A stretch of DNA of 64,000 nt from positions 60,674 through 124,673 of the forward strand of contig CAYYQC010000001.1 of NCBI GenBank assembly GCA_964473715.1. The letters are read 5' to 3'. A model generated the notes under the pieces. That model was not told the origin of the DNA. It made no database searches and saw nothing but the letters and a program-made list of their open reading frames with translations. Every line of letters begins with the position of its first letter. Within the stretch, counting starts at the first letter, position 1. Source of the stretch: an uncultured Gammaproteobacteria bacterium. GTDB lineage: Bacteria; Patescibacteriota; Patescibacteriia; Magasanikbacterales; UBA922. Shown piece by piece: positions 1 through 64,000 of this stretch. The position numbers and the translations under genes are program-made.

Positions 1-74
1 CAGCAGAACCATGTATACGTGAACAAGGCAATGATCAATCGGGCTGTGACACACTAACAGCCGCACTGTGGGCT

Positions 75-1082
75 TTGGCAGCTGCTGAAATTAAAAATAA
101 TCATAAAAATCCCGCGCTCAATGACCATGCTAAAAAAGTGGTTGAATATATCCATGATAGTGCAGTAAGTACCGTAGCCAAAAAATTACACAGCCTAGAT
201 CAGTCACTATTTGAATCAAGTCTGCCCATATTTTGTAAACTTATTCAAACACCAGTGGCCAAAGAAATAACTTTATTCAGTTATGATCTTGGCTCTTCTT
301 TGTCTGATTCCATTTCCCAAGAAATATATATCCAATTAGGGGCAGCTAATTTATTTGGCTGGCTAGCATTTCAATGGTATGACCAGTGCTATGACGAAAA
401 AATTATTTCACCAGGATTACCATTAGCAAATATTTGTTTACGTGAAGCTACCAATACATATACCAATGTAGCACAGACTCTTTTGGTTGATCCTACATTA
501 GTAAACCAAACCTTAGATAGCGTTGACAAAGCTCATGCCACTGAATTAGCAACTAATCAAGATATAAATACGCATTTAAAATCTGGTAAAAAACTTCCGC
601 ACCTGCCAACGGCTATACCTGCCGAACGATCATTTGGTCACTGCCTTGGACCATTAATAATTGCCAGATCACTTAAAATTTCCGAGGCTCATTATCAACA
701 ACTTCGTCGTTTATTTACACATTATTTAAACACACGACAATTATGTGATGACTTACATGATTGGCATGAAGATTTCACAGCCAAACGACTAACTACTGTA
801 ACACGTTATTTATTTATGACAATACATTTATTCCCACATGCAGCTAAAAATCAAACACAAAAAATATTTTGGCGTGAAGGTCTTACTCAAGCATTAGGGA
901 ATGCAACTCATGAATTACATCAAACCACAAGTCTACTGCGTCAAATTGATTGGCCAATTGATGAACCAAAACAATTGCGCAAAACCTTGGATCGACTTGG
1001 CAGGTCCATTATCCAAGCCAGTACAGAACGTAAAACCAGCCAAGCATTATTAACCTATTATGAATCATATGAATCGGTTTAA
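75..1082 (+). CDS. hypothetical protein, possibly 5'-partial (frame is open to the window start). Translationally coupled to the downstream polyprenyl synthase. Carries an Asp-rich DDLHDWHED segment.
   Basis: 335-aa ORF starting on TTG with no in-frame stop upstream. Overlaps the next gene by 23 nt. No confident family match by eye. Confidence 0.4.
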   Translation: MAAAEIKNNHKNPALNDHAKKVVEYIHDSAVSTVAKKLHSLDQSLFESSLPIFCKLIQTPVAKEITLFSYDLGSSLSDSISQEIYIQLGAANLFGWLAFQWYDQCYDEKIISPGLPLANICLREATNTYTNVAQTLLVDPTLVNQTLDSVDKAHATELATNQDINTHLKSGKKLPHLPTAIPAERSFGHCLGPLIIARSLKISEAHYQQLRRLFTHYLNTRQLCDDLHDWHEDFTAKRLTTVTRYLFMTIHLFPHAAKNQTQKIFWREGLTQALGNATHELHQTTSLLRQIDWPIDEPKQLRKTLDRLGRSIIQASTERKTSQALLTYYESYESV

Positions 1083-2136
1083 CGAATATTTGGAACAAAT
1101 ATCTCCGCATATTCAACGTGATACCAGAAATTTAGGTCGTGAGTGGAAAAGCCATTTACTATCTGAAATTACTGTACCTGAATATTTACATCCGGTTCTA
1201 ACGTGGTTTGAACACTGTGGCAAAGGCACACGCGGTTCACTAGTTCATTTGGCTGCAGAAAGCTTTAATAATCCTTTTTCTTCAGGAATTAATTCTAATA
1301 TAAAAAAATATGCAGCGTTAGTAGAGCTTCTTCAAAACGCACTTCTGGTTCATGATGATGTTATGGACCATTCTAACTGGCGACGAAATGGACTAAGTGT
1401 CCCAGCTGAATGTGCCAGTCGCTTACATGCACATAATTATGCAAATGCTGAAGAAAAAGGCACAGGCATTAGTATTGCGCTCGGCGACCATCTAATAAGT
1501 TGGTTGCAACAAAAACTTGTTGACCTAACTCCGCATGAAAAAATTACTAAACTACATTCGCTCTATACCAAATACCAAACATCTACCATGGCTGGACAAA
1601 TTCAAGATGTAGCTAATTTAGATTTAGAAATTGACAAAGAAAGTATTACAGATCTGTATGCCAGCAAAACCGGTGCATATACTTTTACTCTGCCATTGGT
1701 TTTGGGATATGTTGCCACAGTCCACACCATTGATTTCAGTATCACTCTACTTTTAGAATGTATTGGGCAATCTTTGGGTATTATTATGCAAGGCCTAGAT
1801 GATGAAGCTGGATTTAAAAATAAAGCTAATAGCTACCATGAATTAGCCACTGACCTTGAAAACCACCAACCCAGTTTATGGCTAGCACTCATGCTTCCAC
1901 TTCTGTCCCATCAGGAAAAAGTACTCTTAGAAAAAATTTGGTGGGGCGGCATGGTCACAAGAGATGAAACGAATTATGTGAAGCAGCTATATGAAAAATA
2001 TCAAATTCACCAAAAAGCTCAGGATATATACCGCACTGAAGCAAGATTAGCCCACGAGCTAATTAATGAGCTAGATTTGGAACCAAAATATGTCAAAATC
2101 TGGCATGGCCTAGTCCAAAACACTCTAAACCCTTAA
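1060..2136 (+). CDS. polyprenyl (trans-isoprenyl) diphosphate synthase family protein
   Basis: FARM-like motif LLVHDDVMDHSNWRRNG (DDxxD). Second Asp-rich motif GIIMQGLDDEAGF in the expected SARM position, somewhat divergent. Confidence 0.6.
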   Translation: MNHMNRFNEYLEQISPHIQRDTRNLGREWKSHLLSEITVPEYLHPVLTWFEHCGKGTRGSLVHLAAESFNNPFSSGINSNIKKYAALVELLQNALLVHDDVMDHSNWRRNGLSVPAECASRLHAHNYANAEEKGTGISIALGDHLISWLQQKLVDLTPHEKITKLHSLYTKYQTSTMAGQIQDVANLDLEIDKESITDLYASKTGAYTFTLPLVLGYVATVHTIDFSITLLLECIGQSLGIIMQGLDDEAGFKNKANSYHELATDLENHQPSLWLALMLPLLSHQEKVLLEKIWWGGMVTRDETNYVKQLYEKYQIHQKAQDIYRTEARLAHELINELDLEPKYVKIWHGLVQNTLNP

Positions 2137-2242
2137 CCCCTTCCTAAGGGGTAGACCTAAGCGGCCAAACTAGGCCGGAGGGCTAGTTTTCTGGCCGTTT
2201 AGGCCTGTTTTCCTAGGAGAAAAGCCGTCCCCTTTAGGCTAT

Positions 2243-2270
2243 TGACAAAAAGACAGAAAAGTGCTATACT
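2243..2270 (+). promoter_or_regulatory. sigma70-like promoter, TTGACA-16/17-TATACT, upstream of the GT4 gene
   Basis: Near-consensus -35 and -10 hexamers about 30 nt upstream of the ATG at 2300. Confidence 0.5.
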
Positions 2271-2299
2271 TTGCTGTTTTATTCAAATAGCCCCCTGCT

Positions 2300-3457
2300 A
2301 TGCGTATTGCCATGATTGGACAAAAAGGTATGCCTGCCAGCTTCGGTGGCGTGGAACGTCATGTTCACGACCTAGCCGCTTCTTTGGCTAGCCAAAACCA
2401 CCAGGTATTTGCCTATGGCCGCTCCTGGTATACGGGTAAAAAAGGCCAAATTCAGGTTGATGGCGTAAAGGTGATTCACACCCCTACCATTCATACCAAG
2501 CATTTGGATGCTATTTCCCACACCTTTTTTAGTACTATTCACGCCCTTTTTCAGGGCTATGATGTTATTCATTACCACGGCGTTGGCCCAGCTTTATTGT
2601 CTTGGATTCCTCGCTTATTTAGTCGCCAGACTATGGTAGTGACTACTTTTCACTCTATTGACCGCACCCACCAAAAATGGGGTGGCTTTGCCAAATGGGT
2701 TTTGCGTTTGGGTGAAAAAGCAGCCGTAAAATTTGCCCATTACACTATTACTGTTTCTCGCAGTTTGGAATGGTATTGTCAAAAAGAATTTAATTTGTCT
2801 ACTGTTTATATTCCAAACGGCGTAACTCCATTGGTACAAACTAATAGCCAAGCTGTCTTACAAAAATTCGGCCTCATCCCAAACCAATACTTAGTAATGG
2901 TATCTCGTTTGGTTCCACACAAAGGCGCACATATTTTGATCAAGGCCTTTGCTGAATTCAAGCAAAAAAATCCTCAGTTCGCCCACCTTAAATTAGCTAT
3001 CGTGGGTGGCTCAGTTCATACTGACGCTTATGTAAGTGAACTGCAAACCATGTGTAATTCAGATGTAGTCATGGCTGGTTTTCAAACTGGTACAGATATT
3101 CAGGCTTTATACCAAAACGCAATTGCCTTGGTTCATCCTTCATTGTCTGAAGGTTTACCAATCACAGTCTTAGAAGCCATGAACAATGGTAAACCAGTTT
3201 TATTGTCAGATATTCCAGAGCACTTGGAAATTGGTACTGATTCACGCTTGGTTTTCAAACGTGGTAGTACAGATACAATTGTGACTGCACTCACTAAATT
3301 CTTTGCTCTTAGTCAAGCCGAACAAGATCAAATTGGTGAAGCCAATGCTTTCATTATTGAAACGCATTATCGTTGGTCTCATCTAGTGCCACAAATCCTG
3401 GCTGTATATGCTGGTGAAACTGACATCATTCCAGAAACAATTCTCGCCACTGTCTAA
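2300..3457 (+). CDS. family 4 glycosyltransferase (GT4)
   Basis: N-terminal GGVERHVHDLA motif and C-terminal EGLPITVLEAMNNGKPVL (E-x7-E) motif typical of GT4/GT-B. Confidence 0.8.
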   Translation: MRIAMIGQKGMPASFGGVERHVHDLAASLASQNHQVFAYGRSWYTGKKGQIQVDGVKVIHTPTIHTKHLDAISHTFFSTIHALFQGYDVIHYHGVGPALLSWIPRLFSRQTMVVTTFHSIDRTHQKWGGFAKWVLRLGEKAAVKFAHYTITVSRSLEWYCQKEFNLSTVYIPNGVTPLVQTNSQAVLQKFGLIPNQYLVMVSRLVPHKGAHILIKAFAEFKQKNPQFAHLKLAIVGGSVHTDAYVSELQTMCNSDVVMAGFQTGTDIQALYQNAIALVHPSLSEGLPITVLEAMNNGKPVLLSDIPEHLEIGTDSRLVFKRGSTDTIVTALTKFFALSQAEQDQIGEANAFIIETHYRWSHLVPQILAVYAGETDIIPETILATV

Positions 3458-3469
3458 AAGATACAAATT

Positions 3470-3506
3470 TAAAAAACGCCCTGTGTAAAGCAGGGCGTTT
3501 TTTTAT
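3470..3506. terminator. bidirectional rho-independent terminator between convergent genes
   Basis: acgccctg-tgtaaag-cagggcgt hairpin flanked by an A-run and a T-run. Confidence 0.7.
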
Positions 3507-3517
3507 CGCATGTTTTC

Positions 3518-5512
3518 TTATAATGTTCCGTCAGTTAATAACACCAGATCATCTTTGCCATTAAAATCCACGTCAGAAGCTTGAATTCCCGCAGAACGGA
3601 ATGATTTACTTTTAAACGTAATGCTTGGTGCAAATTGTCCGCCCGCTAAATTATACATTTTTAAAATAGGGTAAGTACCACTACCAAAACCAGTCGCAAT
3701 TTCTGCCACACCATTACCATCAAAATCACCAGCCGCTACTGTTACTCCGCCAGTATATTTTTTATCGTACACAATCACTTCTACCATTTTATTTAACCCC
3801 GGATTATAAATCCCAACGGTTCCAACCCGCCCCTTACCAGAACCAATAATCACGCGTCCACTTGGACCTTTACCTGCAATGGCGATGGAATATCCCCCAT
3901 TATATTTTTTACCAAATGGATACCAACCAGGAAATACTTCTTCACCAATCAAGTTATAAATTTTAATTGGCAAAGCACCTTGAGCTGGTGCCACATATAA
4001 TTCAGAATTACTGTCATTATCCAAATTACCTACGGCCAACCTAATTGCGCCTTTATAATCAGCAGTAAAAGGATAAATCTTAAAAAAAGGCTGGCCATCA
4101 TCTTTGGTAGCTGTAATTTTATTTCCAGATGCCACAATTTGATCACGAACCCCATCACCATCCACATCTAAATATAATACTTGGTCACCACCTTTAAAAG
4201 CTTCATCAAACAAAAAATATCCATTGCGCAAACGCGCGCCATCAATACCATAAAACCGCGCAAATTGTCCATTGGTAAATAAGACATCATCTAAACGACT
4301 AACCGTTTTGCGTAAAATAATTCCATCAGTACCTTCAATATCTACTTCAGAAACAATGGCCCCATCATTCACACTACTAGCCTGCTTACCATTAATTTTT
4401 TCATATTCTCCACCCAGGTCAACGGTCTTAGCTTGATTCGTACTATTTACCAACACCAAACCATGCTCAAAATCACGACGCCAAATATCTGGTTGATATG
4501 AACCTTGTGTATTTGCGGCCAATGAAGGACTAAGGGGCTCACCAAGTGCCACATCATATTCATCATACCACCAAGTTTGTCCATGATTTTGGTCACCATG
4601 GTCATAGGAAAAATAACCATCTTCCAAAAGCGCAGAGCCTAATCCAAAACGCACTTGTTGCAAATTTTCTTTACCGGTATTTGAAGTATTAGAATTAATA
4701 ATATTCACGCGCGGCGCAGCTGTACCACGACTATTTGCTTGATAGGTATTCATGGTATTGGTCCAGGCATTAGCTGCAAAATTTTCGAGCATCTTGCCAT
4801 TTAATTCTTGCTGATATTGCCGCGTTGTACCATTACCAATAATAATCGCACTTGGATTTATTTCTTTAGTTTTGCGATATAAATTTTTCATTCCATTTTG
4901 CCACTCTGTATTAGCATTGGTATCACTGCGTCCATCACCATTTACATCCACGTCATTGCCCACAAAATACGTAATGCTGTCCCACGCATTATCATAAAAT
5001 ACTCCATCCCAAAGACCGGTGGATAATAATTTAGTACTAACAAAACGCACCATATAATCAGTGAGATTTTCTCCACCAACTCGTGGCGCACCTGGCGTAA
5101 CATTTAACACATAGGTTCCCGGCCACCAACTGGTTCTGGCGCCGCCACTATTATGCAAATACCATTGTTCAGAAATACCGGCGGCCAATTCTCTACGGAG
5201 CACACCACCGCCACTTCCTGCATCTTGGCGAATTTCTTGCGGTGTTATGTACACTAATAATTTAATTTCTGGATTCCATTGTCTAATAGCCCGAAGCAAA
5301 GATGGATGACGTTGCTGTACTTCCATATCCATAATCACTACATCATATTTGGCCAAATTCCGCGCTTGGGTTTCATTCAAGTCCCAGTTCAAAAAATAAT
5401 TAGCCACTGGTGGCGTACCTTTACTATTGACCGCATAAACAAAAGAAGGGGTCAAAGTACCCCACACCAAACTTATAATTAGACTCAAAATAGCCAGACT
5501 TTTATACTGCAT
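3518..5512 (-). CDS. secreted protein: N-terminal TIM-barrel glycoside-hydrolase-like region (GH114-like, tentative) fused to C-terminal FG-GAP/VCBS-type repeats
   Basis: Signal peptide MQYKSLAILSLIISLVWGTLTPSFVYA. Repeated DxDGDG/DFDGNG Ca-binding FG-GAP-like motifs in the C-terminal half. Confidence 0.55.
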   Translation of the reverse strand: MQYKSLAILSLIISLVWGTLTPSFVYAVNSKGTPPVANYFLNWDLNETQARNLAKYDVVIMDMEVQQRHPSLLRAIRQWNPEIKLLVYITPQEIRQDAGSGGGVLRRELAAGISEQWYLHNSGGARTSWWPGTYVLNVTPGAPRVGGENLTDYMVRFVSTKLLSTGLWDGVFYDNAWDSITYFVGNDVDVNGDGRSDTNANTEWQNGMKNLYRKTKEINPSAIIIGNGTTRQYQQELNGKMLENFAANAWTNTMNTYQANSRGTAAPRVNIINSNTSNTGKENLQQVRFGLGSALLEDGYFSYDHGDQNHGQTWWYDEYDVALGEPLSPSLAANTQGSYQPDIWRRDFEHGLVLVNSTNQAKTVDLGGEYEKINGKQASSVNDGAIVSEVDIEGTDGIILRKTVSRLDDVLFTNGQFARFYGIDGARLRNGYFLFDEAFKGGDQVLYLDVDGDGVRDQIVASGNKITATKDDGQPFFKIYPFTADYKGAIRLAVGNLDNDSNSELYVAPAQGALPIKIYNLIGEEVFPGWYPFGKKYNGGYSIAIAGKGPSGRVIIGSGKGRVGTVGIYNPGLNKMVEVIVYDKKYTGGVTVAAGDFDGNGVAEIATGFGSGTYPILKMYNLAGGQFAPSITFKSKSFRSAGIQASDVDFNGKDDLVLLTDGTL

Positions 5513-5540
5513 ATCTAACAGTAGATTAGCAGAAAAAACC

Positions 5541-6749
5541 TTATTGGTAAACCTGCAAAATCTGTTCTAAATGTGCTTCTAGACCATAACGCAATCGCGC
5601 TAAATCTTGTAAGGTTTTACCAGCCTCTGCACGCTCACTTGCCGCAGCCAAGTGCCACGCTAAAATTTTATCAGCTAATTCTGTACTATTGCCTGGAGCA
5701 AATAAAAATTCTTTAGGAAGCATCTCAGGAATTCCACCAATTCTACTACCAAGCACAATTCTACCCTGTGCCATGGGTTCCAAAACACTTAGTGGCGCAT
5801 TTTCATACCATACAGAAGGTGCCACCAAGATGCTGGCCTGGTCTAAAAATTCTTGCATGGCTGCGCCAGTTTTAAATCCCACCAATTCTACATTAGTTAA
5901 TTTTTGTTCAGCACAAACTGCCCGCAAGCGATTTTCATCTGGACCAGAGCCAGCAATTTTAAATGCAATATGAGGAAGTTCTTTGGCGGCCGCAAGTAAT
6001 ACATCAACACCTTTTTCTTCTGACAATCGACCGGCAAAACCTACATATTTTCCATGCCCATTACTGGTTTTTTTCACCACAGCCACAGGATTTGGAATTA
6101 CTACCACCTTATTTTTATCATATCCATGTTTGATTAATTTCCGAGCCATGAATTCACTCGGTGCAACAAAAGTATCCACGTATTGCTCGTAATATTTTTT
6201 AATTTTATGATGCCAAATCATTTCTGTTACTTTGACTGCACTATACACGCGATTATCTTTGACACATTTATTTTTTACACATGAAAAATAATACCCCTCA
6301 GCATCTTCTTCATGAATGGCGTTGTGATGAAACAAAGAATAATTTGGGCTAATTAAGTGATAATCATGCACAGTCATAACCACGCGCGCGCCAGCTTTTT
6401 TTAAAACCGGCAAAATAGCGGGGGAAATATGATGGTAGATATTATGAATATGCGCCACATCAATTTTTTCTGTGGACAATAAACGCTTGAGATTTTGTAC
6501 GGCCTCGCGGCAATAAAACATGCGGGCCGTGGCCTGTACCTTGGTAAGCAGAGATAATTGGCCTGGTTTGCCCAAGTCTAAATTTGAAACAAAATATTTG
6601 GCGTATGGCGAAGCCAATGATTGCGGCTCATGCATGGCAAAGGGGATCACTTCATGCCCATCATTTCGCAACCATTCAGATAATTGCAAAGCATAATTTG
6701 AAGCACCATCGCGGTACCAATAATATTTATGCGCTTGTAATACTTTCAT
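5541..6749 (-). CDS. family 4 glycosyltransferase (GT4)
   Basis: GT-B N-terminus MKVLQAHKYYWYRDGASNYALQL. C-terminal ENAPLSVLEPMAQGRIVL E-x7-E motif. Confidence 0.75.
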   Translation of the reverse strand: MKVLQAHKYYWYRDGASNYALQLSEWLRNDGHEVIPFAMHEPQSLASPYAKYFVSNLDLGKPGQLSLLTKVQATARMFYCREAVQNLKRLLSTEKIDVAHIHNIYHHISPAILPVLKKAGARVVMTVHDYHLISPNYSLFHHNAIHEEDAEGYYFSCVKNKCVKDNRVYSAVKVTEMIWHHKIKKYYEQYVDTFVAPSEFMARKLIKHGYDKNKVVVIPNPVAVVKKTSNGHGKYVGFAGRLSEEKGVDVLLAAAKELPHIAFKIAGSGPDENRLRAVCAEQKLTNVELVGFKTGAAMQEFLDQASILVAPSVWYENAPLSVLEPMAQGRIVLGSRIGGIPEMLPKEFLFAPGNSTELADKILAWHLAAASERAEAGKTLQDLARLRYGLEAHLEQILQVYQ

Positions 6750-6787
6750 ATGCTTCTAATTGTAACTAATTTAAGCCAAAAAAACAA

Positions 6788-8284
6788 TTGACTTGGCAGT
6801 GTAGTAGTCTTATACTTAGAGCATTAATTGTTTACATGTTCCGCCACCTGTCATTCCCCCGCTCTCTTCTTTTTATCCTGCTTACAGCTGGAATTTTTGT
6901 GATTGCAAATCCCGCCCCTGCAATTGATTTGGCAATTATTGGAGCGGCTATTTTTGCCGCAGGTTATGTGGTGCTGAAAGAAAAAATTCTTTTACTGTTT
7001 TTAGCCGCGCGTCCTGCACTTGATGTATGGCGCGATACTGTTATTGTTGGTGGCCAAAATGTGAATGCCGTGCTTGCGATTTTGTTTTTTGGTTGGGCCA
7101 TTGTCATGCTCTTTAAACACCGAGAAAAAATTGAAAAAGTGCCACTCTTAGGACTTTTTACTCTCACAGGCGGATGGTTTTTATATAGTGCCACATACAG
7201 TTTAGATCCAATCTTAAGCATAATTGAAACAGTTAAATTTTTAAATATCGGTCTTATTTTCTTCTTGTCCTATATTTTCATTAAACAGGAAATTCTTAAA
7301 CCTATTGAGATTGTCACAGCCATTGCCGCAGGCGCAGCCATTCCACTCCTCATGGGCCTCATACAAATTGTTTTCCAAACCGGTATTACTACTTTTGAAA
7401 TTCAAGACCGCATCTTTGGCACATTTGCACACCCAAATGTCTTTGCTTTTTTTGTCATGTTCTTATTATTTTTACATCATCATTACAGCACCATGTCTCC
7501 TACGGCTTTTTGGGAAAAACATCATGGATGGCGCGTGGGTATTTTTGGTATTTTAATTCTTTTGCTATTACTCACCTATACACGCGCGGCGTGGGTAGGA
7601 TTGGCCATTTACGCAGCCATGATGGCACTACTAAGTTATCGCAGACCATCACTCAAAATTTTATATGTGCTGGCTGGAATTTATGTAATTTTATTTCCAG
7701 CAAGTGACTGGCTCACTCGCAATACAGATTTTAGACCAAACGATTACCCTATTATTGCGCGTTTAACTACACGTTCAGAAGAAGCAGATTCAGTAGATTG
7801 GCGTTTAAATTTAGTACGTTCAAACTTACGCTTAATTGTAAAAGGCCCACGCACTACTCAAGGATTTGGTTATGGCACTTTCCCCATTGTTTGGGAACAT
7901 GATCGCCCAGAATCTAATGAAACAGATGATAGCGCAGAATCACATAATGATTATTTGCGTTTAGCTGTAGAAGTTGGAGTGGTTGGTTTAATCCTGTATT
8001 GCTTATTGCTGGCGCGCTTAGCCTGGATTGCAGGTCGGCTTGTACTTGCACCACCATCATCATATAAATTATTACAACACAATAAAACCACCTGGCTTCG
8101 CCGTTTCCGTGAACGTGATTTACATTTATTTTTATTTGGTTCAATTGTAGTGTTTGGCATTGTCAGTTTATCCGACAACATGTTGCATCACACACCAGTA
8201 CTTTGGATGATCTGGAGTATTTGGGGAACAATTTTGGCCGAAGCACCGTGGCGTACCAGTGGGCCGAATTTCTTAGATAATTAA
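6788..8284 (+). CDS. O-antigen ligase/polymerase-like (Wzy_C/WaaL family) polytopic membrane protein. The true start may lie downstream of 6788.
   Basis: Many TM helices. Periplasmic loop ESHNDYLRLAVEVGVVGLILY resembles the Wzy_C signature. Confidence 0.6.
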   Translation: MTWQCSSLILRALIVYMFRHLSFPRSLLFILLTAGIFVIANPAPAIDLAIIGAAIFAAGYVVLKEKILLLFLAARPALDVWRDTVIVGGQNVNAVLAILFFGWAIVMLFKHREKIEKVPLLGLFTLTGGWFLYSATYSLDPILSIIETVKFLNIGLIFFLSYIFIKQEILKPIEIVTAIAAGAAIPLLMGLIQIVFQTGITTFEIQDRIFGTFAHPNVFAFFVMFLLFLHHHYSTMSPTAFWEKHHGWRVGIFGILILLLLLTYTRAAWVGLAIYAAMMALLSYRRPSLKILYVLAGIYVILFPASDWLTRNTDFRPNDYPIIARLTTRSEEADSVDWRLNLVRSNLRLIVKGPRTTQGFGYGTFPIVWEHDRPESNETDDSAESHNDYLRLAVEVGVVGLILYCLLLARLAWIAGRLVLAPPSSYKLLQHNKTTWLRRFRERDLHLFLFGSIVVFGIVSLSDNMLHHTPVLWMIWSIWGTILAEAPWRTSGPNFLDN

Positions 8285-8307
8285 ACCCACCTATTAAAAT
8301 TAGCAAA

Positions 8308-8338
8308 TAAAAAATCCACTTATTCAGTGGATTTTTTA
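8308..8338 (+). terminator. rho-independent terminator after the ligase gene
   Basis: atccact-tattc-agtggat hairpin followed by TTTTT. Confidence 0.7.
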
Positions 8339-8492
8339 CATTCTTATTCTCACCAGCAAATGATGAAGATAAGAGTTGTGGGGGCGGCGAAATTAATCAC
8401 CGCCCCTTTGCTCCCTTCCCCTCCAAGGGAACCATTCCCGGGCGCGCGTGCCGGGCAGGTCAGAGATTTCTGACCACTTAGTTGTGATGCGC

Positions 8493-9845
8493 CTAGTTGG
8501 CCGGCGGGCTCGGCATGAGCCAGTCGTCCCATCCGCCGGGCGAGCAGATGTAGACCCCGTTGAGGTCGGCCGGCTTGGAGCCGTCGAACACCTCGTTGAG
8601 GGTCCATTTCGGGTTGATGCCCTGCGGGATGAGGGTGATGTTCGGCACCGCGCCGGAGCACAGGTTTCCCTGGCCATCGACGTTACCGCTACCGACCCAA
8701 TCCTGGGCCTCACCCTCGTGGTTCGTCACCACGTTGAAACCGAATACCTGGCCCTCGCACCAGGTCACCTCGCGTCCGAGGTTCTGCCACTCGCCGACCG
8801 GCCAGCCGTTGTTCGCATCAGCGTAGCTGACGAGACCAAAGAACTGGAACCCCTGCTTCACGCGGAGCGTGTAGCAGTTGACGGTCGGGAGAACGATGGG
8901 AGTACCGTTGCAGACGCCGGAAGCGCCGCACTGGTCGCCCGTCGTGGCGGAGTCGCCGTCGTCGCAGGTCGCGCCGACATTGATGGTTCCGCCGGCGCAG
9001 AGGCCGTTGACGAAGGTCGTTCCCTGCGTGCAGGGGTTGAAGTCGTCGCAGGTCTGCGCGGAGGGGGTCGTCGTTCCGACGCAGACGCAGGAAGCGTTGA
9101 GCCGGTCGTTGGTGGTGTTGATGTTGCCGTCGTCGCAGGATGCGCCGACGTTACAGGGCGGAGTAGGTGCCGAGTGGCAGCCCGTGCCGTCCGTGCAACC
9201 GTAGTCACACGACTTGAAAAAGTAGTCCTCCGGGACGCAAGTGCCGCTGACGCAGCTGGCCTTGGTCTGATAGAGGTTGTTGTTTTCGCACCACTGCGAC
9301 CCGGCGCCGCAGTCGGCGTTGGTGATACACTCGGGAACCGGGATCGGATCGACGTCGTCGTTGTTGATGATGACGATGGTCGTCGTGCCGTCGGCACCAT
9401 CCTTCATCGTGAAGGAGGTCCCGTCGGTGCACTTGACGATCTTGGTCCCGTCGCTGTTTGGGAATGCGGAGCAGGACGAGCCGTCGAGCCCGTCAAGTCC
9501 GTTCTTCCCGTCCGTCCCGTTCTTCACGGTGGCGGTGGTACCGTCGCTGCAGGAGATGCTGGCGCCCGTGCTGGTCTCGCTGACCATGCACGAAACGCCC
9601 TCCTTCCCGGGCACGCCCTGCGGACCGCGGCAGAGGCCGCTGTCCACGATGCAGACACCACCTTCGCCACAATCGGCGTTGGAGGTGCACTTCAGCGTCT
9701 CGGACTCGCTCTGAGGCTGAGTCGGATCGGCGCCGCAACCCGCGGCGAGGGTCATGATGAACACCACGACGAGGAAACCAACCGACTCGGTCAGCGAGGC
9801 GAACAACGCCACCTTGAAATTGCGCACGGTATCTCCATGAAGCAA
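8493..9845 (-). CDS. high-GC lipoprotein with collagen-like GxY triplets and Myxococcus-type cysteine-rich repeats (CDDGN..C)
   Basis: Lipobox signal ...FIMTLAAGC. GPQGVPGKEG and GTDGKNGLDGLDG triplets. Repeats SCDDGNINTTNDRLNASC and TCDDGDSATTGDQCGASGVC. GC-rich codons. Confidence 0.6.
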   Translation of the reverse strand: MLHGDTVRNFKVALFASLTESVGFLVVVFIMTLAAGCGADPTQPQSESETLKCTSNADCGEGGVCIVDSGLCRGPQGVPGKEGVSCMVSETSTGASISCSDGTTATVKNGTDGKNGLDGLDGSSCSAFPNSDGTKIVKCTDGTSFTMKDGADGTTTIVIINNDDVDPIPVPECITNADCGAGSQWCENNNLYQTKASCVSGTCVPEDYFFKSCDYGCTDGTGCHSAPTPPCNVGASCDDGNINTTNDRLNASCVCVGTTTPSAQTCDDFNPCTQGTTFVNGLCAGGTINVGATCDDGDSATTGDQCGASGVCNGTPIVLPTVNCYTLRVKQGFQFFGLVSYADANNGWPVGEWQNLGREVTWCEGQVFGFNVVTNHEGEAQDWVGSGNVDGQGNLCSGAVPNITLIPQGINPKWTLNEVFDGSKPADLNGVYICSPGGWDDWLMPSPPAN

Positions 9846-10373
9846 AAGTGCCGCTCTTTCACATCGTTCGCGTGTGAATAGAGGGCAAAGGTCACCTGAA
9901 CCGTAGTGTTAGGGATAATAGACACCGAATGGTGTCCAGCAGAGCCCCATCACTACGTAGATGGGGAAGAAAATATCTTAATAAAATATCTTCTTCCCCA
10001 TGGTGACCTCTTCTAGAGAGGTGCGTTATAACCTAAGCTGTAAAGAGAGGTATGTATCTCACCTTTCGGGGAGACAGTGGTACCCTGTTCTGGGCCAGAT
10101 TGTCTGGTTCAGGACAGGAGACCGCTTTAAATTTTAACTGAAAAGTATACCATTATTAGACGAATTTGTCAAGGGGGTTATCCACTCCCCTTAGAAGAAG
10201 CTCAATCACCTGGGAACCAACTATATTGATTACCAAAGGATTGAGTGGGAGCGGCTTTTCGAGCTACTCCCAGCCGTGTCGCTACCCCGTGGGCAGACCG
10301 ACTCGACTGAGCAGCAAAAAGCCACTCCCTCCCCCCTTGTGTCCCGCGCGAGCTAGCGCTGCGGGACGATGTC

Positions 10374-11342
10374 CTAGAACTTGTATTCGACCTGAAGGCC
10401 GAATTCGAACAAGCTCAGCACCGAGGCGTCCTTGAAGGACATCCCTGGCGCGATGTTTGGGTTGACTCCACCCTCACCGTAGAGGGTGAAGAGGCCAGCG
10501 TAGGCCGAGGTGGAACGCGAAAGCGCCAGCGGGCGGAACTCCGCTCGTGCGTCGATCGCGATTCCCCGAATGTCCCAGCTCCAAGCCGCATCTGGACCCG
10601 ACTGGGTCCAGCGTGCGACCAGGTAAATCCCGAAAGCTTCCCGGGCATAGCCCAGGAGCCACGAGACCTCCCCGCCGATCTTACGGCTCGTTTCCGACCC
10701 ATCGCCGGCGAGACCCATCAGGGCCCCGACGGTGACTGCCGTCCGGAAGTCGTAGACTCCCAGCTGGATACCGGCGTAGACGTTCTGGATGGAGGTGTTG
10801 CCCCCCACCAGACGGTAGCCGGTGCCGACGAGCGGCGAGATGTGAACGATGGACTGGGGCGGGGCGTCGCGGCCATTGCGAACGACCGCTCGTGTGCCAT
10901 CCTGACACTCGATGGTTGCCCCGCGCATGGTCTGGTGGACCGTACAGGACTTGCCGTCCTGACCGTTGCTTCCATCGACGCCGTCGATCCCGTCGCACCA
11001 TTCGGCCGCGGTGCCATCTCGGCACTCGAGCCGGTGGCACTTGCCATCGGTGTCCGTCACGTCGGAGATACTGCAGGAGCTCTTCGTGAGCTCCTCGAAC
11101 TCCTTGCGCTTCTTCTCGCGCGCGCGGAGGTTCCACTCCGCCCACTCCTCGCAGGAGATGGGATCGCCGTCCTGGTTCCGACCCCAGAAACCGGGGCCAT
11201 CCGCAGAACAGCAGAAGGTGGAGGTGAAGGCGCGGGACTCGCAACGGCCGACGCAGTCGGCCCCGTCGTTGCAGGTCTCCTCGGCCTGCGCGCTGAAGGT
11301 GAGGACGAGGAAAGCGAAGAAGAACATTACGAAACGAACCAT
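10374..11342 (-). CDS. high-GC secreted Cys-rich protein with a C-terminal OMP-like beta-barrel signature
   Basis: Signal peptide MVRFVMFFFAFLVLTFSAQA. Cys-rich N-terminal region with GIDGVDGSNGQDG. C-terminal alternating-hydrophobic strands ending ...LQVEYKF (terminal Phe). Confidence 0.55.
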   Translation of the reverse strand: MVRFVMFFFAFLVLTFSAQAEETCNDGADCVGRCESRAFTSTFCCSADGPGFWGRNQDGDPISCEEWAEWNLRAREKKRKEFEELTKSSCSISDVTDTDGKCHRLECRDGTAAEWCDGIDGVDGSNGQDGKSCTVHQTMRGATIECQDGTRAVVRNGRDAPPQSIVHISPLVGTGYRLVGGNTSIQNVYAGIQLGVYDFRTAVTVGALMGLAGDGSETSRKIGGEVSWLLGYAREAFGIYLVARWTQSGPDAAWSWDIRGIAIDARAEFRPLALSRSTSAYAGLFTLYGEGGVNPNIAPGMSFKDASVLSLFEFGLQVEYKF

Positions 11343-11656
11343 GGTGTTTCTCCGTGCCCAGCAGCGCTGGGCAAGTTTGGGTGTAACCTGAGTTGTACGG
11401 TACGCTTGCCCAGGGGAACCCCTAGGCTTTTGTTGTTGGTCACCGAAGTGGCCATCTCAATTCCCTTCTATACTAGATAGAAAGGTACTAAAATGGCGAT
11501 TTTGGCTAAGATTAGCGACGATTTGCCTATTTAAAAACAACAAACGAGTATAGCATTTTTTAGTGATTTTGTCAAGCCTGTTATGGATATATACCCTAAA
11601 CTAAAAACCCTCTCTTTACAAGAAGGTTTTTATAATTACCTGTTTCTAGACCATGG

Positions 11657-14600
11657 CTAATCAATCCATTTTTTTCCCCCAAACTTACCACCCACCACCC
11701 CGCCCAAAAGTCCAATGATACCTCCTACATATTTCTTCCATTTCATAGGAGTTTCACCTAGGCGTTTCATTTCTGAGTTAACTTTATCTTGTGTACCAGT
11801 ACGTTCTTTAATAAGTGAGTCTAAGATAAATTTACGCTTACCTTTTTCATCTTCTTTAAAATATTCTATTTTGCGCAGCTTGTATAACAAATTTTCCACT
11901 TCTAATTTTAGACCAGCCTTACCATTGAATTGACCAGTGAATAAAGCTACATCCAAAGTATTAATATATTCTTGAAGATCTGTATTCTTTAATTTTTCTT
12001 TTTTCTCTTCATCATCAAGCTTATCAATTGCAGCCATGTCATTAATAATTTCTTTAACCCCTTTAACCGTTTTCTTAGTTTCTTTTTTCAAAAAATCTTT
12101 AACTGTTTCTGCATCTAAGTGCGCACCAATTTCACCACCAGCAAGCATACCACTTACACCAAGAATAATACGTCTAGATAGAATAGAGGAGGTAGTAAGC
12201 GCAATACCAAGACCAATACCCATGGCACCAGATACCATATCGCCTTTACGACGCAATTCTTTGGACTTAGAACGCGCCCACATGTATTTACCTTTTATTT
12301 TATCAATCGCAATACCCAGATTACCTTTAGGGTCTGCTCTACCAGAAAACTTACCATCACGAGAACTATGCGCCTTATCTGCATCAGAATAATTTTTATC
12401 AATATCTTTTTTCATAGCAGATGCAGCGTCGCGCGAATGATTGAGTTTATGTAAATACTTATCGAGTAAAGCCAGACGTTCACCAGCAATATCACCCTGT
12501 TCATGATATTGCTCACCAATAGTATGTGCAGCTTCAATACGAAGCAAGTACAAACCAGCAGAATCACGTGGATCTAATCCCCCTTTTCTTTCTTTGGCCG
12601 AACGCTGCAAAGTGGCCTGCCGAATACCTTCAGAAAGCCAAGCAGCCATGCTTCGCATTTTATATTCATTTTTAGCTTTAATTTCTTCAAGAACTTGATT
12701 ACCAATTTTTTTCTTCTTATCAGAATCACCTTTTTTAATATCTTCTTCTCCAACATTATCAATAAATTTAACAGTGCGGTCCCGCCAACTTGTGAGCCAA
12801 CGATTGGAAAGTTGTGCGGCTGATGTAGCCATAACCACTGAAGTATCGTCATTCATTTTAAATTCATCTTCTAAATATTCTCCAGCCACCTGACCAGCTG
12901 CACCACCTGCCACAAAAATACCTAGACGCAAGCTACGTTTCTTAGCCAAACCCCAAGTTTTTCTCCAATTCATTGAGTTAAAAAAACCATCAGTCGCCTC
13001 TTCGATAGTTGTTTTTCGGTCATCATTCGCAGCTTGTTGAAAAATTGGAAATACTTCTTTCCATAAACCACGTTTCTGTTCTCCTCCTACCCACATTTCT
13101 TTAAATTGATCTACAGTAAGATTATTTTCTTTTAATGCTTGAGAAAACTTACCCATAGTAGATTTTTCATCAGCAGACTCCACTACATCTTTAAATAATT
13201 CAATGAAGGCAAGCTCAGCATCGGTCTTATTTTTAAAAATCATTTCCGATACTCCAGCTAATTTTTTACTCAAATCACCAGCTGGATTTGTGTCAGCTTC
13301 ATTAATAAGCATTTCCAAAAATACTCCAGAATCAATATTAACAATTGGTTTAGGCTCACCACCTTCAACATCTTTCCACTCAGGCTTTGGCAAAGCACGC
13401 GCGTCAGGCGCTTTTTCTTCATGATGACCATGCGCGTGTCCGTCTGCGTGTCCATGCGATTGTCCATGTGCATGACCACCACCATGACCCGCATCATGTT
13501 TGGGTGCGGCATGAGACGCAACTGTTTTGGCTGCAGGCGCAGCATGTTTTTCTTGGTGTTTTTCGGCTGGTTTTGCATGACCCTTATCGGCAGGTTTATG
13601 TGCATCAGGTTTTGCATGACTGACTGCGTGATCTGATTTATGTCCATGATCTTCACCATGACCGTGTGCAACACGCGGATAAATATTTCTATAATCCACA
13701 TGAGACATGAGTGTGTCCCAAGTATCTTGAAAATTACGAACAGTTTTAATGGCACGATTAAAAGAAGATTCAATTAAATCTTTTTCTATGTCATCGGCAT
13801 GAGCATCTTCAATTTTGTAAAGCGCAATGTATTTGGCAAAACCGCTAGCATCACCTTTTATTTCCGCCTGTACAATCTCATGACGATCATTAGGTTTTTC
13901 AGAAACAAAAGTAATGATTAAATCATGATTGGGAGCCACGGAAATAGTATCAATTTTAAAACTTGGAATAATTACTTCCACGGTTTTGCCTAAATACTCA
14001 AAAGTACCTTTTTCTTTATTTAAAACATTTAGTTTAACCGAAGACTCCAGTTCTGGTTCTTCATGATGTTCTTCATTAATTTCCTCAGCTGGAACAATGG
14101 CCACATCAGAGGTTTTTTTGGCTTTTTGCCACACTTCCATTTCTGCTCGCAAGCCTGAAAGTAACGAAGGAATTTCAGTAAGCGGCTGACCAGTTTTTGA
14201 GACCTGAGATAAACGATCAGAGAGAGCGCCATCAATTTTATAGAGAAGTTCAACCTGTGTAACTTTTTTTCCTGCAAAATGAATTATCATTGAAACATCA
14301 ATGTTGGTATTTTCATCCTTCTGCGAATAATCAAATGAAATAAAATTTTTACCTGTTTTAAGAGGAGTCTCTAATTCAAATCCATCTGGAATATCACCAA
14401 AATTTATAGTATGATCAGGATCACTTTCTAAAGTAAGACGATTGAATACCTCATCATAATCTTTAATTCCTTCCAATGATTGCAGAATTTCTTTTGATGT
14501 TTTTGGTTCGTTTTCTACACGTGGCTGTGGTGATTTTACTTCAGGTGCGATTGGAGCAGCCGCAGGTTGTGGCAAATTATCAGTAGTAGGATTGATTAAA

Positions 14601-15970
14601 TCTTTTTTAAATTGTTCAAAAAAAGCTGGCAAATTATCTACCACTGGTTTGGCGCAAATTTTGCGATAACTAACACTAGTATCATAATCCTCATCATCAT
14701 TACGTGGAGAGGAAGTAGCCGAAATAAGTTCTCCCTGCTTATTAAAATAAATTTCAAAAACCGCAGCATATTTATATGCGTTTTTTTCTGGTACTTGATT
14801 ATAAGAAAAACGAAGGTGACCATCTTCAGTACCTGCAGTCAGGGCCTGACTATTGTAAACATAATTACCAGGTACATCTTTAAAATTAATTTCCCCACCA
14901 TCTAGTTTAAGAACAGCATTTTCACTATTATATTCTTTGACACCCTTAAGTTTTTTAACAAACTCACTATCACCGCCCATGACGTCTGCAACTATTCCAT
15001 TTAAATAAACCTTAACATCTAATCTCAGATTATCTAAAGTGGTTGGTTTTGAATAGGTACTTCCCGCCCTACCGTATCTGGTAATTTGAATGTAACCAAG
15101 ATCATCTAAAGCACTGATTTCTATTCTGTTTTCTTGACCGTTAGTTATTTTTCCCAAATTTGGAGAAGGAAAATCAATCACTAAAACCGACTTATTATCC
15201 TTTTTAGTAAAGGATGTCACATAAGACATTTTTTCACCGATCAATCCTTCTGTCCATTCATTAGCCCCAGCTAATAAATCTTCTCCATTGCACTCGATAC
15301 CTTGCTCTGAAACAGAGATACCTGTGGAATTTTCAAACTCATCTTTAAGCGTAGGCGCTTCAGCTTGAATACCTTTCAATTCTTGAATTCTTTTCCAAAA
15401 AATTTCAACATTATTATCAGCGATTTTATCCAATTTTAGATTACTATAAATACCAGTTCTACTTTGCAAATACTCAAATTGCAAGGGAGTAAACTTAAAA
15501 GAATATTTTTTCAATAATGTTTTAAACTTAGACTTATTATTCTCTTGAAACAATTCAGAATCTGGTTTGATGTCTAACAATCTAATGGCAGCATCTACAA
15601 AAGCAGTTTCATCACTTTGAGTTTTTTCTGCTTCACGTTGTTTTAATAATTCTTTTCTAATTTCAAGTAAATTATTCAAACTATCATGAATAGCTTTAAA
15701 CGGCTTGCCTCCTGCTCTGGCAAGCACTTTGGCATTCTGCAGCGTTTCAACTTCATCCTTAATCAGATCAATTTCCTGAATAGTAATACTTTTTTCTGCT
15801 TCAATTTTTTGCAGCAACTCTTCAATTTCTTCATCAGAAATAGAATCAGTTTTTTTTCGGAGTTCTAAAAGCTGTGCAGCAGCGTCATTGCCTAAACGAT
15901 TTTCTAATTTTTTTTCTGAAGCCGCAACTTCTTTTTTATTCGGACCAAGCCATTTTTCAAATAATCCCAT
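11657..15970 (-). CDS. giant (1437 aa) cytoplasmic or membrane-associated protein. N-terminal coiled coil, internal His-rich low-complexity segment, C-terminal glycine-zipper amphipathic/TM segments. Function unknown.
   Basis: Uninterrupted ORF with no signal peptide. HGHGEDHGHKSDH...GHAHGHHEEK stretch. GxxxGxxxG-type segments GIGLGIALTT and GGIIGLLGGVVGGKFGG. Confidence 0.75.
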   Translation of the reverse strand: MGLFEKWLGPNKKEVAASEKKLENRLGNDAAAQLLELRKKTDSISDEEIEELLQKIEAEKSITIQEIDLIKDEVETLQNAKVLARAGGKPFKAIHDSLNNLLEIRKELLKQREAEKTQSDETAFVDAAIRLLDIKPDSELFQENNKSKFKTLLKKYSFKFTPLQFEYLQSRTGIYSNLKLDKIADNNVEIFWKRIQELKGIQAEAPTLKDEFENSTGISVSEQGIECNGEDLLAGANEWTEGLIGEKMSYVTSFTKKDNKSVLVIDFPSPNLGKITNGQENRIEISALDDLGYIQITRYGRAGSTYSKPTTLDNLRLDVKVYLNGIVADVMGGDSEFVKKLKGVKEYNSENAVLKLDGGEINFKDVPGNYVYNSQALTAGTEDGHLRFSYNQVPEKNAYKYAAVFEIYFNKQGELISATSSPRNDDEDYDTSVSYRKICAKPVVDNLPAFFEQFKKDLINPTTDNLPQPAAAPIAPEVKSPQPRVENEPKTSKEILQSLEGIKDYDEVFNRLTLESDPDHTINFGDIPDGFELETPLKTGKNFISFDYSQKDENTNIDVSMIIHFAGKKVTQVELLYKIDGALSDRLSQVSKTGQPLTEIPSLLSGLRAEMEVWQKAKKTSDVAIVPAEEINEEHHEEPELESSVKLNVLNKEKGTFEYLGKTVEVIIPSFKIDTISVAPNHDLIITFVSEKPNDRHEIVQAEIKGDASGFAKYIALYKIEDAHADDIEKDLIESSFNRAIKTVRNFQDTWDTLMSHVDYRNIYPRVAHGHGEDHGHKSDHAVSHAKPDAHKPADKGHAKPAEKHQEKHAAPAAKTVASHAAPKHDAGHGGGHAHGQSHGHADGHAHGHHEEKAPDARALPKPEWKDVEGGEPKPIVNIDSGVFLEMLINEADTNPAGDLSKKLAGVSEMIFKNKTDAELAFIELFKDVVESADEKSTMGKFSQALKENNLTVDQFKEMWVGGEQKRGLWKEVFPIFQQAANDDRKTTIEEATDGFFNSMNWRKTWGLAKKRSLRLGIFVAGGAAGQVAGEYLEDEFKMNDDTSVVMATSAAQLSNRWLTSWRDRTVKFIDNVGEEDIKKGDSDKKKKIGNQVLEEIKAKNEYKMRSMAAWLSEGIRQATLQRSAKERKGGLDPRDSAGLYLLRIEAAHTIGEQYHEQGDIAGERLALLDKYLHKLNHSRDAASAMKKDIDKNYSDADKAHSSRDGKFSGRADPKGNLGIAIDKIKGKYMWARSKSKELRRKGDMVSGAMGIGLGIALTTSSILSRRIILGVSGMLAGGEIGAHLDAETVKDFLKKETKKTVKGVKEIINDMAAIDKLDDEEKKEKLKNTDLQEYINTLDVALFTGQFNGKAGLKLEVENLLYKLRKIEYFKEDEKGKRKFILDSLIKERTGTQDKVNSEMKRLGETPMKWKKYVGGIIGLLGGVVGGKFGGKKWID

Positions 15971-15975
15971 ACCGC

Positions 15976-16170
15976 TTATTTAAACTGAGAAATCTTTTGC
16001 AAAATATTGTGCAATTCTTCTTTGTCAGAAAAATTTTGTTCTTCTACTCGAAGACGTTTCATTTCAGTGCGAATAATTTGCATTTCTTGTTCAGCTCTCA
16101 AAAGAAGGTCAATAGTATGCCTCATTTCTTGGCGTTTGGCAGCCTTATCTTGAGATTGAACAGAAATCAT
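15976..16170 (-). CDS. small coiled-coil protein (64 aa)
   Basis: Heptad-like charged sequence. A 5-nt gap separates its stop from the start of the giant gene (same strand). Confidence 0.45.
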   Translation of the reverse strand: MISVQSQDKAAKRQEMRHTIDLLLRAEQEMQIIRTEMKRLRVEEQNFSDKEELHNILQKISQFK

Positions 16171-16172
16171 AA

Positions 16173-16502
16173 TTATTTGGTGAATATTTCCCGAGATTCT
16201 TGCTTGAATTCTTCAAGTGCTTGGGCAGCTTTGACCTCATAATCTGGTACATGTTTTTTCCAAAAATCCGCCCATTCTTGTGGAGTTGGGTCACTATCGG
16301 TAAGTTCTTGAAATTCTTGAGAGGCATTAGTAGGTACAAATGGCAAAAGCGCAGCTCCCAATCGAATTTCTAAGTTATGTACAATTCCAGGCAAATATTC
16401 TGAACGCTCAGTATCATTTAAGTTATCAATTCCAAGATCAGTAAGAACTTTTTCTGCAAATTCTTCTAAAAAATATTTTGGTTCGTTGGCCATATTAGGC
16501 AC
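16173..16502 (-). CDS. hypothetical acidic protein (109 aa)
   Basis: Tight spacing or overlap with the flanking operon genes. Confidence 0.5.
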   Translation of the reverse strand: MPNMANEPKYFLEEFAEKVLTDLGIDNLNDTERSEYLPGIVHNLEIRLGAALLPFVPTNASQEFQELTDSDPTPQEWADFWKKHVPDYEVKAAQALEEFKQESREIFTK

Positions 16503-17085
16503 GAGGTTTAGAAACTATAAAGGCAGCAAGTAAGACACCAGCAATAAATCCGATCCCTGCATTCGTAATTGGATTTGGTTGTACTGGAAAGGCGGTGGCA
16601 ATTGGAGGATTAACTACTTTAAGTATAACATCACCACCCACATATTCCCAGCCTTTATCCACCAAAGTTTGTGAAAGCGCGGCCGCTAATTGACGCGCAG
16701 CGGCTGGATCTGGACGATAAGCACTAACAGAAATAATTCCAGTGTTATATACCATTGAACCTTCAACCATCTTGCTCCAAGCACGACGTTGCTGGCGCGG
16801 GGTAAGCTTGTCATAACCGCTCCAATCAAGAGTGTTTCCAGCCGTCACACGCACTTTGCGGAAAAAATCATCAGTCATCATGATTTCCACTAAATTTTCT
16901 CCCATACGTTCCGTGGATTTAATCATGGTGTACGGATCTACCCCATAACGAGTTTTTGGCATAACCAAAATCTGCGCATCTGCACGATAATTCAGTGGCC
17001 AGATAAACGTGGCGCCTGCGGAAAATACCGCGGCAATTAGTCCCATGAGAACGAGAAATTTCCAACGGTGCCAAAGTGGTGACAT
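16495..17085 (-). CDS. two-TM Wzz/CpsC-like (polysaccharide co-polymerase-like) protein
   Basis: N-terminal TM followed by a P.Y.A.A.ILV-type motif, then a C-terminal TM GIGFIAGVLLAAFIV. Confidence 0.45.
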   Translation of the reverse strand: MSPLWHRWKFLVLMGLIAAVFSAGATFIWPLNYRADAQILVMPKTRYGVDPYTMIKSTERMGENLVEIMMTDDFFRKVRVTAGNTLDWSGYDKLTPRQQRRAWSKMVEGSMVYNTGIISVSAYRPDPAAARQLAAALSQTLVDKGWEYVGGDVILKVVNPPIATAFPVQPNPITNAGIGFIAGVLLAAFIVSKPRA

Positions 17086-17101
17086 AGACAGGGGGTTAAA
17101 A

Positions 17102-18151
17102 TTATTTAGTAATAATTATTTCAATGGTTTCTTCTTGACGAAGCACGGTAGCGGTAAAACTCTCTGGCGCAAGCGTGAGCAATTCCACAAAATTTTCACG
17201 TGTCACATTTTGATTATTAATTTTTATAATTTGATCACCTACTTTAATTGGATGATTAGCCGATGCGCGGGTAATTTCAGTGATTAAAAATCCAGCTGAT
17301 TGCACAAAACCTTGTTCACTGGCGGTAAGTTCTACAAAAGTACCGCGCCAATCAAAACTCCACACTGGAATAGTTTTAGTGTTAGCGGCTAATTGTGAAA
17401 TAATTTGATTAATCATCCACACGGGAATAATTTTTTGCTCTGGCGCAGAAAAACCCACAAATTCGCCGCGGTCAGTAATTAATACTTGTTGTGATTTACT
17501 AAGTTCACGCAAAGTGTAAACAGTTTTATCCACTGACACTGTAGAAATTAAACCACTCGGCATCACAGGTTCATCAATAGTGGCCAAATGCCAATCTGAA
17601 CTTCCGCTCCAAACTAAACGGCCAGGCGTAAGCGCATTTAAACCAGCAAATACAGTGGTAGAACGAAAATTCGCGCCACTAAATTTAATATATACTAATT
17701 GTCTTTCAGGATCAGGAATAAATCGTTCCACCGCTAATCGTTGACCCTGGTAATCAGTACCTACTAATGAGGCTTTATTAAAAGCAGTTGACCATGGTGC
17801 TACACTCCAACCTCCTGCATTTACAATTACTGCAGTCGTAAGACGCGCGGTTTCAGGAAAATATTTTTTATTCACGGCTTTATTTTCATCGTAAACCGCA
17901 ATTAAACGCGGACGCCAATCTCGCACAACATTTGAATCTAGTACTGGACGTGTAGATGCGCGTGGAGCAGCATATTCTGCGCTAGAAGTAAGACCAGTAG
18001 GATACCAAGCATTAATCATAAGCAAGGCACCTACTGTGCCAGCTGCTAAACCACTAATAACTGCAATAATAAGCAATAATAAACGCTGCATATAATTATG
18101 ATGCGGCACTGAACAGGCGGGTGGCGGCAGATGTGGCGGAAATTGTTTCAT
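17102..18151 (-). CDS. membrane-anchored PDZ-domain protein (HtrA-like architecture but no GNSGGP catalytic motif seen)
   Basis: N-terminal TM. C-terminal PDZ-like IKVGDQIIKINNQNV... Confidence 0.55.
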   Translation of the reverse strand: MKQFPPHLPPPACSVPHHNYMQRLLLLIIAVISGLAAGTVGALLMINAWYPTGLTSSAEYAAPRASTRPVLDSNVVRDWRPRLIAVYDENKAVNKKYFPETARLTTAVIVNAGGWSVAPWSTAFNKASLVGTDYQGQRLAVERFIPDPERQLVYIKFSGANFRSTTVFAGLNALTPGRLVWSGSSDWHLATIDEPVMPSGLISTVSVDKTVYTLRELSKSQQVLITDRGEFVGFSAPEQKIIPVWMINQIISQLAANTKTIPVWSFDWRGTFVELTASEQGFVQSAGFLITEITRASANHPIKVGDQIIKINNQNVTRENFVELLTLAPESFTATVLRQEETIEIIITK

Positions 18152-18915
18152 AAAAACCTAAGAATAGAGAGGAAAAAACCAAACAAAACAGCGTTGATTA
18201 CTAAAAATTTACGCTGTTTAAACCAAATGATATCACGATTACCAAAATGAAATCTCATGAGCAATTGTAAAACATACCAGAGCCACGTAATAATAAGTGC
18301 GCCAGCCAAATATCCAATTGAACTTAAACCAATAATTAAACTAGCCTGACCAATTAACACTCCCATTACAGAGAGTGGCACAAAATAATCTTTTAATCGA
18401 GCTTGAAAATATAATGACCATAATAAAAAGCTGGCAAGAGTGGCAAATCCAGCTTGAATAAATGGACTAATAATTGTGGTAAATGTGCTGGGGAAAAAAA
18501 CCACGCGCGCTTCTATGAATGCGCAGAATCCAAATAATGCGAGTGCAAGTGCCGCAGACACAGCGCGACGAAGTGGTTTTTCACGCACAAACACAATGGG
18601 TGCGGCCACACGTCTACTCCATAACATTATTACCGTTGCACCAAGTACACCCAAAGTAGTAATTAAAACTAAAGCCGAAGGCCACTCCACCACCACAAAG
18701 AGTGAGAGCAAACCAAGTTCACTAAATCCATATAACCACCAAAAAAAATGTCTAACACCAGCATGACTAACTATAAAATATAAAATCGCACCAAGAATAA
18801 TAAAGGTTGGCACTAATGCCCACCACTGAAATTGAAATAAAACAACGGCACCAAAAAAAGCGGCCGTGATTGTGGCTACCAAAAATAAAGCAAATTTTTC
18901 ACCAAATTTTATCAT
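18148..18915 (-). CDS. polytopic integral membrane protein, function unknown
   Basis: About 8 hydrophobic helices. 4-nt overlaps with both neighbours. Confidence 0.6.
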   Translation of the reverse strand: MIKFGEKFALFLVATITAAFFGAVVLFQFQWWALVPTFIILGAILYFIVSHAGVRHFFWWLYGFSELGLLSLFVVVEWPSALVLITTLGVLGATVIMLWSRRVAAPIVFVREKPLRRAVSAALALALFGFCAFIEARVVFFPSTFTTIISPFIQAGFATLASFLLWSLYFQARLKDYFVPLSVMGVLIGQASLIIGLSSIGYLAGALIITWLWYVLQLLMRFHFGNRDIIWFKQRKFLVINAVLFGFFLSILRFL

Positions 18916-19394
18916 ACAGCCGCCACTGCGGTTTGGAGTTTTTTAATGATTTCTTTCCAGGCAGTTATTTTTTCCTCGTCAGATTTTTTAGGGTCAGTAT
19001 TGGTAAACTCAAGCGCGGCTTTGAGATGCGCGTCGCGAGCATTTTCTGGAACGCGAACCAAAAAGAAAAAATCATTTAATATTTTTGACGCTTTGGCAGC
19101 AGTAATGTTTGACTCCATATTTGATTCCATATCAGCAGCCACCACCGCCAACTCACTTTGATATGAAGAAATAATTTCGGCCGGGGTACGTTCAGGGGGC
19201 AGAGTTTCCACTGGCTGATTGCTTAATGAGTCAGGTAATACTTGGCGAAAGCGTGGCCAAGCTATAATGGCCACAATAACAAAAGTAAAAATCACACCAG
19301 CCATAAGGAAGTGTGGAACTTTTGAATGAGTAGATAAATCCATAGAGATAAAATAATTGTCCGTAGTATACCGTATAGAGGGGGTAAGTTGCAA
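18912..19394 (-). CDS. single-TM membrane-anchored protein (160 aa), first gene of the operon
   Basis: TM segment MAGVIFTFVIVAIIAW. Charged C-terminal domain. Confidence 0.5.
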   Translation of the reverse strand: MQLTPSIRYTTDNYFISMDLSTHSKVPHFLMAGVIFTFVIVAIIAWPRFRQVLPDSLSNQPVETLPPERTPAEIISSYQSELAVVAADMESNMESNITAAKASKILNDFFFLVRVPENARDAHLKAALEFTNTDPKKSDEEKITAWKEIIKKLQTAVAAV

Positions 19395-19430
19395 AAAATC
19401 GCTAACTCACCTATTATTACTCTAGTTTTT

Positions 19431-19874
19431 ATGCCCACCTTAGCCCGAAACCGACGTGCCAGTTTTGATTATGAAATCCTTGAAAAATTTGAGGCTGGCT
19501 TAAAATTGAGTGGTTCTGAAGTAAAATCAATCCGTGGTGGACATATTTCCTTGGCCGGTGCTTTTGTAACTTTCCGCGGTGATGTACCATTTTTGACCAA
19601 TGCGCATATTCCAGCCTATCCTTTTGCCCAATATCCAGCTGGTTATGAACCCACCCAATCTAGAGAGCTTTTATTAAAAAAGAAAGAAATCGCTTATTTA
19701 CGCGAAAAATTGCAAGAAAAGGGATTGACAGCGCTCCCTTTGTCCGTGTATACTAAACAGCGCTATCTTAAGCTAGAAATTGGTATTGGCCGAGGCAAAA
19801 AAGCCTTTGACAAAAGAGCCAGTATCAAAAAACGTGAAAACGAGCGAGAGATACGCAGAGAACTTAACAGTTAA
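19431..19874 (+). CDS. smpB: SsrA-binding protein SmpB. The start is probably the internal Met (MPTLARNRRASFDYEIL), not the ORF-track start at 19389.
   Basis: Conserved FDYEILEKFEAGLKLSGSEVKSIR... and the basic C-terminal tail. Confidence 0.9.
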   Translation: MPTLARNRRASFDYEILEKFEAGLKLSGSEVKSIRGGHISLAGAFVTFRGDVPFLTNAHIPAYPFAQYPAGYEPTQSRELLLKKKEIAYLREKLQEKGLTALPLSVYTKQRYLKLEIGIGRGKKAFDKRASIKKRENEREIRRELNS

Positions 19875-19880
19875 CATTAC

Positions 19881-20272
19881 GGGGATGACAGGCTTCGCTA
19901 GGTGGAGCTTGTTACTGTAATTAGGCATGTCGGCCGCACCGCCGTTAGAGGTGCACAAGTAATAAGTGCCAACTTATTCAACCAGGTGAAGACAGCTGTT
20001 GCTCGCGCATTCAGCCCTTCATTTGCTCCTGCTCTCGCTTAATCGCCTGTAGCCATCACTCTTCTGAATCCTAATAAGAAATCAGTGGTGCCAACCCATT
20101 GGGATATACCAGCTTCTCCAATCAGAAGTGAGCTGGAAGAACTTGGCTCTGATTTAGGATGCTGATATTTTGTCGCTTTTTCACCAGTGTCCGAAACAAC
20201 AAAGCTGGCTACACATGTAGATTAATTCTGTAACCCATCTATACCCGAGTTCAATTCTCGGCATCTCCACCA
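19881..20272 (+). ncRNA. ssrA: tmRNA (ssrA)
   Basis: Begins GGGGATG and ends CATCTCCACCA, giving a 7-bp acceptor stem with a G.U pair at the third position. T-arm CCGAG-TTCAATT-CTCGG. Internal tag reading frame ...ANLFNQVKTAVARAFSPSFAPALA-TAA. Lies immediately after smpB. Confidence 0.85.
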
Positions 20273-20289
20273 TTAGTTTTATATTTTGT

Positions 20290-20838
20290 ATGCGCATATC
20301 CCGCAAAAAACGCCCAGAAAAACCGCTTATAGCGGCAGTTAAGAAAAATCTTGAACTCGATTACCCAGAAACTTTGGTAATTGGTGAGGACAATAAAAGT
20401 CTCGGTATCATGACAGTACGTGCAGCTGTAGCCCTAGCGGAAGAACGTGGTTTGGACTTAGTTGAAATTAATCCTAAAAGTACTCCACCTGCTACCAAAT
20501 TGGTAAATTACTCTGAATTTAAATATCAGAAAGAAAAAGAAGCACGTAAGCAAAAAGCACATTCTCATACCAGTGACATCAAAGGTATTCGATTGTCAGT
20601 GCGTATTGGTGAACATGATTTGAATAACAAACGCGAACAGGCTAAAAAATTCTTGGATCGTGGCGATAAAGTTAAACTGGAATTAATTGTACGTGGCCGT
20701 GAACACGGTAAAATGGATTTAGCCAATGAAATTATTCGTGATTTCATCGCGGCAATAGATGCTATTATGCCAATTCGCCAAGAGCAAGAAGTACAGAAAC
20801 AGGAACACAAACTTACATCTATTATTGCCAAGAAATAG
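20290..20838 (+). CDS. infC: translation initiation factor IF-3
   Basis: LDLVEINPKSTPPATKLVNYSEFKYQKEKEARKQK and LELIVRGREHGKMDLA match the IF3 N- and C-domains. Confidence 0.9.
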   Translation: MRISRKKRPEKPLIAAVKKNLELDYPETLVIGEDNKSLGIMTVRAAVALAEERGLDLVEINPKSTPPATKLVNYSEFKYQKEKEARKQKAHSHTSDIKGIRLSVRIGEHDLNNKREQAKKFLDRGDKVKLELIVRGREHGKMDLANEIIRDFIAAIDAIMPIRQEQEVQKQEHKLTSIIAKK

Positions 20839-20866
20839 CCCCTCAAGCTATACACAATTTAAACCC

Positions 20867-20895
20867 TTGACGAAAGTCAAATTACCCTATATACT
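20867..20895 (+). promoter_or_regulatory. sigma70-like promoter, TTGACG-17-TATACT, upstream of rpmI-rplT
   Basis: Hexamers with a 17-nt spacer, about 20 nt upstream of the rpmI start. Confidence 0.5.
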
Positions 20896-20913
20896 AGCGC
20901 AACAAATCTTGAT

Positions 20914-21117
20914 ATGACGATGAAAACCAACAAAACCATTGCCAGCCGCTTTACTATCAAAAAGTCAAAAAAGCATGGCAAAAAATTGCTGAAACGGGCT
21001 AATGGCCAAGACCATTTTAATGCTCGCCAAAGCAGTGACACTCGCCGCCGCAAACGCCGCGATGTGACCATGACTAAAACGCTGGAAAAGACTATTTTCC
21101 GCGCCATGCCTTACTAA
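20914..21117 (+). CDS. rpmI: 50S ribosomal protein L35
   Basis: KTNKTIASRFTIKKSKKHGKKLLKRANGQ...RRRKRRDV...PY matches the bL35 pattern. Confidence 0.8.
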   Translation: MTMKTNKTIASRFTIKKSKKHGKKLLKRANGQDHFNARQSSDTRRRKRRDVTMTKTLEKTIFRAMPY

Positions 21118-21127
21118 TGTCTAAAAT

Positions 21128-21469
21128 ATGCCACGCGTAAAACGAGGAATACATCATTCTAAACGCCGCCGCGGAATTTTACGAAAAGTAAAAGGTTTTG
21201 AAGGTGGACGAAAAAGCCTTCTTAAATTGGCTAAAACTGCTGCTACCAAAGCTGGTGGTTATGCTTACGCTGATCGCAAAGTCAAAAAGCGCACCACTCG
21301 CACTCTTTGGCAGGTTAAAATCAATGCTGCTCTTGACCCTATGGGCATGAGTTACAGTAAATTCATGGGCGCTCTCAAAGCAAACAATGTAGTTTTGAAC
21401 CGCAAAATGCTTGGTGAAATTGCTGCCAAGTACCCAGAAGTCTTCCGTATCATTGCTCAAACTAAATAA
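21128..21469 (+). CDS. rplT: 50S ribosomal protein L20
   Basis: MPRVKRGIHHSKRRRGILRKVKGFEGGRKSLLKLAKTAATKAGGYAYADRKVKKR... is canonical bL20. Confidence 0.9.
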   Translation: MPRVKRGIHHSKRRRGILRKVKGFEGGRKSLLKLAKTAATKAGGYAYADRKVKKRTTRTLWQVKINAALDPMGMSYSKFMGALKANNVVLNRKMLGEIAAKYPEVFRIIAQTK

Positions 21470-21476
21470 TCATTCA

Positions 21477-21560
21477 AAAAGCCCTGACAGTGTTCGGCGC
21501 TTGACTTGGACTGTCCCCTCCTTCAGTCCCTGTCGTGCCGGACGCTGTCAGGGCTTTTCT
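21477..21560 (+). terminator. long GC-rich stem-loop (outer stem agccctgacag/ctgtcagggct plus inner hairpins) with T-run: terminator or structured 3' RNA after rplT
   Basis: Nested inverted repeats; ggactg-tcccctcctt-cagtcc inner hairpin; ends in GGGCTTTTCTTT. Confidence 0.55.
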
Positions 21561-21581
21561 TTGTCTAATAAACTAATTGTC

Positions 21582-21611
21582 TTGACAATTAGACTAAAAA
21601 CCAGGTATAAT
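21582..21611 (+). promoter_or_regulatory. sigma70-like promoter, TTGACA-18-TATAAT
   Basis: Consensus hexamers upstream of the small basic ORF at 21639. Confidence 0.5.
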
Positions 21612-21638
21612 CGTTTCACAATTTTATAATCAAATCAT

Positions 21639-21857
21639 ATGGGAATGCGTAAAAAAGTGCGCAACTTGGCTAAGGCGAGTTGGAAAGTAGAAAAAGCCAA
21701 GCGTGACAAAAACCGCTTGAAGCGTGAAGCCAAAATGGCTGCCAAAGGTATTGCCCCAGCTCGTGTTAAACACGGACTCCGCAATAAAAAAATTACTCAG
21801 GCTGTACGCGTTGGAGTTCGCCCAGGTAAGAAGGTGACAGTTACCAAAGCTAAATAA
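21639..21857 (+). CDS. small, highly basic protein (72 aa; probable start MRKKVRNL), possibly a ribosome- or RNA-associated protein
   Basis: Lys/Arg-rich with no TM segment. Own promoter. Lies between rplT and tRNA-Asp. Family not recognised. Confidence 0.45.
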   Translation: MGMRKKVRNLAKASWKVEKAKRDKNRLKREAKMAAKGIAPARVKHGLRNKKITQAVRVGVRPGKKVTVTKAK

Positions 21858-21894
21858 AATTTACCTTCGCCTAACATTTGGTTGGGCGATTCCT

Positions 21895-21968
21895 GGATCG
21901 GTAGTTCAACTGGTTAGAGCACTGCCCTGTCACGGCAGAAGTTGCGGGTTCGAGTCCCGTCCGATCCG
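21895..21968 (+). tRNA. tRNA-Asp (anticodon GTC)
   Basis: Cloverleaf: acceptor GGATCGG/CCGATCC, D-stem GTTC/GAGC, anticodon stem CTGCC/GGCAG with loop CTGTCAC, T-arm GCGGG-TTCGAGT-CCCGT, discriminator G. Near-identical in layout to bacterial tRNA-Asp. CCA not encoded. Confidence 0.85.
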
Positions 21969-21980
21969 CAGAACAGAACG

Positions 21981-22010
21981 AACAGCGTCAGCATACGCTG
22001 TTTTTTCTTT
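21981..22010 (+). terminator. rho-independent terminator after tRNA-Asp
   Basis: cagcgt-cagcat-acgctg hairpin followed by TTTTTTCTTTT. Confidence 0.65.
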
Positions 22011-22035
22011 TATTAAGCCAAAATTTACGGTTGTA

Positions 22036-22512
22036 GTGACAGTAACTTCTTCTTTTAGGCTCATAACAAAACACCACATTGCACCACTGATACTTGCCTT
22101 TTCAATAATTGAAGCAAGCGCCAAACTTTCTGCACCTGAAGAACTTGTGGGTTCCAAGAAACGATTTATGTGGTGGGCCAGTGAATTTCTAAAAAACAAA
22201 GATGGTACACCCTACCCTGCCTTAGCTTTATACAGTACACGATGCGGGTTATTTCACGAATACGGAGCAGAATCTGATATATCCAGAAGAGATGAGTGTA
22301 AGGTTATAGTATGGTCACACGGACAAAATGGACCTGCCCATCATAATAAAACTAAAGACCGAGTCTTGATGCTTTCCAGAAAACAATTTTTTGATGACTT
22401 GTACGACGGCGGGATGGAAATGCTAAAAAGGATGGTAACTGACCGCGAAATGGCAGAGCGGTTTGGAGCAAGATTACCTGAACTATTTGGAGTTTTTGAG
22501 ATGAATCCTTAA
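22036..22512 (+). CDS. hypothetical protein (158 aa)
   Basis: ORF only; no recognisable motif. Confidence 0.4.
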   Translation: MTVTSSFRLITKHHIAPLILAFSIIEASAKLSAPEELVGSKKRFMWWASEFLKNKDGTPYPALALYSTRCGLFHEYGAESDISRRDECKVIVWSHGQNGPAHHNKTKDRVLMLSRKQFFDDLYDGGMEMLKRMVTDREMAERFGARLPELFGVFEMNP

Positions 22513-22523
22513 ATTTAAAAAGA

Positions 22524-22892
22524 TTATTCCCACTCAGGAATAAGTTCACTAATTCTCATTTTACCTTTTGGCAGAATTACCCACGCGTCACCAAACTGCC
22601 TAATCATTTCACGACATCGACCACAGGGCGGTAAAATCGTTCCATTCGCCATAACAGCGACGATTGAAGCAATCTTGTGCTCAGCCTTGGTATGCATCTG
22701 TCCAATTGCGGTATATTCCGCACAGGTGGAACACGGACTGCTATGGATGGATTCAAAATTTACACCAGTAAACACTTTGCCGCTGGTAGTTTCTAAAGCG
22801 CATCCAACTGCGGTAATTTCGCTTTGTCGTTTTTGAATTAATTTTTGTGCCTTAGTTATAAGTGCCTTATCAGCTGGAGTTAGTTTTTGCAT
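22524..22892 (-). CDS. CDA-fold zinc deaminase (cytidine / blasticidin-S deaminase-like)
   Basis: Zinc-ligand motifs CSTCAEYTAIGQM and PPCGRCREMI. Small protein (122 aa) typical of tetrameric CDA/BSD. Confidence 0.7.
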   Translation of the reverse strand: MQKLTPADKALITKAQKLIQKRQSEITAVGCALETTSGKVFTGVNFESIHSSPCSTCAEYTAIGQMHTKAEHKIASIVAVMANGTILPPCGRCREMIRQFGDAWVILPKGKMRISELIPEWE

Positions 22893-22915
22893 AATTTTAA
22901 AAATCTCTGACTATT

Positions 22916-23398
22916 TTACAACTCAAATCTAAAGATAACTCGCTCATCTTTTCCTTTGGTTTTACCAACACCTTCGATGTAACCGCTAATCAGGCCACCA
23001 GCACTAAGGCAAGTATTCAATGAAGCGTAGTTATCATTGTGTACATCAGCAAAAACCTTCTCTACTTTTTTCTTTTTAGCATAAACCAAGAATTCTTTTA
23101 GCAAACTCAACCCAACCCCCTGCTTACGGTACTTTTTGGAAACAGTAATCTGCTTCAGATACCACTGATTGAACCTTCCAAGAAAATCATTGCGCCAGTA
23201 AAGCAAAGCAACAATCTCCTGGTCTTGGATAGCACAAAGCACCTGCTTGGTACTAGTGAGTTCTTTAAACATTTTCACATTAATTGTGCGGTAAGATTCA
23301 GCGCCGTCAATGTTGATGGTAACAAGGGTCGCGACATCTTTTGGAGTAGCGAGTCTGAATTTAAGTGGATTCATAGCCATTGGCGTTAATTTTTGCAT
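22916..23398 (-). CDS. GNAT family N-acetyltransferase
   Basis: Acetyl-CoA binding motif A, KKYRKQGVGLSLLKEFLVYAKKKK. Size about 160 aa. Confidence 0.7.
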   Translation of the reverse strand: MQKLTPMAMNPLKFRLATPKDVATLVTINIDGAESYRTINVKMFKELTSTKQVLCAIQDQEIVALLYWRNDFLGRFNQWYLKQITVSKKYRKQGVGLSLLKEFLVYAKKKKVEKVFADVHNDNYASLNTCLSAGGLISGYIEGVGKTKGKDERVIFRFEL

Positions 23399-24141
23399 AA
23401 AACTTTAAGAAGAGAATTACACATTTGTAAGGCTTTTTTACTTTTCGTACCAATATCTTTCACTGACTTAACTTGATACAGACTTTCCAGTTGCTTCAAT
23501 TCCTTTTTTGGTAAATAATTTGAAATGTGAACCAGGCCCATATCGCGGGTCAATGGCGCATATTTAATGCGAAACAGCTCAACCAGTGGACCCAAAATCC
23601 AGCGATTGTAATACACCCAAGACTCAAGAAACTGACCACGCAAAATATATTTCTTAACTCGGGAACTTTGTGCAACCTCAAGTCTAAGATGTTCGACTCT
23701 CGCAGCAATCTCTTTATTAACGGCCTTTTGGTTTAACGAGTAGAGTTTGGTTATTTTGGTTTTATCAAAAATTGGAAATGGTAGCTCGTGAGTCATTTCT
23801 TTGGTGAATTTTGCTTTTCGGCTATGGCTCTGAATACAGATATCCAAGAGTAAAAATTCTGAAGTACCTTTAATATGTAAGTGTTCCTGAATGATTTTAG
23901 GGTCAGAGTGATTATAATGGTAAACCAAATCAAGTGGGGCCAAGGTTTTTAGAACGCGCTCCACTTCTTTCATTATTTTTTGTTCGTGTCCATCTTCAAC
24001 ATCAAACCAAATATCCAGGTCTGAGTATTTATCCACTGACCCCAAAGAATCCGAACCTTCAAGCCAGAAGGCATAAACTTTTGGGTTAGGTTCAAAAGCG
24101 GCCTTAAGGCGGGCAACAATGTCATTTCGGGTTATAGGCAT
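23386..24141 (-). CDS. Pol-beta-superfamily nucleotidyltransferase of the ANT(6)/Lnu (aminoglycoside or lincosamide nucleotidyltransferase) type
   Basis: N-terminal LEGSDSLGSVDKYSDLDIWFDVED (GS...D.D nucleotidyltransferase motif). About 250 aa, as in ANT(6)/LnuB. Overlaps the GNAT gene by 13 nt. Confidence 0.65.
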   Translation of the reverse strand: MPITRNDIVARLKAAFEPNPKVYAFWLEGSDSLGSVDKYSDLDIWFDVEDGHEQKIMKEVERVLKTLAPLDLVYHYNHSDPKIIQEHLHIKGTSEFLLLDICIQSHSRKAKFTKEMTHELPFPIFDKTKITKLYSLNQKAVNKEIAARVEHLRLEVAQSSRVKKYILRGQFLESWVYYNRWILGPLVELFRIKYAPLTRDMGLVHISNYLPKKELKQLESLYQVKSVKDIGTKSKKALQMCNSLLKVLCKN

Positions 24142-24284
24142 ACATATGGTTTAAAAGCTCCCCTATTGTACTTTATCCCCCACTGGATGACAATTCAGCT
24201 GAAATACAAGGTATTTCCCAGAAATTCAGCCCACTAAAAAAGGTTATAATCTCGTCCCGTCGCCTCCGCCTATTATTCTACTTC

Positions 24285-24315
24285 GAAAAAACAGTCTTTA
24301 TAGACTGTTTTTTAT
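24285..24315. terminator. bidirectional terminator hairpin
   Basis: AAAAA-acagtct-ttata-agactgt-TTTTTT. Confidence 0.6.
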
Positions 24316-24339
24316 TTTTAAGAGTATACTATTAACAGT

Positions 24340-24738
24340 ATGTCTACTAGACCCAAAATCCTCATTGACGCTGGTTATGAAATTTATTGTGACACTCTAA
24401 AACTCCGAGAACTTGATGTTCCAGTAGTTGATTTTGCCATTGAAAAATTAATCTGGAATTTTGATTTACCACTGTGGGATAAGGATGGAACTGATGATTG
24501 GAATTTAACCGCATGGGAAGTAATTAATAAAATTCCTGATAGTATTACTCACCAACAAAGAATTGCTGAAGCTGATTTACAATTCCCGATTTTATTAACC
24601 GAGAAAAATGATAAGTGGTTAGTGATTGACGGTGTGCACCGATTAGTAAAAGCTTTTGAAGCAAAACAAAAAACAATTAAAGCAAAAATATTTACCCAAA
24701 CACAGGTGGATAGCCACCCTAACACTAGCAGGCATTAA
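24340..24738 (+). CDS. hypothetical protein with a possible ParB/Srx-like nuclease-domain motif
   Basis: WLVIDGVHRLVKAF resembles the ParB N-terminal-domain DGHHR-type motif. Weak. Confidence 0.4.
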   Translation: MSTRPKILIDAGYEIYCDTLKLRELDVPVVDFAIEKLIWNFDLPLWDKDGTDDWNLTAWEVINKIPDSITHQQRIAEADLQFPILLTEKNDKWLVIDGVHRLVKAFEAKQKTIKAKIFTQTQVDSHPNTSRH

Positions 24739-26459
24739 ATTCTATCAAATAATTCTGGAGCGTAATACACGGTTTCTCCAGTATACCCCTTACGAACACC
24801 ACGTTGCCGGTAAGCACTTAATTCTGGATTTTGAGTAATCATTTTCGCCAATCTGCTTGCTACTGTTTTATTAGATATACTTTTCAATTTTGCTAATTCA
24901 AATGCGTTTAACCAGTTATCTAGAATTTCAGCTGGTTTAGTTAATTCAAAGTATTCTTGTAAGGCTGCAAAAACTTCAGGACCATACTGTGTTCTAATGT
25001 GTTTAGACGCACTAGGCAACTCTTCAGAAAATGGTAAACCATGTTCTTCAAACTCAGTTTTAAATATTTCTAAGACCGCCTTAAGCTTATCCAAATCAAT
25101 ACCTAATTTTTCTGCAAGTGCATTGGTAGTAAGCCAATCAGACTTTCTTTCTTTTGGAGTTAGAGCAATTACGAGATCTCTAACCAATTCTGGAGAGCAA
25201 TAATTGAACTCCCTTTTCTTTGGATCAGAAAATGGTTTTATTTGATACGCTTGTTCATCACCTTGTTTTTCTCGGGCTAACAAAGGGTAGAGCTCATCAA
25301 GCTTGTCTGACGCAGTCGCAAAACTTCGTTCTGTCATTTCTGCAATTTGCATGATACTTTTCCACCCATTTGGCGCCTGCGGCAATGGTTCAAGTTCTGG
25401 TCTTATAGTATTGATAAAATCAACATGTAAGTGCTCTTGCTTATGATGATTAGTATCACGCAATGGCGCAAACCACTGAGGATGACTTTCTTTATACTTT
25501 TTAATGTAAGGCTCAAGAATTTTACCACCTTTTCTTCCTAAGGCAGACAGAGCACTTTTTCTGGTATGCCAATCTGGGCCCGCGTATTCATATTCTTGAG
25601 CAGCAGACTTTTCAGCCTGGATGACCGTTGATTTTGTTGGCTGACGAGATGAATCTTTTACTGGCCACGGCTCAAGTAATTCTGCCTTAGTTTTTTCTTG
25701 CCAAGATTTTTTAGCCTCTACAGAATCTTTATCACCTTTCCAAAAAATATGGGTAATAATCGGCAGACCTTCGTGTTTACCAGCTCCAATTCTTGTTAAA
25801 GAAGATATAAGTGTTTTGATTTCCTTTTCACGAATATTATGAAGGATAATAGTAGCGTGCTTAGGTTCATTCGTTACAAACAATGCTTTTTTAAAATCAG
25901 GTATATAAAACTGATACAAAACATTTGATTCTAAATGGTTTTCAGGAACAATATTTTGATCAGTCACCGTGTGATTAGCACTAGCCAAAGTATATTCAAC
26001 ACCAATTTCTGTTAACAATTCTTTGACATATAATACCAAATTAACCCTTTTTATTTTTTCAGGTGATTCAGGCTCAGTCGTATTTTCAGGTTCAGGTAAA
26101 GTGCCTGGTGGAAACGGATGATAATCGAGAGTATAAGTATAATAGGGCTGATGAACATTAGTTACAGGCAATTGACCAATTCCCTGCTCTTTTTTTTCAT
26201 TATTATATAATTCTTCTGCTCTTAGCCATAAAACATCAGCTAATTTATTTGGATCAAATTGACCATCAACAGAAATATCAGGTCCAGAAATACCCATAAG
26301 TTCAGCAGCGTCCTGCCAGCCATAGGTTTCGTTTTTGCGCAATTGATCCCACTCGCCTACCAATAGATTGTACCACTGGGCATAGGTATCGTTTTCATCA
26401 CGCTCATGCTTTTCCAGATGGGCATAGGTACTTTGGAAATATTCAGATGTTTCAGACAT
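24735..26459 (-). CDS. hypothetical cytoplasmic protein (574 aa)
   Basis: Long uninterrupted ORF. No signal peptide, no TM segment, no recognised motif. Confidence 0.6.
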   Translation of the reverse strand: MSETSEYFQSTYAHLEKHERDENDTYAQWYNLLVGEWDQLRKNETYGWQDAAELMGISGPDISVDGQFDPNKLADVLWLRAEELYNNEKKEQGIGQLPVTNVHQPYYTYTLDYHPFPPGTLPEPENTTEPESPEKIKRVNLVLYVKELLTEIGVEYTLASANHTVTDQNIVPENHLESNVLYQFYIPDFKKALFVTNEPKHATIILHNIREKEIKTLISSLTRIGAGKHEGLPIITHIFWKGDKDSVEAKKSWQEKTKAELLEPWPVKDSSRQPTKSTVIQAEKSAAQEYEYAGPDWHTRKSALSALGRKGGKILEPYIKKYKESHPQWFAPLRDTNHHKQEHLHVDFINTIRPELEPLPQAPNGWKSIMQIAEMTERSFATASDKLDELYPLLAREKQGDEQAYQIKPFSDPKKREFNYCSPELVRDLVIALTPKERKSDWLTTNALAEKLGIDLDKLKAVLEIFKTEFEEHGLPFSEELPSASKHIRTQYGPEVFAALQEYFELTKPAEILDNWLNAFELAKLKSISNKTVASRLAKMITQNPELSAYRQRGVRKGYTGETVYYAPELFDRI

Positions 26460-26571
26460 AGGTATTTTTACTATTAATAGTATAGAGGAATTTAGAACAA
26501 AAACAACCCCAACCCTCCCTTTTGAGCGGCTTTGCTATTTCTTCCAAAAGACCTATAATATCCCTATTCTT

Positions 26572-27387
26572 ATGAACCATTTAACCAAACTAGGAATTCT
26601 CACACTTATTGGTAGTGCCATTGGCGCTGGTTTTTATTTTCACTATTCTGGCAATACAGTGACCGAGCCGGCTTTGGCGCAAACGGAAAAAATTGCGCCG
26701 ATTGCTTCAAAAGAAATAAGAGAAAAAATATATTCTGCTGCGGATTTTCAGGGTCATGGACGCACAAGCAAGTCTGATCGCACCAGTGAAATTTTACATG
26801 TGGAAATTAATCCGCAACTTTCGCCATTTACTTTTTTAATTACCTCATTTACCAGCACCACGCGCGGCGCGATTTACGTATACTATGATTCAAAACCAGA
26901 GCCGGTCCAAACTATTTTACTGTCCGACCCAGACATGTTTCTTGGTGACCGAATTCATGAATTTTTTAATGTCACTGATCTTAATTTTGACGGTTATTTG
27001 GATATTGGTATTTTGGAAGAAGGCGGCGCAAAATGGGGCACCTATCAGTATTGGCTGTTTGATGAAAAAATCAAAACCTTTGTGGAAAATACATTTACCC
27101 AAGATTTTCGAAAATTAAATTTTAATCAAATTACTTTTGATCAAGCCAACAAACAAATTACCATTAATAATTTTTGTGGCACATTAATTTGTGATAAAGA
27201 TATTTATCTAGTAACCGATAATAATTTAAATTTGTTTGAATCGTCTCACCAGGAACAACCCTATAGTTCAGACAATGATGGTACACAACTCAAAACATGC
27301 GTAACCACAGTGGAAAAACACCAAGAAAATAAGATTATTAAAACCGAAAACACTTCTGAAAATTATTGCGACGGTTATTATTGGTAA
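26572..27387 (+). CDS. membrane-anchored hypothetical protein with an FG-GAP-like DLNFDGYLDIG motif
   Basis: N-terminal TM LGILTLIGSAIGAGFYF. Promoter-like TTGCTA-16-TATAAT upstream. Confidence 0.5.
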   Translation: MNHLTKLGILTLIGSAIGAGFYFHYSGNTVTEPALAQTEKIAPIASKEIREKIYSAADFQGHGRTSKSDRTSEILHVEINPQLSPFTFLITSFTSTTRGAIYVYYDSKPEPVQTILLSDPDMFLGDRIHEFFNVTDLNFDGYLDIGILEEGGAKWGTYQYWLFDEKIKTFVENTFTQDFRKLNFNQITFDQANKQITINNFCGTLICDKDIYLVTDNNLNLFESSHQEQPYSSDNDGTQLKTCVTTVEKHQENKIIKTENTSENYCDGYYW

Positions 27388-27391
27388 CGAA

Positions 27392-27676
27392 CTATTTACC
27401 AATTATCAAAAAATACAAAGTGATTATTATCACTACCCCAAGAATTTCCGCGGCTGGATAGTGCCAGGAAATTTTTTGTTTACAGTAGCGACATTGCGCT
27501 TTTAACAATAACCAACTCAAAATCGGTACCAAATCAATTGGCACCAAAACGTGTTTGCAGTGCGGACAATGTGACCGACCATGAGCAATTGACTCCCCTT
27601 GTTTAGCTCGATAAAGCCAGGCATTAAAAAAGCTACCCAGGGTTAGACCAATTACAATTAACAGAAAAATGGTCAT
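27392..27676 (-). CDS. stand-alone prepilin-peptidase N-terminal zinc-binding domain (PilD N-terminal / DiS-P-DiS-like) with no A24 peptidase domain
   Basis: GSFFNAWLYR...HCPHCKHVL...IPILSWLLLKAQCRYCKQKISWHYPAAEIL closely matches the PilD N-terminus. The ORF ends after 94 aa. Confidence 0.6.
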   Translation of the reverse strand: MTIFLLIVIGLTLGSFFNAWLYRAKQGESIAHGRSHCPHCKHVLVPIDLVPILSWLLLKAQCRYCKQKISWHYPAAEILGVVIIITLYFLIIGK

Positions 27677-27687
27677 TGAAATCCAAA

Positions 27688-30291
27688 TTATTTCCCCTCA
27701 ATAATATTCGCCAATTCCAACCGAGCCGCTTCCCACACACTTGGATCATCAGACCACGACACAGGACCATTGAGGTAAGTTGGGTCAGCTGGATTTTCTA
27801 CACCTACTTCCCACATGGCTTTTGGTACTAAGCGATTAACAATTTCTTGAGTTTTAGCTGGGTTAACTTTGGCAGCCAAAGTAAGATAATCTACATCCTG
27901 AATACCACGGCGCCAGAATTTAAGACGCAAACTAGCAATTGGGCCAGACACATTATATGACTCAGTTGGGAAAATTTTATCAGTACCTGGATAAAACAGC
28001 ACACCGTCACCATTGGAATAATTCCAACCAGTAAGACCACGAATTGAATCTGGTGTGCCTGCGCCACCAAAGGTCATGGCTTGTTTAAACACATTAGTTT
28101 GACCTGTACCACCTTGTGTATTGTTGTAATAAGTAGATTCCCAATAAAACCAACGACTTACATTTTTCTTATATTGTCCCCACGCAAGTTCACGAAGCGC
28201 CACACCGTCATCATCGGTCATAAACGAACCCTGACCCGGCCGACCACCATTGTACATCATGAATTTTTTGCCAGGTGTATTTTGGTAATAATTCACAGCA
28301 TTTTGCCATATATCTGTTTCACCAAGTGTCATTCCAGAAACCACATAATCAAGACTTGGTGTTTCTACTTGCGCATGCATTGGCCACATGGTTACCATAG
28401 AAGGCACTTTACTACCTGAACCAGGATTATTATTTATCCAACTGGCCCACTGCTCAATTTGTTGATAATCCTGAACTTGAGGCTCATCAATTAAATGCAA
28501 GAAATATTCTGTGCCTGGCGCATTATTCGCAAACCAATCGGCCCAATTATTAGTGTGATTCCACATCGCAGTTTTACCTTCATTTTTCCAACCCCATGAG
28601 CCATATGGACCAATCGCGTAAACACCATTTCCCACACCAACACCAGGACCATCATACCCATTTGCAGCTGAGAAAAGTGTGCCATTTAAACGTGAAATCC
28701 AATCTGGAAATGGAGCATCTTCATTCCAAACTAATTCACTAGTTGGACTTGCATCAATTAAAGAAATTTTGTGCCTGTGAGCAAGTAAAAAATGTTTATC
28801 TCGCAAATCTTTAATTGCCGCCACTTTACCAGCGGGGTATGCTTCGCCCAAATAACGCTCATTCAAATCTTTATAACCCATGTAAAGCATGGTTTTAGAA
28901 TTTGGTTCATCGGGTAAAGCAAAATTTTTCACAGTTAACTGCACAGGAATGGTGCGAGTAATTACACCGTTTTCTTTAATGTTTACTGTGCCATTATAAA
29001 TTCCGGCTGGCGCATTTTTTGGGATATAAATATCTGCCCAAATACTTTGGTTTTTATTTGCTGCAACAGTGAATGTACTGTGGAGTTCAATTGGCACTGC
29101 GATGTCTGGGAAATTTTTATTTGCTGCCGGACGATTTACCCATTGACGGTCAGTAGCACGAAGACGTGCAGGTAGCTGTTGTTCATCATAATTACCGGCC
29201 ATAAAAGCACTGAGCCCTTTGATTTCCAAATATCGAACATAAAATAATTCAATATTTCTATCAGTCCATTGATACAAATCATTGCCAGTGGCTGGCTTAC
29301 CTTTAATGGTAAAATTATTTGGGCCAGTTAAGGTATCAAAAGAAACGGAAACATTTGCGGCCTGTGTATTTTTAGCTTCTAAAATTACATTAAAATTCAC
29401 CACTTCATTTTTGGCACCAAAAATCGAAATAGTATTTCCATTCCAAACTGAATTAGTTACATTCAAATTATTTGAAGCACGCAAATCTTCTTGTACCACT
29501 TTATCCCCGCCTTCATTGGCCCAAACTGCGGAAATGTTTGACCCAGTTGGAACTGGTGGCAATGGAGTTGGGGTTGGGGTTGGAGTTGGTGTCGGAATCG
29601 GAGTAGGTGGCGGCACAGGCACAACCACTGGTTTAGCAGAAATAAAATTAAGATTTTTAGCTAAGTTTTTATTAGCAAATTGGGCAGTGACTCGCACGTA
29701 CACTTTTTTATTATTTTGCGGTAAATTATTAATTGTCACTGAAGTATTTTTTGTAGAATATGAACCATAATCAGATTTGCCAGAACCACTACCAACAATG
29801 ACCAAATAATTATCAGCACTTTGATTGGTCCAAGTAAGCAGAGTGGTTGCGCCCGCCACTTTTTGACCAGCAATAGGCGAAATAAAAGTAACGGCCTTTG
29901 GTTTTATTACTGGTAAAGGTACTGGAACTGGAGTCGGCGCTGGAGTGATTGGTACAGTGGTAGCATTCAACACAAAATCTTGCGCCGGACCACCGGCAAA
30001 CACCCGAATATTAATTTTCGAAACAGCGGGTAAATTATCAACACGAAAGGTGGTACAAGGCGCGGAATTAAACCATTGGTAATTAGGTGATCCAACCGAA
30101 GAACCAACGGCCACTTCACAAGCGGTTCCAGTGGGTGCAGCCAAATTAATCATCGCTGTGCCATTTGCCAAAGTACTCGAGGATAACAAAGCCACATCAA
30201 CAGCTTGAACTGGAGTTACTATAAAAGGTGAGATTAGCAGGGCAAAAATTCCAATTAAGCTGAACGTAAAACGATTGAAGCGAGAAAGCAT
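27688..30291 (-). CDS. large secreted protein (867 aa) with Pro/Thr-rich linkers; possibly carbohydrate-active
   Basis: Signal peptide ...FIVTPVQA. PTPIPTPTPTPTPTPLPPVPT linker. W/Y/N-rich C-terminal catalytic-like domain. Confidence 0.7.
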   Translation of the reverse strand: MLSRFNRFTFSLIGIFALLISPFIVTPVQAVDVALLSSSTLANGTAMINLAAPTGTACEVAVGSSVGSPNYQWFNSAPCTTFRVDNLPAVSKINIRVFAGGPAQDFVLNATTVPITPAPTPVPVPLPVIKPKAVTFISPIAGQKVAGATTLLTWTNQSADNYLVIVGSGSGKSDYGSYSTKNTSVTINNLPQNNKKVYVRVTAQFANKNLAKNLNFISAKPVVVPVPPPTPIPTPTPTPTPTPLPPVPTGSNISAVWANEGGDKVVQEDLRASNNLNVTNSVWNGNTISIFGAKNEVVNFNVILEAKNTQAANVSVSFDTLTGPNNFTIKGKPATGNDLYQWTDRNIELFYVRYLEIKGLSAFMAGNYDEQQLPARLRATDRQWVNRPAANKNFPDIAVPIELHSTFTVAANKNQSIWADIYIPKNAPAGIYNGTVNIKENGVITRTIPVQLTVKNFALPDEPNSKTMLYMGYKDLNERYLGEAYPAGKVAAIKDLRDKHFLLAHRHKISLIDASPTSELVWNEDAPFPDWISRLNGTLFSAANGYDGPGVGVGNGVYAIGPYGSWGWKNEGKTAMWNHTNNWADWFANNAPGTEYFLHLIDEPQVQDYQQIEQWASWINNNPGSGSKVPSMVTMWPMHAQVETPSLDYVVSGMTLGETDIWQNAVNYYQNTPGKKFMMYNGGRPGQGSFMTDDDGVALRELAWGQYKKNVSRWFYWESTYYNNTQGGTGQTNVFKQAMTFGGAGTPDSIRGLTGWNYSNGDGVLFYPGTDKIFPTESYNVSGPIASLRLKFWRRGIQDVDYLTLAAKVNPAKTQEIVNRLVPKAMWEVGVENPADPTYLNGPVSWSDDPSVWEAARLELANIIEGK

Positions 30292-30380
30292 AAAATATTT
30301 TTAACATTATAAAACATGCAAGTGAAATGTCTCTGAATTGATAGTTAATATATCCTAATTATGATTTTTTAGCAAAACTA

Positions 30381-30409
30381 AAAGACACCACTTTTGGTGA
30401 TGTCTTTTA
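30381..30409. terminator. bidirectional terminator hairpin in native low-GC sequence at the left edge of the second high-GC islet
   Basis: aaagacacca-cttt-tggtgatgtcttt with flanking A-run and T-run. Confidence 0.55.
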
Positions 30410-30525
30410 GTTCGGGAGCAATGGGTATGCTCCGTCCCCCTCTGTAAGATGTTGGTTTAAGTGATAGAACTTTGAGCCCATCGACCGAAGTCGTTCAAAG
30501 TTCTAGAGTTTTTTCGCTCATGGTC

Positions 30526-31173
30526 CTACTCGCTCGGATTGATCTCCTGAACGTGGAGGATCTGAAAGGGTAACCAGTGCCCAACCTGCATTCCAGTGAA
30601 GGAATACTTCTGTAGGGTGAGGACAAACTGGCCCCCATTGTCCGGAATGAGCGAAGTCAGACGCAAGACATTCTCCTCGCCCACCTCCACATATGACTCC
30701 CTGGTGTCGTCGATTGGCCCGCCCATGGATACCTCGATTTGGGCGTGGTCGAAGGCCGGAACCAATAGCTCACCAGCGAAGGTGAACTCAGCGACCCGTT
30801 CAGTGGTGCCGGGATTCAGCCACTTCCACTTGAACCCGTTGGCCAGGTTCATGCGGATCGTACATGAGTCAGGACAGAACACGGTGACATCACCGTGAAT
30901 TGAGAATGGGTCGAACCAGTCGACCTCCTTCTCGACCGCCTCAGTGATGCCGTCGTGGTCGTTGTCGACCCCATCCGCCGGGGTGGCAGGCTCGTGTTCC
31001 TGGGGCGGACATGGCTCGTCGCTGTTGCCAGCGGCGAAGGCCGCGGCGGCGGCCGCGATGAGTTCCGGCGGCAGCGGGACCTTCACTTCCGGCACCGGAA
31101 CCTTAATGTCCGGGGTGCAGGCGGCGACGAAGAGGGTGAAGAGGGCGATGATGAAGTTGATGGAAACGCGCAT
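30526..31173 (-). CDS. high-GC lipoprotein (probable start MRVSINFIIALFTLFVAAC)
   Basis: Lipobox VAAC. PVPEVKVPLPPE linker. GC-rich codon usage unlike its neighbours. Confidence 0.55.
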   Translation of the reverse strand: MRVSINFIIALFTLFVAACTPDIKVPVPEVKVPLPPELIAAAAAAFAAGNSDEPCPPQEHEPATPADGVDNDHDGITEAVEKEVDWFDPFSIHGDVTVFCPDSCTIRMNLANGFKWKWLNPGTTERVAEFTFAGELLVPAFDHAQIEVSMGGPIDDTRESYVEVGEENVLRLTSLIPDNGGQFVLTLQKYSFTGMQVGHWLPFQILHVQEINPSE

Positions 31174-31275
31174 TGTCTTTGCTCCGTCTGAGAAATGATT
31201 CCGGGAAACTCCCCGGCGAGTACTAAACCAACATTGTAAAGAACTGACTTTTTTTAGCAACGAACGAATATAACA

Positions 31276-31318
31276 CAAAAAAGAGCCTTTGTCAAGGCTC
31301 TTTCCTATTTTTTTGGCT
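31276..31318. terminator. bidirectional terminator hairpin at the right edge of the high-GC islet
   Basis: AAAAA-agagcctt-tgtca-aggctct-TT...TTTTTTT. Confidence 0.6.
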
Positions 31319-31350
31319 TAAGTTAGCCAAATTAATGTTAAAATTTAGGA

Positions 31351-31593
31351 TTAGCGAGTACCCGTGCGCATGCCAATGCGACCTTTATTTCCTAATCCGC
31401 CACCCTTACCACGTCCCATGATTGGACCGCGAGATAACTGACCAGGACGACGCAAAGGAAAAGCTGGAGCAACTTTTTTCACCAACTTTTGTAGGTCTTC
31501 ATTTGTCGGGCTATTATTACTATCATCTACTATAGGATTATTTACATTACTGTCGTCGGCGGCGATATTATTATTAGAATTATTGATATCCAT
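31351..31593 (-). CDS. small protein with an Asn/Asp-rich N-terminus and a Gly/Arg/Lys-rich C-terminus (80 aa)
   Basis: ORF only; low complexity. Confidence 0.35.
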   Translation of the reverse strand: MDINNSNNNIAADDSNVNNPIVDDSNNSPTNEDLQKLVKKVAPAFPLRRPGQLSRGPIMGRGKGGGLGNKGRIGMRTGTR

Positions 31594-31612
31594 ACATTTT
31601 AATTAAATGTAA

Positions 31613-31891
31613 TTAAGCGACTTTTTTGATTTTTGGTTTCTTATTTTTTACAACTCTTTTCTTCCTTACAATTGCTTTACTTTTTGTAGCAGTATTTTCT
31701 TGGGTAACCACACTGTCTTTAAAAAATCGCATGATAGATTTTTTATTTCTCGTTCCACCACGTGGTGGCTGACTCCGCGGCACTCCACCCTGACTTCTGG
31801 TGACATTTCCCTTAAGATCTTTCTTAAAGAAATAATTGATTTTCACCTTATTAATTGGATCCATATTATATACTTTGAATTGATTTAACAA
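31613..31891 (-). CDS. small basic protein with a KKPKIKK-type tail (92 aa)
   Basis: ORF only; Lys-rich C-terminus. Confidence 0.4.
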   Translation of the reverse strand: MLNQFKVYNMDPINKVKINYFFKKDLKGNVTRSQGGVPRSQPPRGGTRNKKSIMRFFKDSVVTQENTATKSKAIVRKKRVVKNKKPKIKKVA

Positions 31892-34529
31892 TACCCATGA
31901 TTACCTCTGAATCAGATGTGGTTTGAATTTTTAAAATTTTATTTTTTCCTAATTCGATTTCATATACATACAAAGGAATCAAATCAGTAACCGTTGTTTC
32001 ATCCTCGTCAACTGGAAAAGAAAATAATTTTCCTTGCAAACCACTATTAGTCATAAAATCAGTCGAACTGGTAGTGCCAAATTTATTGAGCGCAGAAAAT
32101 TTCAGTGTTTGTCCGTCAGTTTTATTTGATAACACAAAACTATCAGGTGAAAAAGTAGCTTCATACCGACGCGGATGCTCAACTTTAAAATCTGCAAAAC
32201 CAGAAACAGTAGCCGTAGTTTTTTCATTCAAAGATTTTTCCTTTTCTTCAGCCAGTGCAGTCATAATTTCCGCGCGAATTTGAGCTGGTGTCATTTGCGG
32301 CGCAGTCATAGCCTGATCCTGTCTGCCACAACCCGCACCTACCATAATAATAAAAGCACCCAAACAAGCCACCCCAGCCATACTACTAAGAAATTGCGGA
32401 CTAGTTCCACCAAAACCAACTGAACGTTCTGCTTCCCAAGCTGCGGTGCGGACCACAGATTCTTCTTCTTGAGTAACAACCAATGTTTTAATTCCACTTT
32501 TAACAGCTGACCACACGAGACGTGGTTGCGTAGCTAATAAAGTTCCAGACAAAGCCACTCGTGTGCGTTCTTTTCGTGCAGCTTTGGCAATGGCAGACAA
32601 TGCATGTTCCACGGTTTTTTGATGCGTAGGCGTAATCGTAGTGCTTCGAGTACCGGTGGTGCTTTTAACCAAAGAATCAATATTAAAAACCAATTCATCT
32701 AAATGTTTGGCAAGTGCAGAAGTTAAAATGGCATGACCTGGCAAATCAGTAGCTAAACTAAAACGCCAACCTTTTTCACGGGTCAACCCATGCTTGCCTA
32801 GCACAGCAATCATTTCTTCTAATTCTACCGATGAACGACAATATGGCAACTGAATATCAATTCCTGTAAAACCAAATCGTTCACGGGCTTGGATAAGCGC
32901 GGCACATTCAGCGGCTAAAACTGGTTCATACTGTTTGGCCAAATATCGTTCTGCGCCGCGTGCATTTGATCTGAGGCGCAATGAATTTTCAGCCTGTTTA
33001 CCACCTGGCCAATGTGTGAAAACGCGTGGCAAACTATTGCTAAAAGCCACAGTTAAACGCGCAGGATATTGTTCAGCCACAGCCAAAGCTAAAGCCTGAC
33101 CCAATAATTCTGTATATACTTTTCCATTATTTTTCTTTTTTGAAAAATAATCTAATGGATGACGTGCCTGACTTTGACCAATTAATTCATCAATGGTCAC
33201 TGACGCGCGAGTAGGACGGACTTCTGTTTTAATATTATGTTTAACCTGGATAAGAGGTTTAACTTCATAGGGCAAAGCACCACTATACACTGCACCTTCA
33301 GGCAAAGTAGTGACTGCCATAGTTACCATGGTTCCAGAGCGAAATTTTTTAGTCGCATTTTTTACTCCAGCAATAATTGGTACTAAAATATGTCGCGTTT
33401 TAGCAGAAATGCGCGCCGTATCAGGATCTTCTTCTAAAATAAAACCAGCAGCTTCCATAGCCGCAGCCTGAGAAATAGTGCTTAAATTTTTTGTAACAAT
33501 AATATTACCTGAATGAGAGATTTTAAGCGCTTGACCAGGTCGTTCCACTAACACCGATCCCACAGCAATACCTTGACCAAAAAATTCTCCTGAACCTAAA
33601 ACAGAACTAGTTCCACTAAGCATATATTCGTACAAAGATTCTTTGTCTTTGGCTTGATCAATTTCTAAATGCGTAATGGTTAGCGCGGTTTGAGTGTGAT
33701 TAAAAATTCCTGAGACCTGAATTGAACGTCCAATCTTTTGTTCCAAAGCCATAATTGGCGCGAGCATTGTGCGCAAAACTTCTTCAGAAATAATTGGATT
33801 ATTCCAATGATTAATTATGATTGCTTTTTTAGTTCCAAAAGCTGGTTTAAAAATAGTGTAATCATATGACTCGCCTTTGATCAAAATATTTAATTCTGCA
33901 ATTGACGAATTGTGATATCCAGGGTGAACAGTGCGCACAGTTAACACTGGGTCTGTATTTTTTAATTCTTCTACTTGTGTAGCCACAATGGTTAACGGTA
34001 GATGGTGTTGAGACCAACCTCGTTGCAAACGCTGACGAATAAAGCGTTCACTATAAACAGCGGACAAACCTTGTTTAATTACTTTACTTAAATCATCAGA
34101 ACCATTGGTACGCAATTTTGGAAGCCAATCACTAGAGCCAATTTCTGAATTTCCTAAATACACGGTCACTTCGGCGGCTTTATTTTTTTTCTTCAATTGC
34201 CACGAATCAGGTACATTTTGCCGTGAAATTAAACGTTGAATTGTTTGTGCCGCACTCGTAATTGCACGTGGATGATGCAGACTAAGTGGGGTAATAATTT
34301 TTTTAATCTTTTTATCTAAATTATTATTAGTCCAAAAATCTTGCACCAGTGTAGAAGAGATAACTAAACCTTGAGCACAAAGTGGGCTAACCAAATTACC
34401 AAGCTCTTTAACATTGTACGGAAGAGTTTTTTGAATTGAAGAATCAAGAGTAGAAATTTCTGAAATGGAAAAAATCTTCGTTTTGACCGAATCAGCAGAT
34501 TCTAATTTTTTAGGCGCAAAAAATTTCAT
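31866..34529 (-). CDS. PEP-utilising-enzyme (PEP synthase / pyruvate phosphate dikinase / rifampin-phosphotransferase-like) homolog with an unusual C-terminal extension
   Basis: Central mobile-domain-like segment IIVTKNLSTISQAAAMEAAGFILEE. C-terminal TIM-barrel-like FSLATDLPGHAILTSALAKHLDELVFNIDSL. Adjacent to pyk. Confidence 0.6.
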   Translation of the reverse strand: MKFFAPKKLESADSVKTKIFSISEISTLDSSIQKTLPYNVKELGNLVSPLCAQGLVISSTLVQDFWTNNNLDKKIKKIITPLSLHHPRAITSAAQTIQRLISRQNVPDSWQLKKKNKAAEVTVYLGNSEIGSSDWLPKLRTNGSDDLSKVIKQGLSAVYSERFIRQRLQRGWSQHHLPLTIVATQVEELKNTDPVLTVRTVHPGYHNSSIAELNILIKGESYDYTIFKPAFGTKKAIIINHWNNPIISEEVLRTMLAPIMALEQKIGRSIQVSGIFNHTQTALTITHLEIDQAKDKESLYEYMLSGTSSVLGSGEFFGQGIAVGSVLVERPGQALKISHSGNIIVTKNLSTISQAAAMEAAGFILEEDPDTARISAKTRHILVPIIAGVKNATKKFRSGTMVTMAVTTLPEGAVYSGALPYEVKPLIQVKHNIKTEVRPTRASVTIDELIGQSQARHPLDYFSKKKNNGKVYTELLGQALALAVAEQYPARLTVAFSNSLPRVFTHWPGGKQAENSLRLRSNARGAERYLAKQYEPVLAAECAALIQARERFGFTGIDIQLPYCRSSVELEEMIAVLGKHGLTREKGWRFSLATDLPGHAILTSALAKHLDELVFNIDSLVKSTTGTRSTTITPTHQKTVEHALSAIAKAARKERTRVALSGTLLATQPRLVWSAVKSGIKTLVVTQEEESVVRTAAWEAERSVGFGGTSPQFLSSMAGVACLGAFIIMVGAGCGRQDQAMTAPQMTPAQIRAEIMTALAEEKEKSLNEKTTATVSGFADFKVEHPRRYEATFSPDSFVLSNKTDGQTLKFSALNKFGTTSSTDFMTNSGLQGKLFSFPVDEDETTVTDLIPLYVYEIELGKNKILKIQTTSDSEVIMGIVKSIQSI

Positions 34530-34536
34530 GGATATA

Positions 34537-35931
34537 TTATACTGCTTTTATTTCCACAATGGAAATTTGTTGGTCATGCCCCAAAGCCACCACTGCCTGG
34601 TCCCCTGCTTTGGCCATATTTGTAGACAAAACGTATTCACGGGCCAGGGCCACCACAGTCTCTTCTGAGGCAGTGGAACCAAGCACAGGATATACTCCTG
34701 AAACCAGCGAAAGCTGACGAGCCACACGATCATTCTCTGTCACCACTACAATTGGCACTTGCGGGCGGAAATGACTAATGTGACGAGCTATCTCGCCATC
34801 ATGTGTGGCGGTGATAATAATGATGGCCCCGGTTTCTTCAGCCGCGTGCCCAACTTCCGCCGCCAAACTATCAGTATTTTGGCGAGGATCAGGTGGAGTG
34901 AGGTCATCAAACGGTGAATTTTCTGTGTCAGTGATAATTTCCGCCATCATAGCCACGGTTTCTAAAGGAAATTGACCAGTGGCAGTCTCATTGGAGAGCA
35001 TGACACAATCTGTTTCATCAATAACTGCATTGGCCACATCTGAAACCTCGGCACGTGTGGGCTGTGGACTGTTTTGCATGGAATCCAACATTTGCGTGGC
35101 CACGATCACGGGTTTTTGTGCCAAAAGCGCGGCTGCAATTAATTGCTTTTGTAAAACTGGAACATTAGCTGCAGAAGTTTCAATACCTAAATCTCCACGT
35201 GCCACCATAACTACATCTACCGCTTCAACAATGGCCTGCATGTTTGTAATAGCTTCAGGTCTTTCCATTTTCGCAATAATTTTGGTAGGAAATTCCACCT
35301 TACCCTCATGCGTAGAAATAATTTCACGGAGCTCTTGCACATCTTCTGGTTTACGCACAAATGATAAGGCAATGTAATCTACATTTTGTTTTAAACCAAA
35401 TTCAGCATCAGCACGGTCTTTTGGCGTGAGAGAACTACTTGCTATAGTCGAGTCTGGAACATTAATACCTTTATGTGAAGATAATAAACCACCATGTAAA
35501 ACCTGAGCCGTAATATGTGTGCCATTTATTTCCAAAATTTTTGTACTTACACGTCCATCATTTAATAACAAACGGTCTCCAGTCTTAACTGATTTATGTA
35601 ATTCTTTAAAATCCACAGGGAAAACTCCATCGGCATATTCATCACGGCCAGTATCAAAAATTACTTCCTCGTTATCTTTAATCTCCACACCAACTTCAGG
35701 TAATTTTCCTAAACGAATTTTTGGACCTTGCAAATCTTGAATAATGGCCACATGTTTATTTAGTTTTGTTGCAGCAGCGCGAACCATTTGCATGAGAGCT
35801 GCATGGTCATCATAACTTCCATGGGAAAAATTTAAACGCACTGCATCCATGCCTTTTTGCATGAGCTCACTAATAACCGCTTCAGTATGCGTAGCTGGAC
35901 CAAGAGTCGCAATGATTTTTGTGCGTTTCAT
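34537..35931 (-). CDS. pyk: pyruvate kinase
   Basis: MKRTKIIATLGPATHTEAVISELMQKGMDAVRLNFSHGS... is the canonical PK N-terminus. Confidence 0.9.
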   Translation of the reverse strand: MKRTKIIATLGPATHTEAVISELMQKGMDAVRLNFSHGSYDDHAALMQMVRAAATKLNKHVAIIQDLQGPKIRLGKLPEVGVEIKDNEEVIFDTGRDEYADGVFPVDFKELHKSVKTGDRLLLNDGRVSTKILEINGTHITAQVLHGGLLSSHKGINVPDSTIASSSLTPKDRADAEFGLKQNVDYIALSFVRKPEDVQELREIISTHEGKVEFPTKIIAKMERPEAITNMQAIVEAVDVVMVARGDLGIETSAANVPVLQKQLIAAALLAQKPVIVATQMLDSMQNSPQPTRAEVSDVANAVIDETDCVMLSNETATGQFPLETVAMMAEIITDTENSPFDDLTPPDPRQNTDSLAAEVGHAAEETGAIIIITATHDGEIARHISHFRPQVPIVVVTENDRVARQLSLVSGVYPVLGSTASEETVVALAREYVLSTNMAKAGDQAVVALGHDQQISIVEIKAV

Positions 35932-36236
35932 ACTATATTTGGGACTACTAAATACTCACTTAAATTTATTCTATTATTATTTATCACAACACCTTCGCTC
36001 TGTAATAAGGTAACCTTTTGATTGATTCCACCCACATATTCACCAATATCCCCATTACTTTTTACCACACGGTGGCAAGGCAAAATCACCAATTGCACAT
36101 TTTGACGCATAACACTACCCACAGCCCGAAAGGCTTTTGGTTTACCCGCGGCCCTAGCCAATAACTGATAGGTTGTGACTTTTCCTCTTGGCACGGTCTG
36201 CAATGCCTGCCACACTTTATCACTAAATACTGACAT
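35928..36236 (-). CDS. ogt: methylated-DNA-protein-cysteine methyltransferase (short, C-terminal-domain-only type)
   Basis: Active-site PCHRVV motif and the helix-turn-helix VTTYQLLARAAGKPKAFRAVG. Confidence 0.8.
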   Translation of the reverse strand: MSVFSDKVWQALQTVPRGKVTTYQLLARAAGKPKAFRAVGSVMRQNVQLVILPCHRVVKSNGDIGEYVGGINQKVTLLQSEGVVINNNRINLSEYLVVPNIV

Positions 36237-36248
36237 ATTTCATTTGAC

Positions 36249-36596
36249 CTACGGCAAATATCGGTTTACCTTATTAAGGTTATTTTCCAATTGAATGCGA
36301 GGAGTTTCAATATTATCAACATACCATTGCTTAGCTTGTCGGTAATATGGAGGTAAAAAAAATGCGGCAGCAACAAATGGCGCCAGGAGTAACATTATTT
36401 TAATCAAGCCCCAAATTTGTCCAACAAACAAACGACGACGAATCTTTTTGACATCTTTATAAATAATTTCAGACCACTGCATGTTTTGGCGAATCAAAAT
36501 CTCTAATTCATCTAATCGGTCTTCAACTTTTTTTCCAGTATTTTGGCCAAGTTTTTTGGGAGCTTCCAATGGTTGTTCAGGTGGCAAAACAGTCAT
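36249..36596 (-). CDS. hypothetical single-TM protein. The start is probably the internal Met; the ORF-track start at 36656 overlaps nrdR.
   Basis: TM segment IWGLIKIMLLLAPFVAAAFF. Confidence 0.45.
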   Translation of the reverse strand: MTVLPPEQPLEAPKKLGQNTGKKVEDRLDELEILIRQNMQWSEIIYKDVKKIRRRLFVGQIWGLIKIMLLLAPFVAAAFFLPPYYRQAKQWYVDNIETPRIQLENNLNKVNRYLP

Positions 36597-36600
36597 ATAA

Positions 36601-37080
36601 TTATTTAGTACGACGAGATTTAGAATGCGCATCTTTTTCCAAAGACGATACTTCACTTTGAAAACCTTTTACATCCGTAAACGCTCGATAAATAGAAGCA
36701 AAACGAATGTACGCGACTTTATCAAATTTTCGTAAATGACGCATCACCATTTCACCCAAATCTTTACTGGTCACTTCGCGTTGTTTCTTTTTTTGGATAT
36801 CACTTTCAATGGCATGGATGAGCTGGTCAAACTGGTCTTCAGTTACTGGACGTTTAGTAAGAGCCTGTTGAATTCCTTTTTCTAATTTGTTTCGTGAATA
36901 TGCTTCACGTCTACCATTATTTTTTACCACCACAATATCTAATAATTCCATTTCTTCAATAGTGGAAAATCGATACGCGCATTTAGTACATTCGCGGCGA
37001 CGGCGAATAGACGCACTATCTGAAGTGAGGCGCGAATCGACCACTTTGGTTTCATCATTGCGGCAAATAGGACATTTCAT
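36601..37080 (-). CDS. nrdR: transcriptional repressor NrdR
   Basis: Zn-ribbon MKCPICRNDETKVVDSR...CTKCAYRF followed by an ATP-cone domain. Confidence 0.9.
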   Translation of the reverse strand: MKCPICRNDETKVVDSRLTSDSASIRRRRECTKCAYRFSTIEEMELLDIVVVKNNGRREAYSRNKLEKGIQQALTKRPVTEDQFDQLIHAIESDIQKKKQREVTSKDLGEMVMRHLRKFDKVAYIRFASIYRAFTDVKGFQSEVSSLEKDAHSKSRRTK

Positions 37081-37154
37081 ACGGGTAAATTATACCATTT
37101 GGTCCTTATGAAAACAATAAAACCCTCTAGCGAAGGTTTTATGTAAAAGTCTAA

Positions 37155-38543
37155 TTATTGTCCCATTTTCTTGCGGATAAAGGCTGGAATTTCCAAGTCT
37201 TCGTCAGCTGCGTTTTGAGCATTTTGATTTGGATTATGATTCATTGGTGGCATTGGTGGCGTAGGTGGATTCATGAAACTATTACCTACTGGCTTGGAAG
37301 TAAAATGGGTGGGTTTTGGTGGCATAGTTCGAATTGGCATGGACTCATCCACAGTTTTTTTAATAAACTGAGGCTTGGCCACAAACTCAGCATCTAAGTC
37401 TAAGTCATCATCTATGTCATTTTCATGTTCACGTTCTTGTGCTTGCGTTTGTGTGTGAGGCAAAACTGGAATTTCACTAATTCGTTTTGAAAATAATGGC
37501 ATGCGAAGTGGTGAACGACGGATACTCGTAGGAACTTCATTTGATTCGGGGGTGAAATGTTTTTCCCCACGGTGTTCAAAACCAGTCGCAATTACCGTAA
37601 TACGAATATCCTCACCCATGGTTTCATCAATCACTGCCCCAAAAATAACTCGCGCGTCTTCATGTGCAGAGCTGGTAATAATTTTAGCAGCTTCAGCTAC
37701 TTCTTGCATGGCGAGTGAAGATCCACCCGTAATAGTAAAGAGAATACCACGAGCACCATCAATCGCAATGTCGAGTAACGGACTAGAAATCGCAGACTTG
37801 GCTGCTTCAAGCGCGCGGGTTTCACCAGTACCAAGACCTATACCCATGAGCGCAGAACCAGTATCACTCATAATGGTGCGAACATCGGCAAAGTCTACAT
37901 TGATTAAACCAGGAACAGTAATTAATTCAGAAATTCCTTGCACACCTTGGCGCAAAACATCATCAACAATCTTGAATGCTTCCATGAGTGAAGTTTTCTT
38001 GTCGATAATTTGTAAAATACGATCATTTTGAATAGTGATAATGGTATCAACATTGCGAGACAATTCTTCATGCGCACGCTCAGCAATGGCACGACGTTGC
38101 GGACCTTCAAAAGTAAATGGTTTGGTAACAACCGCAACAGTGAGAATTCCCATGTCACGCGCAATTTCGGCTACTACTGGTGCAGCACCTGAACCAGTTC
38201 CACCACCAAGACCACAAGTAATAAATACCATGTCAGTGTCTTTGAGCATTTCACGAATTTCATTTTGGGTTTCTTCGGCGCTACGCTTACCAACATCAGG
38301 ATTCATACCAGCACCAAGTCCGCGGGTAACTGCTTTACCAATATGTAATTTGTGTGGCGCAGAATTATGGTGCAAAGCTTGAACATCAGTATTCATGACA
38401 ATAAAATCAACACCACGAATTCCGCCTTTGACCATGCGATCAACAGCAGAACCACCAGAGCCACCGACTCCGATTACTTTAATTTTAGCAAATGTTTCTA
38501 TTTCTGGTTTTACTTGGGGCATATGAACAATATTTGTATTCAA
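37155..38543 (-). CDS. ftsZ: cell division GTPase FtsZ
   Basis: IKVIGVGGSGGSAVDRM and GGGTGSGAAPVVAEIA tubulin/FtsZ signature motifs. Confidence 0.95.
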   Translation of the reverse strand: MNTNIVHMPQVKPEIETFAKIKVIGVGGSGGSAVDRMVKGGIRGVDFIVMNTDVQALHHNSAPHKLHIGKAVTRGLGAGMNPDVGKRSAEETQNEIREMLKDTDMVFITCGLGGGTGSGAAPVVAEIARDMGILTVAVVTKPFTFEGPQRRAIAERAHEELSRNVDTIITIQNDRILQIIDKKTSLMEAFKIVDDVLRQGVQGISELITVPGLINVDFADVRTIMSDTGSALMGIGLGTGETRALEAAKSAISSPLLDIAIDGARGILFTITGGSSLAMQEVAEAAKIITSSAHEDARVIFGAVIDETMGEDIRITVIATGFEHRGEKHFTPESNEVPTSIRRSPLRMPLFSKRISEIPVLPHTQTQAQEREHENDIDDDLDLDAEFVAKPQFIKKTVDESMPIRTMPPKPTHFTSKPVGNSFMNPPTPPMPPMNHNPNQNAQNAADEDLEIPAFIRKKMGQ

Positions 38544-38573
38544 TCAATCGATCTTTGAGTAAATTCTGTATAT

Positions 38574-38602
38574 ATTTTAGTTTCTTTTGCCTGACCTGTC
38601 AA
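38574..38602 (-). promoter_or_regulatory. sigma70-like promoter for ftsZ on the minus strand: TTGACA-17-TAAAAT
   Basis: Reverse complement of the ftsA-ftsZ spacer gives consensus hexamers about 30 nt upstream of the ftsZ ATG. Confidence 0.5.
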
Positions 38603-38665
38603 TAATTTTGTAATAAAAAAGAACCCCATTTTATTGAGATTCTATTAAGCCTTATTTTAAGCCAA

Positions 38666-39925
38666 TTATGGCAATAAGTTTTTAAAAAATGATTTCACTC
38701 CGTCTGTTACTTTTCCTGATGCCACCTGCCAAGAAGCACGACCAGCAGGCGCATCTCCAGTGACTGAAGCTCCCCATTTTACAAGGCCGATAGCTGAAGC
38801 AAATGCCACATCTTGAACTTTGTCTGTAATGCTATGAACATTGAGTGGATACCCAAGCGCAGATGGTAATTGTAATTCTGCTTTAGCCAAATCAATTAAT
38901 CCACCAAGTCTTGCTCCCCCACCTACAAAATATGCACCGGCTGGAAGCAAACCACTACGCCCAATTTTAGTAAGTTCAGCATCTACTTTTTCTAAAATTT
39001 CTGAAACGCGAGCTTCAATAATTTGTCCGACGTAATACCGTGACACTGTTTCATGTTCATTGGCACCAAGTGAGGCCAAATCAATCATATCTTTTTTAGA
39101 AAGACCTTGGGCCACGCATTGACCATATTCAATTTTTACGCGTTCAGCAATATCAATGGAAGTCTTGAGCCCAAGTGCCAAGTCATTGGTAATATGTCCG
39201 GCTCCCACTGGTAAAACCGCGGTATGTAAAATATCACCTTCTTCATAGACCACCAAGCTAGTGGTCGCTGAGCCAATATTAATCACTGCCGCCCCTAATT
39301 CTTTTTGACGACTCGTTAAAACTACGTCTCCGGCCGCCAAAACTGATAAAACAAAATCATCGATGCCTACTCCAGCCCGATAAATGGCTTTGGAAATATT
39401 TTTAATATGGGCAGTCACCCCGTATATAATTTTTGTGTCTACTTCAAGACGAATTCCGGTCATTCCTACCGGATCTTTAATACCAGTTTGTCCATCCACA
39501 CTAAAACTACGTGGCAGTACATGCAAAATTTCATAATTGAGTGGCGTGGCTACAGTCTTGGAAGCTTCCAAAGCCCTACCTACATCTTCTTCAGTAATTT
39601 CTCCATCTCCACGGGCTACAGCCACCACACCTTTACTGTCTTGCGCAATAATATGAGTACCAGACAAGCCTACCCACACTTGTTCAATGGGTACGCCAGT
39701 GATTTTTTCCGCAGTTTCTATAGCATGAGCCAATGATGAAACCACTTCTTCAATACTGGTAATCACTCCTTTTTGTACACCTTCAGAAGGCACTTCTACA
39801 GCTCCAATGATTTGCAAAGTGCGGTCAATACCAGAACCACCTACCTGGCCCACTGCCACGCGAATATTTTGCGAGCCAATATCAATACCAGTAATGTATT
39901 CAGTGTTTTGTTTTGTTCTAACCAT
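38666..39925 (-). CDS. ftsA: cell division protein FtsA
   Basis: Actin-fold N-terminus ITGIDIGSQNIRVAVGQ. Gene order ftsA-ftsZ. Confidence 0.9.
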   Translation of the reverse strand: MVRTKQNTEYITGIDIGSQNIRVAVGQVGGSGIDRTLQIIGAVEVPSEGVQKGVITSIEEVVSSLAHAIETAEKITGVPIEQVWVGLSGTHIIAQDSKGVVAVARGDGEITEEDVGRALEASKTVATPLNYEILHVLPRSFSVDGQTGIKDPVGMTGIRLEVDTKIIYGVTAHIKNISKAIYRAGVGIDDFVLSVLAAGDVVLTSRQKELGAAVINIGSATTSLVVYEEGDILHTAVLPVGAGHITNDLALGLKTSIDIAERVKIEYGQCVAQGLSKKDMIDLASLGANEHETVSRYYVGQIIEARVSEILEKVDAELTKIGRSGLLPAGAYFVGGGARLGGLIDLAKAELQLPSALGYPLNVHSITDKVQDVAFASAIGLVKWGASVTGDAPAGRASWQVASGKVTDGVKSFFKNLLP

Positions 39926-39956
39926 AGAATTATCTGCTAATTATACCACAGGTAGA

Positions 39957-40307
39957 TTAGACCTGAAAGAGATGTGGCCAGAAAACCAAAATCCCACTGA
40001 CTAAAGCTACCAAAGAAACAATTAAAACAGCCCCTGCCATAATATCTTTGACCCTGCCAATTTGTTCATCAAAACGAGGCTTAATAATATCAAGAGTTTT
40101 TTCCAAAGCTGTATTTACTAATTCCATGGCCAAAACTAAACCTGTAACCAAAGTAATTACCAACCACTCACCACGACTAAGCCGTACTATCAAACCCAAA
40201 GCCACAGCTAGAAAAGTAGCTAATAACTGCCACCGCACATTTGGTTCGGTTCTTGCTGCCCGCGTAAGACCACGAACCGCGTGTTGTAAACTATTTTTAA
40301 ATGCCAT
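39957..40307 (-). CDS. dgkA: diacylglycerol / undecaprenol kinase, DgkA family
   Basis: Three TM helices. AMELVNTALEK...KDIMAGAVL matches the prokaryotic DAGK signature. Confidence 0.8.
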   Translation of the reverse strand: MAFKNSLQHAVRGLTRAARTEPNVRWQLLATFLAVALGLIVRLSRGEWLVITLVTGLVLAMELVNTALEKTLDIIKPRFDEQIGRVKDIMAGAVLIVSLVALVSGILVFWPHLFQV

Positions 40308-40308
40308 A

Positions 40309-40776
40309 TTATTTTTTTAAAACCGCACCCAGGTATCGCTCTTGTTTACCAAACATTATTTTAGCTTCCCCATCTTCCATGTGATCATATCCTAATATAT
40401 GAAGAACACCGTGAACTAACATACGAGTAAATTCTTCAGAGGCACTGACTTCCCAAACCTTGGCCTGTCTGCGAATTTGAGCCGCGGAAATAAATATATC
40501 ACCAAGGTCTTGTTCTTGTTTTCCAAACCACGAATCTTTTTTTTGCTTTCGTTCTCCCGCTCCAGCAAACTGAGCCGGAAAAGAAAGTACATCAGTGGTT
40601 TTCATTTTACCCCTATGAACACGATTTAAATCAAACATTTTTTTATCACCTATTACATGTACGCTAATTGTTCCATTTTTGTGTTCAGACTTAAGCGTAT
40701 ATTCTACGGCGCGAATAATATGTTGACGAGAAACGGGTAATGGCTTACGAATAGTGGAAAAAATCAAACATTCCAT
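40309..40776 (-). CDS. ybeY: rRNA maturation endoribonuclease YbeY
   Basis: HGVLHILGYDH metal-binding motif. Confidence 0.9.
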   Translation of the reverse strand: MECLIFSTIRKPLPVSRQHIIRAVEYTLKSEHKNGTISVHVIGDKKMFDLNRVHRGKMKTTDVLSFPAQFAGAGERKQKKDSWFGKQEQDLGDIFISAAQIRRQAKVWEVSASEEFTRMLVHGVLHILGYDHMEDGEAKIMFGKQERYLGAVLKK

Positions 40777-40777
40777 A

Positions 40778-41854
40778 TTACAAAGCAGAACTCGTATTTA
40801 CTTGTCCAGGAATTCGCAAACTTTCTATCATCATTTTGAGTGTGGTACGATAATTAATTGGTGCATTTACTAATGGGTGGTATAAAATAACTACCACTTG
40901 TCCGGGCATATCCACGTACAAGACCAAATTATCTTTACGCATGTAATAAGAAGTTTTAAACGCATTAGAAACAGTTTGTAAATCAGTAATTTGTTCATCT
41001 TTAGCCACGCGACCAAACCATCCAGAAAAATCTTCAGTATTATTTTTAGTAAAAATCCTCACTTCTACATAATCGCCATTACCAGCCGTAAAAAGCATGG
41101 TATTAGAACCAGCGTCCACACTACCTGCTTGCCAAGAAATTGGATAATACAAACGGTACACATCACGTGGATGTGTAAATTCTCGGACTAATCCAGACTC
41201 TGCTAAACGCACTGGGCTAATACCTTTTGGGTTATATAAATTGAGCACCTCTTGACCATCACTATATCCATCACTATCACTATCAAAAAGCGAAGAATCA
41301 GTATCAAAAATTTCTTCCTCCAAATCAGTTAAAGTATCAGAATCTGCATCAATGGCGTTTAATTGATTAATTGCCGGAAAATCTGGGGATAACTCAGACA
41401 AAACAAAGGCTGTGCTTGTTGTCGTAAAATTAGAAGTAGAAGTGGTAGTTAACACTTCAGTAGAAGTGACTGTGGATGTCACAGTTTCCACTGGTGTGAT
41501 TTGAACAGGGGCAGGATCATTAGATTGCGGCATTTCTTTTGAAGTGGTTTCTGTGGCCGCAGGACCAACTCCCCCACCTAAATATTTCCAATACCCCCAA
41601 GCTGCGCCAGCTGAGACTATCAAAAAAATAATAATCATGACAAAGGCAATAAGTTTGGTATGACCAGAAGATGAAGAAGATGAACCAGCGCCACCGATAG
41701 AAGTAACACTGTTTGGTTTTACACTTTTACTAGCCGCGGCTCCACGAAGTCCAGCTTCTGGATCACTGCCACCATAAAAAATTTCTGGAATAGTCTGAAC
41801 TGACCCAAGCGCGGGTTTTGGTGCAGCGGTTTTTGCAGCGCGCTTGAAAAACAT
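40778..41854 (-). CDS. single-TM surface protein with a Ser/Thr-rich stalk and thrombospondin-type-3-like Ca-binding repeats (paralog 1 of 3)
   Basis: TM IIIFLIVSAGAAWGYWKY. DTDSSLFDSDSDGYSDGQEVLNLYNPKG motif. Confidence 0.6.
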   Translation of the reverse strand: MFFKRAAKTAAPKPALGSVQTIPEIFYGGSDPEAGLRGAAASKSVKPNSVTSIGGAGSSSSSSGHTKLIAFVMIIIFLIVSAGAAWGYWKYLGGGVGPAATETTSKEMPQSNDPAPVQITPVETVTSTVTSTEVLTTTSTSNFTTTSTAFVLSELSPDFPAINQLNAIDADSDTLTDLEEEIFDTDSSLFDSDSDGYSDGQEVLNLYNPKGISPVRLAESGLVREFTHPRDVYRLYYPISWQAGSVDAGSNTMLFTAGNGDYVEVRIFTKNNTEDFSGWFGRVAKDEQITDLQTVSNAFKTSYYMRKDNLVLYVDMPGQVVVILYHPLVNAPINYRTTLKMMIESLRIPGQVNTSSAL

Positions 41855-41857
41855 AGA

Positions 41858-42751
41858 CTAAGGTTTAGTTTCAGCACTTGGAGTGGTGGTTGGAGTATTG
41901 GAAGCAGTGCTAGTAGTGGTAACAGCAAATAACCTACCATCACCATTTGGATTATAACCATTTTTAATTTCCGCGGCATCCTCATAGGTATCACCGTCAG
42001 TATCTGCCTTGAGCGGGTTAGTTTTCCAGGTAAGGACTTCATCTCCATCGCTTAAAGTATCGCCATCAGAATCCCAAGCAAGCATATTAGTACCTTTTTC
42101 TTTTTCTACACTATCATCCAAACCATCACTGTCAGTATCCAAAACTGGTTCACCAAACAAAATTAAACTATCAGTAGAAGTATTATTATCTAATTCAATA
42201 GTAGTCGTAACTACGCTATCAGTGTTTTGATTATTTGATGGTGTAGTGGTTGGAATCAGAGCGGTGTTATTTGGCAGCACTTGAGTGTCTGGTGGATTAA
42301 TATAAGTAAAATAAGCCCATGCAGAGCCACCACCAATAATAATGATTGAAAGCAAAACAATTACAGTAATTAAAGCTTTATGACCACCGAGTGGGGCAGC
42401 CAAAACACCATCAGAATTAGCATTTACAGGCATTGGCATAGGTTCCACAGACTCACGACGTGGAGGTGTAGCCATGGACACAGGCAAGGGTGCTGGTTCG
42501 GCCAAAGGAGGCATTTCTGGCTCCATCATGGGCTGTGGCATTGGCACAGATTCGATTTTTGGACGCAATACTCCTGCATCAAGCGCAGTAGGCGGCATGT
42601 TGATTGGGTCAGGCTGAGGCAAAGCAGGCTCTACATCAGCACCAGAAAACATGTCTTCTGGTTCACCCATGGGTAAATTATTTGGCACTGCACCGGCTGG
42701 AGGATTGTTCTGATTATCAAACATACGATTAATTACCTTTATAACGTTCAA
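41858..42751 (-). CDS. single-TM surface protein with a Pro-rich N-terminus and TSP3-like Ca-binding repeats (paralog 2 of 3)
   Basis: TM LLSIIIIGGGSAWAYFTY. DTDSDGLDDSVEKEKGTN...DSDGDTLSDGDEVLTWKTNP...DTDGDTYEDAAEIKNGYNPNGDG motif. Confidence 0.6.
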   Translation of the reverse strand: MNVIKVINRMFDNQNNPPAGAVPNNLPMGEPEDMFSGADVEPALPQPDPINMPPTALDAGVLRPKIESVPMPQPMMEPEMPPLAEPAPLPVSMATPPRRESVEPMPMPVNANSDGVLAAPLGGHKALITVIVLLSIIIIGGGSAWAYFTYINPPDTQVLPNNTALIPTTTPSNNQNTDSVVTTTIELDNNTSTDSLILFGEPVLDTDSDGLDDSVEKEKGTNMLAWDSDGDTLSDGDEVLTWKTNPLKADTDGDTYEDAAEIKNGYNPNGDGRLFAVTTTSTASNTPTTTPSAETKP

Positions 42752-43718
42752 GTTTTTTGCCCTGACTAGCGTCTTGCAAAAACTTAAGGGTAGTTGGTGA
42801 TAAATTTGGCAAAGTCATTTTGGCTTTTACAAAAACAAAGCCATTGTTTTTGATAGCAGTAGTGGAGAAATTTCCATCTCCAACTGGATTAAATCCTTTT
42901 AAAATTTCTAAACCATCTCTAAAACCATCACCATCAGTATCAGCATTGGTGGGGTCTGTACCAAAACGCTCAAGCTCAATACTATCAGAGAGACCATCGC
43001 GGTCAGTATCAAAATCACTGGTACTAAGGCCAAGGGTATTTTCATCATTATCTTCAACACCATCTGAATCTCGATCATTTTCTAAAATTGGAGCAACGCC
43101 TTCAGGAAGATTTTGATCACCAGAGGCTTTGATAAAATTAGTTTGCAAAAATTGTTTTGTTTTAGTGTTTTCATTAGATAAATTTCTAAGAACTTCATCT
43201 AGAGCATTTTGCCAAGCTGCATCATCGGACATATTATTCAATTCTTCAATCACATTTTCTGCTTGCACAAAGTACGCACTTGCTTGAATAACCAAGTTAT
43301 TAATAGCTTCGGGATCAGCATCTGACCATTTAGATTCACTTTTATTTACTTCAGCTACAAACTCTTCAGATTTTTGAGCTAATTTTTTAGCCTGATCAAT
43401 AGCCTTTTCATCAGCCGAAGTAGTGGTGAGTAATTGTACAAATTTCAGATTATCTTCTGCAAACTTTAACCGAAGTGTAGCGTCCCTAGTAGCGTTAAAT
43501 GAAAATAATAATTGAAAACGCTGACTTATACCACGGAAAAAAAATCCTACGTTACTTGGAATCTCAGCATTCACTGTGGCAGAGGTGTTAGTTTGCGCAG
43601 TCACAGCAGTTCGACTTGGTGCGGTTTGCGTAGTCACTACCTGAGCCTGGACACTGAGCGCCGGTTGAGAAATAACACCCAAAACCAAAGTGACAACGAT
43701 AATAAGATTTTTTTTCAT
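42729..43718 (-). CDS. secreted protein with TSP3-like Ca-binding repeats (paralog 3 of 3)
   Basis: Signal peptide MKKNLIIVVTLVLGVISQPALSVQA. DRDSDGVEDND...DTDRDGLSDSIELERFGTDPTNADTDGDGFRDGLEILKGFNPVGDG motif. Confidence 0.6.
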   Translation of the reverse strand: MKKNLIIVVTLVLGVISQPALSVQAQVVTTQTAPSRTAVTAQTNTSATVNAEIPSNVGFFFRGISQRFQLLFSFNATRDATLRLKFAEDNLKFVQLLTTTSADEKAIDQAKKLAQKSEEFVAEVNKSESKWSDADPEAINNLVIQASAYFVQAENVIEELNNMSDDAAWQNALDEVLRNLSNENTKTKQFLQTNFIKASGDQNLPEGVAPILENDRDSDGVEDNDENTLGLSTSDFDTDRDGLSDSIELERFGTDPTNADTDGDGFRDGLEILKGFNPVGDGNFSTTAIKNNGFVFVKAKMTLPNLSPTTLKFLQDASQGKKLERYKGN

Positions 43719-43755
43719 AAATATACTAAGAAAAACTTATGTCAATTATACCACA

Positions 43756-46700
43756 TTAGTTAGGGCAAGTCACAGGCACTTTACCTGGCATATAGCTAAA
43801 TAAGCCGGTTGAACATTTATGGAATAAACCATTCTGGTACAATTGACCATTACTAGTACCATTAGCCTCTTTTCCTTCAACTGGTTTAATTGTATATTTT
43901 CCACTTTCTTTTACCATATTAAAGACTTGCCAGTAACTATAAGCAGAGGCTGCTGACCCTGTAGGCAAATTAGCGTCCTTAATTTTAAAGGTATAATCTG
44001 GCTCATACACAGAGTACAGAGAAATATCACTGGCATTTAAACCATTCTTAGGCAGCGGTTTATTAGTATAAACCAATACTTCCAAAGAGCTATTTTTACT
44101 ACTACCAATCGATGTTCCATTCAAACTATTTACAAAGAAAGTAAATGGTTTTCCACTCTGCAAATAATCATTGGTAACCAAGGTAAAGGTTTGGATAAAT
44201 GTTTTTCCAGACACTGAAACTTGGTTTGGACTTGCGATAATACCGTAATTCGATTCACAAGTTTCTCCTTGAGTGGCAGACTGCGAAGGTGTCCAAAATG
44301 TTCCTGCGCGCATCATACTACTACAGAGCGCAGTTTGATTATAATTGTTCCACCAACCTTTCATAGCATAAATTCGATGATCTTGAATGCCTTTGGACCA
44401 AATATTTTCATCAAATTTATTAAAGTCTTCATTATACAAGGCACCATTAAATTCCGCGGTTTTATCTTGGTCAGTCCATTTTAAGACAATCCGGAAAGTA
44501 TCTGGTGGCACAGATGGAGAAGTAATTAATTCTTGTACAACCGGCGCATTTGCCGACTGAGCGTTCACGGTGAATGGGAACAAAGTACCATTTATTTTTG
44601 CTGTTGGAGCAATAGTCATGTAACTATTATTGTTATTTTCCAAAACTTTACTTGGGTTAAACAACATTGAGTAACGATTAACACACATTTTATCTTGTTC
44701 TACTTGCAAGGCCTTGGTTGCATCAACCAAGCTCTTGAAACCAATTTGCGGCACATTAATTGTAGGATTTGCTAAATTATTTCCACCAATCAAAGCATAA
44801 CTATCTGCACCCTGTTTGCGGTAAAAATAAAAATCATTTGTACCCGGCCACTCACTTCCCTTTGGACGCTCATTCCAAATTTTTTGAATTGGATTAAGGA
44901 TATTAATAATTGGTATTACACCTTGAGCACTTGGTCCACAAGCCACACATTGTTGAACCAATAATGTGCAGTTACTCTTACATGAATAACTACCTTGGTC
45001 AGAACATATAGCTGGAACAGTATTATTGTTTTGCTTCATTACTATCTGTCCTGTAGTACTAAAATCACATTGTTCATTTTTATTTGCGTCAATAACACCA
45101 TTACCACAAAATGCATTCTGATCAACAGTTAGAACCTTACAGCCATTACCACAATATGAACAAGAATCTTGGTTTGGCCCTGGTACACAGGCTTTATCAT
45201 TATTTTCACCCGCGTCACATTCTTCACCAAGAATTTTTTCAGTAGTACCATTTCCACAAGATGGATTTGTCCCCGATGAAGAACCTGAATCATTAGGCGC
45301 ATTATTTACGCTACAACTAGCATTTAATGGATTATCTGGACCTGGAGTAGGTACATTAATTCTCAAACATTTAAATTCAGTACCCTTAAGCGGAGCATAG
45401 GAATCATTAATTATCATTGGTGAACTTGGTGCGCCTTCAGCATATACTCTATGATTTGTAGAGCCAACCAGGGTTTGATATGTACTTGCCTTACGACAGT
45501 CAGAGTCAGTGGTGCAGCCAAAAATTTCGGTTTCATTACCCTGAGGTGACGCGTAAATAAATTTTGTGTTATAGGCACAAGCAAAGGCATCATCAGCTAC
45601 TTTCTCAATTTTTTTAAGATCAGTTCTAATTTTAACAGCATATGGTTCAGAATTTTCAGTTACAGGAATACTTGTACATTCAAGTGCATTTTCACAACGT
45701 AAATCATACGTATCAAAACTACAATATTTTTCTAATTTACACACTGAGCTACAGGAATCACCATTTGTTGTATTCCCATCATCACAAGTTTCTCCATTAG
45801 CTGATTGTATAAATCCATCACCACAATATCCTCCATAATTACGGCAATCCCAAGCACATGATTTATTACGATCAACATTATATTTAGCGGTAAAGCCATC
45901 AATACCCGCTTCACAAAATTCCAAGGTTTTTTTGGCAGAGTCAATGAAATCTTTTTGATTATTTCCACAACGCGCTGCAGCTAAGCCAGTACAAATAGCA
46001 TTACAATGACCATACGAGTCATTTAAAGCACCATCATCACACACTTCAGCACCCTCTACTTTTCCATTACCACAACTACCGGTTGAAGCACAGCTGCCGT
46101 ATTGCCAGGTACACTGACTGTTACAAGTACGTTTTACTAATTGTCCTTCAGAGCAAGTTTGTGGAGTAACAGTTGGTACGGAGCATGAACTTAACCCAGC
46201 ATAAAAGTTATTTGACTCAAGCACTTGGTTCGGAGTCTGACAGGTAAATAAATTATTAATATTTTGGTTCAAATCATTGGTTAGTTCAGCATAAGAGCGC
46301 ACAAATCCGCCTGGCCCATAACTTACTTGTCCATCATAATGACGATATGATTCATTTATACTTCGACAATTATTATCAGTACTACAAGGGAATGTTTCGT
46401 ATTCACCTTGTGCGTTTAAAATTGGATCATATTTAAGCACTGGGTTAAATTTATTAAATACGCAGAAATTTGCGCTGCTTGGTAAATGATAAACATTTGC
46501 AGTGTTAAAGCTGGTTGTATCACAAGTTAACTTATTACCGCTATCAGCAAAAAACTGTTTGAGAGGAGCAGCGGTAAGCGCTTGATAATTAGGCTTAACC
46601 GGTAAATATAAATTTTTTCCATTTGTTGGGTGGAATGAAAGCAAGGCGTGTGTAAAATTATAATTACCCGGAGCAGAATTAACCCCCTGTACAAAAGCAT

Positions 46701-49700
46701 CACAATCAGCATTTGTGGAACACGATAAAAGTTTATATTTTGCTGCGACTGGATCGCTATCTTTTACCACTGCCAAAGCAGATCCAGCCACACCCACACA
46801 GGCACCCTTGGCATTTGTATCCAAAGTAAACTTGCCATTAATATACCGGCCAACGCTTCGGCCAATTCTTCCACAATCATCATCACTATTACAGGCTTTA
46901 GCCACTGCCCACTTGGAGCAATGGTCATAGGTTGTTTGTACATCAGTATCAGCAAGTTCCACAGTTCCTGGAGGGTCACACTGTTCTGCCTGATTTAAAA
47001 TACCATCACCACATTTTTCCTGAAATGGATTATATGAACCAGTTGAACATCCTGACCAAGGCGCAGTAGTAAAGCGTTCCACATCCACATAATCCTTAGT
47101 AATTTGGTCAGTAGTTTTGAAGAATTCTAAAGGAGCATGCAATTTATAAGTATTGCCATTTTTAATGTATTCATATTCATACACACTCTTAAATTTAGGA
47201 CAGAAATACGTGGTACTTGAAGCACTCCAACAGGTTTGTGGGTCATCTGCATTACAAGTTGTCCAACGATTAAGTGGGTCACTAAATGAACCTTTGGTCA
47301 TTTCTTGCAAACGCCCCCAAGACTCACCCCATTTTGAAACAGTATAACCTGGCACAAATGAACCGCCCGCAAAAGTACCTTTAAAATCAGGGTTACTACC
47401 TTGGGTAGCAAAGAAAGTATCAATATTATCTTGAGCCACGCGTAAATCATTTAACCGTTTCCAATCGCGAAGGAATTTAGTACGCGCATTTGAACAAGTA
47501 CCGATGGTACCATTCTTAGGTGTACCAGCCGCGTCACGACAATCAAAATCAGTTGTGCATTGTTCAGCATTAATAGCGTTTGGATTTGTACGGATATTAC
47601 CACCCGCAATCAAACAGTGATTGTGATTAGAAAGATTAGTATTAAAATTCAAGCGTTGTAATAATTTGTTAAATACTTCACGGGTTTTACTATCTGCATT
47701 TGGATTAATACTAAACAAGTACACATAACTATTTACCGCGTTACTAGCAGAGGTTGATTCATAATTCAAAGCCTGAATATAATAATTATTTCCATCAGTT
47801 AGAGCTCCGTATTCTCCAATGACTTCGGAACGGAAACTTGCCACTGAACCAAATTTTTGGGTTTGACTAAACCATTCAGTGAGCGGCACATTGACTGGTC
47901 CAAAAATTTGAATACCGATAACATCACTATTTTTATCATTAAAGAATACTAATTTTTTGAGTGAATCAGAACTAAGTGGTCCACTTTCCAAACTCTGTTG
48001 ACGTAAATATGGTAGATCATCAGCATCATTAGTGGCACTACCAGCATCAGCACAATAACCAGTTTCATAATTATAAACCGCATCACGGAATGGATAACCT
48101 GGATTAGCGGGCCATGGGCGTTTACAGAATAAAGCTTCAAGTTCAAAAGTATCATTGAAAACTTGTCCCAATTGATTATTTTCTGCACTCGTATCCGCTG
48201 TAACTTTGGCCATGGCTACGCCAGTAATTTTACCTGGTACATTTTTGGCACGAACATTTAAAACATCGGTTTTAGCAGTATCAGTTTGAGAGAAATCAAA
48301 CACACTGTTTGGATTTGGCGCCCAAGTCCAGGTCCAAGCATAGCCAGGAGTAGAAACAATCTTTTGACCATTAGTGCTGGTGGCAAAAGCCGTGAATGTT
48401 TGTGTACTATTTGGCTCGTTAAACACATGAGCTGGAGGAGTTACTCCAACCTCTTTAATTTTACAGATATTATTACTGGTTTTAAAGAACCAGGCATCAT
48501 TACGAGCTGAACTGCCCATAGCTTTCATAGGTACACCACCCATGTCTACAATTCCACCCACATCACCACGCAAAATCACCCCGTAAATAGTATTTGCATC
48601 CAAGGTCTTACCAATCTCTAAAGATACACGACTAATTGTATCTAAACCTGATGAAACTTCACTTTGCACAGAAACTGACACAGGAACTTCTCCATTACAC
48701 CAAGTTTTGATAGATTTAAATTCCTGAGTACCAGAAACAGTGGTGGCACCAGCTTCTGTGGCCCAAATATTTTTTGTCCAATCAGTCAAACGACCCCAAA
48801 GCTTGGCCCAAAAACCTTTTACTTCTATTGGACTAGCCGCAATAATTTTATTAACAGTATCGGTAAAGTTTTGACCTTGCACAGCACTACAATCAAAGTT
48901 CGCGGCAGTATGGCCAGTTACTAAGAATACATTTTGGTTGATTGATTCCGCGCGCATTTCTCGATCAAAAGATACTTCCACTTTAGTATTTCGACAAACA
49001 TTTTCTGACCCTGCAAAACCAGCGCCATCTACTGGATATTCGGCCAACGGTCGAGGACGTGGCACACAACAAGAATTACCACCTACACCCAAATTATTAT
49101 CTGGATTACTTGGACAATTGTTATATGATTTATCAGTAGTCGCAAAATCGTATTCTTTGTATCCACATTGCAATTTATAATCTGCAACACCAGTAATATT
49201 TTTACTACCGTCTTTAGTAGAGGCAGTAACTTTAGTTTGTTGATATGTGGTACCAGCCACTGGATTGGCCTTACCTACAGCCTGAACAATTTGCGTTGGA
49301 CCGACTAAATCATTAGGATTATTTTTATTAGTCTGATTAAGTTCACAACTTGGATTTTCTCCAGTTCCCACTTGACGATCACCACACACAGAAGGAGATG
49401 AATATGTAGATTTAGAACCAAGCAACGTACATTTATCACTACATCCAGGCGCGTTTTTAACACACGGTGGATTTGTAAGCGCACAAGCATCGATAAACTG
49501 ACATGATTTATTACACATGGCCGAAGTGACGGTATCATTACCAACTTTTACACCTACTTCACAATCTTCATTTGGCTCTACCTTACCATTACCACAAATA
49601 CTAACAGCCGCTTTACATGAAGGGTCGGTGCTAAAACCAATATTTGCCAAACACCATGAAGCAGCCGTTTGTGTACCTTGGTGTAAACACTGCGCAGAAC

Positions 49701-52700
49701 AACCATTTTGTGAATTTGGGTCAGAAATGTCACAGGTTTCTTGACCTGCAGTAACTTCACCATCACCACACACAGCCACACCAGGTACATTGGTGGTTGT
49801 AGGTTTTGAACCGCGAAGTACACAGGTGTTGGTACAATAAGCATTATTATTTTTTACTTTTCCCGCTTCATTACCAGGATCACACTGCTCACCACGATTT
49901 GACTCAACCACGCCGTTACCACAAACTCCAGCTCCAGTTTTTTCTGCACGATAGGCATCATTATTACCTGGACGCAAACAATTCAAAGCACAACTAGTTC
50001 CTGGCACTTCACCTGCACCACCAATATCACAATCTTCACCAGCTTCAGGCAATCCACCATTACCACAAATTGGATTATTTTTAGCCGCTGAATCTGAAGC
50101 AATGGTACTGCCTTTTTTTACACAGGCCAAAGTACAAGCAGGGTTAACATTTGAATATTGCGCAGCTGGTAATTGAGAAATTTTAGCGACATTAACATTT
50201 TCAGTGCTCCAACTATATTGGTATGCCCACTTACTAAGGGCTTGCCCCACTTTACTGCATGCATTTGGCGCGCTATATGGCACCACAGTATATTTATCTT
50301 GTTGGCCGACAGTGGTAGCCGTTAAATCAAGTGGACTTACTTGCAAGAAACCAACACTACATGGTTTTGCATCAGCCCGTGTTTTAAACACCCATTGCGT
50401 TGGTGGCAATGGTTTGCCATATACAGTTGGGTTAACACGCGCAATAGATTTAATAGCCAGACTCGCGCCATTTAAACTAACTTTATAATATTGATTAGGA
50501 TCTAGATTTGGACCAGACGCACTTAGATGTGCACGCAGTGTAAGTTGCGTAGAATTTTCCGTATCAATCGTATAGATAGAAGTTGGTTGTGTGTTAGCAC
50601 AAGTAACACCATCCATACATTTAAATACTTGGAATCCAGAAGCATAGGTACTCGTCACCATTTGACGATTAAAATCCACACGGATACTCGCATTGTTACA
50701 AGATTCAATACAATTTGGTTCATAATATGTCACGGCTGGATCTGCCAAGTCAACAAACAAAGTACTCGTTGGACTCAAAGTAATTTTAGAGTTGGAATTT
50801 AAAAAGCTAGGTATTGATCCTGAAACCTGCATGCCAAAATAAATTGGACCCTTGGCATTAGCTGGATTCTTTTCTGCAGCTAAAATCACCAAAGCATTTC
50901 CTGAATTAGGAATAGCAGTTAAAGGAATTTCAAAAATAGGACGGTTTGGCGGAACCAAATCTACCCAATATAAAGAATTTTTTGCTTTATCCCCCACCAA
51001 TATTACATTGTACTGACCATTGGCATCAGCCGTAACCGTAGTACAAAGATTTACACTTGAACCACTTCCACTATACGGATTCAAACAAACCTGATTATTA
51101 ATAAATTTAATAATATATCCACTTGGTTTACCAGGAACAGAAGTGTCAACTTTTTGCACTAAAGTATTATTTGGGAACGTGCTTTTTTCTGGTTGTGTAA
51201 ATTTGAGTTGTAAAGCAAAAGTATTTTGCAAAGATAACTGATTACTGACAGTTTGAGTCAAATTAGTTGGAGCAGTAGGGGCAAATCCAGCCTGACCCAC
51301 AGTAATATTAGCGGCTTGTAAAATATTAGTACCACCAATGTCAGTAGAATTTAAATTAGGTCCAGATTCAATAACCGCTTCAGCTTTAATAACCGCAAAA
51401 TCTGGAGAGGTATGAGCGCGCGCAGTAACAAGTGCGCGGATATTTTTGTATCCAGCAATTCCCGGCGCAGCGGCCACTGGTGACTTGAGTGCGGTGGCCA
51501 AATCAGACCCACTTTGACCTTCAGACGGTGACCAATTCCAAGCATAGGTATCTACTAACTGTGAAGAAACCACTGAACATTCTTGATTACCTTTACCCCA
51601 AACAAAATAATACAATGGATGCACTGGGATACTTGGTGGAATAAACACTTTACTACTATCAAATGGATATCGTGTGTCTTGGAGCACACCCAAATTACGC
51701 GCAGTGTATGTGCGCGGATTAATCGCAGCCCCAGTCAAAGTACATTCACTGGCATTTGTTTTAAAATTAAAACAATACGCAGTACCTTTTCCACAAGCAC
51801 GACTCGGTAAAAGCGGAGTATTAATAGTTTGATTTACACCAAGTACAGTCGCATGTTCTAAAGAAGTAATTTTTTCTGATAATTCAATTTGGTACCAGGT
51901 ATTTGATTCCAAATTATTTTTTGGCGGAGCCTCACGAATAATTAAAGTATTTGCACCAGTTTGATACGTAATATCCAAAGAATCTACTGCTGTTTTCTTT
52001 TCATCACAATCAATCCGATTACCTGGACCAGCTGCACAAGCAAATAATTTAATATTTTCTTTGGTTAAAGTATTTGGATCCATGCCCATGTTAAATCTAA
52101 GTGCAATAGTGGCATTCACACATGAGGCAGTGTTAGCCGCAGAAGTTTGTTTTACACGTGGAGTTGGCGAAGGGAAGTCAACATCATTACACTGTTCCAC
52201 TACTTGTGGCTGATTAGCCAAAACACCTGTCATAAAACGCCAAGTATAACCAGCCGCGCGTGTTTCTCCGGCACAAGCTAAATTATTCTTTTTCCACTGA
52301 CCTTCTTCTAGACCAGATTCACAACAGCGATACCCAGGTAAAGGAGTTTTATTACCAATACAACTTTCAACAGTATAATTTACAGCATTACTCCAACGAC
52401 CACTTTCATTGTCAAAAACACGAATTGGTCCACTGGACATTGATACGCCATTTTCATCTACCGGTAAACGAGTGGAAAAACCAGTGCCGTTTGGAAATCC
52501 TGACACTACAGGTGCTTTTCCTTCTGGAGTATCGTGACTCAAATTATATAACCAACCATCAATACCAGAATTAGTATTTGGGTTAGGTACAGCTCCTTTT
52601 TTCCAATAAATAACATCAATCACACCAGGACCTGGCACATTCACACCATAAATAGAAATTGGTGCGCCATCTACTGGCAATGGTGCAGGACCTTTACTTG

Positions 52701-55185
52701 GCATAATCCGACACAAACCAACTCCTGGTGGACCAGGTTCAATAACTATTGTTTCTTGACCATTGGTTTTTTGCACTGGAGGACCAGACGTTTTGACCAT
52801 GATATTAAAAATTTTTATCCCGCCATCAACAAAAAGCTTATCTTGAGGTGGAGGCAACTGAGCGATCACTTGTGTGTCTGTCCAAGTTTGACCACATTGA
52901 CTACCAAGGTCAGTGACTTTTAGACTACGGCAGCTAAGGTCAGGAGTACCAGTATCACAAGTTTTAACCGTGTTAGCGCTAGAAGCAATAAAAATTTTGC
53001 CGATAGTGTTACCAAAGCCCTTACCCTGAATGGTAATAAGACTAAGTGGTGTACTAGTGGCTGGAGTAATCGAACTAATTTGGGGCACTGAAAGATTTAC
53101 CACTGAACTAAGCACTTGAAATGGCACACCATTACTAGATTGTCCATTAATACGCGCATGCACTGGTACCAAACCAGCTTTCATATTAGCTGGTACCCGA
53201 GTACGAATTTCGGTATCGGTCCAATAATTATCAACGATTTCCCCCACCACACCACCTATCAAAGTACCATCAGTTTTTTTAGAAGCACCAAAGAGTAAGG
53301 CATTGCCATTTGCACCACCAAGACCATTACCTACGGCTTTCAAATTTACACCTGGTGGCGCAAAAGTATCATCGGCAAATAAATTATATTCTTTACCGTC
53401 TTGATTAACTTTAGTATCAGCAAAAACCGACACATCGCACAAACCTGGTTTTTTAACATTATTCACAGTAAACAAACCAGTTCCACCAGGACGAGTACCA
53501 AAATTATCAATTGAAGTATCTGTTTTACCAGCAGCAGTAGTAATTCGAATCGCGGCTTTAGTAGATACCGGCAAATTTGGTACAGCTACAATCACCCAGC
53601 GATCAGTCCAAGAACCTTTAGTTCCACAAGGCACTATCACGGCCTCAGTCCATGTATAATTTCCACCCGTACCTTCTACACCAAACTCCACTTTACCTTT
53701 GGTATTAGCAAAATTTTTACCCAAAACAGTTATCCAATTCCCAGGCGCACCATTTAATGGATCAATTCCAGTAATAATTGGCATGGCTCGACAAACTTTA
53801 TCAATACATTGAAAACCATTAGCACAATCAGCATTTGAAGAACAACTATCCCCTTCTCCACCACCACAAGAACCACCGCTATCTACTCCAGTTTCATCTG
53901 CATCTTGAATATCATTGTCACAATGACCACCTTTCAGAGTAAATGAAAGACTGGCTGTGACTACATTATTATCAATATCATGACCAGTGAGAGCGACAAT
54001 GTATTTTTGTCCAGCAACGAATTTTGTATCAAGCAAAAGTTTATAGCTGAATTCAAATAACTCAGAAGAACCCTGATTAACTCTAGGCGCAGTATACGCT
54101 GTGTAAATTGGTGAACCACCATTGGCCGCAGAAACCGCAATCTTAATAAGACTATTACCACCGAAGCTATTTTGTCTATCAAACATTTCCCCTCCCACTG
54201 AAAGCGTTTTGCCTTGGGCAAGGCTAATATTTTCTCCAGAAAAACCATTTAAATTAAGATTACTGAACAAAGGTTTAACGGTATCGTTAAAAGCCGTATC
54301 AGCGCGATAATGTGCAGTAATTGGGAAAGTATTTCCACCAAACTTATAATCAACCTCTAAACTTTTACCAGCTGTATCTTTTAAGTTTTTATTTACAGTC
54401 ACAATATATGTGACATTTGGTTTAAATGGAATTGGGCTACCATTTGGCGCGTAATACACTTCTAAAACTTTATTATTCTCAATAATTGAGGTAGATACTG
54501 GCAAAGGACCCGTACCACCAACTTCTTGAACAAAAACTGATTGTGCTAAATTAACATCAGTGGCCAATGCATGACTAAAGAGTACACGAATCGCAATATT
54601 ATTCATGCCGGTGGCAAGTGCTTCGTCTGTAACCAAATTACCCGGAGTAATACTCTTTACATAAAAGACCGTGTCTTCACATACGCTTAATTCCGGATAT
54701 TTCTTACACTGGCTATCACAATCATTTGGCAATTCTGGATTACATTCTGGCCCATCAGATCCATCACCAGAATCATCACTAGAACCAGTACCACCACCGA
54801 CAATTGCATCATTTAATTGCTTAAAGACAAATAAAACAATGGCCCAAGCAGATAAGATAATTACAAGACCAATGGTGGCATTGATAATATATTTTTTTCC
54901 TTCAGCAATTTTTTCTTCACTACCGTTTGACGTCATGTACAAAAAGCCACCGTACAAAATCAATCCAACAGTAATAATCCCAAGTAACCCAAGTGCAATA
55001 TTAATAATCCGTCCAGCAATTTCACGAGGGTCATCAGCCGAAAGTTTTACCGTATTACCAATTTGCGCCACGCCAAAAGTGTCACCAGCATTTGGGTCAA
55101 CCTGCGCTTGCGCCACAGTGGCCATGCCAAACAAAAAAATACTGAGAGCCAGGAAAATACTTATTTTTTTGAAGCGTGGACTCAT
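43756..55185 (-). CDS. giant (3809 aa) surface protein: signal peptide, VirB2/TrbC-like two-helix pilin-like anchor module, IPT/TIG Ig-like domains, numerous Myxococcus-type Cys-rich repeats
   Basis: Single 11.4-kb ORF. N-terminus ...AGRIINIALGLLGIITVGLILYGGFLYMTSNGSEEKIAEGKKYIINATIGLVIILSAWAIVLFVF. IPT-like PIITGIDPLNGAPGNWITVLGKNF. Repeats such as CGNGKVEGAEVCDDGALND and YCGDGFIQSANGETCDDGNTTNGDSC. Confidence 0.85.
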   Translation of the reverse strand: MSPRFKKISIFLALSIFLFGMATVAQAQVDPNAGDTFGVAQIGNTVKLSADDPREIAGRIINIALGLLGIITVGLILYGGFLYMTSNGSEEKIAEGKKYIINATIGLVIILSAWAIVLFVFKQLNDAIVGGGTGSSDDSGDGSDGPECNPELPNDCDSQCKKYPELSVCEDTVFYVKSITPGNLVTDEALATGMNNIAIRVLFSHALATDVNLAQSVFVQEVGGTGPLPVSTSIIENNKVLEVYYAPNGSPIPFKPNVTYIVTVNKNLKDTAGKSLEVDYKFGGNTFPITAHYRADTAFNDTVKPLFSNLNLNGFSGENISLAQGKTLSVGGEMFDRQNSFGGNSLIKIAVSAANGGSPIYTAYTAPRVNQGSSELFEFSYKLLLDTKFVAGQKYIVALTGHDIDNNVVTASLSFTLKGGHCDNDIQDADETGVDSGGSCGGGEGDSCSSNADCANGFQCIDKVCRAMPIITGIDPLNGAPGNWITVLGKNFANTKGKVEFGVEGTGGNYTWTEAVIVPCGTKGSWTDRWVIVAVPNLPVSTKAAIRITTAAGKTDTSIDNFGTRPGGTGLFTVNNVKKPGLCDVSVFADTKVNQDGKEYNLFADDTFAPPGVNLKAVGNGLGGANGNALLFGASKKTDGTLIGGVVGEIVDNYWTDTEIRTRVPANMKAGLVPVHARINGQSSNGVPFQVLSSVVNLSVPQISSITPATSTPLSLITIQGKGFGNTIGKIFIASSANTVKTCDTGTPDLSCRSLKVTDLGSQCGQTWTDTQVIAQLPPPQDKLFVDGGIKIFNIMVKTSGPPVQKTNGQETIVIEPGPPGVGLCRIMPSKGPAPLPVDGAPISIYGVNVPGPGVIDVIYWKKGAVPNPNTNSGIDGWLYNLSHDTPEGKAPVVSGFPNGTGFSTRLPVDENGVSMSSGPIRVFDNESGRWSNAVNYTVESCIGNKTPLPGYRCCESGLEEGQWKKNNLACAGETRAAGYTWRFMTGVLANQPQVVEQCNDVDFPSPTPRVKQTSAANTASCVNATIALRFNMGMDPNTLTKENIKLFACAAGPGNRIDCDEKKTAVDSLDITYQTGANTLIIREAPPKNNLESNTWYQIELSEKITSLEHATVLGVNQTINTPLLPSRACGKGTAYCFNFKTNASECTLTGAAINPRTYTARNLGVLQDTRYPFDSSKVFIPPSIPVHPLYYFVWGKGNQECSVVSSQLVDTYAWNWSPSEGQSGSDLATALKSPVAAAPGIAGYKNIRALVTARAHTSPDFAVIKAEAVIESGPNLNSTDIGGTNILQAANITVGQAGFAPTAPTNLTQTVSNQLSLQNTFALQLKFTQPEKSTFPNNTLVQKVDTSVPGKPSGYIIKFINNQVCLNPYSGSGSSVNLCTTVTADANGQYNVILVGDKAKNSLYWVDLVPPNRPIFEIPLTAIPNSGNALVILAAEKNPANAKGPIYFGMQVSGSIPSFLNSNSKITLSPTSTLFVDLADPAVTYYEPNCIESCNNASIRVDFNRQMVTSTYASGFQVFKCMDGVTCANTQPTSIYTIDTENSTQLTLRAHLSASGPNLDPNQYYKVSLNGASLAIKSIARVNPTVYGKPLPPTQWVFKTRADAKPCSVGFLQVSPLDLTATTVGQQDKYTVVPYSAPNACSKVGQALSKWAYQYSWSTENVNVAKISQLPAAQYSNVNPACTLACVKKGSTIASDSAAKNNPICGNGGLPEAGEDCDIGGAGEVPGTSCALNCLRPGNNDAYRAEKTGAGVCGNGVVESNRGEQCDPGNEAGKVKNNNAYCTNTCVLRGSKPTTTNVPGVAVCGDGEVTAGQETCDISDPNSQNGCSAQCLHQGTQTAASWCLANIGFSTDPSCKAAVSICGNGKVEPNEDCEVGVKVGNDTVTSAMCNKSCQFIDACALTNPPCVKNAPGCSDKCTLLGSKSTYSSPSVCGDRQVGTGENPSCELNQTNKNNPNDLVGPTQIVQAVGKANPVAGTTYQQTKVTASTKDGSKNITGVADYKLQCGYKEYDFATTDKSYNNCPSNPDNNLGVGGNSCCVPRPRPLAEYPVDGAGFAGSENVCRNTKVEVSFDREMRAESINQNVFLVTGHTAANFDCSAVQGQNFTDTVNKIIAASPIEVKGFWAKLWGRLTDWTKNIWATEAGATTVSGTQEFKSIKTWCNGEVPVSVSVQSEVSSGLDTISRVSLEIGKTLDANTIYGVILRGDVGGIVDMGGVPMKAMGSSARNDAWFFKTSNNICKIKEVGVTPPAHVFNEPNSTQTFTAFATSTNGQKIVSTPGYAWTWTWAPNPNSVFDFSQTDTAKTDVLNVRAKNVPGKITGVAMAKVTADTSAENNQLGQVFNDTFELEALFCKRPWPANPGYPFRDAVYNYETGYCADAGSATNDADDLPYLRQQSLESGPLSSDSLKKLVFFNDKNSDVIGIQIFGPVNVPLTEWFSQTQKFGSVASFRSEVIGEYGALTDGNNYYIQALNYESTSASNAVNSYVYLFSINPNADSKTREVFNKLLQRLNFNTNLSNHNHCLIAGGNIRTNPNAINAEQCTTDFDCRDAAGTPKNGTIGTCSNARTKFLRDWKRLNDLRVAQDNIDTFFATQGSNPDFKGTFAGGSFVPGYTVSKWGESWGRLQEMTKGSFSDPLNRWTTCNADDPQTCWSASSTTYFCPKFKSVYEYEYIKNGNTYKLHAPLEFFKTTDQITKDYVDVERFTTAPWSGCSTGSYNPFQEKCGDGILNQAEQCDPPGTVELADTDVQTTYDHCSKWAVAKACNSDDDCGRIGRSVGRYINGKFTLDTNAKGACVGVAGSALAVVKDSDPVAAKYKLLSCSTNADCDAFVQGVNSAPGNYNFTHALLSFHPTNGKNLYLPVKPNYQALTAAPLKQFFADSGNKLTCDTTSFNTANVYHLPSSANFCVFNKFNPVLKYDPILNAQGEYETFPCSTDNNCRSINESYRHYDGQVSYGPGGFVRSYAELTNDLNQNINNLFTCQTPNQVLESNNFYAGLSSCSVPTVTPQTCSEGQLVKRTCNSQCTWQYGSCASTGSCGNGKVEGAEVCDDGALNDSYGHCNAICTGLAAARCGNNQKDFIDSAKKTLEFCEAGIDGFTAKYNVDRNKSCAWDCRNYGGYCGDGFIQSANGETCDDGNTTNGDSCSSVCKLEKYCSFDTYDLRCENALECTSIPVTENSEPYAVKIRTDLKKIEKVADDAFACAYNTKFIYASPQGNETEIFGCTTDSDCRKASTYQTLVGSTNHRVYAEGAPSSPMIINDSYAPLKGTEFKCLRINVPTPGPDNPLNASCSVNNAPNDSGSSSGTNPSCGNGTTEKILGEECDAGENNDKACVPGPNQDSCSYCGNGCKVLTVDQNAFCGNGVIDANKNEQCDFSTTGQIVMKQNNNTVPAICSDQGSYSCKSNCTLLVQQCVACGPSAQGVIPIINILNPIQKIWNERPKGSEWPGTNDFYFYRKQGADSYALIGGNNLANPTINVPQIGFKSLVDATKALQVEQDKMCVNRYSMLFNPSKVLENNNNSYMTIAPTAKINGTLFPFTVNAQSANAPVVQELITSPSVPPDTFRIVLKWTDQDKTAEFNGALYNEDFNKFDENIWSKGIQDHRIYAMKGWWNNYNQTALCSSMMRAGTFWTPSQSATQGETCESNYGIIASPNQVSVSGKTFIQTFTLVTNDYLQSGKPFTFFVNSLNGTSIGSSKNSSLEVLVYTNKPLPKNGLNASDISLYSVYEPDYTFKIKDANLPTGSAASAYSYWQVFNMVKESGKYTIKPVEGKEANGTSNGQLYQNGLFHKCSTGLFSYMPGKVPVTCPN

Positions 55186-55188
55186 ACG

Positions 55189-57444
55189 TTAAGGAAGAGT
55201 GGATGGACTTACAGCTTTCATTTTTTCAATACAAGTGGCCACATCTGGCTGACTTAAATCATTCTCATTAATTCCAAAGACACAGGCTGAATCTTTGAGC
55301 GGATCAAATGAACCACTTAAATTTTTATTATTTGGCGCACAATTCTCATTTTGAGTCGGTACTCCATTTACGTCTTCAGCGTATATGCAGGTCGGTGAAG
55401 TGTTCTTTTGCCCAAGTACATGTACTGGTCCACGACCTGGATATAAACATTGCTGATTATCCCCTCTAGCAGTACTTGATACGTAAGTAAAATAGTAAAG
55501 ATCAAGACCGCCAGTACCAAAAGTACGCGGATGTTTAATTTCTGAAATCGTTGAATCACCGACATCTTTTAAATCCATGTAATATGGAAAATCTTCCAAA
55601 CGCACATTATCAATTCCCATACGATTGGCTGGATATTCTATTACTCCAGCGCCATTCATGACAGAATTGTACAGCATTATTCGACTAAAGTAAATTTGAA
55701 TATCTTCAGTTCCTTTTACCCCTTCGCCCTCAAGCGGAGGCTTTACATTCGTGATATACGGAATGACCATGTCTTTGTCATTTTGCACCTTAAATGACCA
55801 ATAAAAGTTATCAGGATTTTTTTCTTGAACTTCAATTTTTTTAGGGTCATTAGAACCCAATCTAAATGCATGGCGCCATGAGGGTTGAACTCCAGGGGCT
55901 GATTGCGCAATTACGCCATCAGATTTATTACCTGGACCATTATCAAGCGCATTGCCGGCCATGTCAGTCACACCGGTAAATGGCTGAGCCACAAATGAAG
56001 TCCCATTTTGATTTTGCAATTCTGCGGTACGAACCAAACCTTCATAATTAGCTGTACAAGCTTTATCGGCCACCCCACAACCTGGAGCAGGCAAACAATA
56101 CATTGGTTCACCACAACTATTTTGGCCACAAGATTCACTAGAAATGAATTCTACTGAACGGTACCCATTGGAAATACGCCATTCACCTTTCACTTCGGTG
56201 CTACCAAAAATAATATTATTAAAATTACTATTTGGACCAACAGCACCTTGAGTTACACTTGGATCCACAGGTTCATTAAAATCAATCCGAATAACAATAT
56301 TTCGTTTAATAGTACCACCATTTTTTGGAGAGGTGGACAATACATATGGCGGACTTAAATCTACCTTGGTACCTGTTTCAAAACTCCATGAATAAAATTT
56401 ACTGGCAAAATTATTTGGAAAAATATCTGAACCATTTAAACGTTTAATTCCGGCAGTATTTGATGAGCCACCAATTAATTTAGCAGTGTACCAAACATTA
56501 CTTACCTCATTACCAAGCAAAGTTAGGGGTTTAAACGTAAAGATAGTGGCTTTACGTGCTTCATCATAGGTTGTAATACCTACCATTTCTACATTACTTG
56601 TAGAGCTTGCTTTAAAAAATAATTGTACTGAACCGTTTTTAACACGATCACATTCATTACTAAGTGAAACCACCTTATCTCCATCAATATCAGTACAATC
56701 TCCATAATATGGAATAGGTTGTCCACTATTAGCCCCAGATGTATAAACTGCACAGGCACCAGCGGCAATTTTTACAGCTTTGCTTCCCCCATCAACCGGC
56801 CAACAAGTATTATTGGTATTTTCCACAATACTTTCTGGCAAAACTGGTTCAGCAAAAGTTACTGACAACGCAGTATTGCGGAATACATCCACTTGGTTAG
56901 GGCGAGGATAATGATCTTTAATAATCGCACCTAAACCACCAGTACCAGAATATGAGGCAAAAATTGGTTTTTCCGGATTATCATTATTTCCACTTTGATT
57001 TCCACTACTTAAACCAAATGCATCAGATAAAGATTTTAAAACAAATTGAACAATAGCAAACGCAGAAATAATTATTACAAATCCAATAAGTGCGTTTACC
57101 ATCACTCGTTTTCCTTGTGCAACTTTTTCTTCATTACCCGCTGAAGTCATGATTAAAAATCCAGCGTAAAGCACTAATCCAAACGCAATAATCCCAAGCA
57201 AACCAAGAACAACACTAATTAATCGACCAGCAATGATCCGAATATCAGTATCACCTAGCCGAATGTTATTTTGAATTGGTTGCAATCCTAATGTGTCAGC
57301 ATCAGTTTGTGCGTTTACAATTCCAGCGGCAAAAAAAATATTAAAAAAAACAAAGACTACTGCCAATCCGGTTATGCACCAGGCAATAGTCTTGTTTAGA
57401 CGTAAATTCGGTCGAATCCAGGGAAGCATGAGCCAAGGATCCAA
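55189..57444 (-). CDS. large (751 aa) surface protein with the same VirB2/TrbC-like pilin-like N-terminal module; immediately upstream of the giant gene
   Basis: ...IAGRLISVVLGLLGIIAFGLVLYAGFLIMTSAGNEEKVAQGKRVMVNALIGFVIIISAFAIVQFV is clearly homologous to the giant protein's N-terminus. The two genes are separated by 3 nt. Confidence 0.8.
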   Translation of the reverse strand: MDPWLMLPWIRPNLRLNKTIAWCITGLAVVFVFFNIFFAAGIVNAQTDADTLGLQPIQNNIRLGDTDIRIIAGRLISVVLGLLGIIAFGLVLYAGFLIMTSAGNEEKVAQGKRVMVNALIGFVIIISAFAIVQFVLKSLSDAFGLSSGNQSGNNDNPEKPIFASYSGTGGLGAIIKDHYPRPNQVDVFRNTALSVTFAEPVLPESIVENTNNTCWPVDGGSKAVKIAAGACAVYTSGANSGQPIPYYGDCTDIDGDKVVSLSNECDRVKNGSVQLFFKASSTSNVEMVGITTYDEARKATIFTFKPLTLLGNEVSNVWYTAKLIGGSSNTAGIKRLNGSDIFPNNFASKFYSWSFETGTKVDLSPPYVLSTSPKNGGTIKRNIVIRIDFNEPVDPSVTQGAVGPNSNFNNIIFGSTEVKGEWRISNGYRSVEFISSESCGQNSCGEPMYCLPAPGCGVADKACTANYEGLVRTAELQNQNGTSFVAQPFTGVTDMAGNALDNGPGNKSDGVIAQSAPGVQPSWRHAFRLGSNDPKKIEVQEKNPDNFYWSFKVQNDKDMVIPYITNVKPPLEGEGVKGTEDIQIYFSRIMLYNSVMNGAGVIEYPANRMGIDNVRLEDFPYYMDLKDVGDSTISEIKHPRTFGTGGLDLYYFTYVSSTARGDNQQCLYPGRGPVHVLGQKNTSPTCIYAEDVNGVPTQNENCAPNNKNLSGSFDPLKDSACVFGINENDLSQPDVATCIEKMKAVSPSTLP

Positions 57445-57474
57445 AATTTAAACTCTCCGGAGAGAGACCGGTGA

Positions 57475-57921
57475 TTAGCCGGATAAACGAGCTAAGACGC
57501 GTTCACGAACTGTGGCGCCATCAGCCCTACCTTTTACTTTAGCCATGACTGCACCGACAACTTTACCGCTATTGGCACGGGTTTCTTGGTCAACCTCAGA
57601 GAGTACACCAGTAATGACCGCATCAATTTCTACGTCAGTTAGTTGTTGTGGCAGAAAACTTTGTAACAGTTCAATTTCAGTATTGGTTTTTGTTACCAGG
57701 TCAGTTCGTCCAGCAGTAGTAAAATCTGCAAGCGCATCTTTTAGTTGCTTAACGAGCCGCGCAATAAGCGCTTCCACCTGAGCATCTTGTAAGGTAATTC
57801 CGTGGTTGATTTCTTCATTTTTAATTGCTGCTAAAACATTTTGGATAGAATCCAATGTTTCTGCATTATGCTCTTTACGAGCAGTAAGGCGCAAAGCCTG
57901 CAACTGTTCAACCAAAGACAT
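57475..57921 (-). CDS. yqeY: GatB/YqeY-domain protein
   Basis: Whole-length resemblance to YqeY (..LKDALADF..GRTDL...LLQSFLPQQL..). Confidence 0.8.
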   Translation of the reverse strand: MSLVEQLQALRLTARKEHNAETLDSIQNVLAAIKNEEINHGITLQDAQVEALIARLVKQLKDALADFTTAGRTDLVTKTNTEIELLQSFLPQQLTDVEIDAVITGVLSEVDQETRANSGKVVGAVMAKVKGRADGATVRERVLARLSG

Positions 57922-57926
57922 ATTTA

Positions 57927-58199
57927 TTATTTATTTCCAAATTTACCAGCTTTGGCAGCGCGACGAGCCATGAGTTCCAATTCTTTCTTGGAAAGCTTGC
58001 CTCGTTTGCGACGGTATTCAGTTTTAGCACGGGTTTCAATCCGAGTTAAAGCTGATTTACGGCGGCGAGTTTTGTTTGGTTTACCAGTGAAATGAGCACC
58101 TTTACGAGCTTCAAGTTGAATACCAGACATACTGACTTCTGTCTTGTAAGCGCGCATTAGAGCTTCAAATGACTTAGAACCTTTTTTTACTTCGATCAT
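57927..58199 (-). CDS. rpsU: 30S ribosomal protein S21 (start probably the ATG 6 nt after the AGGAGGTG site)
   Basis: MIEVKKGSKSFEALMRAYK...RKRGKLSKKE matches the bS21 pattern. Strong Shine-Dalgarno. Confidence 0.8.
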   Translation of the reverse strand: MIEVKKGSKSFEALMRAYKTEVSMSGIQLEARKGAHFTGKPNKTRRRKSALTRIETRAKTEYRRKRGKLSKKELELMARRAAKAGKFGNK

Positions 58200-58265
58200 A
58201 TTCACCTCCTGAGGGTGATTAAAAATAATACAGTTATACTACCCTAAAAAACCCAAAAGGTCAAA

Positions 58266-59732
58266 TTAACTTTCTAAGATTTTTACTATAGCCTGGCGTA
58301 CCTTTTTCTGGTCTACAATTTCCTGGATACCAGATTCCATGTTCCGAATCAAAACTGTACCGTCTTGAACTTCTTTTTGGCCCAAAATCAGGGTATGAGT
58401 AGCATTGTACTTATTGGCCAATTCTAATTGGACCTTGAGAGAGGACTTGGCCAAATTATGACGCACCACAATTCCACCCTGACGTAATTCTTCAATCAAT
58501 TTAAGAACGCGACGGCGAGCCTGCTCTCCTAGATGCGCAAAGAATACTACTGGCTTACTTGGACCCGGAAGATCAGCGATAGTAGTTCCAGAGGCTAGAG
58601 CTGCGGCTTTGGCTGCGGCAATCCGCTCTACAGCGGCAGCAATCCGTTCCATACCCATGGCAAAACCAGCAGCAGGTGTAGACTGTCCACCAAGCTGCTC
58701 AATGAGGAGATCGTAACGACCACCACCACCAAGCGCACTTTGGGCAGTTTCATTTACACTATCTTCGTATAATTCAAAAACTGTGTGAGTATAATAATCC
58801 AAACCGCGCACTAAATTTGGGGTAAGTACATAAGGAATTCCCAGTTCATCCAAATACTCAAGCACACTCATGAAAAATGCTTTGGACGGTTCTGACAGCC
58901 AATCAACAATTTGAGGAGCTTCAGCCACTACAGTAGCACAACTTTCATTTTTACAATCTAAAACACGAAGTGGATTTTTGAGCAAACGTTTTTTACAATC
59001 CTCACATAAGTAACCACGCTTAGTACGGAAAAAACCAGTAAGTTCTACTAAATAATTTTGACGGTCATCTGGCGTACCCAGCGAATTAATACGAACTGTA
59101 GTTGATAAACCAAGATCACGTAAATAATTATACGCAACCGCAATTAATTCCGCGTCAATTACTGGTGCAGATTCACCAATTGTTTCACAATCAAATTGAT
59201 GAAATTCACGATAGCGCCCAGCCTGTGGACGATCGTAACGGAAGAGTGGTCCAATACTCCACATTTTTACTGGTTGTGATTGAGTGTGCAGGCCGTGCAT
59301 AACATAGGCACGAGCAACAGAGGCAGTCATTTCTGGACGCAAACAAATTTTACCACCATCACGATCTTCAAACGCATACATTTCTTTATCTACCACATCA
59401 GTACCACGACCAATTGAGCGCACAAACAAAGAAGTTTGTTCAACCGTTGGAGTTTCAAAATAATGAAAATCATAGGCAGTGGCAATGTCTGCGGCAGTAC
59501 GCCACATGTGCAACCAACCATCACCTTCTGGAGGCAAAATGTCTTTCATACCACGCACAGTAGCCAATTGATTGGCAACTTTTTTTCCTGCGTCTTCGGA
59601 TACTGGTTTAGCAGCTGGAACAGTTGTTGGTTTTTTAACAAATGGTTTAGGTGCAGTTTTTACTGCCGCGACTTTTGGTTGTGGTTTAGACATAGTCGCT
59701 TTATTATTTTTTACTACTTTTTTAGATGACAT
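58266..59732 (-). CDS. hisS: histidyl-tRNA synthetase with a Lys/Pro/Ala-rich N-terminal extension
   Basis: VRGMKDILPPEG (HisRS motif), class II motif FRYDRPQAGRYREFHQFDCE, and the C-terminal anticodon-binding domain. Confidence 0.9.
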   Translation of the reverse strand: MSSKKVVKNNKATMSKPQPKVAAVKTAPKPFVKKPTTVPAAKPVSEDAGKKVANQLATVRGMKDILPPEGDGWLHMWRTAADIATAYDFHYFETPTVEQTSLFVRSIGRGTDVVDKEMYAFEDRDGGKICLRPEMTASVARAYVMHGLHTQSQPVKMWSIGPLFRYDRPQAGRYREFHQFDCETIGESAPVIDAELIAVAYNYLRDLGLSTTVRINSLGTPDDRQNYLVELTGFFRTKRGYLCEDCKKRLLKNPLRVLDCKNESCATVVAEAPQIVDWLSEPSKAFFMSVLEYLDELGIPYVLTPNLVRGLDYYTHTVFELYEDSVNETAQSALGGGGRYDLLIEQLGGQSTPAAGFAMGMERIAAAVERIAAAKAAALASGTTIADLPGPSKPVVFFAHLGEQARRRVLKLIEELRQGGIVVRHNLAKSSLKVQLELANKYNATHTLILGQKEVQDGTVLIRNMESGIQEIVDQKKVRQAIVKILES

Positions 59733-59753
59733 ACGATTAATTAATAGAGCAAC

Positions 59754-60368
59754 TTAGTAAGTGGGAGAACTAAAGGCTGACACTCTTGAAAATGGCCAAC
59801 CACGCACCCATACTCGACCCACAATATCACTGCCATCAATAGCACCAAAGCGACGTGAATCAAAACTAGCATCACGATTATCTCCCATTACAAAGTATTG
59901 ATCAGTGCCAAGCGTGAGAGTGACTGAACCCGCAGTTTCTTCAATTAAATATTCTTCGGGAAGTACTAATCCTTGAGGATTTTCCTCATTATAAATAATA
60001 ACTTTATTGGATTCTACTTTTACTCGTTCCCCTGGCAAGCCAATAATTCTTTTGAGGAAAAAATCATTGGTTGGATGATATTCAAATACCACCACATCGC
60101 CCCGATGGGGTTCATGAAACCGGTAGCTAAGTTCATCAATAATCAAGTAATCACGCTCTTCAAAATTAGGTTCCATTGATTGGCCTTTAACATAAAATGG
60201 CTTGAATAAGAAATATCGCACCAAGCCAATGGCAATACCAGCTAAAATCGCAATTTTAAGGAGTTCTAGTAGTACTGAACCAACTTTGGCAATTTTACTT
60301 TGAGGATTCACATCTTCAACCTCTTCATTTTCATGGTCATCATGCTCATGAGTCATATCAACCACCAA
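59754..60368 (-). CDS. lepB: signal peptidase I (S26 family)
   Basis: GQSMEPNF (catalytic Ser box), RGDVVVF, GDNRDASFDSRRFG boxes. Confidence 0.85.
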   Translation of the reverse strand: MVVDMTHEHDDHENEEVEDVNPQSKIAKVGSVLLELLKIAILAGIAIGLVRYFLFKPFYVKGQSMEPNFEERDYLIIDELSYRFHEPHRGDVVVFEYHPTNDFFLKRIIGLPGERVKVESNKVIIYNEENPQGLVLPEEYLIEETAGSVTLTLGTDQYFVMGDNRDASFDSRRFGAIDGSDIVGRVWVRGWPFSRVSAFSSPTY

Positions 60369-60465
60369 TTAAAAATAATATTCTAGACCAATAATACCCT
60401 ATTTTTAAGCCAAAAGTCAATGGCCGGTTGCAGAGCTCTTTTAGGGGTGTTATGCTCTCCTAACT

Positions 60466-61080
60466 ATGCCTTCATCCCCTATTTCCCAGATTATTAGTGA
60501 TTTGCAAGCCGGAAAAATGGTAATTATTTTTGATGATAATCCTGGCCGTGAACTTGAAGCAGACCTGGTTATAGCCGCCTCCTTGGTCACGCCCGAAGCC
60601 ATTCGATTTATGGCTCATTTAGGTGGTGGGATTATTTGCGTGACCATGCCAGCCGCTCGGCTAGATGAACTATGTATTCCACCCATGACTGATAAACCCA
60701 CGGACCCTTTGGGAACAGGCTGGGCTCTGTCAGTCGATGCAATCGGGACTGGTACAGGAATATCAGCGCATGACCGTGCCACGACTATTAAAAAATTGAC
60801 TGACCCAAACTCTTTGGCAGGTGATTTTATTCGACCAGGCCATGTATTTCCACTTCGCGCCAAAGCTGGCGGAGTTTTGGAACGTCCCGGTCACACAGAA
60901 TCTTCAGTGGAATTAGTGAGATTAGCCGGATTTTTTCCTGCCGCGGTAATTTGCGAAATTATGTTACCAGACGGACACATGGCGCGTCACGCAGATACTA
61001 TTGAATATGCGCGCAAACATAAAATTAATTTTTGCCAGATCAGCGAAATTATTGATTTTGTAAAAATTGTACATACGTAA
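60466..61080 (+). CDS. ribB: 3,4-dihydroxy-2-butanone 4-phosphate synthase (monofunctional RibB)
   Basis: ELEADLVIAAS, RPGHVFPLRAK, GHTESSVELVRLAG signature motifs. Confidence 0.9.
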   Translation: MPSSPISQIISDLQAGKMVIIFDDNPGRELEADLVIAASLVTPEAIRFMAHLGGGIICVTMPAARLDELCIPPMTDKPTDPLGTGWALSVDAIGTGTGISAHDRATTIKKLTDPNSLAGDFIRPGHVFPLRAKAGGVLERPGHTESSVELVRLAGFFPAAVICEIMLPDGHMARHADTIEYARKHKINFCQISEIIDFVKIVHT

Positions 61081-61121
61081 ACAATCTGTTATGCTTTGAA
61101 AGTTATTTATATATACCCTGT

Positions 61122-61697
61122 ATGAAATTATCCGTAAATTTAACTCTAACTTTAGCCGCGACCATTATTCTTACTGGCGCAGGTTGCGCGCAAAATACTT
61201 CTAAACCAACAAGCACAGCCGTGGTTCCAGAAGGATATGCCACACATGATGTTGCAGGCCAACATTTTACCATTAGTTATCCTTCTAATTGGGAAGATAA
61301 TCGTACAGACATTGAGGGTACCGATTATGAAGCATTATTCTACGCACCATATGAAAATGATGAGGATGTTTTTGCAGATAATTTTTCAGTAAATGAAATT
61401 GTAGCTCCAAAAAATAATCTCACCGTTAAGCAATACTTTGACACTAATATGGCAGCCATTGAATCAGAAGGTGGATACAAACATATTAGCACCACAGATA
61501 TTACAACAGACGGTTATGCGGCCAAACGCTGGGAAGCCACCAAAGTATCAGAAAAATCAGGCGAACTTCATTTTGTGCAGGCTTATGCACTCACACCTGA
61601 CAATGCTTATGTAGTCACCTGCACCATGTCAGAATCAAGCAAAGACTTATATATTGACTCATGTGATAAAATTATTGGCTCACTAAAATTTAGATAA
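61122..61697 (+). CDS. lipoprotein of unknown function
   Basis: Lipobox ILTGAGC. Confidence 0.6.
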   Translation: MKLSVNLTLTLAATIILTGAGCAQNTSKPTSTAVVPEGYATHDVAGQHFTISYPSNWEDNRTDIEGTDYEALFYAPYENDEDVFADNFSVNEIVAPKNNLTVKQYFDTNMAAIESEGGYKHISTTDITTDGYAAKRWEATKVSEKSGELHFVQAYALTPDNAYVVTCTMSESSKDLYIDSCDKIIGSLKFR

Positions 61698-61711
61698 AAA
61701 ATATTGAATTA

Positions 61712-61745
61712 TAAAACCCGCCTCATCAGCGGGTTTTATTTTTAC
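61712..61745. terminator. bidirectional rho-independent terminator between convergent genes
   Basis: AAAA-cccgc-ctcatca-gcggg-TTTTATTTTT. Confidence 0.7.
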
Positions 61746-61754
61746 ACGAGAAGT

Positions 61755-64000
61755 TTAGCGAACTAACATGAGGTCATCAATTTCTTCTCCAAGCAAAGTA
61801 TCACCGTAATCAATAGTCACTCTATGAATTGGTTTATTTGATTTTACACCAAGATAGGTGGTGACTGCAGAAGGGATATTATTCTTTTGGAACACACCAA
61901 TAACTGCATTATATTCACCATACACAGTAATAATTGGACTTACTTGTTGACCATACTTATTGCCACCACCCAAGAAAAAACCAAAAGCTTTGACAGGAGT
62001 ATTAAAGCCTATAATTAAAGGGTCGTTAGCACTAGTGTTTGGTGAGGTTGCATTATTAAATAATGAATATTCACCAGATGATGTATATTCACCACCACGA
62101 TTAGCACTGGAAGTAAAAATCGCTGTACCCTTATTGGACCAAATAGTTACACCATAAGCGCTTGTATATTTGGTAATCACAGGACCAACCGCATCTTCAA
62201 AATTAATTTTAGATGGTTGCATACCAATCAAATTAGCCAAAGAAATTTCTGTGGTACTAGTCGCAACAGTGGCTGGTGGCGGAGTAACTGCGGCTGAAGT
62301 TTTAAATGAGAAGTATCGATATTCTGACCATGTACCATACAAATTATCACCCGTTACTTTATCTATATACACAGCCCGAGTACGTGCGCGAAATTCATTG
62401 TCTCCTGGGAGTGCAAAAGTAGTTACTTTCGCATAACCACTTTCTGGTTGCAAAGCACTAAATTTATATGCAGCACTAGACCATTTACTAGAGCCACAGT
62501 AATCACAGTAAATTTCCACTTCGTAATGACGCGCACCAGTTAACGGCACAATGGAAATTTCAGCAACCCGAGGATAGGCAGTTAGAACTTGATTTGTAGT
62601 TGGAGCAACAAAACTTGGAGTCAATGAAAGATTTGGACCAGTTACTACTGGTGCAGTTGTTTTAGCTGGAACAAAGAACCGTGTAACAATAACATCATCG
62701 ACTTCTACCGGCATACCAGGAATACCTGAAACACCATCGTTATTACGCGCAAACGCATACAATAAAACCCACTTACCACGATAATAATCGGTCACAGTAA
62801 AAGTCTGAGTAGGGCTACTACTAAATGATGTTATCTTTGCCATTTCGCGTGTTCTTGCATCTGTGAAATCCACTTTAACAGAGCCATTTTCCACCCAAAC
62901 AAAACCATAGGTAAGACCTCCACTCACTTTTGGAGTTAACACTAGTTTTAATTTTTCTACATTTTGACTAATACTAGCGTCATCTGGATTCCAAGGATAA
63001 TTAAATCCGGAACCATAACTAACATAATTGGAATACCCAACTTCAGAATTATTTTCTGTTACTGAGAGTTTTAAAAGTAAATCAGTCTGATTCACAGAAG
63101 GATTAACAGCGGTTTTAGCAGGAACATATACACGTGCTACCGCAATATCATCCACTTCTACTGGCATACCTGGAACACCAGAAATACCATCATTATTACG
63201 AACAAACACTTGGATAAATACCCACTTACCACGATAATAATCAGTAAGTTGAATACTATTCTTTGGACTAGAATTGAAATTTACTAACTTGGCTGAATTT
63301 TTGGTCATTGCATCTGTAAAATCTACTTTGGCAGTACCATTGTCTGACCAAATAAATCCATAGGTTAAATTACCAGTCACTTTTGGAGTAACTATTAAAT
63401 GCAAAGTATTCACATTTTGGGCAATGTTCGCTTCTTTTGGAGACCATGGGTATCCAGCACCTGAACCATAACTAACTTCAGTCATTAAACGATCTGTAGA
63501 CAAATCCTCATTAACCCAAAATTTGGAAATTAAATCTGTTTGGCTACTACTTTGAACCGGAGTACCTGAACATGGTTTCCATGAAACATAGTACCGATTA
63601 TTTGAACCACAGCTCATGGTGTATTCACGAAGACCATTGCCCGCGTCACGACATGAACTCGTTAATGTGGTTGGCGCGTCATTAGCAGTGCGCTTAATTT
63701 CAATATTTTTACCAACCTGTTTACATGAATATACATCTACAAAATTTCCACCAGTTTCCAAAGTTTGTGGATTTACTGGAGTAGTTGGCTCAGTTGATGT
63801 AGAAGTTGGAACTGGAACTAAAACGGGATTTTGTCCGCCAATCACCACACCGCCCTGACTTGGGTCAGCCAAAATTTCTGCAGGAGTAATAGTTTGATTA
63901 CTAATCGATGCAGTTTGGAATAAACTTGAACTAATAATATGTACATCTCCGCTTAATGGCGCTGGCAATGTACCAACAATCTTTCTCAAAACACCATTGT
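61755..64000 (-). CDS. large secreted protein, 5'-partial (the N-terminus lies beyond the window end), containing a tandem duplication of an approximately 150-aa domain
   Basis: The ORF runs to the window edge. Repeated blocks YGSG(A/F)(G/N)YPW(S/N)P...(L)TYGF(I/V)W..NG(T/S)(A/V)KVDFTDA...TDYYRGKWV...ARNNDG(I/V)SG(V/I)PGMPVEVDD. Confidence 0.65.
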   Translation of the reverse strand, partial: NGVLRKIVGTLPAPLSGDVHIISSSLFQTASISNQTITPAEILADPSQGGVVIGGQNPVLVPVPTSTSTEPTTPVNPQTLETGGNFVDVYSCKQVGKNIEIKRTANDAPTTLTSSCRDAGNGLREYTMSCGSNNRYYVSWKPCSGTPVQSSSQTDLISKFWVNEDLSTDRLMTEVSYGSGAGYPWSPKEANIAQNVNTLHLIVTPKVTGNLTYGFIWSDNGTAKVDFTDAMTKNSAKLVNFNSSPKNSIQLTDYYRGKWVFIQVFVRNNDGISGVPGMPVEVDDIAVARVYVPAKTAVNPSVNQTDLLLKLSVTENNSEVGYSNYVSYGSGFNYPWNPDDASISQNVEKLKLVLTPKVSGGLTYGFVWVENGSVKVDFTDARTREMAKITSFSSSPTQTFTVTDYYRGKWVLLYAFARNNDGVSGIPGMPVEVDDVIVTRFFVPAKTTAPVVTGPNLSLTPSFVAPTTNQVLTAYPRVAEISIVPLTGARHYEVEIYCDYCGSSKWSSAAYKFSALQPESGYAKVTTFALPGDNEFRARTRAVYIDKVTGDNLYGTWSEYRYFSFKTSAAVTPPPATVATSTTEISLANLIGMQPSKINFEDAVGPVITKYTSAYGVTIWSNKGTAIFTSSANRGGEYTSSGEYSLFNNATSPNTSANDPLIIGFNTPVKAFGFFLGGGNKYGQQVSPIITVYGEYNAVIGVFQKNNIPSAVTTYLGVKSNKPIHRVTIDYGDTLLGEEIDDLMLVR

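Follow-up and report, generated by a model that had tools for sequence, protein, structure and literature searches.

Within a 64-kb window (the whole stretch of DNA analyzed) of an AT-rich contig lies an abrupt GC-rich island at 8.4 to 11.4 kb, with 60 to 68% GC against 40% for the contig and 40.7% as the window average. When GC content was followed in 200-nt windows, it rose at the left edge from 0.385 (8200–8399) to 0.655 (8400–8599), stayed at 0.58 to 0.685 up to about 9800, dipped to 0.44 to 0.47 between the two genes of the island (9800–10300), ran at 0.575 to 0.685 over 10200–11300, and was down to 0.40 by 11400–11599. The only 300-nt windows in the whole 64 kb that exceed 55% GC fall within 8300–9950, 10200–11500, and 30550–31300. 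The two island genes, A and B, are both on the minus strand, flanked by a Wzy gene (plus strand) on the left and by a giant-protein gene on the right. The functional unit begins at about 8339 and takes in the B promoter, ending at 11575. The features of the island and of a second GC-rich locus are as follows:

8308–8338, no strand assigned: bidirectional low-GC terminator hairpin between Wzy (plus) and A (minus), 13-bp stem followed by a T run
8339–8492, minus: 3' UTR of A, conserved, GC-rich, multi-hairpin
8381–8406, minus: A 3' UTR element GGGGCGGTGATTAATTTCGCCGCCCC
8458–8475, minus: A 3' UTR element GGTCAGAAATCTCTGACC
8493–9827, minus: gene A, 444-aa lipoprotein, GTG start, lipobox LAAGC, GC 0.64, GC3 0.87
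9828–10137, minus: 5' leader of A, ~310 nt, extremely structured, SD GGAG before GTG
9961–10001, minus: 19-bp hairpin in the A leader
10079–10123, minus: 5' hairpin of the A leader
10144–10172, minus: promoter of A, TTGACA-17-TATACT with extended -10 TG, 11 of 12 matches
10185–10373, minus: 3' UTR of B, four hairpins, folding z = -6.0
10201–10245, minus: further hairpin in the B 3' UTR
10247–10329, minus: 83-nt hairpin in the B 3' UTR, invariant in five loci
10341–10367, minus: small covarying hairpin in the B 3' UTR, compensatory GCGC/GCGT, GCAC/GTGC, GTGC/GCAC
10374–11342, minus: gene B, 322-aa secreted protein, GC3 0.81, mosaic allele
11343–11540, minus: 5' leader of B, ~200 nt, structured, conserved, z = -5.45, SD GGAG before ATG
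11547–11575, minus: promoter of B, TTGACA-17-TATACT with extended -10 TG, right end of the conserved unit
11603–11631: terminator of the host giant gene, just upstream of the B promoter
30526–31295, minus: gene C locus, same compositional class as A and B, flanks at host GC (0.35–0.37)
30526–31173, minus: gene C, 215-aa lipoprotein, lipobox FVAAC, GC3 0.77
31267–31295, minus: promoter of C, TTGACA-17-TGnTATATT, followed by a 93-nt leader

The codon usage of the island genes is approximately the inverse of that of the host, with shares of 96% vs. 16% for AAG, 97% vs. 25% for CAG, 88% vs. 11% for ATC, and 92% vs. 16% for TTC. Their GC3 (for A, computed from the corrected start) compares with 0.23 to 0.33 in the neighboring genes, and GC1, GC2, and amino acid composition are shifted too. 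Most of the GC-rich signal lies in the two coding sequences, the non-coding DNA of the island being at 0.42 to 0.55 GC. Sliding GC and codon usage both confirm the abrupt high-GC island in AT-rich DNA that a first-pass annotation had described. The spurious open reading frames (ORFs) that it mentioned are also present, long ones lying on other frames and strands because AT-rich stop codons are few in GC-rich DNA. Elsewhere in the window, strongly secreted proteins and giant surface proteins are encoded with host-type codons (GC3 0.23–0.29). The sole tRNA in the window, at 21895, is a tRNA-Asp with a GUC anticodon.

Predicted Products of Genes A and B

The A protein starts at the GTG at 9827 (the gene was initially listed as 8493–9845) and consists of an N-terminal Cys motif, short GXY runs with DUF7151-like β-hairpin modules, three CDDG-type Cys repeats of 28 to 29 aa, and a C-terminal domain of ~130 aa that belongs to no known family in family scans. 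The lipoprotein nature, GXY triplets, and CDDG Cys repeats noted in the first-pass annotation all stand, but the Myxococcus-type assignment of the repeats is only sub-threshold, with a match to TIGR04201 at 19.9 bits (E = 5.9e-4) that is below the curated cutoff of 25 bits. Neither A nor B of the window matches Pfam Collagen (PF01391), the GXY runs of A being short and under threshold.

B opens with a Sec signal peptide (...SAQA/EE) and a conserved N-domain that holds six Cys. A charged helix and a variable stalk follow, and the protein closes with a conserved orphan C-terminal domain of 165 aa, the last residues of which are an aromatic one and F. The stalk is a Cys β-hairpin module in the window allele and collagen GPQ repeats in other alleles, two of which (P0014 and P0015) have precomputed PF01391 matches, flagged as weak on their contigs. 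The window's B gave no Pfam or NCBIfam match, and the B-like protein of a related locus, L011, matched PagL at E = 0.17 only. All B alleles end in F (...YKF, ...WLF, ...HQF). The earlier description of B was right about the signal peptide and the ...EYKF end, but an outer-membrane β-barrel C terminus found no support, as this orphan domain matches no OMP family and its amphipathicity (β-moment) gives a z of 1.1. The AF2 model was unusable, and the domain has no full-length homolog among 1.84 billion representative proteins. CPR bacteria are generally regarded as being without an outer membrane.

Each Gene Lies on a Conserved Non-Coding Scaffold

As read from its conserved elements, each gene forms a predicted transcription unit of its own on a conserved scaffold composed of a promoter, a 200- to 310-nt leader, an SD sequence, and a multi-hairpin 3' UTR. 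The hairpin at 8308–8338 (inverted repeat I1) is the left boundary of the island and, with its T run, bears out the native low-GC terminator previously placed there. The A leader folds with a minimum free energy of -123.6 kcal/mol (z = -10.1), and 9 of its 51 pairs show compensatory double changes. The A promoter is kept in L001, L002, L006, and L011, while the B promoter and leader are 93, 86, and 81% identical to those of L002, L001, and L011, respectively. The 83-nt hairpin downstream of B occurs in L011 in a diverged version with the same basal stem, and the first ~95 nt past the A stop codon are nearly identical in L003, though its A protein is only 58% identical. Identity of the non-coding scaffold is 81 to 96%, vs. 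30 to 62% for the proteins. The coding sequences set between the scaffolds are fast evolving, A encoding a predicted lipid-anchored, Cys-rich, collagen-like protein and B a predicted secreted, Cys-rich protein with a variable stalk and a lineage-specific C-terminal domain.

Of the four sites in the 64 kb that best match such a promoter, three drive the three GC-rich genes (hypergeometric probability ~3.5e-4), the A promoter being one of only four such sites in the window. Judging from promoter and leader sequence, A and B are probably highly expressed. In an Rfam search, no leader or hairpin reached a gathering score, and the best matches were terminator-like at 18 to 33 bits, well below cutoffs. 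We saw by eye no GTTRRRY integron core site after the 83-nt hairpin, and the island cassettes, unlike typical integron cassettes, come with promoters of their own.

The Island Recurs at the Same Site in Related Assemblies

The contig is from a Candidatus Magasanikbacteria MAG (Patescibacteria/CPR), as shown by MAG proteins that carry this name (the neighbor protein is MBP7992070.1, locus tag KAZ30_00235), and its gene content is in keeping with this. A same-site island, between Wzy and the giant-protein gene, is found in six independent assemblies representing four host backgrounds, namely the window, L002 (from an NCBI assembly), and L001, L005, L011, and L012 (from four different SRA runs). 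In L002, the flank is 92% identical at the amino acid level and B is 62% identical over aligned positions (53% by BLASTP), while L001 and L005 have a flank tail that is 35% identical and B proteins that are 62 and 59% identical. L011, where Wzy is 81% identical, displays full synteny and a 4-kb island at 60 to 72% GC with three genes, of which one is B-like and one A-like. In L012, where Wzy is 44% identical, the switch to GC-rich DNA (0.68) comes at the corresponding position. Some of the island-bearing lineages are nearly saturated, relative to the window, at the synonymous sites of their host genes, and scaffold divergence parallels host divergence (93–96, 86–88, and 81–84% identity). On the L011 and window contigs, host genes frame the complete island; another contig, L010, breaks exactly at the island edge. 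Since the GC-rich island occupies the same site in related lineages, it would be a long-maintained peculiarity rather than a recent insert or an assembly error.

No full-length relative in a GC-rich genome was found among 5.8 billion and 1.84 billion proteins, and GTDB representatives, viral contigs, phage genomes, and plasmids yielded no full-length homolog. The search for a donor lineage that the first-pass annotation suggested gave module-level matches only. No integrase, transposase, or reverse transcriptase domain came up when 25 ORFs of the window, the island-flanking genes among them and most with a length of 250 aa or more, were scanned with Pfam. There is no tRNA target beside the island, and no phage signal was found. 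Nor were there any of the target-site duplications that the first-pass annotation suggested looking for, the longest repeat shared by the island ends being 8 nt. We also rejected a diversity-generating retroelement target because there is no reverse transcriptase in the 25 ORFs and blastn found island DNA repeated nowhere else in the window.

Recombining Alleles Keep a GC-Rich Codon Dialect

The B gene is a mosaic of segments that are 96 to 100% identical between samples. Blockwise nucleotide identity between the window and L006 is 100% and then 16 to 78%, L001 and L006 are 96 to 100% identical over the C-terminal half only, and L001 and L005 are 98 to 100% identical in the middle only. Such blocks indicate that coding segments are swapped piecemeal between genomes by homologous recombination, which would produce mosaics among otherwise saturated alleles. 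At conserved residues, the fraction of fourfold sites that differ is 0.47 to 0.63 for B (saturation 0.65–0.70) and 0.32 to 0.68 for A. Despite this synonymous divergence, GC3 is 0.70 to 0.84 across B alleles and 0.79 to 0.90 across A alleles (7 B and 4 A alleles, mostly from short contigs). In host genes, fourfold sites stay T/A-dominated. In recently shared segments, the ratio of W>S to S>W changes, polarized with saturated outgroups and counted over allele pairs that are not independent, is 23:22, when host mutation bias predicts ~5:1 toward AT (P = 2e-2 to 3e-7, conservative subset). Because AT-to-GC changes about balance GC-to-AT changes and saturated alleles are still GC-rich, the composition appears to be actively held.

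This composition has a distinct codon signature. CTC is preferred over CTG in 10 of 11 island genes, with a tie in the other, and the same counts hold for GTC over GTG. The RSCU of island-class genes correlates with that of A plus B (r = 0.73–0.94), vs. r = -0.5 for host genes, and a truly GC-rich contig, L009 (uniformly 63% GC), has CTC at or below CTG. At the third position of the GC-rich genes, C3/(C3+G3) is 0.54 to 0.71, which is a preference for C-ending over G-ending codons. These findings indicate that the GC-rich, C-ending dialect is stable, actively maintained, and common to all genes of this class in the lineage.

Discussion

On balance, we favor the view that these two surface-protein genes form an ancestral locus that resides in a Magasanikbacteria clade and keeps a GC-rich dialect, and that the island is not a foreign insert. 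The first-pass annotation had offered either a recent horizontal acquisition or an assembly chimera or contaminant join. The locus does look like a classical horizontally acquired island in its sharp composition break, its inverted codon usage, and its place beside a terminator; moreover, its composition and codons resemble those of a ~65% GC organism, and there is module-level likeness to Bdellovibrio and to Myxococcus-type repeats. A single recent acquisition from a high-GC diderm, Myxococcota- or Bdellovibrionota-like and not yet ameliorated, is nevertheless highly improbable. Unlike such an island, it occupies the same site across the clade (L002, L001/L005, L011, and L012), syntenic across near-saturated host synonymous divergence (Wzy 81 and 44% identical), it has host-type, near-consensus promoters, and its composition seems to be at equilibrium, with synonymously saturated alleles that are still GC-rich and no excess of GC-to-AT changes to suggest decay. 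It has no integrase, transposase, adjacent tRNA, or direct repeat between its ends longer than 8 nt, and the protein sets searched hold no donor homolog. What stands of the Myxococcota/Bdellovibrionota-like character is confined to a short, widespread collagen/β-hairpin module. As for a chimera, the abrupt composition switch and the break in L010, which shows that assemblers struggle at this edge, could be read that way, but we give it next to no credence since the junction architecture is the same in six independent assemblies from different samples, two contigs cross the whole island, and scaffold divergence follows host divergence, as expected of linked DNA. Another scenario is that an unsampled reservoir of high GC, for example a phage, a plasmid, or the bacterium that hosts the epibiont, supplies the coding segments again and again, so that GC-richness reflects the reservoir's genome rather than a force inside Magasanikbacteria. 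This would account for an allele phylogeny decoupled from the host phylogeny, for the presence of the collagen/β-hairpin module both on L009 (63% GC) and on the phage-like, low-GC contig L008, as well as on a Bdellovibrio plasmid, and for the sub-threshold Myxococcus match of A. We consider it unlikely because the full-length relatives that reach past the island (L001, L002, L005, and L011) all lie between low-GC DNA and carry the same AT-rich promoters and leaders, the genome, virus, phage, and plasmid searches yielded no full-length homolog, the dialect is unlike that of L009 and common to unrelated island gene families, and recombination through the scaffold needs donors bearing the same scaffold.

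If the locus is resident, its GC-richness requires a source. The most likely one, which we propose tentatively, is a GC bias in the repair of heteroduplex mismatches as alleles recombine very frequently, akin to GC-biased gene conversion (gBGC). Since this force acts only where alleles differ, the bias would touch the coding segments but leave the invariant scaffold alone. In bacteria, recombining genes have a higher GC3, which is mostly due to non-optimal codons ending in G or C (Lassalle et al. 2015, PMC4450053), and here too GC content is highest in the genes with the most mosaicism, and GC-ending codons are up for all amino acids. In contrast to the few points over core genes reported there, the difference here is ~55 to 60 points in a few genes. 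The effect needed (GC3 from ~0.25 to ~0.85) is far above any reported, gBGC in bacteria is itself debated, and gene C and an 843-aa gene of L012 share the composition with recombination documented in neither. The enrichment mostly in coding sequences also fits selection on mRNA or translation. In that case, the locus would be the same resident one, with GC-rich codons kept by expression-linked selection, either because GC-rich coding RNA and structured UTRs make long-lived mRNAs that resist AU-targeting endonucleases or because C-ending codons are translationally preferred, or regulatory for this gene class. Long structured 5' UTRs that stabilize S-layer mRNAs are known. We view this as possible but doubtful. 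The confinement of GC largely to coding sequences (gene C flanks are host-like and island non-coding DNA is intermediate), the window's strongest promoters and long structured leaders being those of GC-rich genes, and the C-ending preference, with a tRNA-Asp anticodon that pairs best with GAC, all speak for it. However, the shift is global, strongly favoring also AAG, GAG, and CAG, a direction that translational selection does not usually take in AT-rich bacteria, and it extends to GC1, GC2, and amino acid composition. Strong per-site selection would be needed in an organism with a likely small effective population size, and host-type codons are kept in the window's other genes for strongly secreted or giant surface proteins.

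For a resident locus held GC-rich, the closest analog is vls of Borrelia, a lipoprotein gene made hypervariable by segmental exchange. Its cassettes are at 49% GC in a 28.6% GC genome and are conserved across species, and this composition was described as selectively maintained ("strong selective pressure to maintain"), with a link to gene conversion by segments (PMC11499132). Gene A, with its lipobox, is likewise a predicted surface lipoprotein gene far above genome GC (64 vs. 40% for the window, an excess of 24 percentage points). Unlike vls, there is no silent-cassette array or partial copy in the rest of the 64 kb (tblastn/blastn of A, B, and island DNA), and there is no G-rich coding strand, GC skew, or G4 (coding strand G 0.302, C 0.307, and 0 G4 motifs), the bias here being toward C-ending codons. 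Exchange is seen between genomes instead of within a cell, the genes are two separate transcription units with long structured leaders, and the organism is an environmental CPR bacterium rather than a vertebrate pathogen.

The products resemble bacterial collagen-like fibers and adhesins (streptococcal Scl1/Scl2, Legionella Lcl, and phage tail fibers with collagen repeats), which combine GXY repeats with globular domains in secreted or surface proteins. The A-like protein of L011 matches Pfam Collagen at 36.2 bits (threshold 27.2) and, through its collagen repeat, Scl and Lcl models and tail-fiber PHROGs. Unlike in these systems, there is no LPXTG anchor (A is predicted to be lipid-anchored), the terminal domains are orphan, and scores against the Scl and Lcl equivalog models are far below cutoffs. 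The signal peptides, collagen and Cys repeats, and hypervariability suggest an adhesin or fiber role, both structure predictions being poor. The products of this locus would be abundant, probably trimeric, fiber-like surface adhesins under diversifying selection, which may help these bacteria to attach to a host cell or a substrate or to evade phages.

The island as two GC-rich genes in an AT-rich neighborhood

We found that the base composition of the window (mean GC 40.7%) changes abruptly twice. In 200-nt windows, GC content jumps from 0.385 (8200-8399) to 0.655 (8400-8599), stays at 0.58-0.685 until ~9800, dips to 0.44-0.47 in 9800-10300, forms a second GC-rich block of 0.575-0.685 until ~11300, and is 0.40 again by 11400-11599. 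Outside this island, GC exceeds 55% at only one place in the entire 64 kb, 30550-31300. Two minus-strand ORFs explain both blocks, gene A for a Cys-rich collagen-like lipoprotein and gene B for a secreted Cys-rich protein, and a gene for a giant protein follows at the right end.

8493-9827, minus strand: gene A, GTG start (initially called 8493-9845)
10374-11342, minus strand: gene B, ORF in the second GC-rich block
11657-15970, minus strand: 1437-aa giant neighbor, MBP7992070.1, locus tag KAZ30_00235

The start of A was reset to GTG 9827 by alignment with relatives; it is preceded by a GGAG Shine-Dalgarno sequence and yields a lipoprotein signal peptide with LAAGC at its end. GC3 is 0.87 in A (corrected start) and 0.81 in B vs. 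0.23-0.33 in neighboring genes, and the codon usage of the island is roughly the inverse of that of the host, with AAG at 96 vs. 16%, CAG at 97 vs. 25%, ATC at 88 vs. 11%, and TTC at 92 vs. 16%. GC1, GC2, and amino acid usage are shifted as well. GC profile, GC3, and inverted codon usage thus bear out the abrupt two-gene island described in the first-pass annotation, and the low-GC terminator that it placed left of the island is real (8308-8338). The long ORFs that it saw in other frames are also present, as an expected by-product of scarce AT-rich stop triplets. Full-length antisense ORFs lie opposite the GC-rich genes in the window, at 8448-9881 (plus strand; 477 aa, opposite A) and 10842-11480 (plus strand), and in the related metagenomic contig L011, at 13125-14489 and 14781-16106 (both plus strand; 441 aa opposite its B-like gene); we take them to be probable by-products of rare TTA, CTA, and TCA sense codons. 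B (P0011), for which the cluster records give an NCBI assembly, has no NCBI protein accession or name, while its neighbors (MBP79920xx) do, and the GenBank annotation may miss gene B.

The window encodes housekeeping proteins such as pyruvate kinase and NrdR. Its FtsZ/FtsA, HisRS, glycosyltransferases, Wzy-like O-antigen ligase, T4SS-pilin-domain protein, and two giant surface proteins (1437 and 3809 aa) make up a gene content that fits a CPR/Patescibacteria genome. An SmpB-like ORF (19389-19874, plus strand) is directly followed by the tmRNA gene (19881-20272, plus strand; tag ANLFNQVKTAVARAFSPSFAPALA), beyond which lies the sole tRNA gene of the window, tRNA-Asp(GUC) (21895-21969, plus strand).

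The island recurs at one chromosomal site

Among 5.8 billion clustered proteins, B has six relatives of full or near full length and A has one; all related loci are metagenomic contigs, mostly short, and the alleles are few. Wherever contigs extend past the GC-rich genes (L001, L002, and L005), low-GC DNA flanks them. In L002, an independent NCBI assembly, the C terminus of the giant protein lies directly upstream with 92% amino acid identity to that of the window, and the B allele is 62% identical to window B over aligned positions (53% by BLASTP), with collagen GPQ repeats replacing the Cys module. In L001 and L005, from two further samples, the homologous tail of the giant protein shares only 35% identity with that of the window, and B is 62 and 59% identical, respectively. 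The 1437-aa protein itself has no Pfam domain and contains a His/Gly/Lys-rich low-complexity region (...HGHGEDHGHKSDH...GHGGGHAHGQSHGHADGHAHGHHEE...); with its last ~80 residues so divergent in L001 and its C-terminal part so similar in L002, it may be fast-evolving or swapped between alleles.

We used the Wzy-like protein abutting the left end of the island as a synteny probe. L011 (Wzy 81% identical) has the complete gene order of the window, and the interval between its Wzy and giant genes is occupied by a 4-kb block of 60-72% GC. Three GC-rich genes lie in this block: one is B-like and one encodes an A-like collagen/Cys-rich lipoprotein, both divergent. The third gene (12283-12828), for which the window has no counterpart, encodes a protein of 181 aa that is anchored in the membrane and has a CPACNCNC motif. 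A low-GC NYN-domain gene lies between Wzy and the island in L011 (region 11551-12828) and L012, and is missing from the window. L012 (Wzy 44% identical) shares the GT4-GHL15-GT4-Wzy synteny of the window; its GC content rises to 68% at the corresponding place (12400-12770), and the contig breaks off within a Cys-rich ORF on the minus strand. L010 (Wzy 86% identical) stops 41 nt beyond Wzy, at the island edge (11449-11490). Assemblers, and probably composition-based binners too, seem to break at such loci, and islands of this kind may be under-represented in MAGs. The junction architecture is thus common to six independent assemblies, and in two of them, the window and L011, a single contig runs from host genes through the whole island into host genes again; as far as sequence alone can do so, this excludes the assembly chimera or contaminant join raised earlier. 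Elsewhere, we found no island relative in a peptide-pattern scan of GTDB representative genomes, no match in the same genomes to a 24-mer of an invariant hairpin downstream of B, no island copy in viral contigs, and only the L002 contig again among JGI metagenome contigs.

GC richness is held rather than decaying

At conserved residues, window B differs from six other alleles at 0.47-0.63 of fourfold sites, where saturation for the island base composition is 0.65-0.70, and the corresponding values for A are 0.32-0.68. GC3 is still 0.70-0.84 in every B allele and 0.79-0.90 in every A allele. In host genes of the same genomes, T and A dominate at fourfold sites (0.57-0.60 and 0.20-0.23, respectively, in the giant gene), and Wzy comparisons are also well towards saturation (0.55-0.70 of 0.72-0.73). 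Since only 0.245 of fourfold sites differ between window and L002 in the giant-protein flank, while the B alleles approach saturation, the alleles of these two close relatives are far older than the host split.

In allele segments at least 90% identical, AT>GC and GC>AT changes number 23:22 (10:13 in a conservative subset), whereas host-like AT-biased mutation acting on a sequence of 63-80% GC predicts 77-94% GC>AT. This spectrum test has limited power, and the binomial P for the conservative subset, 2e-2 to 3e-7, comes from small numbers and overlapping pairs; since polarization by saturated GC-rich outgroups would bias counts towards GC>AT, the balanced result is conservative. Two compositional equilibria thus appear to coexist side by side beyond synonymous saturation. 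A recent acquisition, which the first-pass annotation had offered as an alternative to a chimera, is contradicted by alleles that are synonymously saturated yet GC-rich and by balanced changes, with no decay.

Mosaic coding alleles in a conserved scaffold

When nucleotide identity between B alleles was computed in 20-codon blocks, a mosaic with sharp switches emerged. From the signal peptide into the first stretch of the N-domain, window and L006 are 100% identical; beyond it, identity is 16-78%. L001 and L006 are 65-85% identical in N-terminal blocks, down to 36% in the variable stalk, and 96-100% identical over most of the C-terminal half, while L001 and L005 reach 98-100% in the middle only, and L002 and L006 share a collagen segment at 83-93%. 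Genomes of different samples have thus exchanged segments by homologous recombination.

The promoters, 5' leaders, and 3' UTRs are better conserved than the proteins: identity to L002, L001, and L011 is 93, 86, and 81% for the B promoter and leader and 96, 88, and 84% for those of A, vs. 62, 62, and 30% for the B protein. A and B have one promoter each, TTGACA-17-TATACT plus the TG of an extended -10; both agree with the consensus at 11 of 12 positions and are conserved in all loci compared. The two promoter regions (10144-10181 and 11547-11584) are alike beyond the hexamers, at 74% over 38 nt, which suggests that a promoter module was duplicated or that both regions contain a site for one regulator. 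The A 3' UTR is conserved with L003. Predicted folding is strong in the B 3' UTR (z = -6.0), the B leader (z = -5.45), and the A leader (-123.6 kcal/mol, z = -10.1), where 9 of 51 predicted pairs are preserved via double changes. Compensatory changes (GCGC/GCGT, GCAC/GTGC, and GTGC/GCAC) occur in a small hairpin just behind the stop codon of B, and a larger hairpin is invariant.

10247-10329: 83-nt hairpin in the B 3' UTR, invariant in five loci; basal stem kept in L011

A search of Rfam with the region 7500-12500 (E <= 1) returned only sub-threshold terminator-like matches and no family for these RNAs. The conserved leaders and the invariant hairpin are undescribed RNA elements. GC content of this scaffold is 0.42-0.55, vs. 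~0.39 in host intergenic DNA.

A GC-rich gene class beyond A and B

Two further GC-rich genes lie away from the island, one in the window and one in L012.

30526-31173, minus strand: gene C, 215-aa lipoprotein, lipobox FVAAC, GC3 0.77, 93-nt leader
L012 2556-5087, plus strand: GC-rich gene, 843 aa, 12% Cys, ten Dicty_CTDC repeats, GC3 0.80

Gene C, with flanks at host GC, has a TTGACA-17-TGnTATATT promoter (31267-31295) inside the terminator hairpin of the upstream gene. Transcription is predicted to start near 10137 for A, 11540 for B, and 31260 for C. The lipoprotein-like L012 gene, between a CLIPPER-domain gene and a GT4 gene, has a promoter of the same type 205 nt upstream. The window (both strands) has only four TTGACA-N17-TGnTATAyT sites, and three of them drive A, B, and C; for three of 42 genes, the hypergeometric P is ~3.5e-4. 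CTC exceeds CTG, and GTC exceeds GTG, in 10 of 11 GC-rich genes each (tied in one), C3/(C3+G3) is 0.54-0.71 with a preference for C endings, and RSCU correlates with that of A and B at r = 0.73-0.94 in GC-rich genes vs. r = -0.5 in host genes. In L009, a genuinely GC-rich contig, CTC is at or below CTG. Since one dialect extends across unrelated protein families, an in-lineage process is favored over assorted donors. Secretion alone is insufficient for the dialect, since GC3 is 0.23-0.29 in signal-peptide proteins of the window, the 3809-aa one included. The gene for this giant (43756-57444, minus strand; GC3 0.24) comes after one for a 751-aa protein with T4SS-pilin and Big_5 domains and before those for two TSP3-repeat proteins (41858-43718), and these surface genes all have host-type codons. 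On a tentative reading, to which we give somewhat less than even weight, a clade of Magasanikbacteria would keep two stable codon dialects in one small genome, a C-ending class with GC3 of ~0.8 and the remainder at ~0.25, over a time beyond synonymous saturation. The former would comprise A, B, C, the third L011 gene, and the 843-aa L012 gene, all with strong promoters and encoding Cys-rich secreted proteins or lipoproteins.

A and B as putative surface fibers

A begins with a lipobox and a Cys motif, followed by short runs of GXY with beta-hairpin modules like DUF7151, by Cys repeats, and by a C-terminal domain of ~130 aa with no family match. DUF7151 and Collagen score above threshold in the L011 homolog; in window A, the matches are to DUF4988 and DX and stay below threshold. 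Of the Myxococcus-type Cys repeats previously attributed to A, three CDDG-type repeats of 28-29 aa each are present, but the match to TIGR04201 itself, at 19.9 bits, falls short of the cutoff of 25. B starts with a Sec signal peptide and an N-domain with six conserved Cys; after a charged helix come a stalk that varies by allele (a Cys beta-hairpin module or collagen repeats) and a C-terminal domain of 165 aa. When 1.84 billion representatives were searched exhaustively with HMMER, this last domain matched only the family itself and one 156-aa protein (E = 4e-8), and it is essentially unique to this lineage. The suggested outer-membrane beta-barrel end of B comes down to a terminal F, with no OMP family and an amphipathic beta moment of z = 1.1 relative to shuffles. 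AF2 models were unusable (pLDDT 41 for B from a 5-sequence alignment and 52 for A from an 11-sequence alignment), Foldseek with the A model found nothing in the PDB at E <= 0.001 (TM ~0.1), and sequence searches of the PDB gave no match. Since collagen forms triple helices, collagen repeats imply trimers. Collagen repeats, lipid anchor, Cys-rich modules, and hypervariability lead us to infer that A and B are surface fibers or adhesins, and roles in host attachment or as phage receptors would be prime candidates for such hypervariable, probably fiber-like surface proteins.

The island is neither a classical genomic island nor a vls system

We found no integrase, transposase, or reverse transcriptase among the window ORFs scanned, no tRNA adjoining the island, and no target-site duplication of the kind proposed for a horizontal insertion, the longest direct repeat between the island ends being 8 nt. 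PHROGs returned nothing for A, B, or C of the window, INPHARED phage genomes no match, and PLSDB only a short module match (21-22% coverage) in a Bdellovibrio plasmid. The island most resembles Borrelia vls, where cassettes of 49% GC in a 28.6% GC genome are linked to gene conversion (PMC11499132): both are surface-lipoprotein loci that vary by segments and are rich in GC while the genome around them is AT-rich. However, the defining features of vls, silent cassettes and G-skew, are absent: the rest of the window holds no partial copies of A or B and no DGR-type repeats, and there are no G4 motifs and no G-rich coding strand. The island thus belongs to neither category. The hypervariable surface gene of Gracilibacteria is a synonymous PTD nucleotide repeat (Sieber et al. 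2019; PMC6851277), a different phenomenon, and we found no description in the literature of a GC-rich gene class in CPR bacteria.

Discussion

Taken together, our comparisons show a locus that, judging from the alleles at hand, is resident and syntenic, with coding segments that recombine between genomes, a GC-rich state apparently at equilibrium, and expression signals that are native and conserved. The mechanism that we favor is GC-biased repair: very frequent allelic recombination would generate heteroduplex mismatches whose repair, biased towards GC, would make the coding segments GC-rich. There is precedent for this in the GC3 excess shown by recombining bacterial genes (PMC4450053) and in the vls cassettes of Borrelia (PMC11499132). 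As such repair would act only where alleles differ, the variable coding segments would become GC-rich and the near-invariant scaffold only mildly so, and GC1, GC2, and amino acid usage would shift too.

The main rival is expression-linked selection, acting through long-lived GC-rich mRNAs bracketed by stabilizing hairpins or through a preference for C-ending codons. It is in keeping with a GC enrichment restricted to the CDS, with the association of GC-rich genes with strong promoters, and with gene C, which is GC-rich without documented recombination; sequence alone does not separate it from GC-biased repair. An unsampled GC-rich reservoir is a possible source, but nothing positive points to one.

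An abrupt island of deviating composition is routinely attributed to horizontal transfer or contamination and is often trimmed from MAGs, and composition-based binning or decontamination tends to break or discard such loci, as with the contig that ends at the island edge. Here, the same signature is a long-maintained, lineage-wide property of one gene class. If biased conversion is the cause, this would be by far the strongest recombination-driven GC bias in any bacterium, of unprecedented effect size, and the contested hypothesis of bacterial GC-biased gene conversion would become directly testable with population data. If selection is the cause, it would reveal an unrecognized layer of expression that works through codons and mRNA stability in conjunction with structured, conserved leader RNAs, and a new way for a reduced-genome organism to set apart a few abundant surface proteins.

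Follow-up and report, generated by a model that had tools for sequence, protein, structure and literature searches.

A lineage-restricted operon of Candidatus Magasanikbacteria pairs a conserved candidate membrane platform with a hypervariable giant protein

Several described systems share features with the locus analysed here. The polymorphic LXG toxins of type VIIb secretion systems (T7SSb) have small helical targeting partners, the Lap proteins, and helical membrane-insertion modules are known from diphtheria toxin (T domain), colicins (pore domains) and chlamydial Inc proteins (bilobed hydrophobic hairpins). Members of the Wzz/PCP family form oligomeric rings, and the Legionella Dot/Icm effectors WipA and WipB are PPP-type phosphatases. 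A role in attachment to the host has been suggested for giant membrane proteins of CPR bacteria (PMC8080830), and the typical giant surface proteins of these bacteria (e.g. Vampirococcus, PMC8080830) have signal or pilin-like N-termini and Ig-like repeats. One giant of this typical kind, with T4SS_pilin and Big_5 domains, is also encoded in the window, i.e. the whole 64-kb stretch of DNA that was analysed. The giant protein at the centre of this work resembles such proteins in being very large, lineage-specific and membrane-associated in a CPR genome. However, it lacks a signal peptide, is helical for the most part and is accompanied by six dedicated conserved partner genes.

Seven open reading frames, g1 to g6 and the giant gene g7, form one tight unit on the minus strand (19343 to 11657; features given with coordinates below are on the same strand), with a promoter-like site at one end and a terminator-like hairpin at the other. 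The promoter-like site upstream of g1 (19365..19394; TTGCAA-18-TATACT, 9/12 matches) is a consensus match only and lies between g1 and the divergently oriented smpB, in the intergenic region common to both. The hairpin (11602..11632), found by minimum free energy folding with a z-score of -2.2, has a 13-bp stem with an A-run on one side and a U-run on the other and is located about 25 nt past the stop codon of the giant gene. It is missing from the list of the consensus scan, but we take it as the end of the operon. At a relaxed threshold, the tmRNA was the sole Rfam match between 8000 and 20400. Overlaps of 4 nt (ATGA) join g1 to g2 and g2 to g3, and gaps of 16, 2 and 5 nt separate g3 from g4, g5 from g6 and g6 from the giant gene. 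The preliminary description had reported the same reading frames and ATGA overlaps, which hold overall, but two of its start codons do not. The most likely start of g1 is ATG 19343 (143 aa) instead of TTG 19394, and that of g5 is ATG 16493 (106 aa) instead of GTG 16502. The products with ATG starts are present in the public collection under the NCBI names KAZ30_00265 (g1) and KAZ30_00245 (g5), and longer versions are absent from it. Therefore, the 8-nt overlap claimed for g4 and g5 turns into a 1-nt gap.

The same gene order was found in 11 of 11 related loci retrieved, with smpB adjoining every time, and the ATGA overlap of g2 and g3 is preserved in all eight loci containing that junction. 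A chance juxtaposition was rejected on these grounds, and the proposal of one tightly packed unit with conserved synteny is borne out by the short gaps, the flanking signals and the constant order. Scanning the sequence collections for further loci gave three loci from genomes and three from metagenomes, and all related loci with an assigned taxon belong to Candidatus Magasanikbacteria. The operon is vertically inherited and restricted to a small subclade of this group (Patescibacteria/CPR), whose members are uncultured and ultra-small. Its genes diverge at very different rates. Between the window and the related locus L001, the housekeeping proteins L20, IF3 and SmpB are 96%, 95% and 93% identical, and g2, g3 and g4 are close to them with 85%, 86% and 94%. 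The identities of g1, g5 and g6 are 54%, 56% and 44%, and that of the giant is 28%.

The two genes at the start of the operon encode membrane proteins. The g1 product (18912..19343) has one TM segment at aa 9-27, as had been described, followed by a C-terminal domain of about 115 aa, and its gene is missing in the locus L002. For g2 (18148..18915), a 255-aa polytopic protein, hydropathy gives the eight TM segments of the preliminary description and possibly a ninth. Judged from its sequence, g2 is an orphan outside known families, with no Pfam match even at an E-value of 10 and no relative in a search of PDB sequences. Orthologue alignments show two invariant basic loops, WSRRVxAPIVFxREKPLRR and RFHxxxRDIxW, which are predicted to face the cytoplasm according to hydropathy, loop charges and the positive-inside rule.

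The g3 product (17102..18151) is a membrane-anchored protein with an HtrA/DegQ-type protease-like region and a PDZ domain. A profile of 20 homologues matches DegQ (6z05) with an E-value of 3.4e-9, aligning aa 103-316 of the query with residues 64-294 of the chain, and it matches the PDZ domains of DegP at about 1e-7. The single sequence reaches 21 bits with the Pfam PDZ model, just under the threshold of 23.2. Two features of the S1C family, homology in the protease region and a C-terminal PDZ domain, are thus present, and g3 is predicted to face outward and has an N-terminal membrane anchor like DegS. In contrast to HtrA, DegP, DegQ and DegS, it has no invariant external Ser or His, carries a PHLP tail and is translationally coupled to the orphan polytopic g2. 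The His-Asp-Ser triad is not conserved among the 20 homologues: the residue aligned with the serine of the GNSGG motif is S, P, A, E or T, no Ser is invariant, and the sole invariant His is H7 in the N-terminal tail of 23 aa, which contains the invariant PHLP motif and is predicted to be cytoplasmic by the positive-inside rule. Therefore, g3 probably acts by binding rather than by cleavage, and the preliminary description of an HtrA-like PDZ protein without a catalytic motif holds.

The best-conserved gene of the operon, g4 (16495..17085), encodes a 196-aa protein of the Wzz/PCP type. Its TM segments at aa 10-28 and 173-191 enclose an external domain of 144 aa, and a proline-rich stretch precedes the second one. 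This arrangement and an N-terminal Wzz match are shared with Wzz/CpsC proteins and agree with the earlier reading of a Wzz-like protein with two TM segments. The score with Pfam Wzz (PF02706) is 25.5 bits, which equals the threshold, and the L002 orthologue scores 26.3 bits. However, g4 stays far below the curated subfamily cut-offs (CpsC/MPA1 and XrtA-type), scoring 31 bits along its full length with TIGR01006 (cut-off 296) and 16.7 bits with TIGR03007 (cut-off 279), and its profile matched no solved Wzz protein among PDB sequences. The external domain is also very short for this family.

Two small proteins precede the giant, as had been noted. The first, g5 (16173..16493), is an acidic (pI 4.4) soluble protein of 106 aa in which no TM segment was found. 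It belongs to DUF5663 (PF18908; 27.9 bits, threshold 23.7), had no match among PDB sequences, and no paper mentioning DUF5663 was found in the literature. The domain occurs at the g5 position in eight related loci, is weak in ERZ27296333 and L008, and falls below the cut-off in L002. The second, g6 (15976..16170), is a soluble, charged protein of 64 aa that looks helical or coiled-coil, and a gene for 63-69 aa lies at its position in ten loci.

The giant itself (11657..15970) has 1437 aa, and its orthologues range from 1378 to 3173 aa. As had been stated, it has no signal peptide, and an N-terminal hydrophobic signal is absent from 10 of 10 orthologues. Its variable head (aa 1-732; 13775..15970) was modelled with AF2 from three sequences at low confidence (pLDDT 50.9), giving long helices in aa 1-216 and, further on, four small domains rich in beta structure (about aa 225-310, 344-422, 502-584 and 647-732). 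No internal repeats were detectable in the head by sequence. It is collinear with that of P0024 at 27% identity, and the heads of the other orthologues are unrelated. The preliminary description of the whole protein as His-rich applies to an 85-aa tract (aa 768-852; 13415..13669) with 25% His, since the rest of the protein has 1.2%. This tract lies directly before the constant module and is placed alike in L001, L005, L008, L009, P0024 and L014. The constant module (aa 870-1437; 11660..13363), for which alignments of five and four orthologues were built, is the sole part common to all giants. With about 570 aa and a conserved RSMAAWLSxxLR motif, it is predicted to be all-helical by an AF2 model of low confidence (four sequences; pLDDT 59.8, pTM 0.59). 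Its glycine-zipper segments were located at aa 1013-1031, 1246-1264, 1268-1286 and 1414-1432, and together with the long N-terminal helices of the head model they support the architecture that had been described. On the biological hydrophobicity scale they score +2.2 to +6.5 kcal/mol, while the TM segments of g1 to g4 lie between -2 and +2.5, and the zipper segments look too weakly hydrophobic for ordinary TM-helix insertion.

Neither the giant nor the operon could be assigned to a described system. No Pfam, NCBIfam, PADLOC or PHROG family and no PDB sequence matched the giant, and the possibility that it belongs to a known family, such as dynamin-like or SMC-like proteins or a known toxin, found no support in these searches or in fold comparisons. 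A phmmer search with its core against 1.84 billion representative proteins gave just three relatives, each of them a giant encoded by this operon. A word-indexed search with the whole giant returned the self match alone, and one with the alignment of five core modules returned zero matches and missed even the query itself, probably because Gly/Ala-rich words swamp the candidates. Among PDB folds, all matches of the core had E-values above 0.2 and TM-scores of about 0.1, none exceeding 0.11, and the head gave two matches below 0.001, both nuclear-pore proteins with TM-scores of just 0.07-0.08. Since the AF2 models are of low confidence, these negative fold searches are a weak test. The earlier remark that no described system of this composition was recognised agrees with the results from Pfam, NCBIfam, PADLOC, PHROGs, PDB sequences, the PDB and viral (BFVD) fold libraries and the literature, in which no paper describing this gene cluster was found.

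One known effector domain was identified in an orthologue. The head of the L002 giant contains a WipA_Phos domain (PF21663, 67 bits) with the metal-binding motifs GDxHG, GDxxDRG and NH(D) intact, which matches the Legionella WipB/WipA structures 5nny and 5y9o. The domain is absent from the giant of the window and from the nine other giants scanned, and the window showed no type IV secretion ATPase.

The surroundings of the operon are also conserved. Genes with foreign codon usage (GC3 > 0.8) and conserved leaders invariably come after it, although the small AT-rich genome has a GC3 of about 0.25-0.35. The gcB unit (10374..11575) is a separate transcription unit, in which an extended -10 promoter close to the consensus (11547-11575) and a structured, conserved leader (11343-11546) precede a gene (10374-11342; GC3 0.81) for a secreted Cys-rich protein of 322 aa that ends in ...EYKF and has no match among PDB sequences. 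The gcA unit (8493..10172) has a promoter of the same type (10144-10172), a conserved structured leader of about 300 nt and a gene that extends to 8493 with an uncertain start. Its product is lipoprotein-like and rich in Cys, Gly and Thr (GC3 0.86). An assembly chimera was rejected as the origin of this GC-rich stretch, which recurs in seven independent assemblies and is joined to native promoters. How such codon usage persists in a small AT-rich genome is a separate question. Further along the window, 3-10 kb downstream of the operon, lie a Wzy_C gene, two GT4 glycosyltransferase genes, and genes for a GHL15 protein and a polyprenyl synthase. The operon is chromosomal and lies amid housekeeping genes, and ftsA and ftsZ are located within the same window.

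Based on the gene content, the conservation and the rate pattern, we tentatively propose that a conserved membrane platform and co-evolving adaptors insert, anchor or export a polymorphic giant protein. The following course is conceivable, in which physical contacts, topology and transport direction are inferred. The polytopic g2 (8-9 TM segments) would assemble with g3 and g4 into the platform, and g1 would be a variable accessory with one TM segment. In the cytoplasm, the giant may be bound by g5 and g6, which would serve as its adaptors or chaperones and evolve in step with it. The platform would then dock the constant module and aid its insertion, anchoring or export. The variable parts might subsequently exert their effect either at the envelope or on a partner cell, be it a host, a competitor or a phage.

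Two comparisons illustrate this proposal. In gene layout alone, the operon is analogous to the LXG toxins and their Lap partners, as two small soluble, putatively helical proteins are encoded directly upstream of a large, modular and fast-evolving protein with a helical start and no Sec signal. In contrast to LXG toxins, the giant has its constant part in the centre or at the C-terminus and not at the N-terminus, and neither an EssC/FtsK-type ATPase nor a WXG100 protein nor an LXG domain was found with Pfam and NCBIfam in the operon or the window. By analogy with the diphtheria toxin T domain, colicins and Inc proteins, the constant module may be regarded as an all-helical unit with paired, weakly hydrophobic, Gly/Ala-rich segments, and the His-rich tract that often lies just before it could be a pH or metal switch. 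However, there is no sequence or fold match to these modules, and the module of the giant, with about 570 aa and three to five hydrophobic segments, is much larger. Several results count against the proposal. No ATPase or other energy source was found in the operon or the window, the giant has no recognisable secretion signal, and the WipA-like phosphatase occurs in just 1 of 11 giants.

A rather doubtful alternative is that the giant stays in the cell that produces it. Anchored in its own membrane by the zippers, with a cytoplasmic head of about 1000 aa, it would act as a scaffold that, together with g1 to g4, gives the envelope its shape, remodels it or keeps it stable, with division, membrane curvature or a stress response as examples, and its fast evolution would reflect low constraint. 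The basic residues flanking the hydrophobic segments (KKRSLR before the first segment, SRR within the hairpin and GKKW past the last segment) fit the N-in orientation expected here, and these charges suit a resident membrane protein with a large cytoplasmic N-terminal part just as well as the insertion or export proposed above. The missing signal peptide, the predicted cytoplasmic location of the g2 loops and the g3 tail, and the chromosomal site among housekeeping genes, with ftsA and ftsZ in the window, point in the same direction. Cytoplasmic metal-binding proteins often contain His-rich tracts, and weak constraint instead of an arms race could explain why a helical protein, partly of low complexity, diverges rapidly. 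Nevertheless, a giant at 28% identity would be unexpected in a scaffold whose partners hold 85-94%, as would swapped whole heads and the gain of a WipA-like phosphatase. A further difficulty is that the number of hydrophobic segments varies among orthologues, so that they cannot all share one fixed topology.

A role in conflict or defence is unlikely. The inactive HtrA/PDZ protein and a PCP-like ring would sense envelope damage by a phage or competitor and signal via g2 to the cytoplasmic giant, whose zipper module would permeabilise the membrane. Glycine-zipper motifs are typical of pore formers, and the variable enzymatic head and the fast evolution of the giant and its two small partners beside conserved membrane sensor parts fit this reading. 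However, the operon occupies a fixed site beside smpB in every genome rather than a variable island, and Pfam and NCBIfam revealed no nuclease, NTPase or other usual defence domain in it. A known defence system was rejected, as the families of PADLOC-DB v2 matched none of the nine proteins tested (E 0.01).

Quite unlikely, too, is a hitherto undescribed, ATPase-less envelope machine that would pick up the polymorphic, Sec-signal-less giant in the cytoplasm by means of two small co-evolving adaptors and insert or deliver its zipper module into a membrane, possibly that of a host. It would work together with the neighbouring secreted proteins of foreign codon usage. By analogy with DegS, which recognises outer-membrane proteins, the inactive HtrA/PDZ protein g3 might recognise the barrel-like C-terminal aromatic-x-Phe ends of the secreted neighbours.

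Similarly improbable is a function in the assembly of envelope polysaccharides, with g4 as a true chain-length regulator that acts with g2 and g3 on a surface glycan and the giant as an organiser or ruler in the cytoplasm. This is consistent with the Wzz/PCP signature of g4 and with the glycan-related genes 3-10 kb downstream. The operon itself, however, contains no Wzy polymerase, Wzx flippase, glycosyltransferase or BY-kinase (tyrosine kinase), the Wzy_C gene being about 8 kb away. In L001, which offers the longest sequence beyond the giant, the approximately 1 kb past the GC-rich island holds a NYN gene and no glycan gene. The short external domain and the lack of a solved Wzz match argue against a true regulator as well, and the hypervariable giant would be left unexplained.

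The very improbable reading of a phage or mobile-element remnant, with a tape-measure-like giant and the two upstream small genes as chaperones, draws on the superficial likeness of a long helical, Gly-rich hydrophobic protein after two small genes and on tape-measure proteins among the non-significant matches of the viral fold library, but it is close to refuted and a prophage tape-measure protein was rejected, as PHROGs had no match for the giant, g5 or g6, all matches of the giant core in BFVD had E-values above 0.26 and TM-scores of about 0.1, 2.9 million viral contigs contained no relative, and the fixed chromosomal place has housekeeping neighbours and no flanking phage genes.

For the interpretation of the locus it should be considered that CPR genomes commonly contain clusters of hypothetical genes restricted to one lineage and that all inference presented here was drawn from sequence. 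A large part of bacterial diversity belongs to the CPR bacteria (Patescibacteria). They are believed to live on other cells, and the molecular tools of this lifestyle other than pili are almost unknown. The operon is a conserved and experimentally approachable candidate for such a tool, with what appears to be a fixed membrane platform, a hypervariable giant and a constant, putatively membrane-active module, and in at least one lineage the giant has acquired an effector-type phosphatase. If the platform does handle the giant, this would be a new route by which very large proteins that lack a Sec signal could be placed or exported with no recognisable ATPase.

The seven genes on the minus strand (19343 to 11657) encode a protein with one transmembrane (TM) segment (g1), a protein with eight to nine TM segments (g2), an HtrA/PDZ protein (g3), a Wzz-like protein (g4), the small proteins g5 and g6 and a giant protein of 1437 aa; each of them carries only a hypothetical-protein annotation. 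The window belongs to a metagenome-assembled genome of Candidatus Magasanikbacteria (Patescibacteria/Parcubacteria group). Their reading frames were confirmed at the positions reported in the preliminary description, but its starts for g1 and g5 were not borne out and were replaced by ATG starts at 19343 (143 aa) and 16493 (106 aa). Public collections list the corrected products under KAZ30_00265 and KAZ30_00245, respectively, and contain neither of the longer versions. With these starts, ATGA overlaps join g1/g2 and g2/g3, and the junctions from g3 to the giant have gaps of 16, 1, 2 and 5 nt. A promoter-like site is located immediately upstream of g1, within the divergent region that g1 has in common with smpB and tmRNA, and a 13-bp hairpin with an A-run on one side and a U-run on the other (z-score -2.2) follows about 25 nt past the giant's stop codon. 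The tight junctions, the promoter-like site and the terminal hairpin make the seven genes look like a single transcription unit. The tmRNA gene beside smpB (19881-20272) is predicted to encode the tag peptide ANLFNQVKTAVARAFSPSFAPALA, which is longer than usual in bacteria.

The preliminary description had treated the genes as a unit, and the synteny check agreed with this, as the gene order was the same in all 11 distinct loci fetched: divergent smpB, g1 (139-162 aa), g2 (255 aa), g3, g4, DUF5663 (g5), a 63-69-aa protein and the giant (1378-3173 aa). The g2/g3 ATGA overlap is retained in each of the eight loci containing that junction, and g1 is missing from one lineage. The 21 homologues of g3 range from 31 to 100% identity. 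At the most divergent locus (L013; g3 31% identical, GC 0.50), the gene following the Wzz-like protein (1820-2335) encodes at least 172 aa unrelated to DUF5663; therefore, the position of the proposed adaptor can be refilled. The cluster is rare, with three loci in 185,579 species genomes and three in JGI metagenomes according to pattern-based scans, which overlook distant relatives. One related locus (L004, CAZFKS010000003.1) carries a full Magasanikbacteria-type operon by smpB, although the title of its record reads 'uncultured Gammaproteobacteria bacterium'. A mistake in binning or labelling is the probable cause, to which the GC-rich stretch may have contributed.

Between the window and a related genome (L001), housekeeping proteins share 96% (L20), 95% (IF3) and 93% (SmpB) identity and the membrane proteins g2, g3 and g4 share 85, 86 and 94%, compared to 54% for g1, 56% for g5, 44% for g6 and 28% for the giant. 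This gradient is repeated in the other genome pairs. The operon thus joins a conserved membrane set to a fast-evolving one made up of g1, the small soluble proteins g5 and g6, and the giant.

A profile of g3 built from 20 homologues aligns with DegQ/DegP across the protease and PDZ regions (E 3.4e-9). Among these homologues, the external domain lacks any invariant Ser or His, and the residue aligned with the GNSGG serine varies. Judged from these alignments, g3 is an HtrA-family protein without a conserved catalytic triad; its conserved 23-aa cytoplasmic tail carries invariant P6-H7-L8-P9. The Pfam Wzz threshold is reached by g4, with 25.5 bits in the window and 26.3 bits in the related locus L002. 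It matches CpsC-type co-polymerases weakly over the full length, with a short external domain of 144 aa between two TM segments, and its profile matched no solved Wzz protein. For g2, relaxing the threshold to E 10 still gave no family match; the positive-inside rule assigns the invariant basic loops of this protein to the cytoplasmic face. The DUF5663 protein g5 is acidic (pI 4.4) with no TM segment, and g6 is short, charged and helical in appearance. No paralogues of g2-g6 were found elsewhere in the window.

The preliminary description had regarded the system as undescribed, and no profile match placing the giant in a known family was found: Pfam, NCBIfam, PADLOC, PHROGs and PDB sequence searches gave no matches, and a word-indexed homologue search returned only the giant itself. 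When the last 568 aa were compared with 1.84 billion representatives in an exhaustive phmmer search, three relatives were detected, all giants of the same operon. By the measure of these sequence searches, the giant is an orphan. It has no signal peptide, and no terminal motif is common to ten orthologues. Comparison of orthologues revealed an all-helical constant module of about 570 aa (aa 870-1437) with a conserved RSMAAWLSxxLR motif. The module also contains between three and five 'zipper' segments rich in Gly and Ala, among them a tight hairpin. Their scores on the biological hydrophobicity scale, calculated with position-independent values, are +2.2 to +6.5 kcal/mol, compared to -2 to +2.5 for the TM segments of g1-g4, so that the giant's segments are only marginal candidates for ordinary Sec-type insertion. 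Immediately ahead of the module, a His-rich tract is present in 7 of 11 giants, reaching 25% His over 85 aa in the window. In the window, the variable N-terminal head is predicted with low confidence (pLDDT 50.9) to consist of long helices and, after them, four small beta-rich domains. It is collinear with the closest relatives only, and the heads and C-terminal extensions of other lineages are unrelated. Little weight is given to the lack of fold matches for the constant module (PDB and viral library) and the head (PDB), because the models are so weak (constant module pLDDT 59.8, pTM 0.59).

The giant of Magasanikbacteria RIFCSPHIGHO2_01_FULL_41_23 (L002, 12572-21061) contains a WipA/WipB-like phosphatase at residues about 1000-1316 (67 bits) with intact metal-binding motifs, whose nearest solved relatives are Legionella Dot/Icm effectors. 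Elsewhere in the window (43756-57444, minus strand), a second giant gene (3809 aa) and its 751-aa neighbour each begin with T4SS_pilin followed by Big_5 Ig-like domains, and two downstream genes carry bacterial TSP3 repeats. This giant differs in kind from that of the operon and is nearer to what is usual for CPR surface giants.

The 2-4 kb past the operon giant are GC-rich in all seven loci with sequence there (0.53-0.71, with a genome value of about 0.40). The recurrence of this stretch in seven independent assemblies makes an assembly chimera unlikely. In every such genome, one to three foreign-codon genes directly follow the giant, with a GC3 of 0.72-0.95 (0.58 in L007) compared to 0.23-0.36 elsewhere. 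These stretches are located at 8493-11575 (minus strand) in the window and, in the related loci, at 10.2-14.1 kb (L001), 16.5-20 kb (L004), 8.0-10.9 kb (L005), 16.8-18.4 kb (L007), 12.3-13.4 kb (L008) and 11.9-14.8 kb (L009). In the window, gcB (10374-11342) and gcA (8493-9845), both on the operon's strand, have GC3 values of 0.81 and 0.86, and all other measured genes, including L20, IF3, FtsZ and pyruvate kinase, fall between 0.23 and 0.36. The products are secreted or lipoprotein-like and Cys-rich, some with collagen-like, DUF7151 or TSP3 repeats, and orthologues share only 24-48% identity. In gcB-type proteins (window 10374-11342; L001 10431-11378; L009 12182-13108), Gly and aromatic residues abound in the C-terminal ~150 aa, which close with aromatic-x-Phe (EYKF, GHQF, EWLF). 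By eye, these regions resemble small outer-membrane beta-barrels, which would be unusual in a CPR bacterium; searches of Pfam and of PDB sequences with gcB gave no matches. Barrel-like ends of this kind are bound by DegS-type PDZ domains.

Each GC3-rich gene is preceded by a leader of 200-300 nt that is conserved far better than its protein and nearly identical between genomes across long stretches. The leader and promoter regions lie at 11343-11575 and about 9800-10172 (minus strand) in the window, at 10200-10430 and 11618-11960 in L001 and at 11952-12181 and 13346-13690 in L009. Both gcA and gcB have their own near-consensus extended -10 promoter, TTGACAAA-N-TGnTATACT. The leader hairpins are conserved, with changes on both sides at 4 and 14 base pairs (three sequences per type), and these compensatory changes are suggestive support for the hairpins. 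No Rfam match was found. The leaders may be cis-regulatory elements of a new kind or may serve as an anchor for recombination. The genes gcB and gcA are separate transcription units and constant neighbours of the operon, with which they may share biology.

A tentative reading, which we favour, is that a membrane platform and its adaptors insert, anchor or export the giant. The platform would consist of g2, g3 and g4, with g2 providing a docking face on the cytoplasmic side, g3 acting as an outward-facing binder unable to cleave, and g4 oligomerising as a ring, as suggested by knowledge of the PCP family. The proteins g5 and g6 would be adaptors or chaperones co-evolving with the giant, whose constant module would be handled by the platform and whose variable parts would act at the envelope or on another cell. 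Two small partners are also encoded upstream of LXG toxins, so that the gene layout resembles theirs, and the constant module resembles helical membrane-insertion domains, but tests for membership in either group were negative. The operon contains no energy source or secretion signal, which counts against this reading.

A resident scaffold is rather doubtful, but the charges flanking the giant's segments are just as consistent with a resident protein whose N-terminus stays inside the cell. An envelope-sensing conflict system seems unlikely. A glycan assembly complex is about as unlikely. Past the GC-rich island, the window carries envelope glycan genes (1060-8284) encoding a polyprenyl synthase, two GT4 glycosyltransferases, a secreted GHL15/FG-GAP protein and a Wzy_C-type ligase or polymerase; the Wzz-like g4 might have its partner in this group, but no such genes occur in the roughly 1 kb of L001 sequence beyond its island. 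A phage remnant is very improbable.

Two parts of the operon are divergent members of known families, g5 belongs to the uncharacterised DUF5663 only, and g1, g2, g6 and the giant belong to no known family at all. The system as a whole matches nothing known, and its function is inferred; the operon itself is real, conserved and undescribed.

Follow-up and report, generated by a model that had tools for sequence, protein, structure and literature searches.

O-antigen and capsule loci, which occur in Gram-negative and Gram-positive bacteria, encode surface structures, have an atypical GC content, and exist as many old alleles that are exchanged by homologous recombination in conserved flanks and accompanied by a conserved non-coding leader. 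These loci are multi-gene biosynthetic clusters, usually with a GC content below that of the genome, and their flanks consist of conserved genes. The Vsp-, Vlp- and Vsa-type surface lipoproteins of Mycoplasma, which are host-dependent bacteria with reduced genomes, combine a conserved 5′ UTR and signal peptide with a divergent mature part that is exposed. In Borrelia, the vlsE/vls surface lipoprotein system is hypervariable and driven by recombination, and its GC-richness relative to the AT-rich genome persists across lineages (PMC11499132). Phage morons are single-gene transcription units that carry their own promoter and terminator, lie between resident genes, and deviate in base composition (PMC3594210).

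Here we describe a locus that shares features with each of these systems. It is located within a 64-kb stretch of DNA, which was analysed as a whole and is called the window below, and it consists of a single GC-rich lipoprotein gene (the islet) found in one clade of Magasanikbacteria-like bacteria of the CPR/Patescibacteria. These organisms attach to other microbes, and the interface with hosts and phages is formed by their surface proteins. To our knowledge, almost nothing is known about how such proteins vary, and our search of the literature turned up no earlier account of hypervariable, GC-rich islets in the genomes of CPR bacteria. We class the locus with acquired islets or variable surface-lipoprotein loci, and it is real and more than a plain islet. 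With a probability of roughly 0.55, we read it as a self-contained, compositionally foreign one-gene cassette that encodes a variable surface lipoprotein and sits at a recombination hot spot between constrained regulatory arms. The data consist of a handful of metagenomic contigs from one narrow clade.

A GC-rich lipoprotein gene in an AT-rich chromosome

An initial sequence-only reading of the window had proposed a GC-rich islet of about 850 bp that encodes a lipobox protein, and both parts of this proposal hold. The GC content is 0.525 for positions 30401-30800 and 0.613 for positions 30801-31200, compared with about 0.39 for the rest of the window. The coding sequence itself has a value of 0.596, which is well outside the range of 1159 background windows of 651 bp (mean 0.395, sd 0.028, maximum 0.487; z=7.3). 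Only one other stretch of the 64 kb is an outlier in addition to that at 30.4-31.2 kb, namely the region at 8.4-11.4 kb, which is called island 1 below.

The open reading frame runs on the minus strand from an ATG at 31173 to a stop codon at 30526-30528, and its conceptual product begins with MRVSINFIIALFTLFVAAC. The GC contents at the three codon positions are 0.61, 0.41 and 0.77, such that the second position is not elevated, and GC3 in the neighbouring genes is 0.25-0.30. This contrast in GC3 indicates that the lipoprotein frame is the coding one. It also places the anomaly in synonymous positions, and amino-acid content is thus not its cause. The GC skew at the islet is approximately 0, and its codon usage (RSCU) correlates negatively with that of host genes (r=-0.32).

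In the protein, the N-terminal signal peptide with lipobox is followed by a linker rich in Pro and Val and by an Ala-rich helix. Next come an acidic DNDHDG motif and a pair of Cys residues, and the protein ends in a beta-rich C-terminal domain, which varies more than any other part. The N-terminal sequence has the features recognized by signal peptidase II, as its first ~35 residues include a basic residue, a hydrophobic segment and a lipobox of the form [LVI][ASTVI][GAS]-C (MR-VSINFIIALFTLF-VAA-C19). All six known alleles retain the VAAC lipobox with Cys19, and its Ala-Cys pair is invariant in the five aligned alleles and in P0012. These features suggest that the mature protein would be exposed at the cell surface, and its likely function is read from the same anatomy.

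Homology searches placed this protein in a small family that is confined to the locus. A donor search, which the sequence-only reading had suggested, was run and returned relatives from the same locus only. Neither the ~15 billion proteins nor the collections of phage, plasmid, viral and metagenome sequences contained a donor. The search combined a word-indexed comparison with 5.8 billion clusters, an exhaustive HMM search of 1.84 billion representatives, scans of viral and metagenome contigs, and tblastn against phages and plasmids. The family amounts to six clusters among the ~15 billion proteins, every one of them at the same locus; the protein searches recovered four close clusters and one distant cluster. 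Three further candidates (P0013-P0015) were rejected as repeat-protein artefacts. An exact-protein look-up of the lipoprotein in the window returned no match, and sequence searches of Pfam, NCBIfam, PHROGs and the PDB gave nothing significant. No paralogues or silent cassettes of the islet were found in the window or in the databases. An AlphaFold2 model computed with a five-sequence alignment was unusable (pLDDT 36).

Gene neighbourhood and empty sites

The gene order at the locus is a PEP-utilizer-like gene, genes for two small basic proteins, the lipoprotein gene, and a GH123-like gene. The surroundings are core chromosome and include pyk, nrdR, ftsZ, ftsA, tmRNA, tRNA-Asp and glycosyltransferase genes. 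No integrase, transposase or reverse transcriptase is present among the 31 window ORFs tested, and no tRNA target for the islet was found.

Eleven contigs from 11 independent datasets (NCBI, ENA and Logan) carry the GC-rich gene in the same position upstream of the GH123-like gene and with the same junctions (L001-L010 and L013). This identity of the junctions establishes the islet as a genuine insert and not a chimera, which the sequence-only reading had left as a choice between the two. In all islet-bearing contigs the gene has a GC content of 0.55-0.60 and a GC3 of 0.61-0.77 between flanks of about 0.40 GC. Two related contigs carry the label Candidatus Magasanikbacteria.

Two further contigs, L011 and L012, lack the islet, and their GH123 proteins are 76% identical to that of the window. 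At these empty sites, the GH123 promoter (TTGTCA/TTGCCA-17-TATAGT) comes immediately after the small basic-protein gene and its terminator; the counterpart of this promoter in the window is listed in Table 1. The proposal of an insertion relative to related genomes is therefore borne out. The same cannot be said of a recent or strain-specific acquisition, because the islet is fixed at this position in no fewer than five diverged lineages, with an identity of only 67-87% between their flanking proteins and those of the window, and because its alleles are deeply diverged.

An exact 11-bp direct repeat is located near both ends of the insert, with one copy in the 5′ UTR and the other just past the terminator. 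The repeat corresponds to the −35 box and A-run of the GH123 promoter, duplicated at 31250-31260. A classical transposon arrangement of TIR and TSD was considered and rejected, since the direct repeat and the 19-nt inverted repeats described below do not abut (gaps of 7 nt and 65 nt).

Table 1. Features of the islet and its junctions. Coordinates refer to the window.
Feature	Coordinates	Strand	Remarks
Small AT-rich hairpin TTTGGCTAACTTAAGCCAAA	31312..31331	-	Terminator-like; follows the 80-aa basic-protein gene upstream of the islet; 5′ boundary of the conserved module; kept in all islet-bearing loci
Promoter-bearing hairpin (31275-31308)	31267..31308	-	Predicted promoter: TTGACA (31295-31290), 17-nt spacer, TATATT (to 31267), TG upstream
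5′ UTR, conserved	31174..31260	-	Direct-repeat copy (31250-31260), pairing arm (31224-31242), GC hairpin CCGGGGAGTTTCCCGG (31201-31216), GGAG ribosome-binding site
5′ arm of 19-nt inverted repeat	31224..31242	-	84% complementary to 30441-30459
Lipoprotein CDS	30526..31173	-	215 aa, GC 0.60, GC3 0.77
Signal peptide with lipobox, MRVSINFIIALFTLFVAA|C	31117..31173	-	Cys19 is the predicted lipidation site; read from the sequence
3′ element, structured, non-coding, 137 nt	30376..30512	-	~98-100% identical in five lineages in which the CDS is 38-87% aa-identical
11-bp direct repeat, copy 2, TTGCTAAAAAA (minus strand)	30365..30375	-	Doubles as the −35 region in the promoter of the downstream GH123-like gene, TTGCTA-17-TATATT (30375-30347)

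Conserved non-coding arms

The coding sequence is bracketed by non-coding arms that are 94-100% identical in every pairwise comparison of lineages, and the DNA just outside them is unalignable. The sequence-only reading had noted a hairpin on either side of the islet and had taken both for native terminators. Both hairpins exist, but neither is simply a native flank, since each belongs to a conserved module that is found only together with the islet. The left-hand hairpin has arms at 30376-30391 and 30397-30412 that are 94% complementary and are followed by a T-run. The right-hand hairpin forms 10 bp with 100% complementarity at 31280-31303, can be extended to 31275-31308, and holds the −35 box of the putative islet promoter. 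This promoter is the best sigma-70-type match of the region in a consensus scan (11/12), and the hairpin element that contains it is itself 94-100% identical across all lineage pairs. The hairpin promoter at 31267-31295 is predicted to drive the lipoprotein gene, and the hairpin probably also terminates the upstream gene.

Within the 5′ UTR, the arm sequence GTTCTTTACAATGTTGGTTTA is exact in 11/11 distinct islet contigs and absent at other loci. It forms one half of an inverted repeat that is the longest of the region and invariant across lineages, and the 11-nt core of this repeat occurs only twice in the 64 kb, once in each arm. Minimum-energy folds of the full-length mRNAs of five alleles, whose coding cores differ greatly, contain the helix between 31224-31242 and 30441-30459 with a base-pair probability of 0.97-0.99, and a helix between the 5′ and 3′ UTRs is thus predicted to form in the mRNA. 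Matches to 17-mers of the arms in viral contigs were dismissed as chance, as none extends by 4 nt.

The 3′ element contains a stem-loop at 30465-30505 (itself enclosing a UUCG hairpin), the pairing arm at 30441-30459, a hairpin GGAGCA...TGCTCC at 30415-30433, and the intrinsic terminator at 30376-30412. Its fold is considerably more stable than that of shuffled sequence (z=-6.3). No Rfam family matches the element at gathering thresholds, and the sub-threshold matches are at chance level (E≥0.19). The possibility that a small peptide is encoded here was rejected, because the only small ORF (24 codons) is frameshifted by a 1-nt indel in L009 and L013; the element is thus non-coding. An integron gene cassette was also considered and discarded, as the 3′ stem TAGAACTTTGA/TCAAAGTTCTA lacks the RYYYAAC/GTTRRRY cores, an integrase is absent from the window ORFs tested, and the gene has its own predicted promoter. 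The conservation of the arms suggests that they have a constrained, functional regulatory role.

Divergent alleles in otherwise identical chromosomes

Five allele classes of the lipoprotein were distinguished, with amino acid identities of 38-98%. The flanks of the islet in L001 are ~100% identical to those of the window (the dS of the GH123-like gene is 0.002), and the lipoprotein gene between them is 75% identical in nucleotides and 72% in amino acids. The dS of the lipoprotein gene for this pair is 1.09 and climbs from the 5′ to the 3′ third of the gene (0.33, 1.75 and 3.4), and the divergence ends about 10 nt past the stop codon. The L001 allele is a mosaic that resembles the window at 31163-31067 and resembles L002 at 31256-31164 and 30972-30531, although the flanks of L002 are only ~75% identical to the window. 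L013 matches the window at 98-100% along 4.3 kb of the left flank, whereas identity is 34-47% across the CDS, ~99% across the 3′ element and 56-94% in the right flank. The relationships of the alleles therefore contradict those of the flanks. Allele mosaicism and insertion polymorphism are thus both evident at this locus.

Across the lipoprotein alleles, dN/dS is ~0.15 overall and synonymous sites are saturated. This ratio indicates that the alleles are old and functional, and that they are neither decaying nor freshly mutated. Purifying selection acts on the gene, and diversifying selection may act on the lipoprotein as well. The P0003 allele recurs unchanged in six contigs, each from a different sequencing run, which demonstrates its stability across samples. 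The hypervariability between strains with identical flanks, the near-invariant arms and the apparently stationary high GC3 all go beyond what the sequence-only reading had described.

Other GC-rich loci of similar design

Island 1 resembles the lipoprotein islet in codon usage (RSCU r=0.67-0.68), and the correlations against host genes are -0.32 to -0.50. The comparison of composition between the two islands that had been proposed from the sequence thus reveals a shared signature. Island 1 is found in the same synteny in two other assemblies, L014 and L015. The coding sequence of its 322-aa gene is 14-96% identical per 50-nt block, and a non-coding stretch of ~390 nt (9934-10326) is mostly 96-100% identical per block, with a lowest value of 68%. 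The 5′ piece at 11403-11452 is 92-98% identical.

A further small, GC-rich islet, called islet 2, is present in the relatives L002-L007 and L009, at a site that lies at ~31340 in window coordinates. The arms of islet 2 share at least 95% identity, and its core of ~190 nt is essentially unrelated between allele types. Island 1 and islet 2 share the design of the lipoprotein islet, with a variable GC-rich core and conserved arms. L011 carries another GC-rich one-gene islet at a different site.

A model for the islet and its alternatives

We propose that this clade carries a self-contained one-gene transcription unit, inserted where the promoter of the GH123-like gene lies. The unit would comprise a hairpin-embedded promoter, a structured 5′ UTR, the GC-rich coding core, the structured 3′ element and its own terminator. 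Its product would be a membrane-anchored surface lipoprotein with a conserved signal peptide and linker, and the beta-rich C-terminal domain would be the exposed, variable part that probably faces the host cell or phages. The foreign composition of the coding core would most simply reflect an old transfer from a high-GC source. Since then, the core would have existed as several old, functional allele classes, shuffled between strains and lineages by homologous recombination through the arms and the 5′ third of the gene, both of which are conserved. On this view, the locus is a hot spot of recombination, as opposed to a newly acquired insert. Expression signals would be supplied by the arms, which would probably also pair end to end as a 5′ UTR-3′ UTR helix that encloses the whole mRNA. 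One might speculate from the folding predictions that this helix stabilizes or regulates the transcript.

Several observations count against this cassette model, the first being that neither a donor nor a reservoir turned up in the databases searched. An old transfer followed by decay predicts a loss of GC3 at synonymous saturation, and the alleles keep a GC3 of 0.61-0.77 throughout instead, even though the identity at 4-fold sites between alleles is as low as 0.21-0.43, which is near or below chance. Also, homologous recombination alone does not explain how 137 nt remain ~99% identical between two diverged blocks. Crude per-site rates put the equilibrium GC3 at 0.59-0.72 in the islet and at 0.73-0.79 in the island-1 gene, compared with 0.31-0.44 in the adjacent GH123 gene; these values come from parsimony estimates which regress to 0.5 and are unreliable at saturation, as judged from the GH123 control. 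Crude as they are, these estimates give no support for simple decay of a foreign gene and are compatible with GC content maintained in place. An apparent decay of GC in polarised counts (32 S>W versus 9 W>S changes) was withdrawn, because parsimony over-infers changes from common to rare states; the GH123 control gave the opposite excess, which revealed this bias at work and led us to drop the decay conclusion.

The main rival to the cassette model is that the GC-richness was made or maintained in place, with third positions of the coding core driven to G/C either by GC-biased gene conversion or by selection on the mRNA (which might favour a highly structured and stable transcript) in a locus that recombines very often. 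We regard this as possible, if on balance unlikely. The persistence of high GC3 in all alleles despite saturated synonymous divergence speaks for it, as do the equilibrium values for the islet and the island-1 gene relative to GH123, the directly visible recombination at the locus, and the lack of an external donor in very large databases. Precedents are the vls cassettes of Borrelia, with 49% GC versus 28.6% for the chromosome (PMC11499132), and recombining bacterial genes, which are reported to be GC-enriched (PMC4450053). Against it stand the drift of the parsimony estimates to 0.5 at saturation, the absence of a vls-like GC skew, the lack of silent cassettes or paralogues in the window and databases, and the unelevated GC2. 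Moreover, the effects described for GC-biased gene conversion in bacteria are far below the shift in GC3 that is needed here, from ~0.29 to ~0.77. A broader and fairly unlikely reading is that these loci are an undescribed class of diversification loci in Magasanikbacteria-like CPR, in which short GC-rich cores between near-invariant structured arms are exchanged or renewed from strain to strain. The high GC3 of these cores would then stem from a locus-specific process, such as strong GC-biased gene conversion or an arm-guided replacement using the end-to-end paired transcript, and not from descent from a high-GC donor. The cores in such a class would encode surface or exported proteins, and some would be small ORFs.

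The remaining explanations have far lower probabilities. An invertible, phase-variable element would use the 19-nt inverted repeats as recombinase sites, and a flip of 764 bp would separate the gene from its promoter at 31267-31295. The arrangement suits this idea, because the repeats bracket the ribosome-binding site and CDS with the promoter outside, and their length and invariance fit as well. However, a single orientation is seen in 11/11 contigs, with the qualification that rare flipped molecules are not visible in assemblies. No invertase is present among the window ORFs tested, and an RNA helix accounts for the repeat equally well. We therefore consider inversion very unlikely, chiefly because every assembly has the same orientation. 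The version in line with the sequence-only reading, in which this genome recently took up the islet by horizontal transfer from a high-GC donor and between two native terminators, draws on the strongly atypical composition and codon usage and on the absence of the islet from two relatives. It is highly improbable given the shared synteny and site among lineages with diverged flanking proteins, the deep divergence of the alleles, the failure to find a donor, and the fact that the ‘terminators’ travel with the insert; simple recent gene transfer also fails to explain the persistent GC-richness. Targeted hypermutation of the coding core, by a diversity-generating retroelement or another mutator, would account for the sharp boundaries of variation at the CDS ends, the structured element after the stop codon, and the 25% difference between strains with identical flanks. 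Its chances are slim, since no template repeat of the islet is present in the 64-kb window and no reverse transcriptase among the ORFs tested, all base types diverge with dS far above dN, the coding strand shows no adenine depletion, and the alleles are discrete, mosaic and stable across samples. A retroelement target in the strict sense was rejected because, in addition to the absence of a template repeat and reverse transcriptase from the window, the changes are not confined to template adenines. Lastly, the abrupt change in GC content and the shortness of many islet contigs might suggest an assembly chimera, with reads from a high-GC organism misjoined into an AT-rich contig. We assign this a negligible probability because different assemblers produced the same junction sequences from the 11 datasets, the arm motifs are exact in all contigs, and strain variation at the locus explains the short contigs better.

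Implications

At this locus, a surface lipoprotein is replaced from one strain to another while the rest of the chromosome stays identical, which makes this protein a concrete candidate for a determinant of host or phage interaction. Three loci follow one design, in which a hypervariable GC-rich core lies between ultraconserved structured arms. The lipoprotein gene and its neighbour appear to evolve with third-position biases of opposite direction. Should this be confirmed, it would rank among the clearest bacterial cases of a composition that is set locally and not genome-wide, and it would bear on the long-standing question of whether biased gene conversion or selection shapes GC content. 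The islet also cautions against taking every GC anomaly for a recent transfer. Finally, the 137-nt 3′ element and its predicted pairing with the 5′ UTR constitute a candidate cis-acting RNA without a described family.

Comparison with known systems

Like horizontally acquired genomic islands and islets, the locus has an atypical composition and codon usage and is polymorphic for presence or absence among relatives. In contrast to classical genomic islands, it has no integrase among the window ORFs tested, lacks a tRNA target and an identifiable donor, has only a weak 11-bp direct repeat, and exhibits no clear compositional decay. The resemblance to phage morons (PMC3594210) lies in the single-gene transcription unit between resident genes, with deviant base composition and with a promoter and terminator of its own, which for the islet are predicted by consensus scan. 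Unlike morons, the islet is located in core chromosome (pyk, nrdR, ftsZ, ftsA, tmRNA and glycosyltransferase genes) and not in a prophage, is multi-allelic with near-invariant non-coding arms, and has neither PHROG matches nor relatives in phage collections.

The vlsE/vls system of Borrelia (PMC11499132) provides a parallel for a surface lipoprotein gene that is richer in GC than its AT-rich genome (49% versus 28.6%, compared with 60% versus 39% for the islet), and for hypervariability and recombination combined with a GC-richness that persists across lineages. The islet differs in having no silent-cassette array or paralogues and a GC skew of ~0. Its variation is so far seen between strains and not within a clone, and the proteins are unrelated. 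The islet is also like the Vsp-, Vlp- and Vsa-type lipoproteins of Mycoplasma in the features given above for that group, but its gene is single-copy; no tandem repeats, gene family or site-specific invertase were found, and its GC-richness has no counterpart in Mycoplasma. It is likewise similar to O-antigen and capsule loci in its association with the surface, its atypical GC content, its many old alleles exchanged through conserved flanks, and its conserved non-coding leader. Where those loci are gene clusters, however, the islet is a single protein gene between non-coding arms of 100-140 nt.

Additional GC-rich islets and the neighbours of the lipoprotein cassette

Some relatives carry a second small GC-rich islet directly upstream of the lipoprotein cassette, the GC-rich one-gene insert encoding a lipobox protein, at the equivalent of window position ~31340 (table). 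This islet comprises a divergent promoter with the sequence TTGACT-17-TATCAT, a 5′ UTR that is conserved and contains a hairpin, a short ORF, and a terminator rich in GC. The ORF occurs as allele types that are unrelated past the first ~20 codons. Another islet, in a contig with an empty cassette site (L011), encodes a 207-aa protein that lacks both a signal peptide and any family match, indicating that GC-rich islets are not limited to exported proteins.

The small basic proteins encoded upstream of the cassette share the motif GRGKGGG..GKGR.GMRTG.R and have no family in Pfam, and their gene pair is kept in all relatives, including those with an empty site. Downstream, comparison of the GH123-like gene with its counterpart in a filled relative (L013) yields 56-69% nucleotide identity over the N-terminal ~500 nt and 84-94% over the remainder, which indicates that the variable zone reaches past the islet. 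In the other empty-site contig (L012, CAZFKS010000003.1), synteny with the window extends for 14 kb or more. The title of this record, 'uncultured Gammaproteobacteria bacterium', probably reflects an error in the binning or labelling of the MAG.

Features of the window and related contigs
Feature	Position	Strand	Remarks
450-aa lipoprotein gene, island 1	8493-9845	-	GC3 0.86; Cys-rich repeats
Non-coding stretch between two island 1 genes	9934-10326		~390 nt; conserved in L014 and L015
Palindrome within this stretch	9961-10001		41 nt
322-aa signal-peptide protein gene, island 1	10374-11342	-	GC3 0.81; C-terminal ...VEYKF
tmRNA gene	19881-20272		tag peptide ANLFNQVKTAVARAFSPSFAPALA
tRNA-Asp(GTC)	21895-21969
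GH123-like secreted protein gene	27688-30291	-	Pro/Thr-rich linkers
Small basic proteins, 80 and 92 aa	31351-31593; 31613-31891	-	Gly/Arg/Lys-rich
Two native AT-rich genes	41858-43718; 43756-55185	-	bacterial TSP3 (DxDxDG-type) repeats
Second small GC-rich islet	L002:3471-3849; L003:1065-1442; L009:125-538
One-gene islet, different site in related genome	L011:9870-10700		GC 0.65-0.69

Elsewhere in the window, the TSP3 repeats of two native genes resemble the acidic motif of the islet protein, and a giant 3809-aa ORF is located beside these genes. Neither the tmRNA gene nor tRNA-Asp(GTC) adjoins the islet or island 1, the other GC-rich stretch of the window, at 8400-11400.

Genes and conserved non-coding sequence of island 1

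The non-coding stretch of island 1 mostly exhibits 96-100% identity per 50-nt block (minimum 68%) to L014 and L015, two other assemblies carrying the island in the same synteny, and the adjoining coding sequence ranges from 14 to 96% per block. Comparison of this stretch with Rfam yielded nothing above chance. The genuine genes of the island are both on the minus strand, and a 477-aa plus-strand ORF was rejected as a shadow ORF (GC1 0.84). The 450-aa lipoprotein has a weak, sub-threshold match to TIGR04201, a myxobacterial Cys-rich repeat. Judging from its final residues, the 322-aa protein appears to resemble an outer-membrane beta-barrel at its terminus, which would be unexpected in a CPR bacterium.
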